A stretch of DNA of 64,000 nucleotides from an uncultured Steroidobacteraceae bacterium. Its GTDB lineage: Bacteria; Pseudomonadota; Gammaproteobacteria; Steroidobacterales; Steroidobacteraceae. The position numbers and the translations under genes were made by a program. The notes under the pieces are model-generated. The model did no database searches. It was not told the origin of the DNA and saw only the letters and a program-made list of their open reading frames with translations. The stretch spans positions 12,043 to 76,042 of the forward strand of contig CAZBTV010000006.1 of assembly GCA_964494895.1 (NCBI GenBank), given 5' to 3'. Position 1 is the stretch's first letter. Every line of letters begins with the position of its first letter. Positions 1 to 64,000 of the stretch are shown piece by piece.

Positions 1-266
1 GGGTGCTCCAGACGATCGACACGCCGATATTGAAGCCGTTGCAGCTCGTGCTCGAGATCAGAGCCGCTGAGCGTGAGCCCCGCATAGAGCTCGAGCGGAG
101 CCGCGTAGACCTGGGCCGGAAGGGTCCAGCGTCGACCTTCGAACTGCTTGGTGACCAAGTGGTCGAGGTAGAGGATATAGAAAGTCGCGACCAATCCCAC
201 CCCAAGGACGAGCGCCAGGCCGCTGAGCCAGAATATGCCGCGAAATCTGGAGCCGGACCGCGCCAT
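1..266 (-). CDS. mrcB: penicillin-binding protein 1B, N-terminal fragment (continues past the left edge)
   Basis: Own translation of the minus strand from ATG 266-264: MARSGSRFRGIFWLSGLALVLGVGLVATFYILYLDHLVTKQFEGRRWTLPAQVYAAPLELYAGLTLSGSDLEHELQRLQYRRV. It has a short basic tail, one TM helix, then the FEGRRW.LPA.VYA.PLEL start typical of PBP1B. It is absent from the ORF track because there is no stop inside the window. Confidence 0.6.
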   Translation of the reverse strand, partial: MARSGSRFRGIFWLSGLALVLGVGLVATFYILYLDHLVTKQFEGRRWTLPAQVYAAPLELYAGLTLSGSDLEHELQRLQYRRVDRLEH

Positions 267-361
267 GTTTGTTCAGGGCAGCGCCCAGCTTTCCTGCGGG
301 TGGAAGCAATCGGCCAGGCGGTACAAAAATAGTGGCGCGGCGCGCCGGAAAGCAGGCTCCT

Positions 362-2944
362 TCAGAGGAACAACTCCACCGCCGGATCGCGAAGATTGTA
401 GTGGGAGCTCATCGCATGCCCATAGGCGCCGACGTTCGCGACGAGCAGAACGTCCCCCTCGGCAGTCGGCGGCAGCAGGCGGTCGTGTCCGAGCACATCA
501 GCGCTCTCGCAAATCGGACCCACTACGTTCACCACCTCCGTGGCTGGCTCTTCGGCGCGCGTGAGATTGGCGATCTCATGATATGCACCATAGAGTGCCG
601 GACGGATCAGTGAGTTCATTCCCGTGGCGACTCCCACGTAGCGGACTTCGCCTTTGGACTTCAGCTGGGTGACGCGGGTCAGGAGCACTCCGGAGGTGGC
701 GACCAGATAGCGGCCGGGCTCGATCCAGAACTCGAGCTTGGGATGCTCAGCGCGCACAGCGGTCAACAAGGTGTCGAGCTTGGCCAGATCCAGACTCATC
801 TGGTCGCAGCGCTCTGGCACACCCAATCCGCCACCGACGTCGATCACGCGAACCGAGTCGAAGTGTTGCGCAATATCGGCCAGCAATCTGGCCGTCTGTT
901 CCCACGTTGTCACATCGAAAATTCCGCTGCCGACGTGGGCCTGAAGGCCAACGACACTCACGCCGATCTCGCGTGCATGGCGCACGAACGACTTGAGATC
1001 CGTGACCGGTATGCCGAACTTGGAATAGGCACCAGCGGTCCGTACATGATGGTGATGGCCGCGGCCAACACCGGTATCGATGCGGACGAAGATCTCGCGG
1101 TGACGGAAAATGTCCGGCCACGTCGACAAGGAGTAGGTGTTATCGACGGTGACTCGCACCCCTTGCTCGAACGCCCATACATACTCACTGCGTGGAGCGA
1201 AGTTCGGTGTGAACAGGATTCGGATCGGATCGATGTCTGGGAAAAGCTCCAGGACGCGCTCGATCTCGCCACGTGAGACACACTCGAACTCGACACCTTC
1301 CGCGCGAACCGCCTGCAACACTTGCGGGTGCGGATTCGCCTTCATGGAGTAATGAACGCGCGCCACGGAAGTGAGCGCACGCAGTGCACGTGCGGAGCTG
1401 CGAACTTCGTTCAGATCGTAGACGAACGCGGCATCCCGATCGCCAAGGGCGTGAATGAGCGGCGTGCGCTTGTGCACCCACCACGGCGCGGCGCGCGCCA
1501 CGACGGCCTTCGGGTGCGAGAAGAGTTGCTCCCACGTCGGACCGAGCACGCGGTCACCCGGCACAGGACGGATCAGCAACTCGTGAAGTTGCTCCACGAG
1601 TCGATCGCCCTGGTTCTCGTCGACGACGAAGGTGAAGTTGAGATCGTTCGCCGCCTGGCTCACCAGGTAGATTTTCTGTTCCTCGAAGAATTCGAAAGCA
1701 TCGCCGAGTTGGTGGAGGATGGCACGGATGTTACGCCCGACGAGACTCACAGACGCGCAGGGTCCGATGACCTGCACGCGACAAAGTCGTGAGAGGCTGG
1801 CCACCAGCTCACTCAACAACGTGTTGTCGAGAGTGTTGGCGGCCGGATCGAGCGAGACCGTGACATTCGTCTCTGAAGTCGAGACGAGGTCCACCGACAT
1901 GCCGTGCTCTTTGAAGATCTGGAAAGCGTCGGCGAGAAAGCCCACCTGGTGCCACATGCCCGGGCTTTCCATGGAGATCAGCGTGATCCCCTTCTTCGTG
2001 CAGACCGCCTTTACTTGCGCGCCGCCGTCGCCACCCTCCGCGCTCAGGATCGTGCCTTCCAGCTCGGGAGCCTGCGTTGCGTAGACATGCAACGGAATGC
2101 GGTACTGTCGGGCCGGGAGAATGCAGCGCGGGTGCAGTACCTTTGCGCCGCTGGTTGCGATTTCCTGGGCCTCATCGTAGTGAAGCGCGCGGAGCAGGCG
2201 GGCGGTCGGGGTCGAACGAGGATTGGCGCTGAACATACCAGGTACGTCAGTCCAGATCTCCAGACGCTGCGCCCGTATTTTCGCCGCCAGATACGCAGCC
2301 GATGTATCGGAGCCACCGCGGCCGAGGAGCACGGTGTTGCCATCGTCATCGCTAGCGATGAAGCCCTGTGTGATCACGATGGGAGCAAGTGCGTCCAAGC
2401 GCTCCTCGAGTGCCTCGTCCGGCGCAAAGTTGCATGTTGCGGATAGGACGCTCGCCTTGGCGCTCGCACTCCGACGCTCCTCCGCGCGCAGCATGGTGCG
2501 CGCATCGGCCCAGGCGACATTGAGTCCCTGGGTCCGGAGAAAGCGCGCACCGAGCTCGGTGGCCATGAGCTCGCCGGTTGCCATCACACGCGCCCGCGTA
2601 CGATCGCTCACCTCTCCGACGAGAGCGACTCCAGCGGCAATTTGCCGTAGCTCCTGCAGGTGCTTCTCGACGTCGCCTACAGAAATTCCAAGCTCCGTCG
2701 CCAGCCGATGATGGCGCTCCTCGATGGAACGTAGCTCCTCGTCATGAGATCGCACGAGCGCGGAATCCAGCAGTCGCTCGAGGCGGTCGGTAATGCCCGA
2801 AATCGCGGAGTGCACAATCAGCACCCGTGCTCCACCAGCGGCCCGGTCGGCCGTCACCTTGGCAATATTGCGCCAGTTCGCGAGCGAGGAAACGCTCGTT
2901 CCGCCGAACTTCAGGACGACCCAGGCAGAGGAGTTGCGCGTCAC
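362..2944 (-). CDS. lysC/lysA: bifunctional aspartate kinase / diaminopimelate decarboxylase (LysC-LysA fusion)
   Basis: 860-aa ORF with a GTG start. The N-terminal half has the aspartokinase signature VVLKFGGTSV plus ACT-like repeats. The C-terminal half is a PLP-dependent DAP decarboxylase fold (YSMKANPHP..., GGGLGVP, EPGRYLVA). The fusion architecture is known in Xanthomonadales-like genomes. Confidence 0.9.
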   Translation of the reverse strand: MTRNSSAWVVLKFGGTSVSSLANWRNIAKVTADRAAGGARVLIVHSAISGITDRLERLLDSALVRSHDEELRSIEERHHRLATELGISVGDVEKHLQELRQIAAGVALVGEVSDRTRARVMATGELMATELGARFLRTQGLNVAWADARTMLRAEERRSASAKASVLSATCNFAPDEALEERLDALAPIVITQGFIASDDDGNTVLLGRGGSDTSAAYLAAKIRAQRLEIWTDVPGMFSANPRSTPTARLLRALHYDEAQEIATSGAKVLHPRCILPARQYRIPLHVYATQAPELEGTILSAEGGDGGAQVKAVCTKKGITLISMESPGMWHQVGFLADAFQIFKEHGMSVDLVSTSETNVTVSLDPAANTLDNTLLSELVASLSRLCRVQVIGPCASVSLVGRNIRAILHQLGDAFEFFEEQKIYLVSQAANDLNFTFVVDENQGDRLVEQLHELLIRPVPGDRVLGPTWEQLFSHPKAVVARAAPWWVHKRTPLIHALGDRDAAFVYDLNEVRSSARALRALTSVARVHYSMKANPHPQVLQAVRAEGVEFECVSRGEIERVLELFPDIDPIRILFTPNFAPRSEYVWAFEQGVRVTVDNTYSLSTWPDIFRHREIFVRIDTGVGRGHHHHVRTAGAYSKFGIPVTDLKSFVRHAREIGVSVVGLQAHVGSGIFDVTTWEQTARLLADIAQHFDSVRVIDVGGGLGVPERCDQMSLDLAKLDTLLTAVRAEHPKLEFWIEPGRYLVATSGVLLTRVTQLKSKGEVRYVGVATGMNSLIRPALYGAYHEIANLTRAEEPATEVVNVVGPICESADVLGHDRLLPPTAEGDVLLVANVGAYGHAMSSHYNLRDPAVELFL

Positions 2945-3168
2945 TTCAGGATTTCCTTTAAAATTGGTGCTCAGGTATATGATTTCAGCTTACGTCTCAC
3001 GCCTCTCTGATGGGGGCGGAGCCGATGACGGCACTGCTCTGCTTCAGATGTGCAACATCAGACGCGCGCAGCCTGCCAGAGCCCCCTTGAGGCTCATATG
3101 ACGAACGGGTGCGCGGGTCAGCTCATGGAATGAGTTTTCGCCGCCCCTCTTTCAGGCAATAGGCGGCA
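2945..3168 (-). promoter_or_regulatory. structured 5' leader of lysC-lysA (unclassified riboswitch/attenuator candidate)
   Basis: 224-nt gap. On the minus-strand RNA, GGGGCGG (3147-3141) can pair with CCGCCCC (3019-3013), enclosing about 120 nt. That interval contains the hairpins CTCAT/ATGAG, GAGCC/GGCTC and GATG/CATC. The overlapping segment GGCGGC (3145-3140) can instead pair with the upstream GCCGCC (3167-3162). Confidence 0.3.
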
Positions 3169-3384
3169 TCAGAGCTCTTCGTCGAAGTCGCGCAGGGCCT
3201 TTTCGAGCTTTTTATCCGCGAGCACTTCCTCGAGCTTGCTCCACGCGGCTTTGCCGCGCTTGCCCTGGTTGCGTACGCGCTTATCTACCCGATCCAGCAG
3301 GCGGTCATAATCGGTGCCGTCTTCGGTGGGTCCGCTCAAAAATTCATCGTCGAGATCGAAGCTCTCGTTGTCTCGTTCCGACAT
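3169..3384 (-). CDS. small acidic/basic hypothetical protein (71 aa)
   Basis: Intact ORF MSERDNESFDLDDEFL...KRVRNQGKRGKAAWSKLEEVLADKKLEKALRDFDEEL. It is highly charged with no TM segment. The RBS is weak and I recognise no family. Confidence 0.45.
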   Translation of the reverse strand: MSERDNESFDLDDEFLSGPTEDGTDYDRLLDRVDKRVRNQGKRGKAAWSKLEEVLADKKLEKALRDFDEEL

Positions 3385-3527
3385 CTAGCGGTGCAAATCC
3401 TGAAGTAATTCAACGACTCGCATACCGATCGGGTATGCGGCAAGGCTGCGAACTATAGCGGATTCACGCCAACGATCAACCCTTACCTTACGGGCGGCCT
3501 CGATTCAAGCCTGGCAGGAATGCCAAG

Positions 3528-4352
3528 TCAGGTCTGATCAGTCCGGTCGCGCACCACCACGGGAGCCCCGCGACTCAAGCCAAGTCCCTCGGCGGCACTC
3601 TGCTCGGCACGCGCGATCTCCACCACCCCGAAGGAATTGATGAGCGCGAGGTACTCCCCGGGACGAACGTCGCCGTAGGTGCGCAGTAGCGGGAAGGAGT
3701 GATTCCCAGCGTGCACCAGTGGCAGACGGAAGCGGTCGACGAGGGTCGCGTCGATGTTGCTGATGAGATTTCCAAAGTTATCGATGGTGATGACGACGCC
3801 CGCCACACTCGAGGGCTCAACGCTGGGTTCATCGACCCACGCTGGGACCAGCGCCGACGTCGGCACGCTCTCCCCCAGGCTCTCCGGGACGCACCGGCCG
3901 GCGGCCAACTCCGCGGCGATAGGAGCAAAAATATCCCGACCGTGAAAGGTCGCGCTCGGCCGGCTGATCCCCAATCGCGTCAGCTGCGAAGCGTTGAACC
4001 TGATGGCTTTCGCATCCCGGTGTCGACCGACGACAGGCGCCAGCAGTCCGTTGTCAGGCGCCAGGAACACATGGCCTTGCGCGGTCACGGCGATGATGTC
4101 TCTCGAAGTACCGACGCCCGGATCCACCACCGCTACGTGTACCGTACCGGCCGGGAAATACTCGAACGAGCGCGCCAGCCAGAAGCCGGCTTCGGCGGGC
4201 CAATGGACGACAATCTCATGCGTGAGGTCGACCATCCTGGCTTCGGGGAAGCGGGTGAGAATGCGCCCTTTCATCACGCCGACGAAGGGGCCCTGATGGC
4301 CGAAGTCGGTGATCAGGGTGATGACGCCGGAAGGCTTGCTGACGAACGTCAT
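3528..4352 (-). CDS. SAM hydroxide adenosyltransferase family protein (DUF62, chlorinase/fluorinase-like fold)
   Basis: From the internal ATG at 4352: MTFVSKPSGVITLITDFGHQGPFVGVMKG...DPGVGT...APDNGLL...IDNFGNLISNI, which are family hallmarks. The 78 upstream codons of the track ORF are Arg-rich and unlikely to be coding. Confidence 0.8.
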   Translation of the reverse strand: MTFVSKPSGVITLITDFGHQGPFVGVMKGRILTRFPEARMVDLTHEIVVHWPAEAGFWLARSFEYFPAGTVHVAVVDPGVGTSRDIIAVTAQGHVFLAPDNGLLAPVVGRHRDAKAIRFNASQLTRLGISRPSATFHGRDIFAPIAAELAAGRCVPESLGESVPTSALVPAWVDEPSVEPSSVAGVVITIDNFGNLISNIDATLVDRFRLPLVHAGNHSFPLLRTYGDVRPGEYLALINSFGVVEIARAEQSAAEGLGLSRGAPVVVRDRTDQT

Positions 4353-4491
4353 TGGGTCTGTAGCTCTTGGCTGGGAAGAATAGCGCATTACCAGCAGCCG
4401 CGGGGACGCATCAGCCGCGCCTGCCCGGAGCGGCTGGTTGGAACAATTTTTGCTTCGCCTGATCCGATTCACAACACTCAAGAAGGACGCT

Positions 4492-5730
4492 ATGGGTCTG
4501 GCGCGCGATACGGTCGCTCTGGTTCTCGCCGGCGGCAACGGGACCCGATTGGGAGAGTTGACACGCTGGCAATGCAAGCCGGCCATTCCCTTCGCCGGTC
4601 ACTTCCGCAATATCGACTTCACCCTCTCCAATTGTGTCAATTCCGGCGTACGGCGCATCGCCGTGCTGACCCAATACAAGGCTCAAACTCTCATCAATCA
4701 CCTCGGCGCCTGTTGGAGTTTCCTCGCCCGGCCGCTGGGTGAGTTCGTCGAGGTGTGGCCCGCGCAACAACGACTGCACACGTCGTGGTACGTGGGTACC
4801 GCGGATGCCGTTCACCAGAACCTGGATCTGCTACGGGCACAGAGTAGCCGTTACACGTTGGTGCTGGCGGGTGATCATGTTTACAAAATGGACTACCGCT
4901 TGTTGCTCGAGCAGCATGCTAGCAGCAGCGCGGATGTGACTGTCGCCTGCGTGCCGGTGCCCGTCGAGGAGTCGGCCTCCTACGGAGTCCTGGGGGTCGA
5001 TGATCGCAAGCGAGTATGCAGCTTCATCGAAAAGCCGCAGCCCGCGAGTCTCGGCGCGGGTGGTCAACGCACGATCCTGGCATCTATGGGTGTCTACGTC
5101 TTCAACACCGATTATCTCGAACGGCAGTTGCGTCAGGATGCGGTCGATGAGAGCTCGACGCACGACTTTGGGCGCGACATTCTTCCCAGGGCCGTCAAGG
5201 GGGATCATGTTTCGGCCTTTGAGTTTGTCGATGACGCCGGACGGCCTCGCTACTGGCGCGACGTCGGTACCCTGGATGCCTACTGGCACGCTCACATGGA
5301 GCTGCTTTCGCCCGAGCCTCCGCTCGAGTTGTACGATCAGTCCTGGCCGATCATTACGCTGGCGCAGCAGTTGCCACCGGCGAAGCTGCTTTATGCCTCC
5401 GGCCGGCACGGGTTTGTTGCAAACTCGTTACTGGCCGCCGGGGTGGTGGTCCGAGGCGCGACTGTGACCAACAGTGTGCTTTCGGGGAGTGTGCGTGTGG
5501 ATGAGGGATCGTTGCTCGATGAGGCGGTGGTGTTGCCGGGCGCGCGCATCGGGACCAACTGTAAGTTGCGGCGCGTCATCGTAGACGCGGACCTTGAGAT
5601 CCCGGATGGGACTTCGGTGGGATGGCAGCCCGCCTCGCCAGTCGAGTCGGTCCGGACGGGCGGGCGGGTGACATTGCTTTCAACCAACTGGGCGCCGCTC
5701 GTGGCGGACGAGGTTCGCTCGGTCGCTTGA
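4492..5730 (+). CDS. glgC: glucose-1-phosphate adenylyltransferase
   Basis: ATG at 4492. VALVLAGGNGTRLGELTRWQCKPAIPFAG.FRNIDFTLSNCVNSG...GTADAV, plus the C-terminal left-handed beta-helix region. Confidence 0.9.
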   Translation: MGLARDTVALVLAGGNGTRLGELTRWQCKPAIPFAGHFRNIDFTLSNCVNSGVRRIAVLTQYKAQTLINHLGACWSFLARPLGEFVEVWPAQQRLHTSWYVGTADAVHQNLDLLRAQSSRYTLVLAGDHVYKMDYRLLLEQHASSSADVTVACVPVPVEESASYGVLGVDDRKRVCSFIEKPQPASLGAGGQRTILASMGVYVFNTDYLERQLRQDAVDESSTHDFGRDILPRAVKGDHVSAFEFVDDAGRPRYWRDVGTLDAYWHAHMELLSPEPPLELYDQSWPIITLAQQLPPAKLLYASGRHGFVANSLLAAGVVVRGATVTNSVLSGSVRVDEGSLLDEAVVLPGARIGTNCKLRRVIVDADLEIPDGTSVGWQPASPVESVRTGGRVTLLSTNWAPLVADEVRSVA

Positions 5731-5749
5731 CCTCCTCCGCCCGAACACT

Positions 5750-6880
5750 TCAGCTGGCCTTGAGCTTGATGCGGCGGTCCTCGATCGCGCCCTGGAGCTT
5801 GTCGAAAGGCTCGATGAATTTCTTGACACCCTCGCGCTCGAGCTGGTCGGCGACGGCGATCATATTGATGCCGAGAGCTTGCAGGCGGGCGAAGATCTCA
5901 GCGGCGCCGGGGATCTGAGACTGGAGGCGCGGCTCCGGTTTGCCCATGGTGCGGTACGCCTGAATGGTCTCGCGGGGCATGGTGTTAACCGTGTCCGGGG
6001 CGATGATCTCATCGACGTATTTCACCGGGCTGTAGGTAGGGTCTTTTGTCGAGGTCGAGGCCCAGAGCAGCCGCTGCGGGCTGGCACCGCGGCTGGCAAG
6101 AGTCTTCCAGCGGGATGAGGCGGTGAGCTCTTCATAGATCGCATACGCGCGGCAGGCGCTCGCGACGGCCGAAGTGCCGCGGAGTTTTTTCGCGTCGGCG
6201 TTCCCCTTGGTTGCCAGGTCGTCGAGCTGCTTGTCGACGAGGCTATCGATACGGCTCAGGAAGAAGCTCGCCACGGAGGCGACCTTGTCGATCGATTTGC
6301 CGGCCGCCAGGCGCGCTTCGAGCCCGTCGAAATAGGCGTTCGCTACGGCTCGATAGCGCTCAGGTGAGAACAGCAGGGTAACGTTCACATTGATCCCGGC
6401 GGCGATGCTGTCCCGGATTGCCGGAATGCCGGCTTCGGTGCCGGGGATTTTGATCATGGCATTCGGCCGCTCGAGGCGCGCCCAGAGTCGCCTGGCCTCG
6501 GCGATCGTGCCGGCGGTGTCGTAAGCGAGATGCGGAGACACTTCCATGCTGACGTAACCGTCAGCCCCGGAAGTGCTGTCGTAGAGCTTGCGGAACAGGT
6601 CGGCCGCGCGGCGCAGGTCCTCTATTGTGAGTGTCTCGTAGAGGGCGAGGTTCGAGGACTCCTTCGGAAGGAGCTCCGCGATGGCCTTCTGATACTGCGG
6701 GTCCTTGGTAATGGAGGCCGCAAAGATAGCCGGGTTGGAGGTGACACCGGCGATGCCATCCACTTCGATCAGCCGTGCCAGGCTGCCGTCATCGAGCATG
6801 GCTCGCCCGATATCGTCTTGCCATACGCTCTGGCCCAGCTTGCGGAGCGCCAGGAGCGGATTATCAGCGGTAGCGTTCAT
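5750..6880 (-). CDS. tal: transaldolase (long form)
   Basis: 376 aa. LGQSVWQDDIGRAML...GVTSNPAIF...MIKIPGT. Convergent with glgC. Confidence 0.85.
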   Translation of the reverse strand: MNATADNPLLALRKLGQSVWQDDIGRAMLDDGSLARLIEVDGIAGVTSNPAIFAASITKDPQYQKAIAELLPKESSNLALYETLTIEDLRRAADLFRKLYDSTSGADGYVSMEVSPHLAYDTAGTIAEARRLWARLERPNAMIKIPGTEAGIPAIRDSIAAGINVNVTLLFSPERYRAVANAYFDGLEARLAAGKSIDKVASVASFFLSRIDSLVDKQLDDLATKGNADAKKLRGTSAVASACRAYAIYEELTASSRWKTLASRGASPQRLLWASTSTKDPTYSPVKYVDEIIAPDTVNTMPRETIQAYRTMGKPEPRLQSQIPGAAEIFARLQALGINMIAVADQLEREGVKKFIEPFDKLQGAIEDRRIKLKAS

Positions 6881-6936
6881 TCACAGTCCTTACGCGCTCT
6901 GACGCGCGTCCATCAGGGATTGAGGCTTTCATCCAA

Positions 6937-7098
6937 GGAGCCTGGCTGACCCATGATCGCCGTAGCGAGGGCGACCCCCAGCGAGCAGATTTCGGCGATC
7001 GCTTCCCGCGCATAGTCGAAGCTATGTAAGGGAAGCGATCGCCGAAAGATGCCGCTGGGGGGCGGCCGCAGTAGGCGATCATGGGTCAGCCAGGCTCC
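6937..7098. repeat. 162-nt nested imperfect palindrome (MITE/REP-like long hairpin)
   Basis: The outer arms are perfect over 25 bp: GGAGCCTGGCTGACCCATGATCGCC (6937-6961) and its reverse complement (7074-7098). The inner arms are 18 bp (6990-7007 / 7030-7047), each carrying GCGATCGC. An apical 5-bp stem CATAG/CTATG sits at 7011-7015 / 7022-7026. The middle segments are partly complementary (shared CCCCCAGCG). Confidence 0.85.
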
Positions 7099-9479
7099 CT
7101 ATCCTGCCATACCCAGTCGCGAACTTCCGGCATGTCCTCGCCGCGCCGGGTGATGTAGTGGGCGTGCTCCGTGAGCTTATCCCTCATGTGCTGTCGCAGG
7201 TGGGCAGCCCGGTAACCGAGCTTCGGCACGCGGTCGATCACGTCCATGACCAGGTGGAACCGATCCAGATCGTTGCGTACCACCATGTCGAAAGGAGTGG
7301 TCGTCGTTCCCTCCTCCTTATAGCCGCGAACGTGCAGGTTGTCATGGTTGCGGCGGCGGTACGTCAGCCGGTGGATCAGCCACGGATAGCCATGAAACGC
7401 GAACAGGACCGGCTTGTCGGTCGTAAAGAGAGCGTCGAACTCGCGCGCCTTCAGGCCATGGGGATGTTCCTCCTCAGGCTGCAGGGTCATCAGGTCGACG
7501 ACGTTCACGACCCGGATCTTCAGCTCCGGCAGGTGATGACGCAGGATGCTGACGGCGGCCAGGGTTTCCATGGTCGGAACGTCACCAGCACAAGCCATGA
7601 CCACATCCGGGTCGCCATCGGTGTCGTTGCTTGCGAACTCGAAAATGCCGATCCCGGCAGCGCAATGTTTGATCGCGCCGTCGAGATCGAGCCACTGCAG
7701 CTCGGGCTGTTTACCCGCGACGATCACGTTCACGGCGTTGCGGCTACACAGGCATTGCTGGGCAACACACAACAGCGTGTTTGCATCCGGCGGAAGATAG
7801 ACGCGCACTACGCTCGACTTCTTGTTGGCCACGACGTCGATGAAGCCGGGGTCCTGGTGCGAGAAGCCGTTGTGGTCCTGGCGCCAGACGTGCGAGCTGA
7901 GCAGGTAGTTGAGCGAGGCGATGGCCCGGCGCCACGGAATATGCTGCGTAGCCTCCAGCCACTTGGCGTGCTGGTTGAACATGGAGTCGATGATGTGGAT
8001 GAAAGCTTCGTAACACGCGAACACACCGTGCCGGCCGGTGAGCAGATATCCTTCCAGCCAACCCTCGCACTGATGCTCGGAGAGCACTTCCATGACGCGG
8101 CCGTCGGGCCGCAGGTTCGAGTCGCCCGGAACGATCTGCCCGAGCCAGGTGCGCTGGGTGGCTTCGAACACCGCATCCAGGCGATTCGAGCTGGTCTCGT
8201 CCGGGCCGAACAGGCGGAAGTTATGCAGCTGGAAGTTGGTCTTGAAGATGTCGCGCAGCCACTGCCCGAGCACGCGGGTCGACTCCGCCATTTTTTCGCC
8301 GGGCCTCGGGACGCTCACGGCGTACTCGGCAATGGGGGGCAGTGTCAGGTCACGCAGCAGCAACCCGCCGTTGGTATGCGGATTCGAGCCCATACGGCGC
8401 GTGCCCTTGGGCACCAGCTCCAGTATCTGCGAGCGGGGTGCGCCCTCGGCGTCGAAAAGCTCCGCCGGGCGGTAGCTGCGCAACCACTCCTCGAGCATGC
8501 GCAGGTGCGCAGGATTCGTGGCCAATCCCGCCAGGGGTACCTGGTGCGCACGCCAGGTACCCTCGATCTGCGTGCCGTCGACGACGCGAGGGCCGGTCCA
8601 TCCCTTGGGAGACTGCAAAACGATCATGGGCCATCGAGGGCGGAAGATCTTCTCCGAGTCGCGCGCTCGCTGCTTGATGGCAGCGATGTCATCGAGCACC
8701 CGATCAAGCGTCGCCGCCATCTGTTGATGCATCTTCGAGGGGTCGTCGCCCGACACGAAGTGAGGCTGCCAGCCATACCCGACCAGGAGACTCTCGAGCT
8801 CCGCACGGGGAATGCGGGCCAGAATCGTGGGGTTGGCAATCTTGTAGCCGTTGAGGTGCAGGATGGGCAGCACCGTGCCATCGCTGACCGGGTTCAGGAA
8901 CTTGTTCGAGTGCCACGATGTTGCCAGCGGCCCAGTCTCCGCTTCTCCATCGCCAATGACACACGCCACGATGAGGTCCGGATTGTCGAAGGCGGCACCA
9001 AAAGCATGTGACAGCGAATAGCCGAGCTCTCCACCCTCGTTGATCGAGCCCGGGACGTCAGGTGCGCAGTGGCTGGGAATGCCGCCGGGAAAGGAGAACT
9101 GCTTGAAGAGGCGCTGCATGCCGCTCCCGTTTCGCGGTACCGCTGGATAGAGCTCGCTGTAGCTACCTTCCAGCCAGGTATTGGCCACCAGCGATGGACC
9201 TCCATGACCGGGCCCGATGACCAGGATCATGTTGAGGTCGCGAGCGATGATCACCCGGTTCAAGTGCGCATAGACGAAGTTCAGCCCGGGCGTGGTGCCC
9301 CAATGTCCCAGGAGGCGTGGCTTCACATGCTCGAGCGTGAGGGGCTCGGTGAGGAGTGGATTGTCGAGCAGGTAGATCTGGCCCACACCGAGATAATTGG
9401 CCGCACGCCACCAGGCGTGCACACGCTGCAGCTCCACATTGGTCAGGGGTCCCTCGATCGGTTTCAGCTCGGCAGACAT
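7086..9479 (-). CDS. xfp: xylulose-5-phosphate/fructose-6-phosphate phosphoketolase
   Basis: From ATG 9479: [43 protein letters not shown]...[11 protein letters not shown]...GPGHGGP...EGGELGYSL. 797 aa, a typical length. The upstream 202 codons of the 999-aa track ORF are not homologous to anything I recognise. Confidence 0.92.
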
Positions 9480-9614
9480 GGCGGTCCTTGATATAAACGG
9501 CTGCAGGGTGGGAACCCTTACGTAGCAGGAACCATTCCGATACGACTCCTCGCTGAAACAGGCTACTCTGCTGTGTCCGCAGCGGGTCTTGTACGGAACT
9601 ATTGCGACAACCTT

Positions 9615-10721
9615 ATGATCGTACTCACACTCAACAGCGGCAGTACTTCGATCAAGCTCGCCGCTTATGACACTGCGATGAAGGACGCGCCGGCACGCCT
9701 CGCAAGCGAGCATCACTCCGGCGTCGCACGGGCGACGCGTGCGTTGCTGACTGACTTCTTGCGGAAGCTTGCCTCGCCACCAGAGATCGTGGCTCACCGT
9801 GTGGTCCACGGAGGAACGAAGTTCACTCGCGCGACACGCATAGATGACACGGTCGTCGCAGAGATCAGCAAGCTGTCGGAGCTTGCACCGCTTCACAATC
9901 CGATCGCGCTCGAATGGATTGATGTTGCACGGCAGGTCTGCACCGACGACCACACCGCGCATGTCGCGGTCTTCGATACTGCGTTCTTTGCGCACTTGCC
10001 TCGGCGAGCCGCTGAGTATGCCTTGCCGGCACGAATCGGAACCGAGCACGGTGTCCGGCGCTATGGGTTCCATGGTCTCGCGCACGAGGCGATGTGGCGC
10101 CGTTGGTGTCAGTTATACCCCGACCTCCCCGGTGGAGGACGGCTCATCACCGTGCAACTCGGTGGTGGTTGCTCGATCACGGCTCACGAGAACGGCCACC
10201 CTGTCGATAACTCGATGGGCTTCTCGCCCCTGGAGGGCTTGGTGATGGCCACGAGGTCGGGCGACGTCGACCCTTCCATCCTGCCTTATCTGGAAAAGCG
10301 CTTGTCACTCACGAGCGAGCAGCTCATCGAGCTGCTGAATCGTGAGTCTGGCCTGGCGGGCGTGTCGGGCGTGAGCCCCAATCCAGGCGAGTTGCTGACA
10401 AACTCCGCCGCGCAAGCGCAGTTCGCCGTGGAGCTGTATTGCTACCGGGTACGAAAGTACATCGGTGCGTATTGCGCGGTGCTGGGCGGCTGCGACGGGA
10501 TCGTCTTCGGCGGTGGAGTTGGGGAGCATCTGCCGGAAATCCGCGAGCGTGCGCTGAGCGCAATGACCTGGGCGGGCATCGAGCTGGATACAACAGCCAA
10601 CCGGGCGGCTCGCGGACCGGAGGCAGCCATCCATTCGGCCGGCAGCAAAGTACGAGTACACGTGGTACCCGTAGACGAGGAGCAGATCATGGTGCGAGCC
10701 GCCGCCGACGCCCTGATCTGA
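9615..10721 (+). CDS. ackA: acetate kinase
   Basis: ATG 9615. [19 protein letters not shown]...VHGG...LAPLHNP...[10 protein letters not shown]...GGGVGEH. Divergent from xfp. Confidence 0.88.
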
Positions 10722-11001
10722 CTGCTTCGGATCGCCGGCGGGCGTGTATCGAGGCGCCAGACCACGGCCGGCGCCGAGCCTTGTGGCTAATGCGGATTGT
10801 GCAGCAGCCAGCGCCGTGAGGTGATAGGGCTGGGTCGTGGCCCAGCTCGGCACGAAGCCCCGACGTGACCCTTGCGGGCACGCCGATTGCCACCATCATG
10901 TGCACGAGGGCGGTCGGACTCGAGCCGGACCTTCGCTGGGTACACAAAAATTGTTAGGGATTTCAGTAAGATTCCGTCGAATTACAATTCAGGAGCATCG
11001 C

Positions 11002-11301
11002 ATGACACAATTTTTCGATCTAGGGAAACTGGCGGACGATTTGCACTCATTGGTCAGCGATGCCGAAGCGCTACTCCGGGCCAGCGCCAACCAGGCCGGC
11101 GAAAAGGCCAGCGAGGCCCGCGAAAAGGCCGAGGAATCGCTGCAAGCCCTCCGCGACCGCGTCTCGGATATGCAGAGCGCGGTGAAGGGTGGCGCAAGGC
11201 AGTTCGACAGCTACGTACGCGACAATCCGTGGCAGGCGCTGGCGATTGCCGGCGGCGTTGCGCTGCTGGTCGGCATTCTGATGGGCCGTAACAACAAATA
11301 G
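11002..11301 (+). CDS. ElaB/YqjD/DUF883 family membrane-anchored ribosome-binding protein
   Basis: AGGAG RBS at 10991-10995, ATG at 11002. LADDLHSLVSDAEALLRAS...YVRDNPWQALAIAGGVALLVGILMGRN is the typical C-terminal anchor. Confidence 0.8.
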   Translation: MTQFFDLGKLADDLHSLVSDAEALLRASANQAGEKASEAREKAEESLQALRDRVSDMQSAVKGGARQFDSYVRDNPWQALAIAGGVALLVGILMGRNNK

Positions 11302-11316
11302 CGGACGAGAACAATA

Positions 11317-11727
11317 GTGGACGAGCGCGCACCAGCGACAGACACCGAAGCGATGGAGGGCGGATCGCACGTTGGTGCGCTCCGCGGCTTGCTCGCCGCC
11401 GGATTGGATGCTCTGAAAACGCGGTTGGACCTGGCCGCGGTCGAAGTGGAGCTCTACCTCCTGCGCGTCGTGCGGATGCTACTCTGGGCCGCGGCTGCCG
11501 TCGCCTGCGCCTTGTTTGCGCTCGTCTTCGGACTCGTGAGCATGGTAGTTGCGTTGTGGGACACACATCGGATGTTGGCGTTGCTAAGCGGCACCGGCCT
11601 GTTTGTCGTTCTCGCTATCGTCTTCGCGGCGCTCAGTACGCGCGCCCTGCGGAGCCGCTCCTCCTTGCTGGACGGCACGCTCCAGCAGCTCGAGCAGGAT
11701 GAACGTAGCGCCAAGGGGATACCATGA
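11317..11727 (+). CDS. YqjE-like (phage-holin-family/DUF1469) membrane protein
   Basis: GTG start. Two hydrophobic helices (LLWAAAAVACALFALVFGLV, LLSGTGLFVVLAIVFAAL). Follows the elaB-like gene as in the E. coli yqjD-yqjE-yqjK order. Confidence 0.65.
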   Translation: MDERAPATDTEAMEGGSHVGALRGLLAAGLDALKTRLDLAAVEVELYLLRVVRMLLWAAAAVACALFALVFGLVSMVVALWDTHRMLALLSGTGLFVVLAIVFAALSTRALRSRSSLLDGTLQQLEQDERSAKGIP

Positions 11728-12047
11728 GCCGCAGAGCGGAGTTGGAAGAGCGTCGGCGCGCATTGCTCATCCGCTGCGACGAGCAGCGGGGTGAGCTGGC
11801 TTATCGTCTGGAGCAGCTTCGGCCTTCCACGCAGGTTGCCCAGTGGACCCAGCAGGCGCCAGCCATGGCGGCGAACAATCCCCTGGCGTGGATAGCGGCC
11901 CTGGTGGGACTCATTGTTTTATTGCGGCCGAAGAGACTGCTGTCGTGGGTGACGTTCGCCACGGGCGCGATGTCGCTCGTCTCGCGCGCGACCGCGCTGT
12001 TGAAGTTGTTTACGACCCTGCGATCATTGCGCTCGGGTTTCCGTTAG
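11724..12047 (+). CDS. YqjK-like protein
   Basis: ATGA overlap with the previous gene. RRAELEERRRALLIRCDEQRGELAYRLEQLRP plus one C-terminal TM segment. Confidence 0.6.
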   Translation: MSRRAELEERRRALLIRCDEQRGELAYRLEQLRPSTQVAQWTQQAPAMAANNPLAWIAALVGLIVLLRPKRLLSWVTFATGAMSLVSRATALLKLFTTLRSLRSGFR

Positions 12048-12048
12048 C

Positions 12049-13311
12049 TTATCGGTCGCGCGGGGTGACTGCCGCCGTCGGCGGCTGAGGCGCGGGTGCC
12101 ACAGGAAGAGCACGGGCGGCTGGTATGGGAGCGGTCGCCGGTTTTGGCTCGGCGGGGTCCTTGGAATCCTGCGCCTGATGATCCTGGGGCCGCGAGGTCT
12201 CCTCACCGGCGGCTGATTGCGTGGGCTTCTGCGATCCGTCTACGTCGGGTGCGGGTGCGGTCTCTCGGGGTGTCGATTCCTGGCGGGCTGCTGCGGGGGT
12301 TGCCGTTTCGGACGAGCTCCCGGCTTCGATCGCTGCCGCTGCCGCGGCAGGGTCCATGTCGGCCTGCAAGCCTACGACGGTTGGAATGCCGTTGGCCGCT
12401 TGCAACGTCTGGCGCGCAAAGTCCCAGTGTATGGCCGCTGTCGTATTCCCCAAAGCCTGATCGAGCTTTTGTGACAACAACTCCATATCGGGCTCGGCAG
12501 TATTCTGACCCTCATCGTCCACCGGCGGATGCGCTTCCAACAACAGCTCACCATCCACGAAAGCGACTTTGACCGGCTCGTTGATGAGCCAGACCTTCGT
12601 CCCGACCGGGATGAGGGGAAACAAGGCGGCAACATCTTCCGGGTACATGCGGACGCAACCGTGTGTGATAGCCATCCCGACGGCCATTGGATTGTTCGTC
12701 CCGTGAATGAGGTAGGTGCCGTTTCCGGCTGCCAGTCGCATTGCATAGTCGCCCAGGGGGTTGTCAGGTCCGGGCTTGACGATCGGCGGGAGCGGATCAT
12801 GGTTGGCCAGATGCTCCTTGCGCACACTCTCGGGCGGATACCAGATCGGATGCTTTTCCTTCTGGATCACGCGCGTCTCCCCGATCGGCGTCTTCCAGTC
12901 CATCTTGCCGATGCTCACCGGGTATGTAATGACGACCTGTTTCTCACCTCTTTTCGGCTTCGGGTAGTAATACAACCGGTGCTCGGGAAGATTGACGACG
13001 ATTCCTTCACGCGGGCCCGGAGGCAGGATGCGTCGCCCGGGCAGCATGACGTCGGTGCCCTCACCAGGCAGCCACATATCGACACCGGGGTTGGCGCGGA
13101 TGATCTCGTAGTACCCGAGGCTGTTCCGGCGCGCGATGTCCAGCAGGGTGTCCTTGTACACCGTCTTGATATGGGAATCGGTGCCCACTACCGAGGAGCC
13201 ATCGGCCGGGATCTCGTACACCGTCGCCTGACTGGCGGTGGCGAACAGGGTCAAGAACAGCAGCGGAAGAAGCGGTGCGCGCATCATGCAGTTTCTACCA
13301 AAGATGTGCAT
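12049..13311 (-). CDS. L,D-transpeptidase (YkuD domain) with a long Pro/Ala/Glu-rich C-terminal tail
   Basis: Signal peptide MMRAPLLPLLFLTLFATASQA (the true start may be 13287). YkuD catalytic motif YLIHGTNNPMAVGMAITHGCVRMYPEDV. Confidence 0.85.
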   Translation of the reverse strand: MHIFGRNCMMRAPLLPLLFLTLFATASQATVYEIPADGSSVVGTDSHIKTVYKDTLLDIARRNSLGYYEIIRANPGVDMWLPGEGTDVMLPGRRILPPGPREGIVVNLPEHRLYYYPKPKRGEKQVVITYPVSIGKMDWKTPIGETRVIQKEKHPIWYPPESVRKEHLANHDPLPPIVKPGPDNPLGDYAMRLAAGNGTYLIHGTNNPMAVGMAITHGCVRMYPEDVAALFPLIPVGTKVWLINEPVKVAFVDGELLLEAHPPVDDEGQNTAEPDMELLSQKLDQALGNTTAAIHWDFARQTLQAANGIPTVVGLQADMDPAAAAAAIEAGSSSETATPAAARQESTPRETAPAPDVDGSQKPTQSAAGEETSRPQDHQAQDSKDPAEPKPATAPIPAARALPVAPAPQPPTAAVTPRDR

Positions 13312-13478
13312 CGTCTTGATTTTTAAGCTCTCGGCAGTTCCAGCAGCCGTTTAACCCCCTATTGTAGACAAAACCGCGGGACGAACGTTCGCCAATCCGG
13401 GTACTTGGCTTGCTGTAACCCTCTCAACGAGCTTCAACTCGATCTCAATCTTGTTTCAATCAACTCGAGAGGTCACTC

Positions 13479-13805
13479 ATGCGCGCTTTCAGCAAGTTTT
13501 CGGCGGCGGCAGCGGTTGCTCTGCTCGCCACTACGGGATGCAGGGTAATGCATCACGAAGAGTCCGCGGGGCAGTACGTCGACGATACGACGCTGAGCGC
13601 GCGGGCCAAAGCCGCCTTGATCAAGGACAACAACGTCAAGTCGAGCGACTTCAGCATCGAGGTCTACCAGGGGAATGTCACCCTGACCGGTGTAGCCCAG
13701 TCTCCGGCCGAAGCCAAGCAAGCGGAAGAGGACATTCGCGCCATCGACGGGGTGAAGAGCGTGAAGAACGATGTGCATGTCGCCGATACGGCGGTTTCGA
13801 AGTAG
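13479..13805 (+). CDS. BON-domain lipoprotein (OsmY-like)
   Basis: Lipobox LLATTGC. BON pattern: DDTTLSARAKAALIKDNNVKSSDFSIEVYQGNVTLTGVAQSPAEAKQAEEDIRAIDGVKSVKNDV. Confidence 0.8.
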   Translation: MRAFSKFSAAAAVALLATTGCRVMHHEESAGQYVDDTTLSARAKAALIKDNNVKSSDFSIEVYQGNVTLTGVAQSPAEAKQAEEDIRAIDGVKSVKNDVHVADTAVSK

Positions 13806-13858
13806 GTCGACCCCGTGATCCTTATCCGACGTAGCTCCTTGGGGTACGATGCGGGCTC

Positions 13859-14461
13859 GTGAACCGAGCCCGCAAGCTTCCCCGCGATTTCTACGCCCCA
13901 GACACGCTCGTCATCGCTCGTGACCTCATCGGCATGCACCTCGTCCACAACGACGAGGGCACGCTGCGTGTAGGCCGTATCGTCGAGACCGAGGCCTATA
14001 TGGGGCCTGAGGATCTGGCCGCACACTCTTCCCGAGGTCGAACCGCACGCACCGAGGTGATGTTCGGCGAGCCGGGGCACGCCTACATCTATTTCATTTA
14101 TGGATTCTGGTACTGCCTGAACGTGGTGACCGCGGCGGCCGGTGTACCACATGCAGTCTTGTTGCGAGCCCTCGAGCCCATCTCGGGCATCACCGACAAG
14201 ACGTGGGGTCCGGGCTTACTCTGCCGTGCGATGAATATCGACCGGCGGCTGAATGGAATCGATCTGCTCGGAGACGTTCTGTGGCTGGAACGTCCAGCCG
14301 GACATCCCCCCCGTCCGCGGATCACGAGGACAACGCGCATCGGGGTGGATTACGCCGGGGATTGGGCGGAACGTCCGTGGCGCTTCCTTGACGCCGCCTC
14401 GCCGTACGTTTCCACCGTTTCGGCGCGAAAACGATCGCTGCTCCTGGCTCCTGCCAAGTAA
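13859..14461 (+). CDS. mpg: DNA-3-methyladenine glycosylase (Mpg/AAG family)
   Basis: GTG start. LPRDFYAPDTLVIARDLIG...RIVETEAYMGPEDLAAHS..GRTARTEVMFGEPGHAYIYFIYG. Confidence 0.85.
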   Translation: MNRARKLPRDFYAPDTLVIARDLIGMHLVHNDEGTLRVGRIVETEAYMGPEDLAAHSSRGRTARTEVMFGEPGHAYIYFIYGFWYCLNVVTAAAGVPHAVLLRALEPISGITDKTWGPGLLCRAMNIDRRLNGIDLLGDVLWLERPAGHPPRPRITRTTRIGVDYAGDWAERPWRFLDAASPYVSTVSARKRSLLLAPAK

Positions 14462-14470
14462 ACTCGCGGC

Positions 14471-15955
14471 ATGTTGAAAAAAATCTGTTGGCTGGCGCTG
14501 GCCGCGTTGGCGGCCGGCTGCGCGGCACATCCCGATAAGAGCGACAAAAGCGCGAAAGACACCGTGACCGCCGGAGGCACGAGCAGCACGGCCGTGACTA
14601 GCGCGCCCTCCGCCACAACGGATGCGGCGCTTATTTCCGCGCAGGCGTTTTATCCATCCACCTACAAAGTACCCGTCAGCCCCCCTACCCTGATCAAGCG
14701 GGCGACGGTGCTCACTGGGACCGGAGCTCGGCTCGACGGGGCGGACGTGCTGCTCGTGGACGGTAAGATCCAGGCGGTGGGCACGAGCCTCGAGGCTCCA
14801 GCTAACAGCAGGATCATCGATGGCAAGGGGCTGTGGGTGACCCCTGGCCTGATCGATGTGCACTCACACCTGGGCGTCTATCCGAGTCCGGGTGTGGAGG
14901 GCAACGACGACGGCAACGAGGCTACCTCGCCCAGCACTGCCAATGTCTGGGCGGAGCATTCCGTCTGGCCTCAGGACCCAGGCTTCCGGACGGCGCTTGC
15001 CGGCGGAATCACCTCACTGCAGATCCTGCCCGGCTCGGCCAACCTCGTCGGCGGACGCTCGGTCATCCTGAAGAACGTCCCCAGCGTCACCTATCAGGGC
15101 ATGAAATTTCCCGGCGCGCCACAAGGGCTGAAAATGGCCTGCGGTGAGAATCCGAAGCGGGTGTATGGCCGGGACAAACACGTCTTTCCCTCCACGCGCA
15201 TGGGCAACATGGCCGGCTACCGCGCCCAATGGGTCGAAGCCCAGGAGTACCTGCGTGACCTGCAGGAATACCAGCAAAAGCTCGCCAGCGGCGCGAAGGA
15301 CGCGAAGCCGCCGAAGCGCGATCTACGGCTCGATACGCTGGCCGCCGCGCTCAAGGGCGACATCATCGTTCACATGCATTGTTATCGAGCCGATGAGATG
15401 GCGACCGTGCTCGATATGTCGCGCGAGTTTGGCTATCACGTCGCGGCGTTCCATCATGCCGTCGAGGCCTACAAGATCGCCGACCTGCTTGCCGAGAATG
15501 GCGTGTGCGCAGCCATGTGGGCGGACTGGTGGGGCTTCAAAATGGAAGCCTATGACGGTATTCCGGAGAACATCGCATTCGTGGATGCCGCTCCCGGCGG
15601 CTGCGCCATCGTGCACTCCGATTCCGAAGAAGGCATTCAACGCCTCAACCAGGAAGCGGCCAAAGCCATGGCGTACGGCATCCGGGCGGGCTTCGATATT
15701 CCCCCGGAGCGCGCCATTCGGTGGCTCACGGCCAATCCGGCCAGAGTTCTTGGCATTGCCGATCGCACCGGCACGCTCGAGACCGGAAAGATGGCGGATG
15801 TCGTCGTGTGGGACCGCAATCCATTCAGTGTCTACGCTCACGCGAATCTCGTCTTCATCGATGGAGTCGTGCGTTACGATCGTCGCGATCCGACGGTTGC
15901 GCCGGAGTCGGATTTCCTCCTCGGACAGCCGGCCGCGGCGAAGGTGGACCGATGA
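14471..15955 (+). CDS. secreted/lipoprotein amidohydrolase (metal-dependent hydrolase superfamily)
   Basis: Lipobox LAAGCAAH. GLIDVHSHLG metal-binding motif and a C-terminal GTLETGKMADVVVWD motif. Confidence 0.8.
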   Translation: MLKKICWLALAALAAGCAAHPDKSDKSAKDTVTAGGTSSTAVTSAPSATTDAALISAQAFYPSTYKVPVSPPTLIKRATVLTGTGARLDGADVLLVDGKIQAVGTSLEAPANSRIIDGKGLWVTPGLIDVHSHLGVYPSPGVEGNDDGNEATSPSTANVWAEHSVWPQDPGFRTALAGGITSLQILPGSANLVGGRSVILKNVPSVTYQGMKFPGAPQGLKMACGENPKRVYGRDKHVFPSTRMGNMAGYRAQWVEAQEYLRDLQEYQQKLASGAKDAKPPKRDLRLDTLAAALKGDIIVHMHCYRADEMATVLDMSREFGYHVAAFHHAVEAYKIADLLAENGVCAAMWADWWGFKMEAYDGIPENIAFVDAAPGGCAIVHSDSEEGIQRLNQEAAKAMAYGIRAGFDIPPERAIRWLTANPARVLGIADRTGTLETGKMADVVVWDRNPFSVYAHANLVFIDGVVRYDRRDPTVAPESDFLLGQPAAAKVDR

Positions 15956-17268
15956 GAATCCGGTCGGGTGTGCTCGCCTTCGCCATGATCATAGCGATGT
16001 TGTTCACTCAGGCGACGGCACTGGCCGCCGAGGTGAAACCGTCGGCGCGAGACCCGAGCCTCCGGCGCCCGGTGTTGATTCATGACGCGACCATTCATAC
16101 GGCGACCACCGCGGGCACTCTCGAGCATTCAGACCTTCTCATCCGCGGTGGCAGGATCGAGGCGGTTGGTAAGGCGCTCAGCGCTCCAGCGGGCGCGGAG
16201 GTCATCGAGGCCGGAGGCCGGCCCGTCACACCAGGCCTGTTTGGAGGGCTCGGCCGCCCCGGCGTCGAGGAGATCGGCGAGGAGCCGACCGTCGACGATT
16301 ACTCGCTGAAGCTCGGTAGCATGCGGCCGGAGTTCGACGTCAGTGCCGCATTCAATCCGGAGTCAGCGGTGTTGGGTGTCAACCGACTTGGCGGTATCAC
16401 CTTTGCCATGCTCGCGCCGAGCGCGGAACCCGGCGGCAAGGGGCTGGGCGGCACCATCATCGCCGGACAGGGATCGATCGCCCGCTTGAACGGCGCCCTC
16501 GTTCCGACGGCGCGCGCCTTGTTCATCGACGTCGGTGGCGACGCCAGCGCGCTCTCCGGTGGGAGCCGGGCCGCACAGTTCATGTTGCTCCAGCAGGCGC
16601 TCACTGAGATGCGCTCACCCGGCTCGATTCTCCCCGGCGATATGCGCCTGCTCACACCTGGCGGCCGCCAGGCGCTGAAGGCCTATGTTGGTGGTGGCGG
16701 GCTCCTCGTATTCGACGCTGATCGTGCTTCTGACATTCGACAGGTCATTGCTTTTGCGCAGCGGGAGAAGGCTCGCGTGGCCATCAAGGGAGGCACCGAA
16801 GCCTGGCGGATCGGCGCCGAGCTCGCAGCTGCGAAAGTCCCGGTCATTCTGAATCCACTCGACGATCTTCCCGCGACGTTCGACGCTGTCGGGGCGACCC
16901 TGGAGAATGCGGCTCGGCTGAATGAGGCCGGCGTGAAGATCGTCTTCAGCCTCGATGATCCGGAGCCGCATAACATGCGCAAGCTCCGACAAGCCGCAGG
17001 CGTCGCGGTCGCTCATGGCCTGCCTTGGGATGTGGCCTTGGCGGCCATCACCCGCAATCCTGCCGAGATATTCGGCGTTGGGGCGGCCAACGGCTCGCTC
17101 GAGCGTGGACGCCCCGCGGACCTCGTTCTCTGGAGCGGTGATCCCCTCGATGTAACCACGTTGGCTGAGCGCGTTTTCATCCAAGGTGAGTCACAGCCGA
17201 TGCAATCACGGCAGACGGAGCTGCGAGATCGCTATCTGCGGAAATTGCGAGCTAACGCCGCGCGGTAG
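15952..17268 (+). CDS. secreted amidohydrolase family protein (paralogue partner)
   Basis: ATG 15952 overlaps the previous stop (ATGA). Signal peptide MRIRSGVLAFAMIIAMLFTQATALA. C-terminal GSLERGRPADLVLWSGDPLD. The upstream 77 codons of the track ORF overlap the previous gene and were rejected. Confidence 0.75.
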   Translation: MRIRSGVLAFAMIIAMLFTQATALAAEVKPSARDPSLRRPVLIHDATIHTATTAGTLEHSDLLIRGGRIEAVGKALSAPAGAEVIEAGGRPVTPGLFGGLGRPGVEEIGEEPTVDDYSLKLGSMRPEFDVSAAFNPESAVLGVNRLGGITFAMLAPSAEPGGKGLGGTIIAGQGSIARLNGALVPTARALFIDVGGDASALSGGSRAAQFMLLQQALTEMRSPGSILPGDMRLLTPGGRQALKAYVGGGGLLVFDADRASDIRQVIAFAQREKARVAIKGGTEAWRIGAELAAAKVPVILNPLDDLPATFDAVGATLENAARLNEAGVKIVFSLDDPEPHNMRKLRQAAGVAVAHGLPWDVALAAITRNPAEIFGVGAANGSLERGRPADLVLWSGDPLDVTTLAERVFIQGESQPMQSRQTELRDRYLRKLRANAAR

Positions 17269-17463
17269 CAGCGTGTCCTGAGCAATGATTGCGGCCACGC
17301 GGCGCAGCGGCGTCGCGGTCAAGGGACACTTGTCATAGTCACTCTGGCGCATATCCACCGCCTTCGGTGGGTGTTTCGCACTCGATGCGAAACCATTGCC
17401 GAGGTCAGGCGTCCAAAGCACGGTACCGACGAGCAGCCGGTCACGTTGAGGAAAAGAGCGAAC

Positions 17464-18102
17464 ATGTTCATTCGAAGCACTCTTCTAGCCCTTGCTCTGA
17501 TGATATCGGCGCTCCCCTCGCGCGCCGCTGGGCTCGTTGAAGGCACCGACTATCGGACTCTGGACCCACCTCAGCATACCGAGGCGAAGGGCAAGATCGA
17601 GGTCATCGAGTTCTTCTCGTGGGGTTGTCCGCACTGCGATGAGTTCTATCCTACGGTCAGTGCCTGGGCAGCCAACCTCCCCAAAGACGTGGTCTTCAAG
17701 CACGTCGCGTGCGGCATGGGACGTACTGCCTGGACGAATCTCGCGAAGGCGTATTACGCGCTCGAGTCGACCGGGGACGTTGGGCGGCTCGATGGGCAGA
17801 TTTTTCACGCTATCCACGAAGAGCACCTGCCATTGTTCGATGAGAAGTCCATTACCGACTGGGTGGGCAAGCACGGCGTCAATGCAGCGAAATTCGTCAC
17901 CGACTTCAACTCATTCGGCGTGAATACCAAGCTCAACCAGGCAGAGCAGATGGTCGAAACCTACAAGATCGAGGGCGTCCCCACACTGGCGGTGGACGGG
18001 AAGTACGTCGCTCTCGGCAACAGCTTCGAGAAGATCATAACCAACACCGACGCGCTCATCGCCAAGGTGCGCGCCGAGCGAGCGGCGGCCGCGCGCAAGT
18101 AG
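17464..18102 (+). CDS. dsbA: thiol:disulfide interchange protein DsbA
   Basis: ATG 17464. Signal peptide, FFSWGCPHCDEF active site (CPHC), GVPTLAVDGKY. Confidence 0.9.
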   Translation: MFIRSTLLALALMISALPSRAAGLVEGTDYRTLDPPQHTEAKGKIEVIEFFSWGCPHCDEFYPTVSAWAANLPKDVVFKHVACGMGRTAWTNLAKAYYALESTGDVGRLDGQIFHAIHEEHLPLFDEKSITDWVGKHGVNAAKFVTDFNSFGVNTKLNQAEQMVETYKIEGVPTLAVDGKYVALGNSFEKIITNTDALIAKVRAERAAAARK

Positions 18103-18143
18103 TCAGAGCCGAGTGTTGAGCACGGGCTCCAACACGGCCCGTC

Positions 18144-18410
18144 TCAAGCGTAGTGCCAGTACGCCTGGGTCACGCACGGTAACTCGCCGAGTTTGGCGGC
18201 GATGAGCGAAAGGCGGGATTCCTCCAGGCCAGCCACGTCGAGCTGGATTGTCAGCAAATCGGTGGTGGTGAATTCGGCGATCACACGCCGGGGCAGGACG
18301 CCCAGATTCTGGAAGCGCTCGAGGACGCGCATCAGGGCGCCGGCATCCGCCTCGGCGACTACCCTAAGACGCAGCAGTGAAAATGATTCGACATTACCCA
18401 TGACATCCAA
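18144..18410 (-). CDS. small hypothetical protein, ACT-like beta-alpha-beta-beta-alpha-beta pattern (88 aa)
   Basis: FSLLRLRVVAEADAGALMRVLERFQNLGVLPRRVIAEF..LLTIQLDVAGLEESRLSLIAAKLGELPCV. The pattern of alternating strands and helices resembles ACT/IlvM-type small regulatory subunits. This is a tentative fold guess only. Confidence 0.4.
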   Translation of the reverse strand: MDVMGNVESFSLLRLRVVAEADAGALMRVLERFQNLGVLPRRVIAEFTTTDLLTIQLDVAGLEESRLSLIAAKLGELPCVTQAYWHYA

Positions 18411-18562
18411 CCCATCAGCTCGTTCTCAGCACGAATACCCACAGTGACCGTCGCCTTCGCGATAGTCGGCCTGGTAATTCGTCCGAGAGCGAGCCGCATG
18501 GGATGGGTCATGGGTTTCCAGCTACCTTTCAACCCTCAGCATTACCCGAACACGGCGCGCTG

Positions 18563-19603
18563 TCAACGCTGGGGCGTGTACACGCTGCTCAGAGCGGCAC
18601 CCGCTGCCTGGGCGTGAGCCGGCTCCTCGGTCTCGCCCGAAACAGGCTGTGCCGTCGGTCCCTGCGTCGGCTGCCTCACCAAGGGTCCCGTGTCCGGTAG
18701 CGCTGTCAGATTGAATAGCTCGGGGCGCAGAGTCCGGTAGCGCTCAACTCCAACGAACAAAGTCGACGGATCGCGCTCCAGACGCCGTGCAACCTCGGCG
18801 AGGGTCGCAACGCCGCGCTCAGTGGCATACCACGTGATCAGAGCGCGGGCGAGCGAAAGGCGCCGCTGCCGGGAACGTGACAACACCTCACTGCGTTCCA
18901 CGCCAAGCGTACAGGAGACCGTATCAATTACCTGGTCGAGCGAATAGCTGCTCCGGTGTACTCGCATATGGCGCGGGATGTCGGCCATGAACTGCCGATC
19001 CCCGAGCACACGCGGATCCTCGTCGCAGCCGCGCTCGAAATGAGTGCCCTCGTCCGGGGCGGGCGCCTCGAACATCAATCGACGGTAGGCATAGCGCGCC
19101 TGTTCCGGCCGTTGGGCCAACATGCGCAGAGCAACTCCCGTCGTCAGCCAGGGAATCTGGGTCACGCCCATGTAGGCACGCTGACTGCTAAGGGCATAGT
19201 CGTTAGGATCCCGAACAGCGCCCGAACGCACGGGAATGATATGCAAATAGCGGATGAGCTTCAGCAGATAGGCATCAGGATCGATCAGCAACGAGTGGTA
19301 GCGCTGTTGAAACAGGTGTCCGCCGTTGCCCTGTCGGCGGTGAACCCGCCGGGCATACTGACTGCTGAGGCGTTGCATGAGCCTTCCGACAGGCATGTCG
19401 GAGACCTGCAGCGCGAGATGGATCGCATCTACTTCCCAGCAGAACGCATGCACACGCGCACGGCAGCGAGCGAGCATGGTGGCAAGAAGCCGCTCGAAGA
19501 TCGCATAGTCGGCAGCATCGGTGAAAATCGGTTGACGGGCGTTACTGCGTTGTACGACGTAGTAAACACCACCGGGTACGTGAAGTCTGGATCGACGTGA
19601 CAT
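18563..19603 (-). CDS. Y1 (IS200/IS605, RayT-like) transposase homologue with degenerate HUH motif fused to a DnaA-domain-IV-like HTH
   Basis: N-terminus: RLHVPGGVYYVVQRSNARQPIF...VHAFCWEVDAIHLALQV...GHLFQQRYHSLLIDPDAYLLKLIRYLHIIPV, the Y1_Tnp layout. C-terminus: VLSRSRQRRLSLARALITWYATERGVATLAEVARRLERDPSTLFVGVERY resembles the DnaA C-terminal DNA-binding domain. I found no terminal inverted repeats or REP clusters. Confidence 0.7.
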   Translation of the reverse strand: MSRRSRLHVPGGVYYVVQRSNARQPIFTDAADYAIFERLLATMLARCRARVHAFCWEVDAIHLALQVSDMPVGRLMQRLSSQYARRVHRRQGNGGHLFQQRYHSLLIDPDAYLLKLIRYLHIIPVRSGAVRDPNDYALSSQRAYMGVTQIPWLTTGVALRMLAQRPEQARYAYRRLMFEAPAPDEGTHFERGCDEDPRVLGDRQFMADIPRHMRVHRSSYSLDQVIDTVSCTLGVERSEVLSRSRQRRLSLARALITWYATERGVATLAEVARRLERDPSTLFVGVERYRTLRPELFNLTALPDTGPLVRQPTQGPTAQPVSGETEEPAHAQAAGAALSSVYTPQR

Positions 19604-20188
19604 CCCTTGTTCCCCATTCCTTGTCTCGAGGTAATGTCGAATTCGCTTTTGAAGGCGCTGGAAAAGAGTCGTTAGCCGGACGGGCTTTCGACTTCTGTAT
19701 GCAACGCGCTCTGCGGAGGTTCGCTCTGATCATCCATGTTGGCTTCCTCTGGGACCGGAAAATCCGGTTGCTCAATCATTGAGCAGCGCGTTTTTGCGTG
19801 CCGCCCGATCCTGCTCCAAACCCACGCCGCAGGCAAGCGGTGTGCTACACGTCCGCTCCCCATAATCAAACCGCGGACGCATAAGAGCAGGCAGCTACTG
19901 GCTCCCGCCGAGGGTGCCGGAAACAAAAATCCCTTGTTCGTCGCCGGTACCGAGAGTCGCTAGGTCCCTATCGCACGGACGAGTGGTCTGCACGTAATCC
20001 CTCGACACTATCCGCTCGACAACGCTCACGCGGGAGACAGTAACTGCCGATCTGATTACTGCTGGGATGGAGGTGAATATCTCAGCGCAATGCAAAAAAA
20101 ATTCTTTTTGGTTTTATTTTGCGTTCCGGCGTTGGGCGACCGAAGAAAGCCACACTACGCCTGCCGAGCGAGCGAAGGCTGCATCCTG

Positions 20189-22165
20189 TCACGTCGTCGT
20201 CTCTGGAGCAAGCTCGAGAAGCAGACTACCCTCGGGAACGCGATCACCGCATCCAAAATGGATCACTTTTATAACTCCGTCATTCGGAGCCCGAATGCTG
20301 TGCTCCATTTTCATGGCCTCAATCACCATCAGGACATCGCCTGCCTTGACCGATTGTCCCATGTGCGCATTGATCGCAGTGACAACGCCAGGAAGCGGCG
20401 TTGTAAGCCCCCCCTGCGCAGCTGTGGCCGCAAACTCCCTCCGACGGGGATCATCCAGCGCGATCTCAAAATGTTCCCCTTCCATCCACAGATGAATCCT
20501 CGACTCCTCGCTCAGATAGCGCGCTTCCAAACGCACGCTCTCGATTTGGACCGCGATGTTCCCGTTATAAATCGCTAAATTCGCGATGTTGAGAGGGGTT
20601 TGTGCGTCAACAGAGATGGCAACCGGTCGGCCGCGTTCGAAAACCAATTCGGTGTAGTGCTGGTGCCCGCGCCAGGTCAGGTTGTATGCGACCCGGGCGG
20701 GTAGATTCGGAGTGAACCCGTCGAAAACTTCCCATGGCGTCCTCGGCCGCGGGGATGCGGTTGTAACGTGCAGTGTGAGGCATGCAAGAGCAACGACCGC
20801 CGGCTCCAGATCATCAGGACCGGTGAAGTCTCCAGAGCATTCATGCAAGAACGCGATGCTGTGGCGTACTGCCAGGAAGCGCGAGTCCAGTAGAACACGG
20901 CTCAGCCACTTGTCGTTCGTATGCACGCCGACGCAGCGGATCTGCTCGAGCGCTGCCGCAAGCCGTGCGGCTGCGCGTTGGCGCTCGGGTGCCCAGGCGA
21001 TGACTTTGCCTAGAAGGGAGTCATAGGTTGCCGGAACGCTGTCACCCGTCGCGAAGCCGGAGTCGACCCGGATGAAATCCTCAGCAGGCCACTGTAGGAG
21101 CCGTAAGTCGCCCGCGCTCGGCAGAAAATCACGATCCGGGTCCTCCGCGCAAACACGAGCCTCGATTGCATGTCCCTGGAACTGGATCTCTTCTTGCGCA
21201 AGAGGTAGCGGCTCACCGCTCGCCACTCGCAACTGCCATTCAACCAGGTCGAGACCGGTGATGGCTTCGGTCACGGTGTGCTCCACCTGCAGCCGAGTGT
21301 TCATTTCCATGAAGAAGAATTCGGCGCCGTCGAACAAAAATTCGACCGTGCCCGCACCGACATAACCGATCTCTCGCGCCACCAGTACGGCCGCGGCTCG
21401 CAGACGATTGCGAACGTCTGCAGGAATGGCCGGCGCTGGGGCTTCCTCGATCAACTTCTGATGGCGGCGCTGGATAGAGCAGTCGCGATCACCCAGATGC
21501 ACAAAATGATCATGGGTATCGGCGAACACCTGTACCTCGACGTGACGCGGGGCAGGAAGATACCTCTCGAGCAAGAGCGCCCCGTTCCCGAATGCGCTCT
21601 CGGCAACCCGACGCGCTCCCGCGAGGGCCGCGGGAATTTCGCCTTTTTCTCTGATGATGCGCATGCCCTTCCCGCCTCCGCCGGCGGCAGGCTTGATGAT
21701 CAGCGGCAACCCCAACTCGAGCGCGGCTCTTTCCAGGGACTCCAGGTCCTGCCTCGAGCCCTCATATCCAGGGAGCACGGGAACGCCAGCGGCGCGCATC
21801 CTCGCCTTGGCCTCGATTTTCGAGCCCATCGCCTCGATGGCCGAAGCGGGGGGGCCGACAAACACCAGTCCCGCCTGCGTGCAAGCCGTCGCAAAGTGGG
21901 CGTTCTCCGAAAGGAAGCCGTAGCCTGGATGAATCGCTTGCGCGCCCGTAGAGCGTGCGGCCTCCAGAAGCCGCTCGATGTTGAGATAGCTCTCGCGAGC
22001 AGCGGCCGGCCCGATTCGAACAGCTTCGTCGGCCTCGCGCACATGCTGCGCGCTCGCATCCGCGTCTGAAAAAACGGCGATCGTGCGCACGCCGAGGCGG
22101 CGCGCTGTACGAAAGATGCGGCAGGCAATCTCGCCGCGGTTCGCGACCAGGAGGCTTTTTATCAT
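20189..22165 (-). CDS. mccA: 3-methylcrotonyl-CoA carboxylase alpha subunit (biotin carboxylase + BCCP)
   Basis: LLVANRGEIACRIFRTARRLG, ATP-grasp motifs, and the C-terminal biotinylation motif VIEAMKMEH. Specificity is inferred from the neighbours. Confidence 0.85.
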   Translation of the reverse strand: MIKSLLVANRGEIACRIFRTARRLGVRTIAVFSDADASAQHVREADEAVRIGPAAARESYLNIERLLEAARSTGAQAIHPGYGFLSENAHFATACTQAGLVFVGPPASAIEAMGSKIEAKARMRAAGVPVLPGYEGSRQDLESLERAALELGLPLIIKPAAGGGGKGMRIIREKGEIPAALAGARRVAESAFGNGALLLERYLPAPRHVEVQVFADTHDHFVHLGDRDCSIQRRHQKLIEEAPAPAIPADVRNRLRAAAVLVAREIGYVGAGTVEFLFDGAEFFFMEMNTRLQVEHTVTEAITGLDLVEWQLRVASGEPLPLAQEEIQFQGHAIEARVCAEDPDRDFLPSAGDLRLLQWPAEDFIRVDSGFATGDSVPATYDSLLGKVIAWAPERQRAAARLAAALEQIRCVGVHTNDKWLSRVLLDSRFLAVRHSIAFLHECSGDFTGPDDLEPAVVALACLTLHVTTASPRPRTPWEVFDGFTPNLPARVAYNLTWRGHQHYTELVFERGRPVAISVDAQTPLNIANLAIYNGNIAVQIESVRLEARYLSEESRIHLWMEGEHFEIALDDPRRREFAATAAQGGLTTPLPGVVTAINAHMGQSVKAGDVLMVIEAMKMEHSIRAPNDGVIKVIHFGCGDRVPEGSLLLELAPETTT

Positions 22166-22219
22166 GCGGATTGGGCGGGCGAGTCGATGGTTTGTATGCG
22201 TGCTGCCATTGGCGACGTT

Positions 22220-23818
22220 CTACATCCTGAACAGCCCGAAACGGGTATCACGCTCCGGTGAGTTTCGGACCGCGGCCAGACAGAGCGCGAGAACTCGACG
22301 GGTGTCGACCGGATCGATGACGCCATCGTCCCACAGCCGCGCGGACGCATAGTAGGGGTGTCCCTGGCGCTCATACTGTTCGCGAATCGGCTGTTTGAAT
22401 GCCTCCTCTTCCGCTTCAGGCCACGAGGCACCTTTCATCTGGTCGCGCTTCACTGTTGCAAGCACACTTGCGGCCTGCTCCCCTCCCATGACCGAGATAC
22501 GCGAGTTTGGCCACTGGAAGAGAAACCGCGGTGAATAAGCTCGCCCGCACATGGCGTAGTTTCCGGCGCCATAGCTACCGCCGATGATGACCGTCAGCTT
22601 CGGTACGCTCGCGCATGCGACAGCCGTCACGAGCTTCGCGCCGTCCTTCGCTATTCCGCCCGCCTCCGCTCGCTTACCCACCATGAAGCCAGTGATGTTC
22701 TGTAGAAACAGTAGCGGGATCTGCTCACGGGTGCAGAGCTCAACAAAGTGCGCGCCCTTCAAGGCGCTCTCGGAAAATAGAATGCCGTTGTTCGCAAGAA
22801 TGCCGACCGGATAGCCGCCGATATGGGCGAAACCGCACACCAGGGTCGTTCCGTACAACTCCTTGAACTCGTCCAGCTCAGAGTCGTCGGTTAGCCGCGC
22901 AATCACTTCACGCACGTCGTACGGTCTGCGGAGGTTCGCGGGTACCACCCCGTAGAGCTCCGCCGGATCAAAGCGCGGTTCGGCCGGAGCACGCGGCGGC
23001 GTAGTGTCCGGTGCGGCCTTCAGACGACCGACAATCCGGCGCGCAATCGAGAGCGCATGCGTGTCGTTTTCGGCGTAGTGATCGCAAACACCCGACTCCC
23101 TACAGTGGACATCCGCGCCCCCGAGCGACTCCGCATCGACATCCTCTCCGGTAGCCGCTTTCACCAGCGGAGGCCCCCCCAGGAAAACACGCCCCTGCTT
23201 GCGAACAATGACGTTCTCGTCCGACATCGCGGGAACGTAAGCGCCACCTGCCGTACAAGAGCCGTGAACCACCGCAATTTGCGCGATGCCTTCGGCGGAC
23301 AGCGTCGCCTGGTTATAGAAGATTCGCCCGAAATGCTCACGGTCGGGAAACACCTCGTCCTGAGCCGGAAGAAACGCGCCACCACTCTCGACGAGATAGA
23401 CACAAGGCAGGCGGTTTTCCCGTGCGATCTCCTGCGCCCTGAGGTGTTTCTTGACAGTGAGGGGGTAGTAAGTGCCGCCTTTCACGGTCGGATCATTCGC
23501 AACGATCACGCACTCGCGGCCGCTTACCCTCCCTACTCCCGTCACGATTCCTGCCGCGGCGATGTCTCCACCGTACATGCCGTGAGCGGCAAGTTGCGAC
23601 AGCTCCAGAAAAGGACTGCCCGTATCGAGGAGCACCCGGATACGCTCGCGAACGAGGAGCTTTCCCGCAGCTCTGTGCTTCTCGACGGCCGCCTTGGAGC
23701 CCCCCTGAGCGACGCGCTCGACTTCATGGCGCAAATCAGCCGCCAGAGCCTGCATGGCACGGTCGTTCTCGCGAAATTCCTGGGAGTGGACGTCCACCCG
23801 GGTCGACAGTCGGGGCAT
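22220..23818 (-). CDS. mccB: 3-methylcrotonyl-CoA carboxylase beta subunit (carboxyltransferase)
   Basis: Carboxyltransferase fold: [26 protein letters not shown]...[27 protein letters not shown] prefer ATG 23818 ([15 protein letters not shown]) over the TTG at 23851 used by the track. Confidence 0.88.
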
Positions 23819-23840
23819 CGCGCTTGTCAGGGTTGCCGGT

Positions 23841-23851
23841 TTGTCGGACAA
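23841..23851. promoter_or_regulatory. candidate GntR-type operator palindrome TTGTC-G-GACAA
   Basis: A perfect 5-1-5 palindrome in the mccB/ivd divergent intergenic region. It fits the generic GntR-family GT-Nx-AC core. A related half-site, CTTGTCAGG, lies at 23823-23831. Confidence 0.3.
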
Positions 23852-23884
23852 TCATACGATCCTACTGAACGCAAAGGCAAGCTC

Positions 23885-25060
23885 ATGGACGCCACCGAAT
23901 GCAGTGACTTTGACTTCGGGCTGGGTCCCGAGCTCGACGAGGTCCGCACCCAGGTGCGGCGCTTCGCGCGTGACCAGATAGCGCCGCGAGCGGCCGAGAT
24001 CGATCGCACCAATGAGTTTCCCCGCGATCTGTGGCCGGCCTTGGGTGAGCAGGGACTGCTTGGAATCACCGTACCGGAGCGCTGGGGAGGCGCGAACCTC
24101 GGTTATCTCGCACACGTGCTCGTCATGGAGGAAATCTCTCGCGCATCGGGTGCCGTTGGCCTGTCTTACGGCGCGCACTCGAACCTGTGCGTGAACCAAC
24201 TCCGGCTCAATGGCACGGACGCGCAGCGCGACCGCTATCTCCCGAAGCTCGTCAGCGGCGAGCACCTCGGCGCCTTGGCGATGTCCGAACCCGGAGCCGG
24301 CTCCGACGTCGTCTCAATGCAACTGCGCGCCGACAAGCGCGGGGATAGATACGTACTCAACGGTCGAAAGATGTGGATCACCAACGGACCGGATGCGGAT
24401 GTCTTCGTCGTGTATGCGAAGACGGAGCCTTCGGCCGGCGCGCGTGGAATCACTGCGTTCATTGTCGAACGCGGCACTGAAGGATTCTCCACCGCCCAGA
24501 AGCTGGATAAATTCGGCATGCGCGGCTCGGGCACCTGTGAGTTGGTGTTCGAGGACTGTCCCGTGGCCGCAGCGAACATCCTGGGCTCGGAGAATGGGGG
24601 CGCCCGGGTATTGATGAGCGGCCTCGATTATGAGCGCGTGGTGTTGGCGGGCGGCCCTCTGGGCCTCATGGCCGCCGCTCTCGATCTGGTCCTGCCATAC
24701 ATTCACGAGCGCAAGCAATTCGGCCAACCCATCGGGACATTCGAGCTCATGCAGGCGAAAATCGCGGACATGTATGGAGCACTGAATGCCAGCCGCGCAT
24801 ACGTTTACTCGGTTGCGCGGGCTTGCGATGCGGGTACTGTAAGACGCCGCGATGCCGCGAGCTGTATCCTGTTCGCCGCGGAGCGGGCAACACAGGTCGC
24901 GCTCGAATCCATCCAGGCGCTGGGCGGCAATGGCTACATCAACGACTTTCCGGCGGGACGATTGTTGCGCGATTCGAAGCTCTACGAGATTGGCGCGGGC
25001 ACGCAGGAGATTCGCCGCATGTTGATCGGCCGGGAGCTGTTTGAGACAGTGGCGGCATGA
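23885..25060 (+). CDS. ivd: isovaleryl-CoA dehydrogenase
   Basis: ATG 23885. [59 protein letters not shown]...[10 protein letters not shown]...[19 protein letters not shown]. 391 aa. Confidence 0.9.
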
Positions 25061-25833
25061 GCACGGACCCCGAGGGCACGCGGACAGAGGCTGTTCGCTT
25101 CGAACAGATTTTGATCGAGCCCGCCTACCGGAAGGTGGCAGCGGTGATCGAAGAGCGTATCGTCAGCCGAACCCTGCGCGAAGGTGAGCGCCTGCCCGCC
25201 GAATCCGAGCTCGCGCGTCAATTCGGAGTGAATCGCTCGACAATACGCGAGGCGCTTCGCGAGCTCGAAAGTGGAGGACTGGTCACGCGGCGACCCGGCT
25301 CGAAGTTGATGTCGGTCAGCCGCCCACAACATGACGCCATCGCCGAAGGCGTTAGCCGTGCCCTCGTCATGCACGACGTCACATTCATGGAAGTCTGGTC
25401 TGCGCTGACGATCCTGGAGCCACCCATCGCGGAAGCTGCCGCACGCGCGCGCACTGCTGATGACCTGGCAGGTGTGGTGGACGCCACTGAGAAATTCGCA
25501 GCTCTAAACGCCGACACCGGGCGCGCGGTTCACCATGCCGCGGAATTTTTCCGGCGTGTCGGCAAGGCAACCCATAATCAGGTGCTCGCGCTCGCGCAGG
25601 AGCCTCTCCTGCAGCTTCTCGAGCCCTCGCTGCGGGTGATGATCGATAAGGTCCCGCAGGCCCGATCACGTATTTCCGCCGCGCAACAGCACATCGTCGA
25701 AGCGCTGGAGGAGCGGGATGCCGAAGGAGCACGGACCTGGATGACAAAACATATCCGTGACTTCCGCAAAGGGTACGAAATCGCGGAGATTGACCTGCAG
25801 TTGCGCATCCCAGGAGTCAGCGCCGCCGGATGA
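25057..25833 (+). CDS. GntR-family (FadR/FCD subfamily) transcriptional regulator
   Basis: ATGA overlap with ivd. wHTH motif [34 protein letters not shown], followed by a helical FCD-like C-terminal domain. Confidence 0.85.
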
Positions 25834-25876
25834 CCATGGCGCGGGGAGATCAGGCTGCAGCCGTTGTGCCAAGGTG

Positions 25877-25915
25877 TTTAAAAAACGTGCGAGGCGACGG
25901 ACCACCTCGCACGTT
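25877..25915 (-). terminator. intrinsic terminator (minus strand)
   Basis: Perfect 11-bp stem AACGTGCGAGG (25884-25894) / CCTCGCACGTT (25905-25915) with a 10-nt loop. On the minus strand the stem runs straight into TTTTTTAAA. On the plus strand no T-run follows. Confidence 0.7.
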
Positions 25916-26240
25916 ATAACGCCGCGGCGACGAATGAGGGGGTCAATCGCCGCTGCGAACGATGCTCCTTATCCCACGCGAAGCCGGAGTCAACACGGGT
26001 GATAGGAGCGCACCGCCAACCTCGATTTTGCAAGCTGCATGCCATGTCCCCCCGTACATGAAATCAGCGACTTAGATCCGTCGGTGCGAAGCTCCGATCG
26101 ATAACGGTGCACGGCATTGGCGGTATGCACAGGTCCCGAGCAATGCAGTACCCTGGCGAGCCAGGGCGGCAAGTCCGTTGGAGCGTGGAGCAAAGCTGCA
26201 TCCAACGCGTTGGATCGCTACCCTGCAAAGGCCCCTGCGG

Positions 26241-26999
26241 TCAGGGTCCGACCTGTACCTGCTGCATCAGCCGCGTGGTTTGCTCCGTGAGCAAGGCGGC
26301 GAAGAATGATTCCAGTTGCACATAGTCCTGTGCCGGGATTGCTTTCGTATCTGGCGGGTCGGCGAAGGTCGTCCACTCCAGCGCATCGTTCCCTCCCCAG
26401 TCACGGGCTCGCAACTGCGGGCCTTCCGGTGAGGGGACCACCACCACCATTTCGGTCATACTGAATAGGCTCGGCTTGCCATCGGGAGCGGCAGCCTCGC
26501 CGGTCGCAAAGCCCCAGCCTCGGAGATAGTCGGGCAGCCCCTTGCGGCGTGCGGAGCCGCCATGAGTGGAGTTGTTGAGGCCGGGAGCGAGCGCAATGAT
26601 GGCCTGGACGCTCTCCTGCGAGGCGAGGTGCTCGAACGGCGCTGCGCATTCCTTCGGCAAGCCCTTTGAGAAGTTGCCATTGAGGAAGCACGACTCCCGG
26701 GCGCGATCGAGCTCCTCGGTCATCTGCAGCGGCACGAGCACCAGGCCCATCCGTGCCGCATGATCCTTCAACGCATCGATGAGCAGGCTGCTCACAGGCC
26801 AGTCGACCGTCTCGGTTTTGAGGAAACCGTCCTTGAGAGATTTGCCCGAATGGTAGTGTGTGACTTCCGGATACAACACCGTCACGACTCCAACGCGGGA
26901 GCCCCTGGCGAGCACCAACGGTGAAGCCGCCGTCACCGTCGCAACCGACGTGCTCAACACCCACAGGCAAGCTATCCAGCCTGCCCCGACTCTAACCAT
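26241..26999 (-). CDS. secreted hypothetical protein (252 aa)
   Basis: ATG 26999. Signal-like N-terminus GWIACLWVLSTSVATVTAAS. No family motif recognised. Coding-like composition. Confidence 0.55.
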   Translation of the reverse strand: MVRVGAGWIACLWVLSTSVATVTAASPLVLARGSRVGVVTVLYPEVTHYHSGKSLKDGFLKTETVDWPVSSLLIDALKDHAARMGLVLVPLQMTEELDRARESCFLNGNFSKGLPKECAAPFEHLASQESVQAIIALAPGLNNSTHGGSARRKGLPDYLRGWGFATGEAAAPDGKPSLFSMTEMVVVVPSPEGPQLRARDWGGNDALEWTTFADPPDTKAIPAQDYVQLESFFAALLTEQTTRLMQQVQVGP

Positions 27000-27497
27000 A
27001 GCTCTGGTCCTTCACACAACCCGTCTTGTGTTTACCTTCCGCGCGGCGGCCTGCCGCTCGAGAAAGACGGGGCTCTCCATGCCGCGATAAAGTCGATGCC
27101 TTCGGTTGTGTTCCTTGCGCCACGAAGTCTAGCGCGTGCCCGGTCTCGCTAGATAGCCCAGCCAGGTACCTCACCGGGGATCGTAAGGCAAAGATACGTG
27201 GCGCTCGCGTTCCCGGCCATAGGGAGAGACCACAATCACGCCGCTGTGTGGCCGCCGCTGTCTGCGGGAAATCGCAGCGGCAGGCCGCGACGGATACAGG
27301 CACCGGCACGCCATTCGAGCGATGGCTCACACTTTGAGTTGGGGAGCCACTGCGCACCTCCATGAGGTGCCGTGCTCGAGCGCTCCGGCGACTCCTTCAC
27401 GCTGTCGCTTCCAGGATCTGCGTGTTGGCTCAAGTTTTCTTTTTCAAAGTCGTTATCAAATGTCAAACCCAGAGGTCTGCGGGATCGACTTCGCGAC

Positions 27498-30029
27498 ATG
27501 TCGCGTCTAACCAAGCACATGCCGGCAGTGGCTGGCTATCGCGAGCGGCTGGCCACATTGCAAGGCGCTTGGGACAGCCTTGCGCTGTTGTCGCATCTCA
27601 GCGAGGACGGAACCAACCTCAGCGGCACGCGGCAGGCCTTCGAATCGCTCGCGGGCGACCTCGTGACACACCTCGCGGAGGAGACCCAAAAGAAGGCGCT
27701 GCTCGCGGCACGCGCCAGGGCACAGGTGGCGATCGACATCCTGGTGCGAAACCTTTTCGAGCGTACGGCCGACATCGGCTTTCTTGCAGCGGACGGACGC
27801 ATCCGCCGCTTTGCCCGGCGAATTCCGGACCTCCGACGCAGCGCCAGCGGCACCGGCGCGACCGATTCAGCGGTCAAGGCCCTCGCGGCGGCAACGCATG
27901 CTCTCGAGCGCCATCTCGCCGAGTACGTCGCCAAGTATTCTGTCTACCACAACGTGATCCTGCTCTCTCCCGAGGGTGAAGTTCTCGCGCAGCTCGAGAA
28001 CGGCTCCGCTCCGGCCTCTACGCGCGACCCGCTCGTCGGCAGCACCTTGGCGAGTGATAAGGCTTACCTCGAGACGTATCGGCAAACGGATCTCGTCCCC
28101 GAATCGCGCCGCGCCCTCATCTATTCGCACCGGGTTGCTTCCGAGCGCGAGACGCTCGGAGTTCTGTGCCTGTGCTTTCGTCTGGAGGACGAATGCGCGG
28201 GTATTTTCGCCAAGTTGCGCTCGGCCGCCGATTGGACCGTGCTCTCATTGTTGGATGCCAACGACGAAGTCATTGCCACCAGCGATCCTTACCAGGTCCC
28301 CGTCGGGGCGCGTGTCACGCCAGGCAACGGTGACACGGGCGACATCATCCGTTTCGCGGGCCGGGAGTTCCTGGCGGTCACGCGCAAGCCCCAACCGTAT
28401 CAGGGTTACACCGGCCCGCAATGGCGCGGGCATGTCATGATTCCGCTGGAGCGCGCCTTCGAGGCGGACGGCCGCTCCGGCAATCCCGGCTGCACCTCCG
28501 AGGTGTTGGCAGATCTGCGCTCGAGCGCTGCGACATTCTCCTCGGCGCTGCGCGACATCCCCCGCCAGGCGGATGCCGTCCAGCGCGATCTCAATCGCTC
28601 CGTCTGGAATGGCAGCGTGCGGCTGTCCCTCAGCGACAGCGGCAACAGCACCTTCGCGAAAGCCCTGTTGCGCGAGATCAGCAATATGGGGCGCAAGACC
28701 AAGGAGGTGTTCGAGCACTCCATCGAAGAGCTGCACGAGACGGTTGTCTCCTCTGTCTTGCACGATAGTCAGTTCATGGCCTCGCTGGCGAGCGAGCTGC
28801 TGGCGCGCAACCTGTACGAGCGCGCAAACGACTGCCGCTGGTGGGCGCTCGACACGACATTGATCGGCCGGCTCACCAATGTGGAAGGCTGCGACGACGA
28901 TGCGGTGACCCGCGTACTACGGCACATCAACAGCTTGTACACCGTTTACCATTGTATAGTGCTGTTGGATTCGGACCGACGTATCGTGGCGACCTCCCGC
29001 CCGGAATACGAGCACCTGACAGGCACACAGATGGATGAGCCTTGGGCGGCACAGACTCTCGAGGTGGTCGGCACCCAAGGCTATAGCGTGTCAGGATTTC
29101 AGCCCAGCGCACTTTACGACAACCGACCCACGCTGATCTTCGGTGGCGCCGTCAGAGGCGCGAAGGGACGGGTCGTCGGTGCCGTCGCCGTGGTGTTCGA
29201 TACAGCCCCACAGTTGGCGGCGATGTTGCACGATTGTCTGCCCCGCGACGAGAGCGGACAGCCACTCGCGGGATCTGTCGCTCTGTTTCTGGATCGCGAT
29301 CAACGAGTCATGGCAAGCAGCGCCACCGTCGATGCCGGCGCTCTCGGGCTGCAATGGACTCGAGACGCCGCCCGGCAAGGTGAAGCTCGCGTAGTCCGTG
29401 TTGGAGAAAGCTACCACGCGATCGGAGTAAAGCCTGACAGCGGTTACCGCGAGTATCCGGGACTTGGCGGATACGCGATGGTGATGATCCCGATCGGCGG
29501 CGTGGCGCAGCGGCGCGGGGGCGCACGCGGCGCCGTGCCACAGCGGGCGGCAACTCGCCAGAGCGGCAAACACGACTTTCGTGAGTTTGCCACTTTCGCT
29601 GCAGGGGATGGCTGGTACGCGTTGCCCACCGCCAATGTGATCGAAGCCGTCGATGCGCGTACGCTGCAGACACTACCGACCGCCGAGCGCTGGTGCGCCG
29701 GCTATCTGATGTTCGCGGGCGAGCCTATCGCGGTTGCGGATCTCAGCCAGGTGCTCGGCGAAAGTCAGTTGGAGACCCCACGTATCGTGGTCATCATCCG
29801 CGCCCAAGGACGAGCCAAACCCTTCGGCCTCCGGGTGGAGCTGTTAGGAGATGTCTCGGAAGTGCCGACGGACCGCCTGTTGCCGATCGATGGCTCGAGC
29901 GAGCAGCTGGCCACATTGGCTATCGAGCCTGCCGATCCCAACGCGCCGCTGGTCATGATTCTGAGTCCTGACCGCCTGGCAACGCTCCTCTACGGAGATC
30001 TGGCCGGCCCGTCGGCCGTAGCTGCCTGA
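27498..30029 (+). CDS. soluble tandem-sensor-module protein with C-terminal CheW-like domain
   Basis: ATG 27498 (MSRLTKH...). CheW-like C-terminus at about 29568-29990: FATFAAGDGWYALPTANVIEAVD...GEPIAVADLSQVLG...PRIVVIIRAQGRAKPFGLRVELLGDVSEVPTDRLLPI. The N-terminal part is an internal duplication: LVRNLFERTADIGFLAADG...YSVYHNVILLSPEGEVLAQ matches LLARNLYERANDCRWWALD...YTVYHCIVLLDSDRRIVATS. No TM segment and no HAMP/MCP signalling domain seen. Confidence 0.8.
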   Translation: MSRLTKHMPAVAGYRERLATLQGAWDSLALLSHLSEDGTNLSGTRQAFESLAGDLVTHLAEETQKKALLAARARAQVAIDILVRNLFERTADIGFLAADGRIRRFARRIPDLRRSASGTGATDSAVKALAAATHALERHLAEYVAKYSVYHNVILLSPEGEVLAQLENGSAPASTRDPLVGSTLASDKAYLETYRQTDLVPESRRALIYSHRVASERETLGVLCLCFRLEDECAGIFAKLRSAADWTVLSLLDANDEVIATSDPYQVPVGARVTPGNGDTGDIIRFAGREFLAVTRKPQPYQGYTGPQWRGHVMIPLERAFEADGRSGNPGCTSEVLADLRSSAATFSSALRDIPRQADAVQRDLNRSVWNGSVRLSLSDSGNSTFAKALLREISNMGRKTKEVFEHSIEELHETVVSSVLHDSQFMASLASELLARNLYERANDCRWWALDTTLIGRLTNVEGCDDDAVTRVLRHINSLYTVYHCIVLLDSDRRIVATSRPEYEHLTGTQMDEPWAAQTLEVVGTQGYSVSGFQPSALYDNRPTLIFGGAVRGAKGRVVGAVAVVFDTAPQLAAMLHDCLPRDESGQPLAGSVALFLDRDQRVMASSATVDAGALGLQWTRDAARQGEARVVRVGESYHAIGVKPDSGYREYPGLGGYAMVMIPIGGVAQRRGGARGAVPQRAATRQSGKHDFREFATFAAGDGWYALPTANVIEAVDARTLQTLPTAERWCAGYLMFAGEPIAVADLSQVLGESQLETPRIVVIIRAQGRAKPFGLRVELLGDVSEVPTDRLLPIDGSSEQLATLAIEPADPNAPLVMILSPDRLATLLYGDLAGPSAVAA

Positions 30030-30112
30030 CCCAGTGACCTGCCTGCGGCGGTGGCGATCTGTCGCTTTGCGCAAACATTGCGCGCACAATCCGGGTACGC
30101 CAGCATTCGGGC

Positions 30113-33100
30113 ATGCAATATGTCGCCAGACTTTTGGCCATGAACTCGACGCGGAACGTTGTTGCAACGCACACTCAAGAGCCGGAGGCGCCCCACGAGC
30201 CCGGCCTGACGTTGCCCGGATCTGAGTCCAGCCGCGGCGAAATGGCTCGGCGCTTTCGCGAATTCGATTGGTCCTCCACGCCGCTCGGCCCGGTCGAGTT
30301 CTGGCCCGAGAGCTGGCGCAATGCCGTGCAGATCATTCTCGACTCGAGCTTCCCTACCGCCCTGGGCTTGGGCGACGAGCTCATCTATTTCTACAACGAT
30401 GCGTTCATTCCATTGGCTGGTCCGTCGCGTCACCCGGCAGCGCTGGGCCTGCCGGTAAAGGTCGCCTGGAAAGAGATCTGGGATCAGATTCTCCTGCCTC
30501 GATTCACGCACACCCTGACAACCGGGGCTCCAACAGGTGAGGCGGATCTGTTGATGCCGCTCGTGCGCAGCGGCTATCTCGAGGAAACCTACATCACGTT
30601 CTCGTTTGCCGCGCTCCGCGACGACCGGAATCGTCCCAGCGGCATTTTCTGTACAGCCATCGAGAATACCCGGCGTATCATCGCCGAGCGGCAAATGAAT
30701 TGCTTGCGGGCGCTCGCCGCGGGCAGCTCGTTCGCCGACTCGCCTGAGGGTGTCTGCCAATCGGCAGTGGCGGCTCTCGAAGGCAACCCCCGCGACCTGC
30801 CGTTCGCGGCACTGTATCTGGTCGAGGCGGACGGAAAGCGCGCGCATCTCGCCGGGACGGCTGGACTGTTGTCCCTTCCCAGCCTCTTTCCACAAACTCT
30901 GGAGATTACTGAAGGGAGCTCGAACGCGGTCGCGCGCGTGGCTCTCACTCGCCTTCCACAGCTCATCGAGGACGTACAGCCGTTTGTAGACGGCCTGGTT
31001 CGCACACCAGAGGTAACTCCCCAACGGGCGCTGGCGCTACCCGTATCGAATCCAGCAGCAGAGAATCTCGCGGCGGTCCTGGTCGCGGGTGTAAACCCGA
31101 TGAGGCCCGTGGATGAGTCGCGCACCTTTTTCGATCTCGTCGCCAATCACCTGGAAACCGCGATTTACAGCGCACGCGCGAAACAACATGTTCGCCAGCG
31201 TGCGCAGGCGCTCGCGGAGCTCGACCGCGCAAAAACGGTCTTCTTCAGCAATATCAGTCATGAGCTCCGGACGCCGCTGACCTTGTTGCTGGCGCCACTT
31301 GACGACCTGTTATCACGGACAACTCTGGAATCAGCGGACCGCGACCTGGTGGAAATCGCCCGTCGCGGCGGCGGACGGCTGTTGAAGCTGGTGAATTCGC
31401 TGTTGGAGTTCTCACGTATCGAGGCCGGGCGCATCGAGGCGAGCTTCGAGGCTACCGACCTTGCAAGTCTGACGAGCGATCTTGCCAGCGTGTTTCGCTC
31501 GGCGTTCCAGCGTGCCGGGGTTGGATTGGCCATTGACTGCCCGAAGCTGCCTGAGGATGTGTTCGTCGATCGCGATATGTGGGAGAAGATCGTTCTCAAC
31601 CTCGTGTCGAACGCGTTCAAGTTCACGCTCGAAGGCCGGGTGCAGGTTTCTCAGCACGCTCTGGGTGAGAGCATCGAGCTGAGGGTAAACGACACCGGCT
31701 GTGGTGTGGCGGCCGAGGATCTTCCCCGTTTGTTCGAGCGATTCTTTCGTGGGCGCGCATCCCAAGCGCGCACCCACGAAGGTTCCGGAATCGGTCTCTC
31801 TCTCGTGCAGGAGCTTGTGAAGCTGCACGGCGGCAGCGTCGAGGCGCAAAGTCAGGTTGGTATAGGCACCACCATCACGGTACGCATCCCGCGCGGCTCC
31901 GCTCACCTGCCACCTGAGCGCTTGGGAGTGATGCGGACCTTGGAGGTTGCCCGGATAGGCGCACTGCCCTTCCTCGAAGAAGCACTGGGTTGGTTGCCGG
32001 AGGGAGCGCGCGCGGAGCTACGCGCGACGGACCAAAGCACCACCCTGGCTGCAGACCAGGCGAGTACTCCGGATCAGACCGCGCGCATTCTCATCGCCGA
32101 TGACAACGCCGACATGCGACACTATATGTCGCGACTGCTCGGCGATCGGTGGCAGGTCGAGACGGAGCCCGACGGAGGAGCCGCGCTAGAGCACATTCGC
32201 CGCAACCCACCTGATCTCGTCATCGCAGACGTGATGATGCCCGTGATGGACGGGTTTGCACTGTTGCGCGCGATCCGAGCCGATGACGCTATCTCCAAGC
32301 TTCCGGTAATGTTACTTTCGGCCCGTGCTGGCGAAGAGGCCTCGTCCGAGGGACTGCGCGCCGGAGCGGACGACTATGTCACCAAGCCGTTCTTTGCTCG
32401 GGAACTGGTAGCCCGGGTAGAGTCCAGACTCGCCCAGGCCCGGTTGCGTGCTGCGGAACATCGCGCGCGGACCGCTGCAGAAGAAGCAAACCGAGCCCGG
32501 GACGTATTCTTCACAATGCTGTCGCATGAGCTGCGTACGCCGCTCATGGCAGTGCTCGCCTGGACCGCCCTGCTCAAAGGGAACAAACTGGATGCTGACG
32601 AAGCACTGCGCGCGCTCGATCTCATCGAGCGTAACGCGCGTGTTCAACGCCGGCTGGTGGATGACCTCCTCGACATCTCGCGCATCGTAACAGGCCGCCT
32701 GCGCATCGAACCGCGTACCATCACTTCTCTGGCACCGATCATCAGCACAGTGGTCGACTCCTTCCGCCCCGCAGCGCTGGCGAAAAATCTCGCCGTGGAG
32801 ACAGCCTTTGAGGCAGACGCAGGCGCAGTACACGGGGACCCCGAACGCTTGCAACAGGTAGTCTGGAATCTGCTCTCCAACGCGATCCGCTACACATCGC
32901 CGGGAGGACAGATCCAACTTTTCTACGGCCGCCGCGACCATCATGTCGAATTGCTGGTGCGGGACTCAGGCCAGGGAATCGCCCCGGAGGCGCTGCCGCA
33001 CCTGTTCGAGCGCTACTGGCAAGGAGCCAACACCCAACGTCGCTCCCACGGCCAGGGACTGGGGCTCGGGCTGGCGATCGCTCATCGCATCATCACGCTG

Positions 33101-33724
33101 CACGGCGGTCAAATCACCGCAGCCAGCGACGGTGAGGGACGCGGGTCAACCTTCACGGTAAGCCTGCCGGTGCTTCTGGCCGACCCGGAATCGAATCCTG
33201 CTGACCCTGACTGCGGCCATCCGGCAACCTCGAGCGCGCGCATGCAGGACGCTGCGGCCTCAGAGTTGGAAACCGCCGCGAGTGCCGCGTACCAGCATAA
33301 CCTACACCCAATCACGGGCGAGAGTAGCCATAGCTCTGAGAATCTGCGCGTCCTGCTGGTGGAAGATCATGAAGGAGTTGCGAAAGCCTGCCGCCGGCTA
33401 TTGATGGGCCACGGCCACTTCGTCGTCTGTGTTCCGGGCTTCGCCGCCGCAATCGAGGCCACCGAGCGCGCCAAGTTCGATCTGCTCATCTGTGATCTGA
33501 CGCTTCCCGATGGCAGCGGCCTCGAGTTGCCGTCCCGGCTGCGCACGCGGTTCACCCGCTTAGGCCGCCACGGCCAGCTTCCCGCCATTGCCATCAGCGG
33601 CAGCGTGTATCGTGAGGACATCATACGCAGCCTCGAAAATGGCTTCGCGCTGCACCTGGCGAAGCCTTTCGACGAGGCAGACCTCGTCTCCGCGGTGAAT
33701 AAAGTGATCGCAACGCTGGCGTGA
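30113..33724 (+). CDS. hybrid sensor histidine kinase with two kinase cores: PAS-GAF-HisKA-HATPase-REC-HisKA-HATPase-REC
   Basis: PAS-like segment FREFDWSSTPLGPVEFWPESW. H-box 1 FFSNISHELRTPL (His codon 31259-31261), with N/G boxes IVLNLVSNAFKFT, DTGCGV, GSGIGLSLV. REC1 DLVIADVMMPVMDG (Asp 32228-32230). H-box 2 FFTMLSHELRTPL (His 32525-32527), with VVWNLLSNAIRYT, DSGQGI, GQGLGLGLAIA. REC2 DLLICDLTLPDGSG (Asp 33494-33496). The start could be 30113 or 30140. Confidence 0.88.
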   Translation: MQYVARLLAMNSTRNVVATHTQEPEAPHEPGLTLPGSESSRGEMARRFREFDWSSTPLGPVEFWPESWRNAVQIILDSSFPTALGLGDELIYFYNDAFIPLAGPSRHPAALGLPVKVAWKEIWDQILLPRFTHTLTTGAPTGEADLLMPLVRSGYLEETYITFSFAALRDDRNRPSGIFCTAIENTRRIIAERQMNCLRALAAGSSFADSPEGVCQSAVAALEGNPRDLPFAALYLVEADGKRAHLAGTAGLLSLPSLFPQTLEITEGSSNAVARVALTRLPQLIEDVQPFVDGLVRTPEVTPQRALALPVSNPAAENLAAVLVAGVNPMRPVDESRTFFDLVANHLETAIYSARAKQHVRQRAQALAELDRAKTVFFSNISHELRTPLTLLLAPLDDLLSRTTLESADRDLVEIARRGGGRLLKLVNSLLEFSRIEAGRIEASFEATDLASLTSDLASVFRSAFQRAGVGLAIDCPKLPEDVFVDRDMWEKIVLNLVSNAFKFTLEGRVQVSQHALGESIELRVNDTGCGVAAEDLPRLFERFFRGRASQARTHEGSGIGLSLVQELVKLHGGSVEAQSQVGIGTTITVRIPRGSAHLPPERLGVMRTLEVARIGALPFLEEALGWLPEGARAELRATDQSTTLAADQASTPDQTARILIADDNADMRHYMSRLLGDRWQVETEPDGGAALEHIRRNPPDLVIADVMMPVMDGFALLRAIRADDAISKLPVMLLSARAGEEASSEGLRAGADDYVTKPFFARELVARVESRLAQARLRAAEHRARTAAEEANRARDVFFTMLSHELRTPLMAVLAWTALLKGNKLDADEALRALDLIERNARVQRRLVDDLLDISRIVTGRLRIEPRTITSLAPIISTVVDSFRPAALAKNLAVETAFEADAGAVHGDPERLQQVVWNLLSNAIRYTSPGGQIQLFYGRRDHHVELLVRDSGQGIAPEALPHLFERYWQGANTQRRSHGQGLGLGLAIAHRIITLHGGQITAASDGEGRGSTFTVSLPVLLADPESNPADPDCGHPATSSARMQDAAASELETAASAAYQHNLHPITGESSHSSENLRVLLVEDHEGVAKACRRLLMGHGHFVVCVPGFAAAIEATERAKFDLLICDLTLPDGSGLELPSRLRTRFTRLGRHGQLPAIAISGSVYREDIIRSLENGFALHLAKPFDEADLVSAVNKVIATLA

Positions 33725-33811
33725 TGGCGCGCGCTGCGCGGGCTAGCAGGTAGACAAACAGCAATACACCCGGAAGGAGCCGCCCCTCCCGGTTGGCAGG
33801 CTCCAGCTCAT

Positions 33812-34456
33812 TCAATTGCGGGCGTTGACGTTGCTCCGCTCGCCTTTGAGTCCGGCAAGCTGTGCGATCTCCACGAGTTGGATGAGCGAGCTGGCATGCA
33901 GCTTCTGCATGACCCGCGCGCGATGTACCTTGATCGTTTTCTCAACCGTCCCGAGCTCCGCGGCAATCTGCTTGTTGAGTCGTCCAGCGACCACCTTCTC
34001 CAGAACCTGGCGCTCGCGAGGGGTCAGCGTCGCGATACGTCCTGCGATGGTATTGCGTGTTTCCCACTCCGCGCGACCGGCGGCGTCGATCGCCAGCGCC
34101 TCCGCGAGCGCGGCCAGCAGCTCCTCGCGATCCACTGGCTTGGTGAGAAAGTTCACCGCCCCGGCTTTCATGGCGCGCACGGTATTGTGGATCTCCCGAT
34201 TGGCCGTGAGAAAAATGACCGGCCGATGGCATCCGGAAGCAGCCAGGCAGCGCTGCAGCTGCAGGCCGTCCAGATCGGGCATGGACAGATCCAGGAGCAC
34301 GCAACCGGGCGGCTCCGATTCATGCCCGATGAGAAACTCGTGCGCCGAGTTGAATTCCCGCACGTCATAACCCGCGCCCCGCACCAGGCGTCCAATGGCT
34401 CTGCAAACATCGGGATCGTCGTCCACGATGAATACTGTTTCCTCCTGTACGCTCAT
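33812..34456 (-). CDS. FixJ/LuxR-family response regulator (REC + LuxR-type HTH)
   Basis: VFIVDDDPDVCRAIGRLV...CVLLDLSMPDLDGLQL...LTKPV. C-terminal LTPRERQVLEKVVAGRLNKQIAAELGTVEKTIKVHRARVMQKL. Confidence 0.9.
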   Translation of the reverse strand: MSVQEETVFIVDDDPDVCRAIGRLVRGAGYDVREFNSAHEFLIGHESEPPGCVLLDLSMPDLDGLQLQRCLAASGCHRPVIFLTANREIHNTVRAMKAGAVNFLTKPVDREELLAALAEALAIDAAGRAEWETRNTIAGRIATLTPRERQVLEKVVAGRLNKQIAAELGTVEKTIKVHRARVMQKLHASSLIQLVEIAQLAGLKGERSNVNARN

Positions 34457-34773
34457 TGTCGCAGCCCCTCCTCCAGCGGCTCACCAGAACCAACTTGAGC
34501 TTCCTTCAGCGCTTCGCCTATGCGCTTCACGATCCCGGCGGCGCGCTTATCGTCCGCGATGATGTCCTCGAGTATGTCGTGCAGCTCGGCGCGATCCATC
34601 ACGGTGCTGGACATGCTGCGTTGCGCTGCCTGCGCGTTGCTCAAAATCGCAGTCAATGGTTGGTTCAGCTCGTGCAGGAGAGCCGCGACATCCGGTCCGG
34701 GTGCATTTCGTGAGTTGCTCAAAGGACGCACGCTCGCATCGTCGTCGTCAATAGGCACTAATCTAACCCTCAC
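34453..34773 (-). CDS. DHp-only (H-box) mini-protein, FixL-type dimerisation/phosphoacceptor helices without PAS or ATPase domain
   Basis: 106 aa, GTG start. ALLHELNQPLTAILSNAQAAQRSM....LHDILEDIIADDKRAAGIVKRIGEAL aligns to my memory of the FixL DHp (ALAHELNQPLAAISNY...RAGQIIRRLRDF). The ORF stops right after helix 2, and its stop overlaps the fixJ-like ATG (ATGA). It could be a functional phosphotransfer protein or a decayed kinase remnant. Confidence 0.6.
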   Translation of the reverse strand: MRVRLVPIDDDDASVRPLSNSRNAPGPDVAALLHELNQPLTAILSNAQAAQRSMSSTVMDRAELHDILEDIIADDKRAAGIVKRIGEALKEAQVGSGEPLEEGLRQ

Positions 34774-34855
34774 GCGGCCACGAAGCTATTGTGCAACGCG
34801 CAATGCATCGCAACACCCCAACGGCCATTCAGCTCCCACGAGGCTACCGCAAAAC

Positions 34856-35704
34856 CTAGAGAAAGAAATCTGGCAGCAGCTCTTCCTCGGCCACCCCCGG
34901 TTCCCGGTATTGCGTGAAATCGGTTTCACCCCCCTGACGGAGGATCTCCTCATCGATACAAAAATTCCCGGTGAATTCGCGACTCGGCTTTGTCAGGATC
35001 AGGTGAGCGGCGTCCGCTACGATTTCGGGCCTGCGGACCCGGCGACGCTCACTGGTTGGATAAGCACTCATCGCTACTTGCAGTGCAGCAGTTCCAATCA
35101 CCGTCCGCGGCCAGAGAGCATTCACGGCGATACCCCGCGGACGGAGCTCGCCGGCAAGCCCCAGCACGCAAAGGCTCATGCCGTACTTGCTGAGCGAGTA
35201 CGCCAGGTGGGGCGTGAACCAGCGCTCCGCAATGTTCAATGGGGGCGCCAGCATCAGAATATGCGGATTGGACGAGCGCGCCAGCTGCGGCAGGCATAGC
35301 TTCGAGCACAGATAGCTACCGCGCGTGTTGATCTGATGCATCAGATCGAATCGCTTCATATCCGTATCGGGCGTATTCGTCAGGGTGATCGCACTGGCAT
35401 TGTTTACCAGTATGTCGATCCCACCGAAGGTCTTCGCCGCCCTGGCGACGGCGTCCGCGACCTGGGCATCGTTGCGGATGTCCACCGCGATCGGCAATGC
35501 ATGGCCCCCCGCCGCTTCGATGGCCTTGGCCGCAGTGTAAATTGTGCCGGGCAGCTTCGGGTGTGGCTCCTGAGTTTTGGCCGCGACCACGATATTCGCG
35601 CCGTCGCGAGCCGCCCGCAGGGCGATCGCCAGCCCGATCCCTCGACTCGCCCCTGTGATGAACAAGGTCCTGCCTTTCAGGCCAGTTGCTGCCGATAGCG
35701 TCAT
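34856..35704 (-). CDS. SDR-family oxidoreductase (HSDL2/AtuG-like)
   Basis: ATG 35704. LKGRTLFITGASRGIGLAIALRAARDGANIVVAAKT..PHPKLPGTIYTAA...NNASAI...YSLSKYG. Confidence 0.85.
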   Translation of the reverse strand: MTLSAATGLKGRTLFITGASRGIGLAIALRAARDGANIVVAAKTQEPHPKLPGTIYTAAKAIEAAGGHALPIAVDIRNDAQVADAVARAAKTFGGIDILVNNASAITLTNTPDTDMKRFDLMHQINTRGSYLCSKLCLPQLARSSNPHILMLAPPLNIAERWFTPHLAYSLSKYGMSLCVLGLAGELRPRGIAVNALWPRTVIGTAALQVAMSAYPTSERRRVRRPEIVADAAHLILTKPSREFTGNFCIDEEILRQGGETDFTQYREPGVAEEELLPDFFL

Positions 35705-35842
35705 CCTCGAGCCCCCCTTGGTTGAAGATCCCAGCACCTGATATGCCAGCGGATTATGAGCCCATAGCTCGAAAAATCCTCATCGCGGGTGCGGGCGCTG
35801 TAACATTAGGAATTGGCTTCATGTTTTCGCAGGTGACAGATC

Positions 35843-36619
35843 TTGGCGGCCATAGGTGCGGAGCGGGTACTCAAGGTACACCACTGGACGGACACACAAT
35901 TCACCTTCACCACCACGCGTGATGCAGCGCTGCGTTTCGAAAACGGGCAGTTCGTCATGGTCGGTCTACAGGTCGACAATCGGCCGCTTTTGCGCGCTTA
36001 CAGCATTGCCAGCGCGAACCATGAGGAGCATCTGGAATTCCTGAGCATCAAAGTCCCTGACGGACCACTGACCTCGCGTCTGCAGCACATCCGGGAGGGC
36101 GACGAGGTGCTCATCAGCCGCAAGCCCACCGGCACGTTGGTGCTGCATGACCTGAAGCCGGGGAAACGGCTCTATCTGCTGAGTACCGGGACGGGCGCGG
36201 CGCCCTTTATGGGCCTCATCAAGGACCCGGAGGTATACGAGCGATTCGAGCACGTCGTGCTCGTCCACGGCGTACGCTGGATCCGGGAATCGGCCGTCGT
36301 GAAGCACCGGATCGAAGAGCTCAAGACACACGAATACCTGGGCGAAATGGTGAGCGATAAGCTCCACTACTACCCCACGGTCACGCGCGAGCCCTACGTA
36401 AACCGCGGTCGGCTGACGACGTTGCTGGAGTCGGGACGTCTTTGCCGCGATTTGCACCTCCCAGACCTGAATCCCGCCGAGGATCGCGTCATGGTGTGCG
36501 GCAGCCCGGCGATGCTCAGCGATACCTGTGCGCTGCTGGATGGGAGGGGCTTCACCGGCTCACCCCACATCGGCGAGCCGGGAGATTATGTCATCGAGCG
36601 CGCCTTCGTGGAGCGCTGA
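35843..36619 (+). CDS. fpr: ferredoxin-NADP+ reductase
   Basis: ERVLKVHHWTDTQFTFTTTRDAALRFENGQFVMVGL...RAYSIASANHEEHLEFLSIKV...LYLLSTGTGAAPF. The apparent start is TTG at 35843, so the start is uncertain. Confidence 0.88.
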   Translation: MAAIGAERVLKVHHWTDTQFTFTTTRDAALRFENGQFVMVGLQVDNRPLLRAYSIASANHEEHLEFLSIKVPDGPLTSRLQHIREGDEVLISRKPTGTLVLHDLKPGKRLYLLSTGTGAAPFMGLIKDPEVYERFEHVVLVHGVRWIRESAVVKHRIEELKTHEYLGEMVSDKLHYYPTVTREPYVNRGRLTTLLESGRLCRDLHLPDLNPAEDRVMVCGSPAMLSDTCALLDGRGFTGSPHIGEPGDYVIERAFVER

Positions 36620-38985
36620 GCGTCCTTGATGCGTTGATCCTTGGTTTTGTTGGGCTGATCCTTGGAGGCGCTCTTTACGGGCGCCCCCTCATGTTGTGCC
36701 TCCGCGATCAGAGCGCTGCAATTGGCGTCCTTCGCCAGACCCGGATCGATAAAGGCAAGCACGGAAGCAAGCGGAGTCGCGAGCACTCCCAAAGCCGTGG
36801 CGAGCGCCACCTCACCGGGTGTATTTCCTGGCTTCAGGCCCACTTTGGGTTTCGATAGCGTCCCACCCAGCTGTACGGGCGACTTGATGCGGAAGATGCG
36901 GAATTTCTTCGGCTGCCCCGTCAATGTCAGGTCGATCACTTCGGGGCCGAGGTCGATCTCTCCTTTACCGAGGATGAGGATCTTGTCCGTGTCGAACACG
37001 ATGTCCTGAGCGGCCAGCACCCCACCTTCGGCCTTGAAGTTGGCTACGCCACAGCGGATTCCGGTCTTGTCCTTGTTGCTCGTCAACAGTAACCCTAGCG
37101 CCCGCGCCGCGTCGATGCCCAATCCCTCCGCGAATGCCGAGCGAATGTCCCCGTGAGGGATCACGATGCTGAGTGTCCCCGCAACGGTGGAGGCGACCTC
37201 GTGCACGGATTTCCCACGACCGTGCAGAATGGCGCGGCCCACGAGCGTGCCATCGACAGGCTCGTCGCCATTCTTCAACTTGAACTGCGATAGCTGCACA
37301 TGTGTCAGGCGCGCGTCGATCGCGACTTCCGGAACATCCTTCGAAGCATCCAACTTGATGTCGGTTGTCAGCTTGCCTTCCGGCAGCACGAACGAGAGGG
37401 GTACGAATGTCAGGACGCCGTCCTGGAGCTTCAAATCGAGCACGATCTCACGGATGGACATCTTTTGTGTCTTGACCGACTCGGCGCGGTATCTGACGTC
37501 GGCGTCCATGGCCCGAATGCGCTTGAGATCCAACTTCGCATCCGGCAGGAGCGTTTGCCCCTTGGCCGCCTCGACGTCCGCCTGACGCGCTTCGGCGGTC
37601 CGGGTCTCGGCACTCTTGGGCTTGGCACCATACAAGTGCAGAGTGCTGCCCCCCGCCTTCGAGGTAGTGGTCTTGGCCGCCTTGGGCGCGGCGGCGCGTG
37701 CTTTCGCGGAAGACTCCTCCGCGCTTTCCGAATGCTCCGCCGGGGAGCCACGGTTCTGTCCAGGCTCGGCCTGCTTGCGGCTCAAGGACGACGGCGTGGT
37801 CTTGGTCCGCGCACCCAACGTCGGCGCCAGGTCTTTGATATCCAGCTCGCGCGTCGCGAGGTCGGCCTTCAGCAACGGCTTCTGTCTCGAGGTGTCGATC
37901 GACACGCTACCGTGGATGTCGCTGCTGCCGAGGGTTCCCTTGAAGTCGGTGACCTTCAGGAGCGCCCCCTCACGCTGCATGTGGCCCGACACCGTGTAAG
38001 GAGCCGAGTTGGGCAACGCCAAGCCGCTGAGGTAGTAGAGGTCGGCAAAATCGTCACCGGAAGCGGATATGTCCGCTACAACGGAGCCGAGATCGAACGG
38101 TTTGGTGATCGTGATACGGCTGTGCACCTTCGTCTTGCCCGCCTCGATGTCGGAAGTGACGGTGTAGGGCTTGTGGCTTTCGGCCGTGATGAGCGGGTCG
38201 CTATGCGCCAGGAGTTTGAAGGATTCGCCATTGATGTCGCCGTCCCCGTCCAGGCTCAAAGACTGCGCGCCACCGTGCGGCCCCTGGTCAGCCGAGGCCG
38301 TACCGGCGAAATGGAGCTTTCGGATCGAGTCCGATACGACCAGGTGGCCCTTCCCCAGATGCAGTCGGCGCAATAGAGGAAGCTTCGTCGGCTGTGTCGA
38401 CGGCTTGGGCGGAGCGCCGGGGTTGAATTCCCAGTTGACCCGGTCCCGGGCGTCGCGCACCACGTTGATGTCGCTATCGTCGATGCCGAGGTAGGTCAGC
38501 AGCAGATCGCCTTTGAACAGCGCGGGAATGGAAAGCGCAAGCTGCAACTCGCCGATGCGCGCCATGTCGGGTACCTGACCCGCGCCCGATGAGGAAGGAG
38601 CTTGCGTGGCTGACGCGCTGGCTTGGGTGCCTGACACGCCTTTCGAGGCAGCTTTCGCGCCTCGGGCGGGCGTCTCCGCCGCTTTTGCAGCGAATTCCAG
38701 ATCCCTGGCCGTGACCCAGTCCGGGTTCGCTATTCGCAACTGGCGCACGACCGCATGCGGCTGCCACGAGAACAGGTGCAGCTCGAGGCGGCCGATATGA
38801 ACCGGCCTGTGCAGGCGGGCCGAGGCTGCACGCTCGATAGGACCGCGTAGCGCATCCGCGTTCAAGTCCAACACAACGGCGGCTATCAACAGGAGCACGA
38901 CGAGGGCGCCGATGATGCCGCCGACCCATTTCAACACGGTGAGCGCGCGTGTTGACGCTGGAGCTGCAGGTTGTGATGAAGCCAT
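36586..38985 (-). CDS. AsmA-family outer-membrane biogenesis protein
   Basis: N-terminal anchor GGIIGALVVLLLIAAVVLDL followed by ADALRGPIERAAS..L.RPVHIGRLELHLFS. A long beta-rich body with a low-complexity Ala/Lys/Ser segment. The C-terminus overlaps the fpr 3' end by 34 nt (convergent). Confidence 0.8.
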   Translation of the reverse strand: MASSQPAAPASTRALTVLKWVGGIIGALVVLLLIAAVVLDLNADALRGPIERAASARLHRPVHIGRLELHLFSWQPHAVVRQLRIANPDWVTARDLEFAAKAAETPARGAKAASKGVSGTQASASATQAPSSSGAGQVPDMARIGELQLALSIPALFKGDLLLTYLGIDDSDINVVRDARDRVNWEFNPGAPPKPSTQPTKLPLLRRLHLGKGHLVVSDSIRKLHFAGTASADQGPHGGAQSLSLDGDGDINGESFKLLAHSDPLITAESHKPYTVTSDIEAGKTKVHSRITITKPFDLGSVVADISASGDDFADLYYLSGLALPNSAPYTVSGHMQREGALLKVTDFKGTLGSSDIHGSVSIDTSRQKPLLKADLATRELDIKDLAPTLGARTKTTPSSLSRKQAEPGQNRGSPAEHSESAEESSAKARAAAPKAAKTTTSKAGGSTLHLYGAKPKSAETRTAEARQADVEAAKGQTLLPDAKLDLKRIRAMDADVRYRAESVKTQKMSIREIVLDLKLQDGVLTFVPLSFVLPEGKLTTDIKLDASKDVPEVAIDARLTHVQLSQFKLKNGDEPVDGTLVGRAILHGRGKSVHEVASTVAGTLSIVIPHGDIRSAFAEGLGIDAARALGLLLTSNKDKTGIRCGVANFKAEGGVLAAQDIVFDTDKILILGKGEIDLGPEVIDLTLTGQPKKFRIFRIKSPVQLGGTLSKPKVGLKPGNTPGEVALATALGVLATPLASVLAFIDPGLAKDANCSALIAEAQHEGAPVKSASKDQPNKTKDQRIKDAQRSTKARSMT

Positions 38986-39151
38986 GAGCGTTAAACGCTC
39001 GAGGCGAAAGTTAGTTCAGGTTGGTTCGAAACCTCGTTCCTGGAGGCTGCTGTATCCGCCGCCCGACGTCTTTTTGGCGAGACAATGTCAATCCCAGAGG
39101 CGCCGTGGCTGAATAGCCTACGGCGAAGATGCTGAACGAGGAGGTGTTCGA

Positions 39152-39430
39152 ATGCTGATACTCACGCGCCGGCCCAACGAGGCGATACGGCTCGGCTCCC
39201 GCATCCGCATTACGGTGCTAGGGTTCAAAGGTAATCAGGTCCGCATCGGGATCGAGGCGCCCCCCGAGGTCACCATCGACCGCGAGGAAGTTTGGGAACG
39301 TAAACAGCAGGAGGTGCGCGCCGGACGTAAAGGCGGGCAGGCTGCCCCACAAATCGCGACTGCGCTGCCCGAGGCGAGGCCGGCGGATGGATCAATGCCC
39401 TCCCTGCACCAGAAGTCCCGCATCCCGTAG
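39152..39430 (+). CDS. csrA: carbon storage regulator CsrA/RsmA with extended C-terminal tail (92 aa)
   Basis: GAGGAGG RBS. MLILTRRPNEAIRLGSRIRITVLGFKGNQVRIGIEAPPEVTIDREEV is the canonical CsrA core, followed by a roughly 35-aa tail. Confidence 0.9.
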   Translation: MLILTRRPNEAIRLGSRIRITVLGFKGNQVRIGIEAPPEVTIDREEVWERKQQEVRAGRKGGQAAPQIATALPEARPADGSMPSLHQKSRIP

Positions 39431-39988
39431 TGCTTCGGCAAGCTCGACTTCGATGCGTGCAGCTACCGGCCGCGCGACCTGCTGTAGATGCAGGACCGGG
39501 CCCGTGAGCACCTCCAGGCCGCGCTTGAGGACACTTCCGGAAGCTCGAATGCCAGCTTTGTGCTGGTCAAACCGTTCCGCGGGCGAATAGCTACTCATGC
39601 CGACATAGACGCCGTAGGGACCGCCGTGGCGGTCCTGGTAGTCCAATACAACCAGGTAAAGGTTGGAGCGCCCGCGGCGCTCGGCCCGAAACCGGCCCGC
39701 CACCTCATAGGCAGTCGGCAGCCATTCGATATAACGCATCGGCAACCATTCGGGGATCGTCTTTGCGGCCCGTTCCCAGAGCTTCTCCAGGGCGACTTCG
39801 ATGTGCGTGGCGAACTCACCTCTCATCCACAGCTCATGAACGCAATGCGCGCCCAACGGCCCGTCCCCGCTCCTCAGTGCCGCTTGGAAGCGCTCCACCA
39901 CCTCTGCCCGCCCGAGCGCACGCAGAGGGCGGCCGGCGGGTGGAACCGTCATATCGAAATGAGCGGAAAGTTCTGGAGGCGGGGGCAC
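39392..39988 (-). CDS. hypothetical protein with C-terminal GIY-YIG-like motif set
   Basis: aa 108-190 (nt 39419-39667): NLYLVVLDYQDRHGGPYGVYVGMSSYSPAERFDQHKAG...ARIEVELAEAL. This reproduces the GIY..(10-14)..YxG..R..H....E spacing, compare UvrC GVYRMYD....VIYVGKAKDLKKRLSSY. The N-terminal 105 aa are unassigned. The start may be 39988 or 39952. Confidence 0.5.
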   Translation of the reverse strand: MPPPPELSAHFDMTVPPAGRPLRALGRAEVVERFQAALRSGDGPLGAHCVHELWMRGEFATHIEVALEKLWERAAKTIPEWLPMRYIEWLPTAYEVAGRFRAERRGRSNLYLVVLDYQDRHGGPYGVYVGMSSYSPAERFDQHKAGIRASGSVLKRGLEVLTGPVLHLQQVARPVAARIEVELAEALRDAGLLVQGGH

Positions 39989-40074
39989 ATCTGAAATAAT
40001 AGGGGCTCAGGATACCTCACCGGTGAGCTGTGGTTCCTCGACGGTTCACGGACTTATGGGATTATCTGGAAGAT

Positions 40075-41010
40075 ATGCGCCTGCCTTCGACCAAGACCCT
40101 GCGCGCCTTTCAGCTGGCCGCGCGATCCGGTAGCTTCAAGACCGCCGCAAGCCAATTGTTTCTGACCCCGTCGGCCGTTAGCCACCAGATCCGTGCGCTG
40201 GAGGAGGAGCTCGGGGTCGTCCTGTTTCATCGGGGCGCCCGCACGCTCGCGTTGACGGATGCCGGCGCCGCATACCTGGAGGAGATCGAGTATCTCTTCG
40301 AGCGCCTGGACGCGGCGACCCGGGAGCTGCGCGCCAGGGCGGGCCGCAGCACTTTGCGCTTACGGGTCGCTTCGTTCTTCGCCAACGAATTTCTCCTGCC
40401 GCGCCTGGCGGCACTCCATGCGGCGCAGCCTGAGATCGACCTGGAAATCGATACGGACGGCACCGGTACGGATGTCCACCCCGCCGATGCGGATATCTCG
40501 ATCGTACTAGGCTCAGGTAACTGGAACGATCTTCAGGCACACCGGCTGTTTTCCCAGGCGTACGTTCCCGCGTGCTCGCCCGCCCTGCTCGCGCGCACCC
40601 CCATCACCTCCATCGAGCAGCTCGACGGACAGACGCTGTTGGTATTCGAGGCTCGCAAGGATGGCTGGGAGCGATGGGCCGAGTCGGCCGGCATGCGCAT
40701 GCCCCGCCCCCGCAAGCGGATCGCCTTCAACAACATGTCGTCGTTGGTGCGCGCGACGGAGCGCTCGGCGGGAATCGGCCTGATCCCGGCGCCCTTGAGC
40801 GCGGAGCGATTCCGCGCGAAGTCATTGAGCCGTCTGTTCGACCATGAGTGGGAAACGGAAGACAGCTACTTTCTGGTGCATCGTCTCGAGGTAGCGGTGC
40901 GCCCGGAGATCATAGCCTTCCGCAAGTGGCTCCTGGCCGAGCTGCATGCGTTCGATGAGCTGCACACGGTCATGAGCACAAGGCAGCCTGAGCTGTCGGC
41001 CGTCGACTGA
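40075..41010 (+). CDS. LysR-family transcriptional regulator (GcvA-like)
   Basis: ATG 40075. MRLPSTKTLRAFQLAARSGSFKTAASQLFLTPSAVSHQIRALEEELG. Confidence 0.88.
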   Translation: MRLPSTKTLRAFQLAARSGSFKTAASQLFLTPSAVSHQIRALEEELGVVLFHRGARTLALTDAGAAYLEEIEYLFERLDAATRELRARAGRSTLRLRVASFFANEFLLPRLAALHAAQPEIDLEIDTDGTGTDVHPADADISIVLGSGNWNDLQAHRLFSQAYVPACSPALLARTPITSIEQLDGQTLLVFEARKDGWERWAESAGMRMPRPRKRIAFNNMSSLVRATERSAGIGLIPAPLSAERFRAKSLSRLFDHEWETEDSYFLVHRLEVAVRPEIIAFRKWLLAELHAFDELHTVMSTRQPELSAVD

Positions 41011-41019
41011 AGATTCGGC

Positions 41020-42291
41020 TCAGCGGACACCCGGCGTGACCGGATGCGCGCGCCGCAGCTCAGTGAGCGAAGCAACTCGGGCCGAAATCAGCCATATGAC
41101 GCCGCTGAGCACGACAGCCAGGGGAACGATCATGACCGCCCTCCCGAGTGAGGACCTGTCGGACAGCCACCCTATCAAGGTCGGTGACGGGACGTCACCC
41201 AACAAATGGATCATGAACATGCTGAGCGCGACCGCGGACGCGCGCTCAGCCGGCGAGACCAGGTTGATGATGGCGGAGTTGACGGGTCCGGTGGACATGA
41301 ACAACAACAGCTCCGCGGCGACGATGGCAGGATAATAGGCGGACGGCGAGCCGGCTGTCAGGGCGATGAGCGCGAACGGCGCCGCAAGCAACGTGACCCA
41401 TCCCGACATCCAGAGATAGGCTTGCCGGGAAACCCTCAGCCAGTAGTCACCGAGCCAGCCGCCGACGAAGGTCCCCACGAATCCGGTGACCACCACAATG
41501 GCGCCAAAGCTCGTCGTAGCCTTGACGGCTGGGATGTGGCGCACACGCTCCAGAAAGTTGGGCATCCATACCGCAAGGCCTCCCAAGGCAAACGTATAGG
41601 CCGCATAGCCCAATACCACCAGCATGTACGGGGTGCGCTGCAAGAGGCTCAAGTAGCGCGAAACCGCGTTGGCGGGAGGCCCTCCCGGCGACTCGGCTCC
41701 CCCCTCTTCCTCGTCAGCTTGCGAGCCGCGGGGCGGGTCCGGTAGGCGTAGCACGAGCAGCGCCAACAACACGCCCGGCGCGCCGGCAACGAAGAACGCC
41801 TGGCGCCAACCATAGTGGTGGCTCATCAAGCCACCGACAATGTAGCCCAGGGCAGCTCCCACAGGGATCGCCATGTTGAAGACGGCGAGCACACGGCCGC
41901 GCTGCGCGCGGGGAAAACAGTCGGAAAGCAGTGCCGGCGCGATCGCAATGTAGGCCGCCTCGCCAATGCCGACCAGCGAACGCGCGCTCAGGAGGTGTGT
42001 GTAGGTGCCCGCGAATCCCGATACAAGCGTCGCTATGCTCCAGATGAAAACACCCGCCGCGATTGGACGGGTGCGAGAGCCACGATCTCCGAGAGCCCCG
42101 AATATCGGCGCGGCCACCGTATAGACGATCATGAAAGCGGTCGTCAGCAGGCCGATCTGGCTATCAGACAACCCGAGCGGCGGGGCTTTCAGGTCCGGGA
42201 CAATGCCGGAGACAACGTACCTGTCGACGTAGTTCAGCAGGTTGATGAGCGTGAGAATGCTCAGCGCGAGCACGGGCGAACGGGCGGCCAC
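41020..42291 (-). CDS. MFS transporter (Spinster-like subfamily)
   Basis: 12-TM-like profile. LNYVDRYVVSGIVPDLK...LGLSDSQIGLLTTAFMIVYTVAAPIFGALGDR. Confidence 0.8.
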   Translation of the reverse strand: MAARSPVLALSILTLINLLNYVDRYVVSGIVPDLKAPPLGLSDSQIGLLTTAFMIVYTVAAPIFGALGDRGSRTRPIAAGVFIWSIATLVSGFAGTYTHLLSARSLVGIGEAAYIAIAPALLSDCFPRAQRGRVLAVFNMAIPVGAALGYIVGGLMSHHYGWRQAFFVAGAPGVLLALLVLRLPDPPRGSQADEEEGGAESPGGPPANAVSRYLSLLQRTPYMLVVLGYAAYTFALGGLAVWMPNFLERVRHIPAVKATTSFGAIVVVTGFVGTFVGGWLGDYWLRVSRQAYLWMSGWVTLLAAPFALIALTAGSPSAYYPAIVAAELLLFMSTGPVNSAIINLVSPAERASAVALSMFMIHLLGDVPSPTLIGWLSDRSSLGRAVMIVPLAVVLSGVIWLISARVASLTELRRAHPVTPGVR

Positions 42292-42298
42292 GTTACCT

Positions 42299-43126
42299 TC
42301 AGGAGCGCCAGCCCGGAGGTGTTTCAGCCGGATCGCGCCCGAGTGGACTCAGCTTCAGGCGCTCGAGATACTGCCTGACGGACTCGCGGCAGCCTTCACT
42401 GCTGGTGACGGTGGTCCCGCCGGCAAGCACGAAGATGAAATCTCCCCGAGGCGTGCGGCTGATTTCCCGGACGTGGTTCATGTTCACGAGACAGGACCGG
42501 CTGATGCGTAGCAACGGTTGAGACTGTAGTGATTTCTCCGCCTGCTGCAAAGTGCTGCGTGCATGGAAGCTCTCACGCCCGACACCCAGTCTCACGTAAT
42601 TGCGCTCCGACTCGACCAGCTCCACCTGACCTACGTCCAGCATGTGCATGCGGCTGCCCGCCTCCGCAAGGATCCGCGGACGCAAGTCCGACAGTGCGCG
42701 GGCGCTGCGCTCAATTTGCGCTAATACGGAGCTGAGGGTTACGGACCGCTCGGCACCGCTTTCGGCCTCACGTCTGCGCCTTACGCGCGCGATCGTCTTG
42801 CGAAAGCGGTCATCATCGAAAGGCTTCAGGAGATAATCCACCGCGCTCACCTCGAATGCTTCGAGCGCGTAGTGGTGATAGGCCGTGACGAAGACGATCT
42901 GCGGCAGAGTGTCGGGATCCAGTGAGCGTGCCAGCACGACGCCATTCTGAGAATCAATCTGGATGTCGAGAAACAGCAGGTGCGGCGGTCGAGCACGAAT
43001 AGCCTCGAGTGCCGAGCGCGCATCGCCATACTCTCCAACGACACGCAAATCCGGTTCTCGCGCGCAACACTCCCGCAGCGTACGGCGCGCGGCAGGCTCG
43101 TCATCGACAATCATGACATCCATCAT
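42299..43126 (-). CDS. LytR/AlgR-family response regulator (REC + LytTR)
   Basis: VMIVDDEPAARRTL...HLLFLDIQI...DYLLKPF. The C-terminal LytTR region contains FHARSTLQQAEKSL....LLRISRSCLVNMNHV. Confidence 0.88.
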   Translation of the reverse strand: MMDVMIVDDEPAARRTLRECCAREPDLRVVGEYGDARSALEAIRARPPHLLFLDIQIDSQNGVVLARSLDPDTLPQIVFVTAYHHYALEAFEVSAVDYLLKPFDDDRFRKTIARVRRRREAESGAERSVTLSSVLAQIERSARALSDLRPRILAEAGSRMHMLDVGQVELVESERNYVRLGVGRESFHARSTLQQAEKSLQSQPLLRISRSCLVNMNHVREISRTPRGDFIFVLAGGTTVTSSEGCRESVRQYLERLKLSPLGRDPAETPPGWRS

Positions 43127-43149
43127 GCGAGCACACCTGTTCTAATGTG

Positions 43150-44340
43150 TCAGATGCCCGCCCTGGCAGTCATCTCGCTCTCCGCCGGCCGCATCACGGG
43201 CGAACTTTCGCCCGACGAGGCTTCGACGGGTACGACAGGTCCGTCTCGCAGCAACGGCAATCGTACCTCCGCGATCCATACGTTGTCATAGCCGGGCATC
43301 GCGCTGAAGGAGGCGCGGTCGCCGAACTGAATCGCCAGGCGCTCACGCACGTTGCGCAAGCCGATCCCCACCCGTCCTGCGAGTTTACCCGCAGCAACCG
43401 TGTTTACCACCCTGAGGGACAACATCTCGTCGTGGACGACGGCCTCGACCCGCACCATCACCGGACCGTCGTGTCCGGAAAGGCCGTGCACGACCGCGTT
43501 CTCCACCAAAGGCTGCAGGATCAGGCTCGGGACCCAGGCGGCAACGATCCCGTTCGGCTCAGGCACGCGAATGCTCAAGCGATCGGCGAAGCGGCGTTGT
43601 TGCAGGCCCAGGTACGATCGCACGAATTGCAACTCCTCCTCCAGGCGTGAGAAATCACGCTCACCGGCGGTCAGAAGGCGGCGCAGGAGGTCACCCAGTT
43701 GCACGACCATCGACTGGGCCGCCGCGGGATCCCAGGAAATCTGGCCGCGTATCGTGTGCAGGAGATTGAACAGGGTGTGCGGCGACAACTGCATTCTCAG
43801 CGCGGCCAGATGCGCGGCACTCAGCTCCCGTTCCAGAGCGCTCGAGCGTAACTGCGCATCGCGCAGGCGCTGGTAGAAGGCGAAGCCCATGACGAGCGTG
43901 AGCGCGAAGCCGTAGGTCAGGAAAAATGTCGTGGCGCTCGCGAGCCACATCGGACCGTCCGACGGGTCCCACCAGTTCTCACCCTTCATCATGTGCTTCT
44001 GCAGTGTGGCGGCATCGCTGGAAAGGTACTCGCCGATCCCAAGCGCCGGCTTGCCCAACACCGCGAAGAAAAACGCCAGCGAGAGTTGCACCGGAAGCTT
44101 CCGCCATACCGAGTGCCAGCCGATACGCGACGACAGCCAGACGCAGCCCAGCAACACCGGATAGAGAAAGAGATGTTGGAGCAGGCGGGCGCACGCAGGG
44201 GCGAACACATGGAATTTGCCGGGCATGGTGTCCAGGCTCGCCTGCATGCTGTTCGCGTACAGCACGTTCGACAGCGCGACGTACACCCAGAATACCGTCA
44301 GGATCAGGAAATTCTGGCGCACGCCTGGACTGGCGAACAT
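43150..44340 (-). CDS. LytS/YehU-type sensor histidine kinase (His_kinase PF06580-like + HATPase)
   Basis: AHLAALRMQLSPHTLFNLLHTIRGQI, then VPSLILQPLVENAVVHG...GIGLRNVRERL. Several N-terminal TM helices. The start is uncertain: I chose ATG 44340 (MFASPGVRQNF). The track ORF extends to 44781 through an Arg-rich, low-complexity 147 aa. Confidence 0.75.
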   Translation of the reverse strand: MFASPGVRQNFLILTVFWVYVALSNVLYANSMQASLDTMPGKFHVFAPACARLLQHLFLYPVLLGCVWLSSRIGWHSVWRKLPVQLSLAFFFAVLGKPALGIGEYLSSDAATLQKHMMKGENWWDPSDGPMWLASATTFFLTYGFALTLVMGFAFYQRLRDAQLRSSALERELSAAHLAALRMQLSPHTLFNLLHTIRGQISWDPAAAQSMVVQLGDLLRRLLTAGERDFSRLEEELQFVRSYLGLQQRRFADRLSIRVPEPNGIVAAWVPSLILQPLVENAVVHGLSGHDGPVMVRVEAVVHDEMLSLRVVNTVAAGKLAGRVGIGLRNVRERLAIQFGDRASFSAMPGYDNVWIAEVRLPLLRDGPVVPVEASSGESSPVMRPAESEMTARAGI

Positions 44341-44808
44341 GCGCCACAGGGCGAAACGGGCGCGACTACGCAACGGGCGTTGTGGGGCGATTGAGCCGGC
44401 TCCGCCCGCTCTGAGCTCATTGGGTGACAACGCATTCACCGGATCTCTCCTGATAAGGGGACTCGCCAGCTGCGCACTGCGCCGCGCCACCGGCGCCAAA
44501 ACCTGTCCGTATCGTACGCCAACGCGCCCGGATTGTTGCGCCCGCGCCGGATTCAGGGACGAAACCGTCGCCAGCAGGGATGAGGCCGTGGACGGCGGAG
44601 AGCGGCCTGCGCGGATAGCCGCTGTGGCGCAGGTCCCGCGTGGGACAACGCCTTGCCGGCGGCTACCCGTCGCGGTACGACCCCGTCGGGACCGGGGATC
44701 AGCTCGATGGCAGGCAGCTACCCGCACGCGCCGCGAAGGAGTCTCATACGCATCGCCAGCGGGATGGTGGCTGTTTAACATCCAACCCGAATCGATCAGG
44801 AGAGCTCC

Positions 44809-45159
44809 ATGACCTCACAAACATCAAACTCAACACGCATGACACCGGCCCGGATCGCCATATCGGCCGCCTTCGTGTTGGCCAGCTCACTGGGTATTGC
44901 CAACGCCGCACCGCCGGCCGACAACGTGCGCAGCGCAGTGGTGTCCTACGGTGACCTCAACATCAGATCCGCCGAAGGCGCGCAAGCGCTCTATCGCAGG
45001 ATCGCGGCCGCCGCGCGCCAGGTTTGTCCGTTGCCGGATCCCAGGGACCTGGTGCGGGCCGGCTCCGTGCACGCATGTCGGGAAGCCGCGATCGCACGAG
45101 CGGTTCGCGACATCAACAATCCCCCGCTTGCTGCTCTGCAGGCAGGGCCTCATGGGTGA
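44809..45159 (+). CDS. UrcA-family secreted protein
   Basis: Signal peptide, then VVSYGDLNIRSAEGAQALYRRIAAAARQVCP......C...AIARAVRDI, which is the UrcA pattern. Confidence 0.7.
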   Translation: MTSQTSNSTRMTPARIAISAAFVLASSLGIANAAPPADNVRSAVVSYGDLNIRSAEGAQALYRRIAAAARQVCPLPDPRDLVRAGSVHACREAAIARAVRDINNPPLAALQAGPHG

Positions 45160-45307
45160 GCTGTGTCGTAGGAGTTCCTGTTCCCGGAAAAGGCACCTCG
45201 CGGGTGCCCCGGCGGAACGATGACACACGGAAAGCGCGAGTTCGGCCCTCGCAATTCATGCGATCCTTGTATGGATGCGAAACACTCGTTCGAGAGATCT
45301 ATGCCTG

Positions 45308-46660
45308 ATGATGGGTCTGGTGCTGTTCTCCTGTGCGGTCCGGTCGCCGAGGGCCACGGCGGCCGATCCGCAGCTGCCAGAACCGGCCAGCCGTTGGCCA
45401 ATGTTGCTGGGTGTGCAGTACACCTACGTTCTGCAACATCAGGACGCTTTGGACGCACCCTATAGCGGACGGCTGAGCCTCAATCCGGCAGGCGACACGC
45501 AACCCACGCACACCATCGGTGGCTACCTGGGCTGGGCGCCTCTGGATTGGGCGCAGCTCTACTTCGACACCGAGAAATTCATGGGAGCGGGCGTCAGCGG
45601 CGCAACCGGCCTGGCGGGCTTGACCAACGGGGATGTCGTGCGCGAGGGCGCGAACAACCTGCCGAAAACGTTTTACATAGCCCGTCTGTTCGCGCGATTC
45701 ATGCTTCCTCTGGGACAGGAGGTCACTCGAGTCGAGCGGGCACAGGACCAGATTCCCGGCACGGAGGCCACGCGACGACTCGAATTGAAGATCGGCCGCA
45801 TGGCCGTAAGCGACGATTTCGATCGGAACCGGTACGCCGGATCCACGCGTACCCAGTTCATGAACTGGTCGCTGTGGGCGAACACTGCATGGGATTACGC
45901 GGCCAACACCCGCGGATACACCGATGGTGTGATGATCGCTTACATCAGTCCCGCGTGGGCGTTGAGATATGGTGTGTATCGCATGCCCGAGCATGCCAAC
46001 GGGCAAACCCTGGTGGGCTCCCTGGCCAACGCGCGCGGGGAGAATCTCGAGCTCACGCTTTCGCCGTGGCCGACCGGCACTATCGTCAGGGCACTTGTGT
46101 ATCGCAATACGGCGGCCATGGGCCTCTATGAGCAGGCGCTGGCCACCGCGGCGGCCACTGGCACGGTACCCTCCATCGTTGCGGATGATCGCCCTGGGCG
46201 GCATAAGACAGGCTTCGGCCTGAACGCCGAGCAGCCCCTTGCCGACGATGGCGAGACCGGAGTGTTCGCGCGGTTGGGTTGGAATGACGGCAAGTCGGAG
46301 AGTTTCGCATTCACGGAAGTCGACGACGAATTCAGCGTCGGCGCACAGGTATCCGGTGCTCATTGGCGGCGTACCGACGACCGGTTGGGTATTGCCGTGG
46401 CATCGCAAGGGCTGTCGGCTCCGCATCGTGAATATCTCGCTGCCGGCGGCTCGGGCTTCCTGCTCGATGACGGCCGGCTGCACTACGGGCGCGAATTCAT
46501 TCTGGAAACCCAGTATCGCGTGCAGTGGGCGCCGTCCATCGCACACACCTCCTTGAGATTGCAGCTGACCCCCGATTTCCAGCTCATCCGCAACCCTGGC
46601 TACAACCAGGATCGCGGCCCGGCGCGCTTCTGGGGAATCCGGCTGCACCTCGAATACTAA
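45308..46660 (+). CDS. OprB-family carbohydrate-selective porin (tentative)
   Basis: Alternating beta-strand pattern and a C-terminal aromatic-rich end ...FWGIRLHLEY. GAGVSGATGLAGLTNGD resembles OprB-type porins. The signal peptide is weak, so the start is uncertain. Confidence 0.6.
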   Translation: MMGLVLFSCAVRSPRATAADPQLPEPASRWPMLLGVQYTYVLQHQDALDAPYSGRLSLNPAGDTQPTHTIGGYLGWAPLDWAQLYFDTEKFMGAGVSGATGLAGLTNGDVVREGANNLPKTFYIARLFARFMLPLGQEVTRVERAQDQIPGTEATRRLELKIGRMAVSDDFDRNRYAGSTRTQFMNWSLWANTAWDYAANTRGYTDGVMIAYISPAWALRYGVYRMPEHANGQTLVGSLANARGENLELTLSPWPTGTIVRALVYRNTAAMGLYEQALATAAATGTVPSIVADDRPGRHKTGFGLNAEQPLADDGETGVFARLGWNDGKSESFAFTEVDDEFSVGAQVSGAHWRRTDDRLGIAVASQGLSAPHREYLAAGGSGFLLDDGRLHYGREFILETQYRVQWAPSIAHTSLRLQLTPDFQLIRNPGYNQDRGPARFWGIRLHLEY

Positions 46661-46843
46661 CCATGACGCTACCGCAGCCATGACCGCTCCTTAGCGCTGG
46701 GCCCGCAACCGACACACAGGCGCCCTGCCTTGTTCGCGTGATGGAACACCCCCGACGGATGTCGCAGGCCAAAGTTCCCGGAACTGGCTGCGGCACACCG
46801 CCTTTCGCTAGACTCAGCTTGGCTTTTTGACCGGAGACCTGGA

Positions 46844-48490
46844 ATGTCCACTGGAGTGCTCACCGACACCGGATTTCTGGCGCGAGAACGGACGATCGCG
46901 GGCCCAGGCTTCAGCCGCTGGCTCATTCCTCCCGCCGCGCTGGCGATTCATCTGTGCATCGGCATGGCGTACGGCTTCTCGGTCTTCTGGTTGCCCCTGT
47001 CGAAGGCGATCGGCATAACCAACCCCGTCGCCTGTCCGGCGGACATGGGCCTGCTGGGTCGCGCGCTCACGAGCACTTGCGATTGGAAGATCTCCGACCT
47101 GCAATGGACGTTCGTGCTGTTTTTCGTGTTTCTCGGATCCGCCGCGTTCGCCTATGGCGGCTGGTTGGAGCGAGCCGGACCGCGTAAGGCGGGAGTCGTG
47201 GCGGCCATATGTTGGTGCGGCGGGCTCGCAATCTCCGCCTTCGCCATCAGCATCCACCAGCTCTGGCTCCTCTGGCTCGGTTCCGGTGTCATTGGTGGCA
47301 TCGGCCTCGGACTGGGATATATCTCGCCCGTCTCCACTCTGATCAAATGGTTTCCAGACCGGCGCGGCATGGCCACGGGCATGGCGATCATGGGATTCGG
47401 GGGCGGTGCCATGATCGGCGCGCCGCTCGCAGACAGGCTCATGAAATACTATGCGACGCCGGCGTCCGTGGGAGTATGGGAAACCTTCCTGACACTGGCG
47501 GTGATCTACTTCGTCTTCATGATGGGCGGAGCGCTGGGCTATCGATTGCCGGCCGATGGTTGGCGGCCGAGCGGATGGGAACCCGCCCGCACCACACAGA
47601 AAATACTCGTCACGGACAAGCACGTCGCGCTGGAAGTAGCGTGGCGGACGAGGCAGTTCTGGCTGCTGTGGGCGGTACTATGCCTGAATGTGACCGCGGG
47701 CATTGGAATTCTCTCGATGGCTTCTCCTCTATTGCAGGAGGTCTTTGGTGGGCACCTGATCGGAGTCAACGCGACTTTCGATCAGCTCACGCCCGAACAG
47801 AAGGGGCAGATCGCCGCGATCGCGGCCGGTTTCACCGGCCTGCTGTCATTGTTCAACATCGCCGGCCGTATTTTCTGGGCATCGTTGTCCGACCATATCG
47901 GGCGCAAGGCGACCTACGCTGTATTCTTTCTCCTGGGCGTAGCACTGTATGCCTCGATTCCGTGGACGGCCGCGGAAGGCAGCCTGGCACTGTTCGTCGG
48001 CTTCTTCTGCGTGATCCTGTCGATGTATGGTGGTGGCTTCTCCACGGTACCGGCCTATCTGGCGGATCTGTTCGGCACCCGGATGGTGGGTGCGATCCAC
48101 GGGCGTCTGCTGACCGCCTGGTCGGCGGCCGGAGTGCTCGGGCCGGTGCTGGTGAACTACATCCGTGACTACCAACTCGATCACGGTATCGCGCGCGCCC
48201 AGGTCTACAGCGTCACCATGTTCATCCTGGCGGGGCTGCTGGTGATCGGCTTTTTCTGCAACTGGCTCATCAGGCCGGTGGACCCGAAGCACTTCATGAC
48301 CGCCACGGAATTGGAGCAGACTGCACCGAAACAGCCCTCCGCGAGCCTCTCCAGGGCAGGCGAAACATCGAGCGCCACCGCCGCAGGCGGCACTTCAGCG
48401 CTCGTGATACCAGCCTGGCTGCTCGTATGGATTCCGCTGGGCTGGGGCGTGTGGGTCACACTCACAAAGGCCGTAGTCCTGTTCAAGTAA
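46844..48490 (+). CDS. MFS transporter, oxalate/formate antiporter (OFA) family
   Basis: RWLIPPAALAIHLCIGMAYGFSVFWLPL...FPDRRGMATGMAIMGFGGGAMIGAPL. 12-TM-like. Confidence 0.8.
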   Translation: MSTGVLTDTGFLARERTIAGPGFSRWLIPPAALAIHLCIGMAYGFSVFWLPLSKAIGITNPVACPADMGLLGRALTSTCDWKISDLQWTFVLFFVFLGSAAFAYGGWLERAGPRKAGVVAAICWCGGLAISAFAISIHQLWLLWLGSGVIGGIGLGLGYISPVSTLIKWFPDRRGMATGMAIMGFGGGAMIGAPLADRLMKYYATPASVGVWETFLTLAVIYFVFMMGGALGYRLPADGWRPSGWEPARTTQKILVTDKHVALEVAWRTRQFWLLWAVLCLNVTAGIGILSMASPLLQEVFGGHLIGVNATFDQLTPEQKGQIAAIAAGFTGLLSLFNIAGRIFWASLSDHIGRKATYAVFFLLGVALYASIPWTAAEGSLALFVGFFCVILSMYGGGFSTVPAYLADLFGTRMVGAIHGRLLTAWSAAGVLGPVLVNYIRDYQLDHGIARAQVYSVTMFILAGLLVIGFFCNWLIRPVDPKHFMTATELEQTAPKQPSASLSRAGETSSATAAGGTSALVIPAWLLVWIPLGWGVWVTLTKAVVLFK

Positions 48491-48513
48491 ACGATCGTCA
48501 GGCAGCGGGGGCC

Positions 48514-50712
<2,199 letters not shown>

Positions 50713-50964
50713 TGTTGCTGTTCCCCTTCGATGGGCCGACTCCGCTTCGCGCCAGTCCGTGGCGAGCCTGCCCGTGCGTGTAGTAAAGGCCGATGCTGGA
50801 ATCGATCCTCTTAGCAAGCGCCATGCCGCAACTTCAGTGCGCCCCAGTCAGACCTGTCCGACAAGCATCCGGGGCAAGTGCCTATAACTTCACGACGGCG
50901 CAATGCGTCAAAGTAGCACCCGGACCTTCCCGCTCCATCTATCAGCATGTCGGGAGTAATGCAG

Positions 50965-51117
50965 ATGCTCTATTACGCAGTTGTCTTTTTCGTTATCGCG
51001 ATCATCGCAGCCGTTCTCGGCTTTGGTGGCATTGCCGCGGGGGCGGCGGGAATCGCGAAGGTACTGTTCTTCATATTCCTGATTCTGGCAGTCGTGACCT
51101 TCTTGCGAAGGGCATAG
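50965..51117 (+). CDS. DUF1328-family small membrane protein (50 aa, not in the ORF track)
   Basis: Own translation: [58 protein letters not shown] 8 nt upstream. Classic DUF1328/YtjA-like sequence. Confidence 0.8.
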
Positions 51118-51147
51118 CAACCTGACAGGTAAACGATAGGAGAGGAT

Positions 51148-51396
51148 ATGGGCAATACCGGCAAATCGGACATTCAGGGCGAAGGCGACTACGAGGCCGC
51201 GCGGCGCTATCGAAAGGACGTCGAGGAGTTCGTCGAAGAGGCGGATATCGACAAGGCGGCGCAAGATGCCGCGCCACGATCGTCGGACGAGCGGCGTGAG
51301 ATGGATGAGGCTGAGCGCGCAGGCCGCTCACGCTCCAAAGGCGGCAAGGAGCGGGACATGGATCTCACGCCGAAGCAGAAGACGACGCGGCCTTGA
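51148..51396 (+). CDS. small hydrophilic hypothetical protein (82 aa)
   Basis: AGGAGAGG RBS at 51137-51144. MGNTGKSDIQGEGDYEAARRYRKDVEEFVEEADIDKAA... is charged and lacks a TM segment. Sits next to DUF1328 on the same strand. Confidence 0.55.
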   Translation: MGNTGKSDIQGEGDYEAARRYRKDVEEFVEEADIDKAAQDAAPRSSDERREMDEAERAGRSRSKGGKERDMDLTPKQKTTRP

Positions 51397-51453
51397 AGGG
51401 TCAACGCAATTAGTTGAGGTTTGAGGGCGAAACGCCAGGACGGGCGGGGAACC

Positions 51454-51485
51454 GGCACCGGCACGCGCGTAGGCGTGCCGGTGCC
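51454..51485. terminator. GC-rich 13-bp hairpin between convergent genes (no U-tract)
   Basis: GGCACCGGCACGC (51454-51466) / GCGTGCCGGTGCC (51473-51485) with loop GCGTAG. It lies between the stop at 51396 (+) and the stop at 51505 (-). Confidence 0.4.
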
Positions 51486-51504
51486 TGCGCGACTGAGGGG
51501 CGTC

Positions 51505-52935
51505 CTATTGAAGCTGCGACGCGCTCCATCCGCCGCCCAGTGCTTCAATCAACGTGACACTGGCTGTCAGGCGGTTGACGAACACCGTGAGTGCCGATTG
51601 CTCGCTTGTCAGACGCGTGGTTTGGGCAGTGATCACGCTGCTGTAGGGTACCGTTCCGGCTTTATACTGGTTCAGGGTGAGCCGTTCGGCCTCGCGGGCC
51701 GCTTGCACCAGTTGATCATCCACAGCACCCTCCTTTTCCAGCACGCGCAGGGTAATTATCTCATCCTCCACCTGCTGAAAACCTTCGAGCACCGTCTCGC
51801 GATAGCTGTCGACAGTGTTCTCCCATGAAGCCCTCGCGGCCGCGAGCTGCGCGCGATGGAGGCCGCCAGCGAACACGATCTGAGACAGTGTGGGGCCCAC
51901 GGACCAGACCCGATTGGGGACCTGGAAAAGCTGCGTAAGGGACCCACTAGCGGTGTAGCCGATGGAGGCTGCCAGAGACAGCGACGGAAAGAAGGCGCCT
52001 TTGGCAACACCGATCTGGGCATTGGCCGCGGCGACCTTACGCTCGGCTTCGGCAATATCAGGACGTCTCTCGAGCAATGCGGAAGGCACGCCGGGGGGGA
52101 CTGTAGGAACATCCGTTCTGAGCGCGGTCGGCGGGATGGAGAACGTGGCGGGCTGCTGTCCAACCAGGACCGCGATCGCGTGCTCCAGCGTTCCTCGTTG
52201 TATTGCCACAGCGGTTTGCTGAGCCTGCGCGGATAGCAACTGCGTCTGTGCAGTCACCACGTCCGCCTTTGCGGCGACCCCAACCCGATAGCGGTTTTCA
52301 GTGATTTTCAGTGCCTGATCATCCGCGCTGACAATATCGTTCAAGAGAATCTGCAGCTGATCCTGTCCGCGAAGCTGGAAATAATCGAGAGCCAGATTGG
52401 CCTGTGCTGACAGACGCGCTGCCGCGAGCTGGGCCTCGCTGAACTGTGCGCTCGCCCGGTCGCTTTCTACCTGACGCCGTACCTGGCCCCAGATATCCAG
52501 AGGCCAGCTCAGCGATCCGGAGGCACTGTTCTGGTTGAAGGTGTTTATTCTGAACGTGTTCCCAACTGCGGCGGACGCACCCGGTGCGTGGCCTTCACGC
52601 ATGCGGTTGCCGCTAACAGTGACGGTAGGCCAGTAACCGGCCGCTGCCTCCCTGACGAGCGCCCTCGCCTGCTCGACGGCGGCAGCCGCCGCCTTCACGT
52701 TCTGATTCGAGATGTCGATCTGCTCCTCGAGACTACTCAGAACGGGGTCATTGAAGACCTGCCACCACGGGCCCCGGCTCAAGGCGTCAGCGGGCTCGGT
52801 GGGCTTCCAATCGCCGAATTCTTTGAAGCTCGTTGCCGTGTCCACCGTCGGACGCTTGTAGTCGGGCCCGATCGCGCACGAGGTGACGAGCACACACATA
52901 CCACTGAGCAATACCCCACGAACGCGATAGATCAT
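51505..52935 (-). CDS. efflux outer-membrane factor lipoprotein (NodT/OprM family)
   Basis: Lipobox LVTSCAIGPDYKRP. Repeated coiled-coil/OEP pattern. ATGA overlap with the upstream RND gene. Confidence 0.9.
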   Translation of the reverse strand: MIYRVRGVLLSGMCVLVTSCAIGPDYKRPTVDTATSFKEFGDWKPTEPADALSRGPWWQVFNDPVLSSLEEQIDISNQNVKAAAAAVEQARALVREAAAGYWPTVTVSGNRMREGHAPGASAAVGNTFRINTFNQNSASGSLSWPLDIWGQVRRQVESDRASAQFSEAQLAAARLSAQANLALDYFQLRGQDQLQILLNDIVSADDQALKITENRYRVGVAAKADVVTAQTQLLSAQAQQTAVAIQRGTLEHAIAVLVGQQPATFSIPPTALRTDVPTVPPGVPSALLERRPDIAEAERKVAAANAQIGVAKGAFFPSLSLAASIGYTASGSLTQLFQVPNRVWSVGPTLSQIVFAGGLHRAQLAAARASWENTVDSYRETVLEGFQQVEDEIITLRVLEKEGAVDDQLVQAAREAERLTLNQYKAGTVPYSSVITAQTTRLTSEQSALTVFVNRLTASVTLIEALGGGWSASQLQ

Positions 52936-55900
52936 GTACTGACCTGCATGGATCCGGAACCCTCCTCTCCCCCAAGCGCGCCGAGCGCCGCGGGAGGCGC
53001 CGTACGAGGTTGTTTTTTCCGCGAGAATCGATGGATGTACAGGTACACCACCGGAGTGGTGTACAAAGTCAAAAGTTGGCTCACGATGAGGCCACCGACG
53101 ATCGAGACGCCCAGCGGGCGGCGCATTTCCGTGCCGTCACCGTAAGCCACCGCCAATGGGAGAGCGCCGGCGATTGCCGCGCAGGTGGTCATCATAATGG
53201 GCCGGAAGCGCAGAGAGCAGGCGCGCGCGATCGCCGAGCGCGGATCGAGGCCAAGCGTGCGCTCCGCCTCGAGTGCGAAATCGACCATCATGATGGCGTT
53301 CTTCTTGACGATACCGATCAGGAGCAGGATGCCCAGAAAGGCAATGAGACTGAACTCCATATCGACAACCAATAGAGCCAACAGCGCGCCCAGGCCGGCC
53401 GACGGCAGTGTCGAAAGGATGGTGAGCGGCTGACTATAACTCTCGTACAGCATGCCGAGCACCACATAGATAGCGACCAGCGCGCCCAGCAACATGAGAG
53501 GCTGCCCGCTGGCCTGCTGCTGGAAAAGGCGTGCCGTGCCATACGAGCTGCCGTGGATGCTGACGGGCACATGGATCCGCTCCATCGTCTTCTCGATCGC
53601 CGCCAGCCCAGTGCTCAAGGCCTCACCTTCGGGGAGATTGAAAGAGATCGAGGTGGACACCGATGTTCCGGTGTGATTCACGCTCACCGCCGTGGTGGTG
53701 GTCGCGTAATGGCTGAAAGCCGAAAAAGGAACGACCGTTTCCTTGCTCGTGCTCACCGCGGCGCCCGTCGAAGTGTTGCCGCGGCCGGAGTTGGCCAGCG
53801 AGTTCGCCGCAAGGTTGCGAGCGAGGTCCGCGGCAACGTCGCTGGCGCTCGTCGCTACCGTCCTGGATTTCGCCTTGAATGAGGTTGTGCCCGCGACCGC
53901 TTGTGTCGCCTGGGTGCCGCTTACCGCCCCGCCGGAAGTGCTCACGTACATTTCGTTGAGGACCTCCGGGCTCTGCCAGAACTCGGGTGCGACCTCCATT
54001 ACTACATGGTACTGCTGTGGGCTGAAAGGATTGTAGATGGTGGAAACCTGCGCCTGCGCGAATGCACCGCCCAGGGTATTGTCGATCTGGCTCTCGGTGA
54101 GCCCGAGCCGCGAAGCGCTGTCCCGATCGACGATCAGATCAGTCTCCAGCCCGCCGGGCTGCAGATCCGAATCCACGTCCTCCACCTCGGGCACGTCCTG
54201 CAGAGCGCGCCGCAGGTTGACTGACCACTTGCGCAGCTCGGTGAGGTCATCACCCAACAAGGTGTACTGATATTGCGCGTTGCCGGAACGGCCACCCCCG
54301 CCTCCGCCCAGGTCCTGGACAGCCTGAAGGAAGCTGGCAACGCCGGTCACCTTGTTGAGTTTCGGACGCAACCTGTCGATGATCTGATCTGCAGACACGT
54401 CGCGCTCACTCCGGGGCTTGAGCGTCACACTGATACTCGCGGTGGCACCGCCGCCAAAGCCCGGCCCGAAACCTCCCCCGCCGACCGACCCCGTGACGGC
54501 GGCGACCGCGGGATCGTGTTGAATGATGTCCGCGACCTCCTGCAGCTTCGCCTTCATGAGTTGGAAGGACGAGAAGGCATCGCCGCGGATTCCACCCTGG
54601 AGCTGACCCGTATCCTGCTGTGGGAAGAAGCCCTTCGGCACGACGACGTATAGGTACACGTTCAGGACGACCGTCACCAGCAGGATGAGCAACATGATGC
54701 GCCGGTGGTCCAGAGCCCAGCTCAACGATCGCTCGTAACCCGAGCGCAACGCATTGAATCCGCGCTCGAAGGCTCGCCCGAAGCGGGTAAGCTCTCGAGC
54801 GGTCTCCCGACGCAGCAGCCGGGAGCACATCATCGGGGTCGTAGTCAGCGAGACGACCAGGGAGATCAGGATCGATACCGACAGTGTCACGGTGAATTCA
54901 CGGAACAACCGACCCACGATCCCGCCGACCAGCTCGAACGGCACAAACACGGCGACGAGGGACAAGCTCATGGACAGCACGGTGAAACCCACTTCCTGGG
55001 CACCGAGGAGCGCTGCCTTCATTGGCGTCATACCCTGTTCGATGTGACGCGTCGTGTTCTCCATCACGACGATGGCGTCGTCGACCACGAAACCCGTAGC
55101 GATCGTAAGCGCCATCAGGGAAAAGTTGTCGAGCGTATAGTCCAGGAGATACATCGCACCGAAAGTGCCCACCAGAGACACCGGTACCACCAGCGCAGGA
55201 ACCAGCGCGGCGCGATAGCTGTGCAGAAACATGTACACGACGAGGATCACCATAGCCACGGCTAGCAGCAGGGTCTCCTCGACCTGGTGGAGCGATGCGC
55301 GGATCGTGGTAGAGCGATCGAAGGTGACCACAAGGTCGATCTTCGGATCGATGGCGGCTTTCAAAAGCGGCAGCTCGGCTCGGACCGCGTCCACCACTTC
55401 CACAACGTTCGCACCCGGCTGCTGGAGGATCTGCACCGACACGGCAGGCTTGCCGTTGTAGAGCCCATAAGTGCGAATGTTCTCCGTCGCTCCATCCTCC
55501 ATGTCCGTGACGCTGGCGACATCCGAGAGCCGCACAGGCGCATTGTTGCGGTTCGCAATGATCAGGTTACGATACGTTGCGGCGTCACGCGCATTGTCGT
55601 TGGTGTAGATCTGGTAGTGGAGCCGGTCCGACTCGATCGAGCCTTTCGGAGCATTGGCGTTTGCGTTCGAGATTGCGGCCCGGATGTCCTGCAAGCCGAT
55701 GCCGTATTTCGAAAGCGATAGCGGGTTGATCTCGACACGGACGGCGGGCAACGCGCTGCCGCTCACGTTTACCCCGCCTACCCCCTTCACCTGCGATAGC
55801 CGCTGCGAGATGACAGCGTCCGCGGCATCGTAGATCTGCCCCTGGGTCAGGGTATCGGAGGTCATCGCGATGTTCATGATCGGAAACATCGAGCTGTTGA

Positions 55901-56294
55901 TCTTCCGATAGGACGGGTTGCGAGTCAGTGAGCTCGGCAAGTCGGCATGCGCCGCGACTATCGCCGCCTGCACGTCACGCGCGGCACCCTCGATGTCACG
56001 ATCGATGCCGAAGGTAAGCTGGATGTTGGTCGAGCCCACACTGCTGTTCGAGGTCATATCGTCGACATCGGCAATGGCGCCGAGGTGGCGCTCGAGGGGA
56101 GTCGCCACGGTACTCGCCATGACCTCGGGGCTCGCTCCGGGAAGGCTGGCGGAGACGAAGATGGCCGGCACGTCGATTCGAGGCAACGGCGCGACCCCCA
56201 ACAGCGTGAAGGACGCAATGCCCGCGAGGGCCACCCCGATGGTCAGCAGGATGGTCGCGACCGGCCGCGCGATGAAAGGAGCCGAGATATTCAC
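52932..56294 (-). CDS. mdtC: RND multidrug efflux permease (MdtC-like) with Ser/Thr/Ala-rich periplasmic insertion
   Basis: GTG start overlapping the mdtB-like stop. [24 protein letters not shown]...[15 protein letters not shown]. The second RND permease in tandem is an MdtBC-type arrangement. Confidence 0.85.
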
Positions 56295-59200
56295 GCCGGA
56301 TCATCCACCAGATCGTGAGCCTGCGGCTGATCACCTCCCAGAATCCGCTTGGAGATGCGGTCGAAGGTCAGATAGATGACAGGCGTCGTGAACAAGGTGA
56401 GCACCTGGCTCACCAACAGGCCACCGACGATGCTGACACCGAGCGGATGGCGCAGCTCGGAGCCCGTTCCGGTGCCGAACATGAGCGGCAAAGCGCCGAA
56501 TATGGCGGCTACCGTGGTCATGAGAATCGGCCGGAACCGCAGCAGACAGGCCTGATAGATCGCCTCGTGCGGCGCCAGGCCCTGTTCGCGTTGCGCATCG
56601 ATCGCGAAGTCGATCATCAGGATGGCGTTCTTTTTCACGATACCAATGAGCAGGATGATGCCGACCAGGGCGATGATGGTCAGGTGCTCACCGGCCAGCA
56701 TGAGCGCCAGCAGCGCACCGATACCTGCCGACGGCAGCGTCGAAAGAATCGTGATCGGGTGTATGAAGCTCTCGTACAGAACACCCAACACGATGTACAT
56801 CACGAGCACGGCAGCGATGAGCAACAGCAGCTCGTTCGTGAGATTGTTGCGAAAGGCGAGAGCCGCTCCCTGGAAGGTGGTGCGAATGCTTTCTGGGACG
56901 CCGATGTCCCGCTCCACCTTCTCGATGGCATCCACCGCCGCCCCGAGGGAGGCGTCCGGCGCGAGATTGAATGACACGGTCGTCGCTGGAAACTGTGCCA
57001 GGTGATTGATCAGAAGCGGCCGCTGCTCGACGTCCACCCTCGCAATCGCGGAGAGCGGCACTTGACCGCCGGCCGCCGAAGGCACGTAGATCGAGGCTAG
57101 CGAGTCCACGGAGGTATAGGACACCGGGTCTGCTTCGAGAATGACCCGGTATTGATTCGACTGCGTGAAGATAGTGGATACGATCCGCTGGCCGAATGCA
57201 TCGTAAAGGGCGTTGTCCACGGTGCCGACGCTGATGCCCAGACGCGCCGCGCTGTCGCGATCGATCGTCACATAAGCCGCAAGGCCATTGTCCTCCTGAT
57301 TGCTGACCACGTCTGCCAGCTCGGGCTGGCGGCGCAACTCCGCAACCAGCTTGGGCGTGTACGTCGAGAGCGCGTTGGCATCCGCGCTCTCCAGCGTGAA
57401 CTGGTACTGCGTCCGGCTGACCGTGTTATCCAGGGTGAGATCCTGGACCGGTTGCATGTAGAGAGTAATCCCGGGAATGCCTGTCGTCTCGGTACGCAAA
57501 CGGCGGATGATGTCCGTGATCGTATCCGTACGCTTGTCGCGCGGCTTGAGATTGATCAGGAATCGTCCACTGTTGAGCGTGACGTTGTTGCCATCCACGC
57601 CGATGAAGGATGACAGGCTGTCCACATCCGGATCGGTCAGGATCGCCGCCGCGAGCTGTTGCTGGCGCTCGGCCATGGCCTCATACGAGACGCTCTCGCT
57701 CGCCTCTGAAACACCTTGTATGAGTCCTGTATCCTGATCCGGAAAGAACCCCTTGGGGATGAGCCAGTAGAGAAAGGCGGTCAGCAGCACCGTGGCTGTC
57801 GCCACATAGAGCGTCAGGCGCTGGTGATCCAACACCCATTTCAGGCGCCGCCCATAGGATTCGATGAGCTTGCCGAACCAGCCGGCATTCTCCTGCTCCT
57901 GCGCAGCATGCAAGGGCGCGTGCCGCAGCAGCTTCGCGCACATCATCGGAACCAGGGTCAGCGAGACGACCGCCGAAATAATGATGGTGACGGAGAGCGT
58001 AACGGCGAACTCGCGAAACAGGCGCCCCACCACATCCTGCATGAACAGCAGCGGTATGAGCACGGCAATCAGGGACACGGTCAGGGAGATGATCGTGAAT
58101 CCGATCTGTCCGGCGCCTTTCAGAGCCGCATCGAGCGGACGCTCGCCGGCTTCGATGTAGCGCGTGATGTTCTCGATCATGACGATCGCGTCGTCCACCA
58201 CGAATCCGGTGGCGATCGTGAGCGCCATGAGCGACAGATTGTTGAGGCTGAAGCCTGCCAGATACATCACCGCGAAGGTGCCGATGAGCGACAGCGGCAC
58301 GGACAAACTTGGAATGACGGTGGCCGGGATATTGCGCAGGAAGAGGAAAATCACCAGGACCACCAGAGCCACGGCGAGCGTCATCTCGAATTCCACATCG
58401 CGGATCGATGCGCGGATGGTGGTCGTACGGTCGGTCAATACAGCGACGTCGACGCCGGCCGGCAGCGATGCTTTCAGCTCGGGCAAGAGGGCCTGAATCC
58501 GGTTCACGACATCGACCACGTTCGCGCCCGGCTGCCGTTGCACATTCACGATGAGCGCCTGAGTGTTGTTCATCCAGCCGCCGAGCTTGGTGTTCTCAGC
58601 ACTCTCGAGGAGAGTAGCGACGTCCTTCAGACGCACCGGTGAATTGTTGCGATAGGCAATGATGATGTCGGCGTATTCGCTAGCGCTCCTGAGCTGGTCG
58701 TTCGTATTGATCGTGTAGGCGCGAGTCGGTCCGTCCAGTGTGCCCTTCGGGCCATTCTGATTGGCTACGCTGATAGTCGTACGCAGATCGTCGATGTTGA
58801 GACCATATGCGGCCAGGGCGCGTGGATTGACAATGACCCGGACCGCGGGACGTTGCCCGCCGGTGATGCTGACTACGCCGACGCCTTTGATCTGCGAGAT
58901 CTTCTGGGCTATGCGCGTGTCAGCCATGTCCTCGACCTGCGTCAGGGGCATGACTTTCGAGGTAATCCCGAGACTGAGCACCGGTGCGTCGGCGGGGTTT
59001 ACCTTGGCATAGATCGGTGGCGCGGGCAGGTCCTGCGGAATCAGGACTTGCGCGGCACTGATCGCCGCCTGCACCTCCTGCTCGGCTACGTCGATGTTGA
59101 GCGAGAGATTGAATTGCAGCGTAATGACAGAAGCTCCAGCCGAGCTCGTCGAGGACATCTGGCTCAGTCCCGGCATCTGTCCGAACTGCTTCTCGAGCGG

Positions 59201-59395
59201 CGCGGTGATGGCTGAGGTGATGACCTCGGGGCTGGCGCCCGGATAAAACGTCTGCACCTGGATGGTCGGATAGTCGACCTCGGGCAGCGCCGACAAAGGG
59301 AGCTGGAAGAAAGCGATCACACCCACGATCAGAATCGCGACCATCAACAAAGTGGTGGCCACGGGCCGCAATATGAAAAGACGTGACGGATTCAT
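56291..59395 (-). CDS. mdtB: RND multidrug efflux permease (MdtB-like)
   Basis: ATG 59395. [33 protein letters not shown]...[15 protein letters not shown]. The 78 upstream codons of the track ORF were rejected. Confidence 0.88.
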
Positions 59396-59459
59396 GCCAT
59401 CAAGTCCGCACGCCGGAGACTCGCACGGGCCGTTCTCTCGTCCACCGGGGCTTGCCGAA

Positions 59460-60833
59460 TCATCGTGTCTGAGCGGGCGGTTGGTCTTGTACTTGGCCTT
59501 GGCGCGCGTGGTTGCGCCGAAACCCTTTGCCGGGTGGAGCGCCGTTCGGAGCAGCGGTGTTTGGAGGAGCCTGTGTTGAAGCCGTGCGAGCCGGCTGCTC
59601 GGTCCCGGGAAGCTGGACAGCAGCGCCATCGCGAAGCCGATCGCCGCCCTCGGTAACCACGACGGCTCCAGGGGTAAGGCCCGCCGTCACCGCCACACGC
59701 TCGCCGTCGACCACACCCAGCGTCACAGGACGTACGGAAACAGTGTTGTCCGGCTTCACCAGATAAACGAACGTCGTGGTTTGCCCGTTCGGCGCGCCGC
59801 GGTGGACCGCCGCGTTCGGCATTACGATCTGGTTCTTCAGCTCGTCCACGACGAGCTGGATATTCACGAACTGGTTTGGAAATAGCACGTTGTCTTTGTT
59901 GTCGAACAGTGCGCGCAGCTTGACCGTGCCGGTAGTGATGTCGATCTGGTTGTCCACCGTCAGCACCTTGCCTTCCGCAAGCTTCGTGCTATCCGCGCGG
60001 TCGTAGGCTTCGGCCCGCAAGCTGGCGCCGTCATGCAGGCGCTGCATGACTTTTGTCACGTTGTCTTCCGGGATGGGGAAGATCGCGGTGATGGGCTGCA
60101 TCTGGGTAATGACCACGATGCCGTTGGCATCGCCCGGGGTCACGTAATTCCCCTGGTCGACCTGGCGCAGCCCCACCCGGCCGGTGACCGGCGCGGTGAT
60201 GTGGCAGTAGACGAGATTGATCCTGGCCGTTCTGAGTTGCGCCTCGTCGGAGGCAACCGTGCCGACGTATTGATCGACGAGCGCGCGCTGAGTGTCGACC
60301 TGCTGCTGAGACACCGAATCCTGGGCAATCAGATCCTCATAGCGCTTCAAGTCGAGCTTGGCGTCGGCCAGCAATGCCTGGTCGCGCCGCAGATTGCCTT
60401 CCATCTGTGCAAGAGCGGCTTCGTACGGGCGCGGATCGATGAGAGCCAGGGGCTCGCCCTGCTTCACGAGCTGCCCTTCCGTGAAAAAAATTTTCTGTAG
60501 CTGGCCGCTGATCTGGGTTCTGACGGTGACCGTCGCCAATGGCGTGATCGTTCCCAGCGCGGGTATCCGCACCGTGATGTCGCCAGAGGCCACCGTGGCC
60601 ACGGATACCGCCACGGGAGCGCTCTGCCCAGCGGTGCCGGGACGAGGTCGGAAGCGATGATTCTGCCGGGAGGCGTTCGCGGCCTCCTGATGTTGCTGCT
60701 GCCGATAGTGGACGAAGCGCACCAGCAGGAAGATGAACCCCAGCACGGCCAGAAGCAGGATGATCGTGACCCGGTGACGGCGCAGAAAGCTCTGCGGAGC
60801 TTCAGGGACAAAGGCCAAGTCGTTTTTCTCCAT
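59460..60833 (-). CDS. mdtA: RND efflux periplasmic adaptor (MdtA-like membrane fusion protein)
   Basis: TM anchor [16 protein letters not shown], then a lipoyl/hairpin pattern: [38 protein letters not shown]. Confidence 0.85.
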
Positions 60834-61355
60834 CACCAAAGGTACACCGGCCAAAGACGGGTCGGCCAAGGATAGACCGGATGTCGCACGCGCATCGAAT
60901 CCACATCATCCCATCACTCGCGTATCTCAACGCTTTCTCCCTACATTGCGATGACACACAGGAAGTCGCGTATCGTGACAGCAACGGACACTCTAACTGG
61001 TTGGATGCCGCGAGAGCAGGGTGTCGTACGCAAAAAGACACCTGCCGTTGACTATCCGCGGCGCCGGAAGTTTCCAGTGCGCCAGAGCGTGGTCGCGGAG
61101 CGCTCTGATGCGGACCAATCCCTTGACACATGTCATGGGTTCTGGCCCGTAAACTACAGCATTCGTCCCGCGCCGCGAGGCATGAGCCAGGCTCCGGAAA
61201 GCCTGTCCTCACAGTTTCTTAAGGTTTCTCATGGTAAAACGGGGTGCTGCTTGCCGCGGCCTGGCGCGTGCCCCACGGCACAGCGTGGCGACAAGCCTTC
61301 CGGCGGGTTGTGGTAAGTTGTGTCGCTCGCGTACGAGCGAATCGGGGCCTCATCA

Positions 61356-62369
61356 ATGGGATATCGCGTTGGCATCCGCGCGCTCCTGATGCTGGGTGTT
61401 GGATTGCTCGCGGCTTGCCTGCCGGCGCCGCGCGCGGCCTCGTCCCCTGCGTGCGATCGCGCCTGTCTGGAGGGATTCGTGGATCGGTATCTCGATGCCA
61501 TGCTGGCGCACGATCCCAGCAAAGTACCGTTTGCGTCCAGTGCGAAGTTTACCGAGAACGGCCAGAAGCTCGATCCGGGCGATGGTCTGTGGCGAACGTT
61601 CACCGGCATGGGGAGCTATCGCCTGTTCGTCACCGATATCGAATCGGGACACGTGGCTTTCCTCGGCTCGATCAAGGAGGCCGGCACCCCGGCCATGCTG
61701 GCGCTGCACCTGAGAATACGCAAAGGGGAGATCACCGCCGCGGAGTCTCTCGTACAACGTAGCGAGAAATCGGCGCAGGGCTTCGAGGAGATCGGCTACA
61801 CCTGGCGCGATCCCGTGCCGGCGCGGGCGCGCATGTCACGGGCGGAGCTCATCAACACGGCCAACATGTATTTTTCTGGAATGCAACAGAACGACGGTAA
61901 GGGAGTCTACCCGTTCGACGACGATTGCAACCGCATCGAGAATGGCGCCTACACTACCAACGTCCCTACTCCTGCCGGGGAGACACGGCCGGATCCGAAG
62001 ACTTCGACCCTGTACTCGAGCCAATGGACCTGCCGCGAGCAGTTCGAGTCCGGCCTGCTGCACTTCGTCTCCCGCATCCGGGACCGGCGCTTCGTGGCTG
62101 TGGATCCGGAGCGCGGGGTGGTGTTCAGTTATGTGTTCTTCGATCACATGGCCGGCGACACGCGCACATTCCGTACCCCGGACGGCCGTACGGTCACGGC
62201 AGGCCCGAAGGAGCCCTGGACCTGGGAAATCGCGGAAGCATTCCGGATCGAGCAAGGCAAGATTCGCCAGATCATGGCGATCATGGAACGGGTGCCGTAC
62301 GGGATGAACTCCGGGTGGAGCACGTGGGAGGAAGGTATGTCCAGCGAGGGTCGGGACGCGTCGAAATGA
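61356..62369 (+). CDS. secreted/lipoprotein hypothetical protein
   Basis: ATG 61356. MGYRVGIRALLMLGVGLLAAC is lipobox-like. No family recognised. Confidence 0.5.
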   Translation: MGYRVGIRALLMLGVGLLAACLPAPRAASSPACDRACLEGFVDRYLDAMLAHDPSKVPFASSAKFTENGQKLDPGDGLWRTFTGMGSYRLFVTDIESGHVAFLGSIKEAGTPAMLALHLRIRKGEITAAESLVQRSEKSAQGFEEIGYTWRDPVPARARMSRAELINTANMYFSGMQQNDGKGVYPFDDDCNRIENGAYTTNVPTPAGETRPDPKTSTLYSSQWTCREQFESGLLHFVSRIRDRRFVAVDPERGVVFSYVFFDHMAGDTRTFRTPDGRTVTAGPKEPWTWEIAEAFRIEQGKIRQIMAIMERVPYGMNSGWSTWEEGMSSEGRDASK

Positions 62370-62399
62370 GTTCGACCCGCACCGGCTCGAAGAAGAGCC

Positions 62400-63692
62400 T
62401 CAGAGCTCCGCGGTACTGTCGCCAAACGCCGCCGTGGGGATACCTGCCTTGTTGAGTACCGTGACGTGCAGGTTCGCAAGCGGCGTACCGTCCGGGCACC
62501 GCACGTGACGACCGCCCGGTAGCTTTCCGCAGGCTCCACCGACGAGGGCCAGCGGCAGCCCGGAGTGGTTGTGCAGGTTGCTGTTGCTCATGTTGCTACC
62601 ATACACGATGAGCGAGTGATCCAGCACCGAGCCGTCGCCATCGCCAATCCGCGCGAGCTTGCTCACGAATTCGGCAAACAGAGCAGTATTGCTGGTTTGT
62701 ACCCTCGCCAGCCGCTCGAGCTTGGCTGGGCTGTTCCCGTGATGCGAGAGCGCATGAAAGGAGTCCGGAACGCCCATGAAGCCGTAGGACTGATTACTTA
62801 CCTCGGCGGCCATCATGAACGTCGCCACCCGTGTCAGCCCCGCCTCATATGCCAGCGCTATCAGGTCGAACATCAGCCGCACGTGCTCATCGAACGGGGT
62901 AGCCGTGTCGCGCGGGATCTCTTCGGATTCCGCGCCGGCCGCGGGCACGAATGCGTGAACCCGTTGCTCGATGGAGCGAAGGTTGGCGAGATAGTCATTG
63001 AGCAGCGACCGATCCCGGGGCCCCAGCTTGCGGCTCAACTCGACTGCCTCGGGGCGAATCACATCCAGCACGCTGCGGCGGTCGTGTAACGGGAGAGCCT
63101 GCTCTCCGACTGAGAAAAGCCGCTGGAAGAGCTTGCGAGGATCATGTTCCATCGGCAAAGGAGTCGCCGACGCGCGGAAGGAGATCGTCTTGGCGTAGAT
63201 GTCTCCGTAGACGCGATCGCAGGCTCCCTCGCCTCCGGCAGTCTCCGTCGCCACCTGAAGCGAATCGAAGCGGGTATCGCGGTGCAGCTTCGCGGCAGCG
63301 ACCTGGTCGACCGTAACGCCCGCCCACGGCTCAGGCGTCACTCGCGGTCTGGCGCAGCTCAGCCAGGTAGCGGGTGTGATCGCATGCACTGGAGGTGCGA
63401 TGGCGGACCGGTTTTCCAGTCCACTGATGACAGTGACCTGCTGACGCAAGGGAGCCAGAGGCGCCAATATCGGTGAAAGCTCGAGCTGCGAACCCTCGCC
63501 TTGCGGAGTCCATTGGTCCATGACAGCGCCATGGGGAAAGTAGACGAAGCCCAGGCAGGACCGGGGCGCGGCGGCGGTACGTGCCAGCGCCGTTCCCGCC
63601 GGAACCATGGCGTCCAGAAAAGGAAGCCCAACCGTTGCGCCGAGGGCCTTGAGCACGGCTCGTCGCGGCAGGTGGATCTTGCTGATGAACAT
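62400..63692 (-). CDS. DUF1552 domain-containing protein (Tat-signal)
   Basis: MFISKIHLPRRAVLKALGATVGLPFLDAMVP is the characteristic DUF1552 N-terminus. GGGGGAG RBS. Confidence 0.8.
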   Translation of the reverse strand: MFISKIHLPRRAVLKALGATVGLPFLDAMVPAGTALARTAAAPRSCLGFVYFPHGAVMDQWTPQGEGSQLELSPILAPLAPLRQQVTVISGLENRSAIAPPVHAITPATWLSCARPRVTPEPWAGVTVDQVAAAKLHRDTRFDSLQVATETAGGEGACDRVYGDIYAKTISFRASATPLPMEHDPRKLFQRLFSVGEQALPLHDRRSVLDVIRPEAVELSRKLGPRDRSLLNDYLANLRSIEQRVHAFVPAAGAESEEIPRDTATPFDEHVRLMFDLIALAYEAGLTRVATFMMAAEVSNQSYGFMGVPDSFHALSHHGNSPAKLERLARVQTSNTALFAEFVSKLARIGDGDGSVLDHSLIVYGSNMSNSNLHNHSGLPLALVGGACGKLPGGRHVRCPDGTPLANLHVTVLNKAGIPTAAFGDSTAEL

Positions 63693-64000
63693 CGTCTCCC
63701 CCTAAGACTTCGACGAGAATGTGAGCACGCCGACTCCGTCAGTCAATCCTGGCCAGGACCAGTGACCACCCTGTGCCTGGACGCTCGCTCGTTCCGGTGC
63801 AAGGGGGGAGCATTCGCCAATGTGCTTGGAGATGGGAGAAAGGCGGCGCTTTGACAGGCATCGGCGCGAGCCGCTACGCTAGATCGATTACGCAACTGTT
63901 TGTTCCACAATGCGGAACCAACAGCGCCGCGCCTCAAGTCAACTTTCCGGACGGATCGCCATGAATTCCCCTTCCGACAGTGATGTGGCCGTCATCCAGC

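Follow-up and report, generated by a model that had tools for sequence, protein, structure and literature searches.

We analysed a 64-kb stretch of Steroidobacteraceae DNA (the window) and found that one of its genes, at 27498..30029 on the + strand, encodes a soluble cytoplasmic protein of 843 amino acids in which two duplicated Cache-type modules are followed by a CheW-like domain. We read this protein as a cytoplasmic sensory accessory that would dock in chemoreceptor arrays, a variant of the theme represented by CheV and ParP, and we judge the arguments for and against this reading to be of about equal weight. No description of a Cache-CheW or other sensor-CheW protein was found in the literature searched.

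The longest open reading frame at this position spans 27372-30029. Translation from the ATG at 27498 yields the 843-residue product (the stop codon is included in the coordinates) and agrees with the N-termini of the homologues. Met8 (27519) is an alternative candidate and may be the true start, because in four relatives the promoter-like motif described below ends only 8-11 nt ahead of the first ATG. Pfam scans of the protein returned no match to HAMP, MCPsignal or REC (Response_reg), no signal peptide or hydrophobic segment was found in it, and no transmembrane segment was predicted, its top 19-residue Kyte-Doolittle window (1.7) being a polar beta-strand. ORF call, Pfam and hydropathy agree in this respect with the preliminary description, drawn from the sequence alone, of a soluble 843-residue product without transmembrane helix, HAMP, MCP hairpin or receiver. 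No NCBIfam model matches the protein. A first AF2 model, from an alignment limited to close homologues, was of poor quality (pTM 0.46) and gave way to one from a diverse alignment, with pLDDT 85.4 and pTM 0.78. In this model the first ~670 residues form one well-defined core, made of the two duplicated dCache modules and their helices, and a disordered tether of about 20 residues joins the core to the CheW-lineage domain. The tether is modelled as a flexible linker at residues 673-693 (29514..29576, + strand), with pLDDT <50 at residues 674-676 and 681-689 and the rest of the model confident; such a tether argues against rigid allosteric transmission.

The first sensor module covers residues 28-323 (27579..28466, + strand), as delimited by hhalign, a dCache_1 match, AF2 and Foldseek. 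It begins with a helical hairpin and a long alpha-1 helix bearing RNLFERTADIGF, followed by two PDC lobes in a dCache-like order, and the dCache_1 match within it falls on residues 128-230. Its invariant residues are R84, N85, L86, E88, R89, A91, D92, G94, F95, D99, Y143, Y147 and Y150. Residues 388-672 (28659..29513, + strand) make up the second module, a duplicate of the first according to BLASTP, hhalign, AF2 and Pfam, which bears RNLYERANDCRWWAL and YTVYH and ends in a GYREY motif; R437, L439, Y440, E441, R442, D445, R447, W448, W449, A450, L451, L480, Y481, Y484, Y650, R651 and E652 are invariant. BLASTP aligned residues 29-347 with about 389-694 at 22% identity (E=7e-9), and profile-profile comparison of the two modules by hhalign gave a probability of 99.7% and E=1.7e-25 over 266 columns, confirming the tandem duplication of ~300-residue modules that had been proposed earlier. 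Both motifs on which that proposal relied occur in both copies (LVRNLFERTADIGFLAAD in copy 1 and LARNLYERANDCRWWALD in copy 2; YSVYHNVILLS and YTVYHCIVLLD, respectively) and contain family-invariant residues; the second was only approximate for copy 1, which has V in place of I.

The Cache/PDC identity, tentatively suggested before, was borne out by the predicted fold, with sequence scores below threshold. The dCache_1 profile (PF02743) scored 36.9 bits against the whole protein, under its cut-off of 45, and 24.9 and 17.2 bits against each half alone; precomputed PF02743 matches in homologues are likewise marked faint or weak. In the AF2 model, both modules have the order of a long N-terminal helix and two PDC lobes. 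Foldseek searches with the models retrieved DctB, Tlp3, PctA/B/C, Mlp24 and others at target-normalised TM-scores of 0.62-0.72, the best sensor match being Tlp3 (6w3r_B, 0.72, rmsd 3.5 A), in keeping with a double-PDC (dCache) fold. The modules share the long N-terminal helix and paired PDC lobes of the dCache_1 domains of MCPs and kinases such as Tlp3, PctA/B/C, DctB and Mlp24. They differ from these in being cytoplasmic, without flanking transmembrane helices, in occurring as tandem duplicates in one chain with an extra helix in front, and in lacking, in all representatives examined, any fusion to an MCP, kinase or GGDEF output. Instead of the extracytoplasmic, membrane-flanked placement of dCache_1, they are fused to a cytoplasmic CheW-like domain. 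In general, 78% of Cache domains are predicted to lie outside the cell, and a mainly intracellular placement is limited to two small families (PMC4822843).

The CheW-like domain occupies residues 694-832 (29577..29993, + strand; PF01584 and Foldseek). An HMM search for domain boundaries placed PF01584 at residues 697-828 (nt 29586-29981), close to the earlier estimate of about 29568-29990; the match scored 53.3 bits (E=2.9e-14), above the gathering threshold of 23.5. The AF2 region 694-832 matched CheW chains at target-normalised TM-scores of 0.85 (2ch4_W, rmsd 2.4 A), 0.80 (8c5v_E) and 0.81 (2qdl_B), and it has the two intertwined SH3-like beta-barrel subdomains of the CheW fold. A search with the family profile gave E=5e-15 for CheW sequences but about 0.16 for CheA-P5, and by this comparison the C-terminal domain is assigned to the CheW lineage, not to CheA-P5.

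Arg62 and Gly63 are hallmark positions of CheW, as are the conserved Gly57 and the Arg62-Glu38 salt bridge, and CheW carrying R62A is chemotaxis-defective (PMC3828127). The window protein has G735 at Gly57, E716 at Glu38 and G741 at Gly63; the canonical set of Gly57, Gly63 and the salt bridge is broken by A740 at the Arg62 position. Across the family, Gly57 is conserved in 98%, Glu38 in 69%, Gly63 in 36% and Arg62 in 25%. Of the 10 positions that contact the receptor in E. coli, 5 are among the family's 20 most conserved of 137 (P=0.006), and none of the 16 CheA-P5 interface-1 positions is among its 25 most conserved (P=0.03); these statistics come from one alignment to E. coli CheW, and several receptor-contact positions may be conserved for reasons of fold. 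Since neither Arg62 nor the CheA-P5 contact surface is conserved, the protein is probably, to judge by the residues of this domain, a receptor-bound modulator or competitor of CheW rather than a full kinase-coupling CheW.

Comparison with known proteins places the 843-residue protein near the coupling proteins and sets it apart from each. Its C-terminal 140 residues keep Gly57, Gly99, Glu38 and the hydrophobic groove positions of CheW. CheW itself is a single domain of about 150-170 amino acids encoded beside cheA or MCP genes, whereas here there are three domains in 843 residues, with a 690-residue sensor region in front, alanine for Arg62, CheA-P5 interface-1 positions that vary across the family and a gene outside any che operon. 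CheV is CheW joined to REC, and the likeness lies in a CheW-like docking domain combined with a second signalling module that gives the coupling layer its own regulatory input (PMC12691637). In the present protein, however, the added module is N-terminal and is a double dCache of the ligand-binding type, not a phosphorylatable REC. ParP enters arrays through a CheW/P5-like C-terminal SH3-like domain whose conserved hydrophobic groove takes the MCP tip, and its N-terminal part has a separate function (PMC5706961). The protein described here resembles it as a two-part protein with an array-type C-terminal domain and an N-terminal part with another task; the ParP AIF domain is nearer to CheA-P5 and the present domain nearer to CheW, and the N-terminal part is a duplicated Cache sensor rather than a ParC-interaction region.

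Upstream of the gene lies an element resembling a sigma-28 (FliA) type promoter (27430..27457, + strand), consisting of TCAAGTTT (-35), an 11-nt spacer and GTCGTTATC (-10) and ending 41 nt ahead of the ATG at 27498. Written as TCAAGTTT-N11-GTCGTTAT, it agrees with the consensus TAAAGTTT-N11-GCCGATAA at 12 of 16 positions, its -10 box reading CGTTA where the E. coli version is CGATA. The pattern TMAAGTTT-N11-GNCGWTA has its sole match in the 64 kb, both strands considered, at this site, and no match in 100 shuffles. A PWM had been derived in advance from 17 E. coli FliA promoters; with it the site outscored the 99th percentile of the 822 upstream regions used as controls, and the family upstream regions as a set exceeded the controls (Mann-Whitney p=2.4e-10), 12 of 84 lying above the control 99th percentile. 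A regular expression, which was written post hoc with the data already seen, matched 18 of 81 family upstream regions and 1 of 822 controls. The motif is conserved upstream of the Steroidobacteraceae orthologues, with a diverging spacer; outside Steroidobacteraceae only a few others show the signal, and the PWM scan gave none for betaproteobacterial loci. An exact-motif scan of metagenome contigs returned 77 matches, roughly chance overall, with only the GC-rich intergenic subset informative; the identical motif occurs between flgJ and flgK in L147, ahead of a fliS-like gene in L142 (at a distance of 32 nt) and ahead of MCP genes in L157 and L159. A canonical TCAAG...GCCGATAAC site also lies upstream of the CheW-less relative in Thioalkalivibrio sulfidiphilus. 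The conserved sigma-28-type promoter suggests that the gene is tied to the flagellar/chemotaxis regulon, with FliA dependence as predicted from the motif. The sequence itself is present only in soil-metagenome DNA runs, with no RNA runs among them.

The family comprises at least 597 species loci and forms 821 clusters at 50% identity. In the sources its members go by no other label than "chemotaxis protein CheW" or "cache domain-containing protein". The best 154 representatives show just two architectures, with CheW or without any output domain; other output domains on the sensor core were sought in the same set and rejected, apparent long forms without CheW proving to be divergent CheW domains. 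Cultured hosts of the family include Steroidobacter spp., Methylobacillus flagellatus, Rhodocyclus tenuis and Parazoarcus communis, and the lineages of the hosts listed for the family are commonly flagellated. Family genes are mostly orphans with variable neighbours. In the window, Pfam scans extended to 33 more ORFs revealed no che genes, a tblastn search with E. coli CheA/W/R/B/Y/Z, Tar and MotA/B as queries picked up nothing but two-component receiver domains, and no MCP or flagellar gene was found in the 64 kb. The preliminary description had reported no cheA, cheY, cheB or cheR in the same 64 kb, and Pfam and tblastn agree; its broader statement that the protein is without partners stood insofar as no gene for an MCP, CheA or REC partner lies nearby, and was undermined by the conserved sigma-28-type promoter.

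The idea that MCP or che genes gather around family members was rejected: of 78 loci, only 8 have an MCP gene within 10 kb, no more than chance would give in MCP-rich genomes. Single loci do show such neighbours: L067 has genes for a protoglobin-MCP, for CheW and for a PAS-PAS-MCP close upstream of the family gene, L079 has cheW immediately upstream and L033 a PAS-HAMP-MCP gene upstream. Soluble PAS- and protoglobin-MCPs of the kind seen in L067 sense the cytoplasm and feed the chemotaxis machinery; they bear a signalling hairpin (PF00015) and methylation sites, whereas the 843-residue protein has neither and would need to act from the position of a coupling protein. A Pil-Chp cluster near the family gene in L045, L056 and L076 was considered as a functional link and set aside, its closeness being probably coincidental because it lies on the other strand, behind thiD and hemL.

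Docking in chemoreceptor arrays, the reading we hold to be evenly poised, draws on the architecture and fold, the CheW lineage of the C-terminal domain, the tether, the size of the family and its spread in typically flagellated lineages, the two architectures, the orphan genes, the occasional chemotaxis neighbours, the promoter, the conservation of receptor-contact positions and the precedents of ParP and CheV. Against it count, with the same even balance, the lack of che, MCP and flagellar genes in the 64 kb, the alanine at Arg62 and the poor conservation of Arg62 and Gly63 in the family, the narrow taxonomic range of the promoter signal and its CGTTA box, the chance-level frequency of MCP neighbours, the disorder of the tether and the CheW-less relatives. 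Under this reading the gene would be expressed along with flagellar and chemotaxis genes, and the CheW-like domain would dock as CheW, CheV and ParP do, with the MCP hairpin tip in the groove between its subdomains. Such docking would place the double-Cache core at the array baseplate, where it may bind a small molecule from inside the cell; there may be two such ligands, or one for each module in the manner of a pseudo-dimer. Their binding could then alter the occupancy of coupling-protein positions or perturb them, and thereby bias the control of CheA or the cooperativity of the array.

A different task for the core, as a protein-protein platform for positioning or assembling arrays to which the CheW-like domain would serve as anchor, appears unlikely. 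The strongest conservation does fall on the long helices (RNL[FY]ER..D) and the module ends rather than on an obvious pocket motif, ParP offers a precedent, and the relatives without CheW must act via contacts with other proteins, because they have no output domain. The existence of these relatives also means that the sensor core can work without CheW docking. Yet the modules have the complete dCache fold, which binds small ligands in every solved match listed, and no conserved neighbouring partner gene is present; a look at three genomes with CheW-less relatives revealed none there either.

We regard it as rather improbable that the CheW-like domain was recruited outside chemotaxis, for oligomerisation or for another helical partner, leaving the family as one-component-like cytoplasmic sensors. 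Such a role would fit the loss of conservation at Arg62, Gly63 and the CheA interface and the orphan genes without che neighbours in most loci, and a survey of CheW-like domains mentions rare fusions, PAS included, some "with no obvious connection to chemotaxis". It fits poorly with a sigma-28-type promoter in common with flgK, fliS and MCP genes, with the conserved receptor-groove positions and with hosts from commonly flagellated lineages.

The remaining reading, that of the preliminary description, concerns the genes next to the sensor gene. As had been stated there, the next gene, 83 nt downstream on the same strand, encodes a non-CheA hybrid kinase, and ORF and Pfam scans agree; the 83-nt gap contains no terminator-like site. 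The product is a dual hybrid histidine kinase (30113..33724, + strand) with a GAF-like N-terminus followed by HisKA-HATPase-REC-HisKA-HATPase-REC. Pfam detected no CheW-like or P5 domain in it and, at its N-terminus, no PAS and only a subthreshold GAF_2 match; the N-terminal 360 residues showed no sequence similarity to solved structures, and the first 350 have matches in only 6 loci. Beyond it on the - strand, Pfam identified a response regulator of REC-GerE (LuxR) type at 33812-34456 and, overlapping its start by 4 nt, a small ORF with HisKA/DHp alone (34453-34773), both with homologues in L001, L002, L089, L090 and L091. The sensor-kinase pair is kept in 10 loci, the window and nine relatives (among those named are L001, L002, L005, L006, L008, L089, L090 and L091), which form one syntenic Steroidobacteraceae clade at 64-100% identity. 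The conservation check proposed earlier therefore found the pair in other genomes, though only within this clade, and the adjacency may only reflect relatedness, because unrelated flanking genes (SDR, FNR-like and AsmA) are equally syntenic there. L007, whose orthologue is 75% identical and whose synteny is the same, retains the sensor-CheW gene and its promoter but has lost the kinase together with the LuxR-type regulator and the small HisKA ORF; from gene content, these three genes behave as one cassette that is gained or lost as a unit. The pair is also absent from L003 (62% identity) and L009 (56%), and from every locus at or below 47% identity, about 70 loci of other lineages spanning Beta-, Alpha- and Gammaproteobacteria, Campylobacterales and Deferribacteres. 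On this synteny, obligatory coupling to the adjacent kinase across the family was rejected, and the kinase is probably a clade-specific neighbour, not an obligatory partner.

We know of no CheW-HisKA contact. The proposed route from a Cache-bound ligand through the CheW-like domain to the adjacent HisKA/HATPase kinase and the nearby LuxR-type regulator is thus very improbable, for all that the closely spaced genes share a strand and two unrelated betaproteobacterial loci (L026 and L035) have other hybrid kinases directly downstream in the same orientation: those kinases are not homologous in their sensor regions, the window kinase offers no domain for the known CheW-P5 contact, and the comparative evidence (the loss in L007 and a pair limited to one clade) disfavours it. 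Docking in chemotaxis arrays is likelier than service to the adjacent kinase because of the large family and the sigma-28-type promoter, and the kinase cassette would be a lineage-specific addition, maybe co-transcribed with the sensor gene and dispensable for the family.

Arrays are held to receive signals only via MCPs and to adapt via CheR, CheB and CheV, with coupling proteins as passive scaffolds. More tentatively than docking as such, we propose a form of sensing borne by the coupling protein, which we consider possible but somewhat doubtful: a pseudo-dimeric double-dCache core, carried by a CheW-lineage domain that binds receptor tips and not CheA, would let an intracellular metabolite tune kinase control or array cooperativity, and the CheW-less paralogues would do likewise without a tether. 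With a sensor physically linked to a CheW-type domain, the coupling layer would gain an input directly from the cytoplasm, one that is possibly metabolic. The modules would be among the few clearly intracellular dCache sensors, and their unusual tandem duplication could mimic the dimer of a membrane receptor inside a single chain. The family is large and unstudied, and its cultured hosts make direct tests feasible. If the proposal is true, the family would represent a widespread and unrecognised input route into chemosensory arrays, with the sensor placed on the coupling protein instead of the receptor.

The gene under study, as defined by its ORF and the N-termini of its homologues, runs from an ATG at 27498 to 30029 on the plus strand and encodes an 843-amino-acid dCache-dCache-CheW protein. 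The longest ORF opens at a GTG at 27372, and the homologue N-termini (MSRLTKxMPAV...) agree with a start at 27498. In four relatives the end of a promoter-like motif lies only 8-11 nt from the first ATG, so translation may in fact begin at Met8 (27519), which is nearly invariant. The only Pfam hits are a CheW-like domain spanning residues 697-828 (53.3 bits against a cut-off of 23.5, E=2.9e-14) and, over residues 128-230, a dCache_1 match that stays below threshold (36.9 bits against 45). No NCBIfam model covers the protein. Hydrophobicity averaged over 19 residues peaks at 1.7, in a polar beta-strand, indicating that the protein has no membrane segment.

AlphaFold2 modelling from close homologues gave a mediocre structure (pLDDT 74, pTM 0.46). 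A diverse alignment gave a confident one (pLDDT 85.4, pTM 0.78), with disorder limited to residues 325-328, 674-689 and the C-terminal tail; each module is modelled as a helix, a very long helix and two shorter helices, then two five-stranded PDC lobes. Foldseek matched the modules to dCache ligand-binding domains in the PDB (Tlp3, DctB, PctA/B/C, Mlp24 and KinD; for Tlp3 with an rmsd of 3.5 A and a target-normalised TM-score of 0.72) and the C-terminus to CheW chains 2ch4_W and 8c5v_E (0.85 and 0.80, target-normalised). Against PDB sequences the family profile detected CheW at E=5e-15 and CheA-P5 only at E of about 0.16. Together, the model, the Foldseek matches and the profile search demonstrate a cytoplasmic protein composed of two dCache modules, a flexible tether and a domain of CheW lineage. 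Cache domains are extracytoplasmic as a rule (PMC4822843), which makes their cytoplasmic position here unusual.

Sequence comparison confirms the tandem duplication: BLASTP pairs residues 29-347 with about 389-694 (22% identity, E=7e-9), and when each half is represented by a profile from 34 diverse family members, the two profiles match over 266 columns with a probability of 99.7% (E=1.7e-25). The motifs quoted in the preliminary description are present in both copies and include family-invariant residues (R84, N85, L86, E88, R89, A91, D92 ... Y147 and Y150 in copy 1; R437, L439, Y440, E441, R442, D445 ... Y481 and Y484 in copy 2); its anatomy of the protein, two sensor-like modules fused to a CheW-like domain, was correct. 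That these modules form a scaffold that does not sense is a reading we consider unlikely.

Alignment of 88 family CheW-like domains to E. coli CheW showed that Gly57, Gly99 and Glu38 are retained in 98%, 83% and 69% of the family (window G735, G777 and E716), and Gly63 and Arg62 in 36% and 25% (G741 and A740). Canonical CheW has Gly57 and Gly63 without exception and a conserved salt bridge between Arg62 and Glu38; R62A CheW retains partner binding, but chemotaxis fails (PMC3828127). Using contact lists from a recent review (PMC13098124), five of ten receptor-contact positions rank among the 20 most conserved of 137 family positions (P=0.006) and none of the 16 CheA-P5 interface-1 positions in the top 25 (P=0.03), figures that are only suggestive since they come from a single alignment in E. 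coli numbering. They hint that the domain may still hold a receptor tip without being a full kinase coupler.

The decisive clue to a chemotaxis link lies upstream of the gene, a promoter-like element, TCAAGTTT-N11-GTCGTTATC (27430-27457), close to the FliA (sigma-28) consensus of E. coli promoters, of which the tar promoter TAAAGTTT-N11-GCCGATAAC is an example (PMC4183435). The pattern TMAAGTTT-N11-GNCGWTA has its sole match on both strands of the 64 kb here and none in 100 shuffles. A regular expression written after the data were seen matched 18 of 81 family upstream regions, one of 822 controls and one on the reverse strand; to avoid circularity, a weight matrix was built from 17 published E. 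coli FliA promoters. Its best scores were higher in family upstream regions than in controls (Mann-Whitney p=2.4e-10), 12 of 84 exceeding the control 99th percentile. The high scorers are Steroidobacteraceae orthologues (46-100% identity), in which the -35 and -10 boxes are kept and the spacer varies. Two further loci, L079 and L073, likewise score high, as does the CheW-less gene of Thioalkalivibrio sulfidiphilus, which has a canonical GCCGATAAC box upstream; its site, TCAAGCGA-N12-GCCGATAAC, starts at L086:7828, about 170 nt before the gene start. The matrix found no sigma-28-type signal in the betaproteobacterial loci.

Scanning a metagenome collection for the exact window motif (17 fixed bases) yielded 77 matches, roughly the chance number. 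Seven of the GC-rich intergenic matches stand upstream of family members. The match in contig L147 lies exactly between the flgJ stop and the flgK start, where a flgCDEFGHIJ operon ends and a sigma-28 promoter is classically located; that in L142 lies 32 nt before a fliS-like gene, and those in L157 and L159 in front of MCP genes. These positions indicate that late flagellar and chemoreceptor genes use the CGTTA form of the -10 box. In the clade of the window, the CheW-fusion gene very probably belongs to this late flagellar/chemoreceptor regulon. On GC-rich contigs the exact motif also precedes two other kinds of gene by 30-34 nt, a ~125-aa unannotated ORF (seven loci: L106, L107, L110, L135, L139, L148, L166) and a 654-aa protein with GTPase-like motifs, by which we take it to be dynamin-like (four loci: L099, L129, L161, L167); both may likewise belong to this regulon.

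No che, MCP or mot genes were found in the 64-kb window, and MCP genes lie near family members at 8 of 78 loci, no more frequently than expected. At two loci the neighbourhood hints at a chemotaxis link: protoglobin-MCP, cheW and PAS-PAS-MCP genes stand directly upstream of the family gene in L067, and cheW does so in L079. A role outside chemotaxis is, in our judgement, quite improbable. The Steroidobacter and Povalibacter loci carry a gene for a stand-alone CheY-like receiver, which shares 36% identity with E. coli CheY and lies some 2.5 kb ahead of the family gene (L011:7143-7526, with equivalents in L010, L012-L016 and L019), between an ABC transporter and a histidine-phosphatase gene. Elsewhere in the window, 362-2944 (minus strand) encodes an 860-aa fusion of amino-acid (aspartate) kinase, ACT domain and Orn/DAP/Arg decarboxylase that looks like a bifunctional lysine-pathway enzyme. 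Two adjoining ORFs of about 1110 aa (52932-59629, minus strand), the first an AcrB-type RND transporter by Pfam and the second at 56291-59629, come before an outer-membrane factor gene (51505-52935), an arrangement that looks like an MdtBC-type efflux system.

The preliminary description proposed that the protein feeds the hybrid kinase encoded next to it. This 1203-aa double hybrid kinase (30113-33724, plus strand) starts 83 nt downstream, with no terminator-like site in the gap, and has a GAF-like N-terminus followed by HisKA-HATPase-REC-HisKA-HATPase-REC, two complete units in one chain. Its N-terminal ~350 aa give a subthreshold GAF_2 match only, and the kinase is 73-82% identical in related loci. 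Past it, on the opposite strand, are a REC-GerE regulator gene and a 106-aa HisKA/DHp-only ORF (34453-34773; 31.5 bits, above threshold; H-box LHELNQPL), which lacks an ATPase domain, overlaps the regulator gene start by 4 nt and has homologous ORFs of 80-132 aa in relatives. On the other side, divergent from the CheW-fusion gene, 26241-26999 (minus strand) encodes a protein of 252 aa that begins like a signal peptide, has no Pfam match and is syntenic in all close relatives (57-77% identity).

The gene-kinase arrangement recurs in eight loci (L001, L002, L005, L006, L008, L089, L090, L091) with orthologues 64-86% identical to the window protein, and the SDR, FNR-like and AsmA genes further on are syntenic there too. 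The syntenic relative L007, with a 75% identical orthologue, keeps the 252-aa protein, CheW-fusion, SDR, FNR-like and AsmA genes, but kinase, regulator and small HisKA ORF are all absent. The pair is missing where identity falls to 62% (L003/L004) or 56% (L009), and from every locus at 47% or less; in those loci the CheW-fusion gene is an orphan with variable neighbours, and CheW-less relatives are likewise orphan genes. The loss in L007 and the absence from more distant loci mark the cassette, as far as gene order tells, as a separable, clade-specific neighbour. Pfam found no CheW-like or P5 domain in the kinase for the known type of contact. Coupling to this clade-specific kinase is very unlikely, and the partner first proposed is the less likely one.

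Searched with the sensor part alone, 1.84 billion representatives yielded 821 clusters at 50% identity, 327 of them at E<1e-30, and a species-level scan, with one genome per species, found at least 597 family loci. Hosts among the matches listed include Steroidobacteraceae, Rhodocyclales, Gallionellaceae, Methylophilaceae, Methylococcales, Xanthobacteraceae, Campylobacterales, Deferribacteres and others, with Steroidobacter spp., Methylobacillus flagellatus, Rhodocyclus tenuis and Parazoarcus communis as cultured hosts. The best 154 representatives show two architectures only, with a C-terminal CheW-like domain (recognised in 113 by a local HMM, and confirmed with Pfam in further, divergent cases) or ending directly after the second module, and no fusion to MCP, kinase or cyclase output. 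The CheW-less form (~650-685 aa; Thioalkalivibrio, Methylomonas, Methylophaga, Halopseudomonas and others) carries only the name "cache domain-containing protein". A sister family of about 668 aa, with dCache modules only and no output domain, is represented by orphan genes in Gammaproteobacteria (L086:8001-10007 of T. sulfidiphilus CP001339, L087 and L088).

The components are already known, and the CheW-like domain as an array-docking module is a known principle. We found no description of the dCache-dCache-CheW architecture in the literature; a survey of CheW-like domains left out rare architectures and merely mentioned fusions to PAS and unrelated domains. New, and undescribed in the searchable literature, is the fusion of a divergent CheW domain to a tandem dCache duplication in the cytoplasm, within a large family of orphan genes, some of whose paralogues lack the CheW domain. 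The design resembles that of CheV, CheW plus REC, and that of ParP, a partner-binding region plus a CheW/P5-like array-integration domain. The best-supported reading, to which we give roughly even credence, makes the protein a cytoplasmic sensor docked on chemoreceptor arrays. Expressed together with the flagellar and chemotaxis regulon, it would bind receptors through its CheW-like domain and respond through its double-Cache core to a ligand inside the cell, adjusting receptor-kinase coupling, and with it CheA, from the coupling-protein layer.

Follow-up and report, generated by a model that had tools for sequence, protein, structure and literature searches.

The DNA analysed here (hereafter, the window) is a 64,000-nucleotide stretch of the genome of an uncultured soil bacterium of the family Steroidobacteraceae, and it carries four adjoining genes, termed A to D below, that the original prediction had joined into one non-canonical multistep phosphorelay. 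Gene calls and Pfam/NCBIfam searches confirmed the coordinates and domains claimed for the four genes, as well as the claimed 87-bp gap across which C lies convergent to the kinase B, and the layout is as follows:

27498-30029, plus strand: gene A, 843 aa, two Cache/PDC-like modules and a C-terminal CheW domain (Pfam, AlphaFold, Foldseek)
30113-33724, plus strand: gene B, 1203 aa, dual-core hybrid histidine kinase (Pfam, NCBIfam)
33725-33811, no strand: B-C gap, 87 bp between convergent stop codons (gene coordinates)
33812-34456, minus strand: gene C, 214 aa, FixJ-like response regulator (Pfam, NCBIfam)
34453-34773, minus strand: gene D, maximal ORF of 106 aa, stand-alone DHp (HisKA) domain (Pfam)
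34788-34796, minus strand: candidate D-C promoter element TTGCACAAT, which contains the invariant octamer TGCACAAT

A and B share a strand and are separated by 83 bp in which no terminator is predicted, a simple scan found no terminator in the B-C gap either, and no transmembrane segment was found in any of the four proteins. The neighboring SDR gene ends 83 bp upstream of D, and the octamer TGCACAAT is present in all aligned SDR-D intergenic regions (15/15); it is a candidate for the -10 element, or for a regulator site, of the D-C promoter, and the element that contains it is not among the matches reported by the sigma-70 scan.

Pfam finds in B two HisKA, two HATPase_c and two receiver domains and no HPt domain, arranged from an otherwise unassigned N-terminus with a weak GAF match through kinase core 1, REC1 and kinase core 2 to REC2:

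30740-31165, plus strand: GAF_2-like putative sensor of B, residues 210-351 (Pfam E 4.9e-5, 24 bits, below the gathering cut-off)
31232-31897, plus strand: kinase core 1 of B, about residues 374-595, HisKA with His383 (FFSNISHELRTPLT) and HATPase_c
32087-32422, plus strand: REC1 of B, residues 659-770, Asp706, between both kinase cores
32480-33172, plus strand: kinase core 2 of B, about residues 790-1020, HisKA with His805 (FFTMLSHELRTPLM) and HATPase_c (908-1020)
33350-33700, plus strand: REC2 of B, residues about 1080-1196, Asp1128, terminal receiver

Residues 1-370 of B gave no sequence match in the PDB. All H, N, G1, F and G2 boxes and the receiver Asp, Ser/Thr and Lys residues of B are conserved in 11 orthologues, REC2 carries the invariant segment PAIAISGSVY, and no Hpt family was reported in B or its orthologues. 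REC1 lies directly N-terminal to the DHp-CA of core 2, that is, in the domain order of LvrB-type Rec-controlled kinases, with about 47 residues from Lys758 (REC1) to His805 (core 2), and B matches the NCBIfam LvrA model, below its cut-off. In the Leptospira system (PMC13269768), the hybrid kinase LvrA feeds the Rec-controlled kinase LvrB, and the partner of LvrB named in the abstract is the anti-sigma factor LvrC. B appears to resemble a fusion of LvrA and LvrB, with a unit of sensor, kinase and receiver preceding a kinase core under putative receiver control, but in B all of this is on one chain, a single receiver is shared by the two halves, and a further receiver is added at the end.

The regulator C combines a receiver (residues 8-117, with the conserved Asp56) with a GerE/LuxR helix-turn-helix (143-198), its best NCBIfam match is FixJ, and its dN/dS is 0.12; the FixJ/LuxR-type DNA-binding regulator proposed earlier is therefore what the domain searches find. 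B and C have the features expected at the two ends of a multistep phosphorelay: a hybrid kinase with intact His and receiver Asp residues and a terminal regulator with an output domain.

D is HisKA only by Pfam (PF00512, 31.5 bits vs. a cut-off of 26.9, residues 29-85), with no HATPase_c. Its orthologues point to GTG 34731 or TTG 34722 as the likely start, giving a protein of about 89-92 aa in which fewer than 30 poorly conserved residues, and no N-terminal sensor, precede the hairpin. The predicted model is a two-helix hairpin (helices 29-55 and 61-94, pLDDT > 90; core at 34492-34689, His34 codon at 34672-34674), and D is proposed to pair into a homodimeric four-helix bundle. Foldseek returned no significant match for this model, while the family profile searched against the PDB placed a FixL-type DHp closest (4gcz, E 1e-6). 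His34, Gln38, Pro39 and Leu40 are invariant in 27 aligned sequences, and the H box, HELNQPL, keeps Glu at His+1 and Gln at His+4. In every D-family locus the protein continues for no more than 0-41 residues beyond the DHp match, and no CA remnant was found downstream in any frame at the six loci checked; since no CA domain follows, D cannot autophosphorylate. A total of 564 homologues were recovered at E <= 1e-3, and the best 120 of them are nearly all HisKA-only proteins of 66-141 aa; D belongs to a family of conserved, 80-100-residue, HisKA-only proteins. With dN/dS of 0.22 over 67 codons at a dS of about 1.26, and with the frame open and the core conserved across 28 distinct variants, D is a real gene under purifying selection and not debris. 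It is also tied to C at the nucleotide level, as the D stop and C start codons overlap (ATGA) and the Shine-Dalgarno sequence for C sits within D.

Searched with a profile, 1.84 billion representatives yielded about ten short D-like clusters and, beyond those, only DHp domains inside full-length kinases. The closest untruncated relatives of D in GTDB genomes share about 50-60% identity with it, and most of them continue for about 150-170 more residues (the CA domain) after the match. The next gene on that strand after these full-length relatives is usually a FixJ-like regulator, in most cases no more than about 60 bp away, and such regulators are typically 45-55% identical to C. Because the nearest full-length relatives are FixL-type kinases whose genes immediately precede those of FixJ-like regulators, D and C are a former kinase-regulator pair, and sequence comparison identifies D as the DHp remnant of C's own former FixL-type kinase, with the sensor and CA domains lost. 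Consistent with this ancestry, the D hairpin is nearest to FixL-type DHp domains and C to FixJ, and the kinase-then-regulator order of FixL/FixJ pairs is kept, close together and on the same strand. FixL, however, has a PAS/haem sensor and a CA domain, and D, being without all three, is not a kinase.

The earlier statement that the window holds no HPt domain was borne out: Pfam reported no Hpt family in A-D or in 19 further ORFs, a loose six-frame scan of the 64 kb for the HPt motif gave two chance matches and zero HPt candidates, and the remaining ORFs, judged by eye, are metabolic or efflux genes. The absence of an HPt from the window, as assessed by Pfam on part of the ORFs plus the motif scan, is well supported; HPt genes often lie at a distance from the kinases they serve, and these scans cover 64 kb of the genome. 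The related statement that D is the only other His-phosphotransfer element was contradicted by the ORF scan of the window, which places two further two-component genes at some distance from the four and means that D is not the sole other His-bearing element:

42299-43126: LytTR regulator
43150-44781: LytS-type kinase, canonical

We assessed the gene neighborhood in 36 related loci, 32 of which are informative for B and represent 25 distinct D variants. C directly follows D in every locus (36/36) and B is convergent to C in every informative one (32/32), including one locus (L175) that keeps this orientation although its outer flanks differ. Thus, the D-C-B arrangement is unbroken, and the expectation that all four genes co-occur held for these three but not for A, which is missing at three loci (see below). 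It is important to note, however, that the D-family loci all belong to a single syntenic block, made up of hyp252, A, B, C, D, SDR, and usually FNR. The three genes may therefore have stayed together by vertical inheritance and not for a functional reason. That is, the SDR gene adjoins D as constantly as C and B do and would be "linked" by the same logic, and adjacency cannot separate function from descent; no D-family member in a different context, with the trio moving as a unit, was found among these loci.

Given these results, we tentatively favor a three-gene module of B, D and C in which D passes the phosphoryl group from REC2 of B to C, and we assign this reading a probability of roughly 0.4. 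What stands of the proposed four-gene relay is a selected D that derives from a FixL-type DHp, an intact B with a terminal receiver and no HPt, and the unbroken D-C-B order; what does not stand is A as obligatory input. Under the favored reading, the GAF-like input would control core 1 of B, which would phosphorylate REC1; phosphorylated REC1 would turn on core 2, in the manner of Rec-controlled kinases, and this core would phosphorylate REC2. With B lacking an HPt and lying convergent to C, REC2 would be the most plausible phosphodonor to D, whose His34 would accept the phosphoryl group from the phosphorylated receiver and hand it on to Asp56 of C; without an active donor, D would instead dephosphorylate C~P. 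A would be an optional neighbor of the module. The putative specificity residues lend this scheme no support: those of D at His+7, +11 and +12 (T, S, N) bear no resemblance to those of the second DHp of B (M, A, W), and the helix alpha-1 positions of REC2 (G,V,A,R,L) and C (D,V,A,R,L) show a similarity not above the median of unrelated receivers in the same data.

The place that D would hold is that of an HPt (PF01627; e.g., ArcB-C and Ypd1) in a His-Asp-His-Asp relay, but HPt domains are unrelated to D in sequence and form monomeric four-helix bundles with an HxxKG motif, whereas the bundle of D would be dimeric; neither an Hpt profile nor the HxxKG motif was found in D, which is thus not a member of that family. 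Precedents are the His phosphotransferases that derive from kinases and work between receivers, i.e., PhyT, Spo0B and ChpT (PMC5898713). Like D, Spo0B (Bacillus) and ChpT (Caulobacter) descend from kinases and have a hairpin with a conserved His, which in these two is the phospho-His, and as dimeric four-helix bundles they shuttle phosphate from a receiver to a terminal regulator in place of an HPt, which is the role proposed for D. In contrast, both keep a C-terminal CA-like alpha/beta domain, while D ends right after the second helix and belongs to the FixL-type HisKA subgroup. PhyT (PhyP) of Sphingomonas melonis is kinase-like with a degenerate ATPase domain and, as D does, adjoins its terminal regulator; it takes phosphate from a receiver (SdrG) and gives it to PhyR, which it can also sequester, and its first interpretation was that of a phosphatase (PMC5898713). 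PhyT is, however, a membrane-anchored protein of the HWE/HisKA_2 group with a periplasmic domain and a degenerate CA, as opposed to the soluble HisKA hairpin of about 90 residues that is D. Since Spo0B, ChpT and PhyT all keep the CA-like domain that D is missing, D can at most be a minimal variant of their class.

In size and content, D equals a laboratory construct, the isolated EnvZ DHp ("domain A"), which forms dimers, can receive phosphate in trans and pass it to OmpR, and acts as a phosphatase on OmpR~P. The EnvZ fragment is engineered and its donor is the separated CA domain, whereas D is a natural gene and its proposed donor is a receiver. Natural proteins with a conserved His in a HisKA domain and no ATPase have been cataloged as "HisKA, no HATPase" proteins or "possible incomplete histidine kinases" (P2CS; Galperin et al. 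2018, PMC5847659); these are unstudied, with phospho-acceptor, phosphotransfer or phosphatase roles proposed, and the described examples are mainly archaeal and carry N-terminal PAS, GAF or receiver domains (PMC5847659). D differs in consisting of the HisKA domain alone and in its constant operon with a FixJ-like regulator. Our literature search found no natural DHp-only protein demonstrated to relay phosphate. As judged from its sequence, D would be a minimal phosphotransferase and phosphatase of the Spo0B/ChpT/PhyT kind, and may represent a new minimal phosphate-passing protein.

Alternatively, D might act only as a phosphatase or sequestering partner of C, with C phosphorylated by another kinase or by acetyl phosphate, and with B using an HPt encoded elsewhere and being a mere neighbor. 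The Glu and Gln that D keeps at His+1 and His+4 occupy positions linked to phosphatase activity in HisKA domains, phosphatase activity has been suggested for "HisKA, no HATPase" proteins (PMC5847659), and PhyT provides a precedent both for an initial reading as phosphatase and for sequestration of its regulator, PhyR (PMC5898713). The presence of B next door can, moreover, be accounted for by synteny by itself. On the other hand, phosphatase activity can largely do without the phospho-acceptor His, and yet this residue is invariant in 27/27 aligned members of the D family. Such a role would also leave C, whose operon derives from a kinase and its regulator, with no nearby cognate kinase, and B with no output within the window. 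We regard this explanation as rather unlikely, although more probable than the other alternatives to the favored reading.

It is also conceivable that the relay includes A, which would sense a ligand and control B via CheW, with phosphate then passing from B through its receiver and D to C. A does have the fold of a sensor: Pfam finds two weak dCache_1-like stretches (residues 128-230 and about 421-568) and a CheW domain (697-828, E 2.9e-14), the AlphaFold model shows a helix plus alpha/beta module that occurs twice and is followed by CheW, and Foldseek matches this model to CheW (target TM about 0.8) and to dCache sensors such as DctB, Tlp3 and PctA. Its close, same-strand spacing to B and its presence in 13/16 judgeable loci, covering both deep branches of the clade, favor this possibility as well. 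However, A is absent from three loci (L005, L011 and L099) that occupy different branches of the B tree and each have a sister locus containing A; B, C and D remain intact in all three. Homologues 60-63% identical to A also occur singly at three sites with unrelated surroundings (beside ccm, ribosomal-protein and thioredoxin/Imm1 genes, respectively) with no kinase near any of them. CheW domains bind the P5 domain of CheA and the tips of chemoreceptors; B has no known CheW-binding domain (CheA P5 or MCP domain), and neither the window nor the related loci annotated with Pfam contain a CheA or MCP/chemoreceptor gene. Collectively, the absences and the stand-alone homologues indicate that A is an optional neighbor and not the obligatory input it had been taken for, and a relay of all four genes is improbable.

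A split kinase, with His34 of D phosphorylated in trans by a CA domain of B or of another kinase and D then passing the phosphate directly to C with no receiver step, would make use of the two intact CA domains in the adjoining B and of the complete H box kept in D. Separated DHp and CA fragments of EnvZ complement each other in vitro, which provides a precedent. An untethered CA would, however, need a high local concentration or a docking surface, neither of which is evident, both CA domains of B are already paired with a DHp whose His is intact, and the DHp of D (HELNQPL) belongs to a different HisKA subgroup than those of B (HELRTPL), making this arrangement quite improbable.

Very unlikely, in our view, is that D is a dominant-negative micro-protein that forms heterodimers with full-length FixL-type kinases encoded elsewhere and modulates their activity toward C or related regulators. 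DHp domains are dimerisation modules, and full-length kinases with a DHp 50-55% identical to that of D are also encoded in Steroidobacteraceae genomes (L076 and L091), but none of the 36 loci holds a full-length FixL-type partner, and a pure dimerisation blocker would not need the invariant His and H box. Finally, that D is the non-functional leftover of a deleted kinase gene is barely credible: although D is a piece of what was once a larger protein and the position of its start codon is not certain, its low dN/dS across lineages, its open frame and conserved core, and its overlap with C, including the Shine-Dalgarno sequence that it provides for C, are those of a maintained gene.

The four genes that the original prediction had placed at 27498-34773 agree with our annotation in both coordinates and domains:

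Gene A, 27498-30029, plus strand: 843 aa, CheW domain at residues 697-828 (Pfam, E 2.9e-14) and two weak dCache_1-like stretches
Gene B, 30113-33724, plus strand: 1203 aa, unassigned N-terminus, HisKA-HATPase_c, receiver, HisKA-HATPase_c, receiver (Pfam/NCBIfam)
Gene C, 33812-34456, minus strand: 214 aa, receiver and GerE domains, best NCBIfam match FixJ
Gene D, 34453-34773, minus strand: at most 106 aa, HisKA alone, above the Pfam cut-off

The D stop codon and the C ATG overlap as ATGA, with the ribosome-binding sequence of C (GGAGGAGGGG) sitting within D; the stop codons of B and C are 87 bp apart, and membrane segments numbered zero in A, B, C, and D (GC content of the window, ~62%). The view that the window encodes no histidine phosphotransfer (HPt) domain also stands, as the Pfam Hpt family was matched neither by A-D nor by 19 other window ORFs, and a loose six-frame scan for the HPt motif returned two chance matches and zero HPt candidates; the rest of the ORFs are recognizable by eye as metabolic, transport, and efflux genes. 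The companion view, that D is the only other histidine-bearing element, does not stand, since the window also carries a LytS-type kinase (His_kinase, PF06580) and LytTR regulator (42299-44781, minus strand), a canonical pair that keeps the same relative position in related loci.

D belongs to a conserved family whose clade is known solely from soil metagenomes and metagenome-assembled genomes (MAGs). A search of 5.8 billion proteins returned 564 relatives, the best 120 of which are nearly all 66-141 residues long and HisKA-only. The core, ALLHELNQPLTAILSNAQAAQR...ELHDILEDIVADDKRAAGIIKRL, is highly conserved and both tails are variable (alignment, n=27), with His34, Gln38, Pro39, and Leu40 being invariant across the 27 aligned sequences. 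Because orthologues begin near "LSNS", D is probably ~89-92 residues long, with its start at GTG 34731 or TTG 34722. The 67-codon core has a dN/dS of 0.22 (dS ~1.26; 11 orthologous loci); the corresponding values for C, the adjacent SDR gene, and the FNR gene are 0.12, 0.09, and 0.06. D is modeled with confidence as a hairpin of two helices (29-55 and 61-94, pLDDT >90). Foldseek gave no significant match to it, the HisKA hairpin (DHp) of HK853 appearing only at ranks 2 and 5; a helical hairpin finds matches in many unrelated proteins. By domain tests, D is recognized as a HisKA/DHp domain and neither as a histidine kinase (the ATP-binding (CA) domain and the sensor are both missing) nor as an HPt domain.

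A profile search of 1.84 billion representatives recovered about ten short-protein clusters, followed only by DHp domains inside kinases of 250-1200 residues, and patterns derived from the family matched mostly full-length kinases in GTDB genomes. These kinases have ~150-170 more residues (the CA domain) after the hairpin and, in most cases, 200-1000 residues of sensor ahead of it, and most of their loci have a FixJ-like regulator, typically 45-55% identical to C, downstream on the same strand and usually within ~60 bp. FixL (4gcz) is the closest solved DHp to that of D. CA matches, sought in any frame of the D-family loci checked, were only the two of B, with no frameshifted CA after D. Because the full-length FixL-type relatives precede FixJ-like regulators and no CA follows D, the D-C pair derives from a FixL/FixJ-type kinase-regulator operon whose kinase was reduced to its hairpin. 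As the product of a stripped kinase, D most likely still docks on the C receiver, and it has no means of loading its own histidine. An apparent further case of a DHp without CA, in locus L033 (9440-10620, a long-read MAG), was ruled out as a frameshifted full-length kinase, its CA lying immediately downstream in another frame; another locus, L066, encodes a kinase with no CA match after the DHp (9284-10219). A further instance of a hybrid kinase beside this kinase-regulator type was seen in L021 of an uncultured bacterium (5300-11300). The full-length FixL-type kinase of this locus (GAF-GAF) has a first DHp helix almost identical to that of D and is followed by a FixJ-like regulator; immediately upstream of it are genes for a KaiC-like ATPase and a hybrid kinase of GAF-kinase-receiver layout.

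Soil metagenomes and Steroidobacteraceae MAGs together yielded 36 D-family loci. C is directly downstream of D in all 36, and of the 32 loci with contigs reaching at least 400 bp past C, which represent 25 distinct D variants, every one has B convergent to C. In B, 11 orthologues retain both H boxes, both N/G1/F/G2 sets, and the Asp, Ser/Thr, and Lys of each receiver. The conserved neighborhood expected of all four genes under the original prediction holds for D-C and B, with A as a non-obligatory part; A could be judged in 16 loci, being present in 13 and absent from three. It is important to note that the D-C-B co-occurrence is perfect but confounded with vertical descent, because every D-family locus represents one syntenic block (hyp252, encoding a 252-aa protein, A where present, B, C, D, SDR, and usually FNR) and the SDR gene is as constant a neighbor as B. 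In the related locus L175 the outer flanks differ, with hyp252-A-B-C-D-SDR intact. No B-C-D trio in a new context was found. The GTDB genome scan, the metagenome scan, and the search of 1.84 billion representatives gave no D-family member outside the block; the short D members were all in the SDR-D-C-B block and every other match checked was the DHp of a longer kinase. The sequencing runs listed for the region are four soil-metagenome runs of one study, all of DNA and none of RNA, and the related contigs are labeled Steroidobacteraceae.

We favor, with a probability of about 0.4, a relay from B through D to C, each transfer step of which we infer. B would be a hybrid kinase fused to a Rec-controlled kinase. 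A signal sensed at its GAF-like N-terminus (a sub-threshold Pfam GAF_2 match at residues 210-351; the first 370 residues had no match among PDB sequences) would reach core 1 (His383), which would pass phosphate to the first receiver, REC1, thereby switching on core 2 (His805). Core 2 would load the second receiver, REC2 (Asp1128), which would load His34 of D, acting as a homodimeric four-helix bundle, and D would transfer to Asp56 of C, which would then bind DNA. With B silent, D would probably act on C~P as a phosphatase as well. Between the two cores sits REC1 (Asp706), with ~47 residues from the conserved Lys758 to His805; this layout resembles that described for LvrB, where receiver phosphorylation frees the catalytic domains (PMC13269768). 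Both sequence-based attempts to tie D to REC2 yielded no link. Specifically, the alpha-1 positions are G,V,A,R,L in REC2 vs. D,V,A,R,L in C (score 16, class medians 15-17), a likeness no greater than that of typical receivers in the same data (REC2 and REC1 vs. C, against ~300 receivers from all loci, with crude class labels), and positions His+7/+11/+12 are T, S, N in D, unlike the M, A, W of the second DHp of B.

Kinase-derived carriers between two receivers are represented by PhyT, Spo0B, and ChpT, of which PhyT, encoded next to its regulator, carries a degenerate ATPase domain and was first taken for a phosphatase (PMC5898713). D is like these proteins in its hairpin, His, and kinase ancestry and unlike them in having no CA-like domain, and would thus represent at most a minimal variant of the class. 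Proteins with "HisKA, no HATPase" have an earlier listing as "possible incomplete histidine kinases", in which they are noted to be unstudied and suggested to act in phosphotransfer or as phosphatases; unlike D, they retain sensor or receiver domains (PMC5847659). A text search of the available literature for natural DHp-only proteins gave nothing relevant. An engineered EnvZ DHp fragment is reported to dimerize stably and to accept, transfer, and remove phosphate. More tentatively than the relay itself, we propose that the D family may constitute the first natural DHp-only dimeric histidine phosphotransferases, replacing an HPt between a dual-core, receiver-gated kinase and a FixJ-like regulator, born of a kinase stripped of its sensor and ATP-binding domains and now dependent on a neighbor kinase.

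Alternatively, D might be only a phosphatase or a sequestering partner of C, with B using an HPt encoded elsewhere. We consider this rather unlikely, and the invariant His of D speaks mildly against a phosphatase-only role; if that role were nonetheless correct, D would correspond in nature to the engineered EnvZ domain A, and of such a protein we found no studied natural example.

The full four-gene relay with A as input, as originally proposed, deserves considerably less credence. The AlphaFold model of A (mean pLDDT 74.7) has a long-helix plus alpha/beta module twice and then a CheW fold, and Foldseek matched it to CheW structures at target TM ~0.8 and to the dCache sensors DctB, Tlp3, PctA, and KinD. 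A is cleanly absent from the related loci L005, L011, and L099, where hyp252 comes directly after B, and these loci lie on separate branches of a neighbor-joining tree of B, each with an A-containing sister, which implies that A was lost repeatedly while B, C, and D were kept. Homologues of A (60-63% identity) also stand alone, next to a ccm operon (L012/L013), with rpmB/rpmG and fpg (L176), and with thioredoxin and Imm1 genes (L177), and no kinase, CheA, or chemoreceptor gene is near them in these loci. The known binding partners of CheW domains are CheA P5 and the tips of chemoreceptors; B contains neither of these, and genes for CheA or a chemoreceptor are absent from the window and related loci. 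A and B, separated by 83 bp with no predicted terminator between them, may be co-transcribed in the window, and A could modulate B; the evidence treats A as accessory.

Slightly harder still to credit is a split kinase, with D loaded in trans by a CA domain, given that such untethered loading requires a docking surface and none is evident. Further down we would place the idea that D, as a heterodimer, blocks full-length FixL-type kinases, a full-length partner being found in no locus. That D is a dead remnant is barely credible, its dN/dS and conservation ruling out a pseudogene.

If the relay from B through D to C is real, D would be a minimal natural form of a His phosphotransferase and would document an evolutionary route from a two-component pair to a multistep relay, in which a kinase shrinks to its hairpin and is then fed by the receiver of another kinase. 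HisKA-only genes regarded as "incomplete", which are usually either dismissed or annotated as kinases, could then be functional parts of pathways, and the design of synthetic phosphorelays would gain a soluble module of very small size.

Several observations concern the surrounding DNA. Between SDR and D, all 15 aligned loci, which span both deep branches, share the invariant octamer TGCACAAT (within 34788-34796, minus strand, in the window). TTGAGC precedes it by 17 nt in the second branch, so that the octamer resembles either the -10 element (CACAAT) of a promoter dedicated to D-C or a regulator site. The D leader of most orthologues (L001, L005, L008, L009, L011, L015, L096, and the group-2 loci) carries a conserved GGCGG-N5-9-CCGCC hairpin, preceded by AAGGAA and located ~25 nt ahead of the start of D; the window sequence is without this segment. 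Promoter and terminator scanning of 26.9-36 kb gave counts at or below the shuffled expectation, with none in the B/C or A/B gaps, and Rfam and tRNA scans of the window returned no matches. The hyp252 product (26241-26999, minus strand) has a hydrophobic, signal-like N-terminal segment and no Pfam match; its gene adjoins A in the complete loci checked, or B where A is missing, with a TonB_C gene in between in L009, and, at 40-61% identity across the clade, it is as conserved a neighbor as the signaling genes. In L016, a MAG locus (11248-17475), alignment coverage is only 45% for A and 81% for B, for which frameshifts or assembly indels seem a likelier cause than true truncations. A 346-aa ORF of the window (18563-19603, minus strand) looks, on visual inspection, like a transposase of the Y1 type (REP-associated or IS200-like). 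In the related locus L014, a Y1_Tnp/Bac_DnaA_C gene (881-1846) is separated from the kinase cluster by the carboxylase and acyl-CoA dehydrogenase genes. Finally, a leucine- or isovalerate-catabolism-like set at 20189-25833 (biotin carboxylase subunit, carboxyltransferase subunit, acyl-CoA dehydrogenase, and GntR/FCD regulator; the regulator was assigned by Pfam and the rest from Pfam annotations of related loci) is syntenic over most of the clade.
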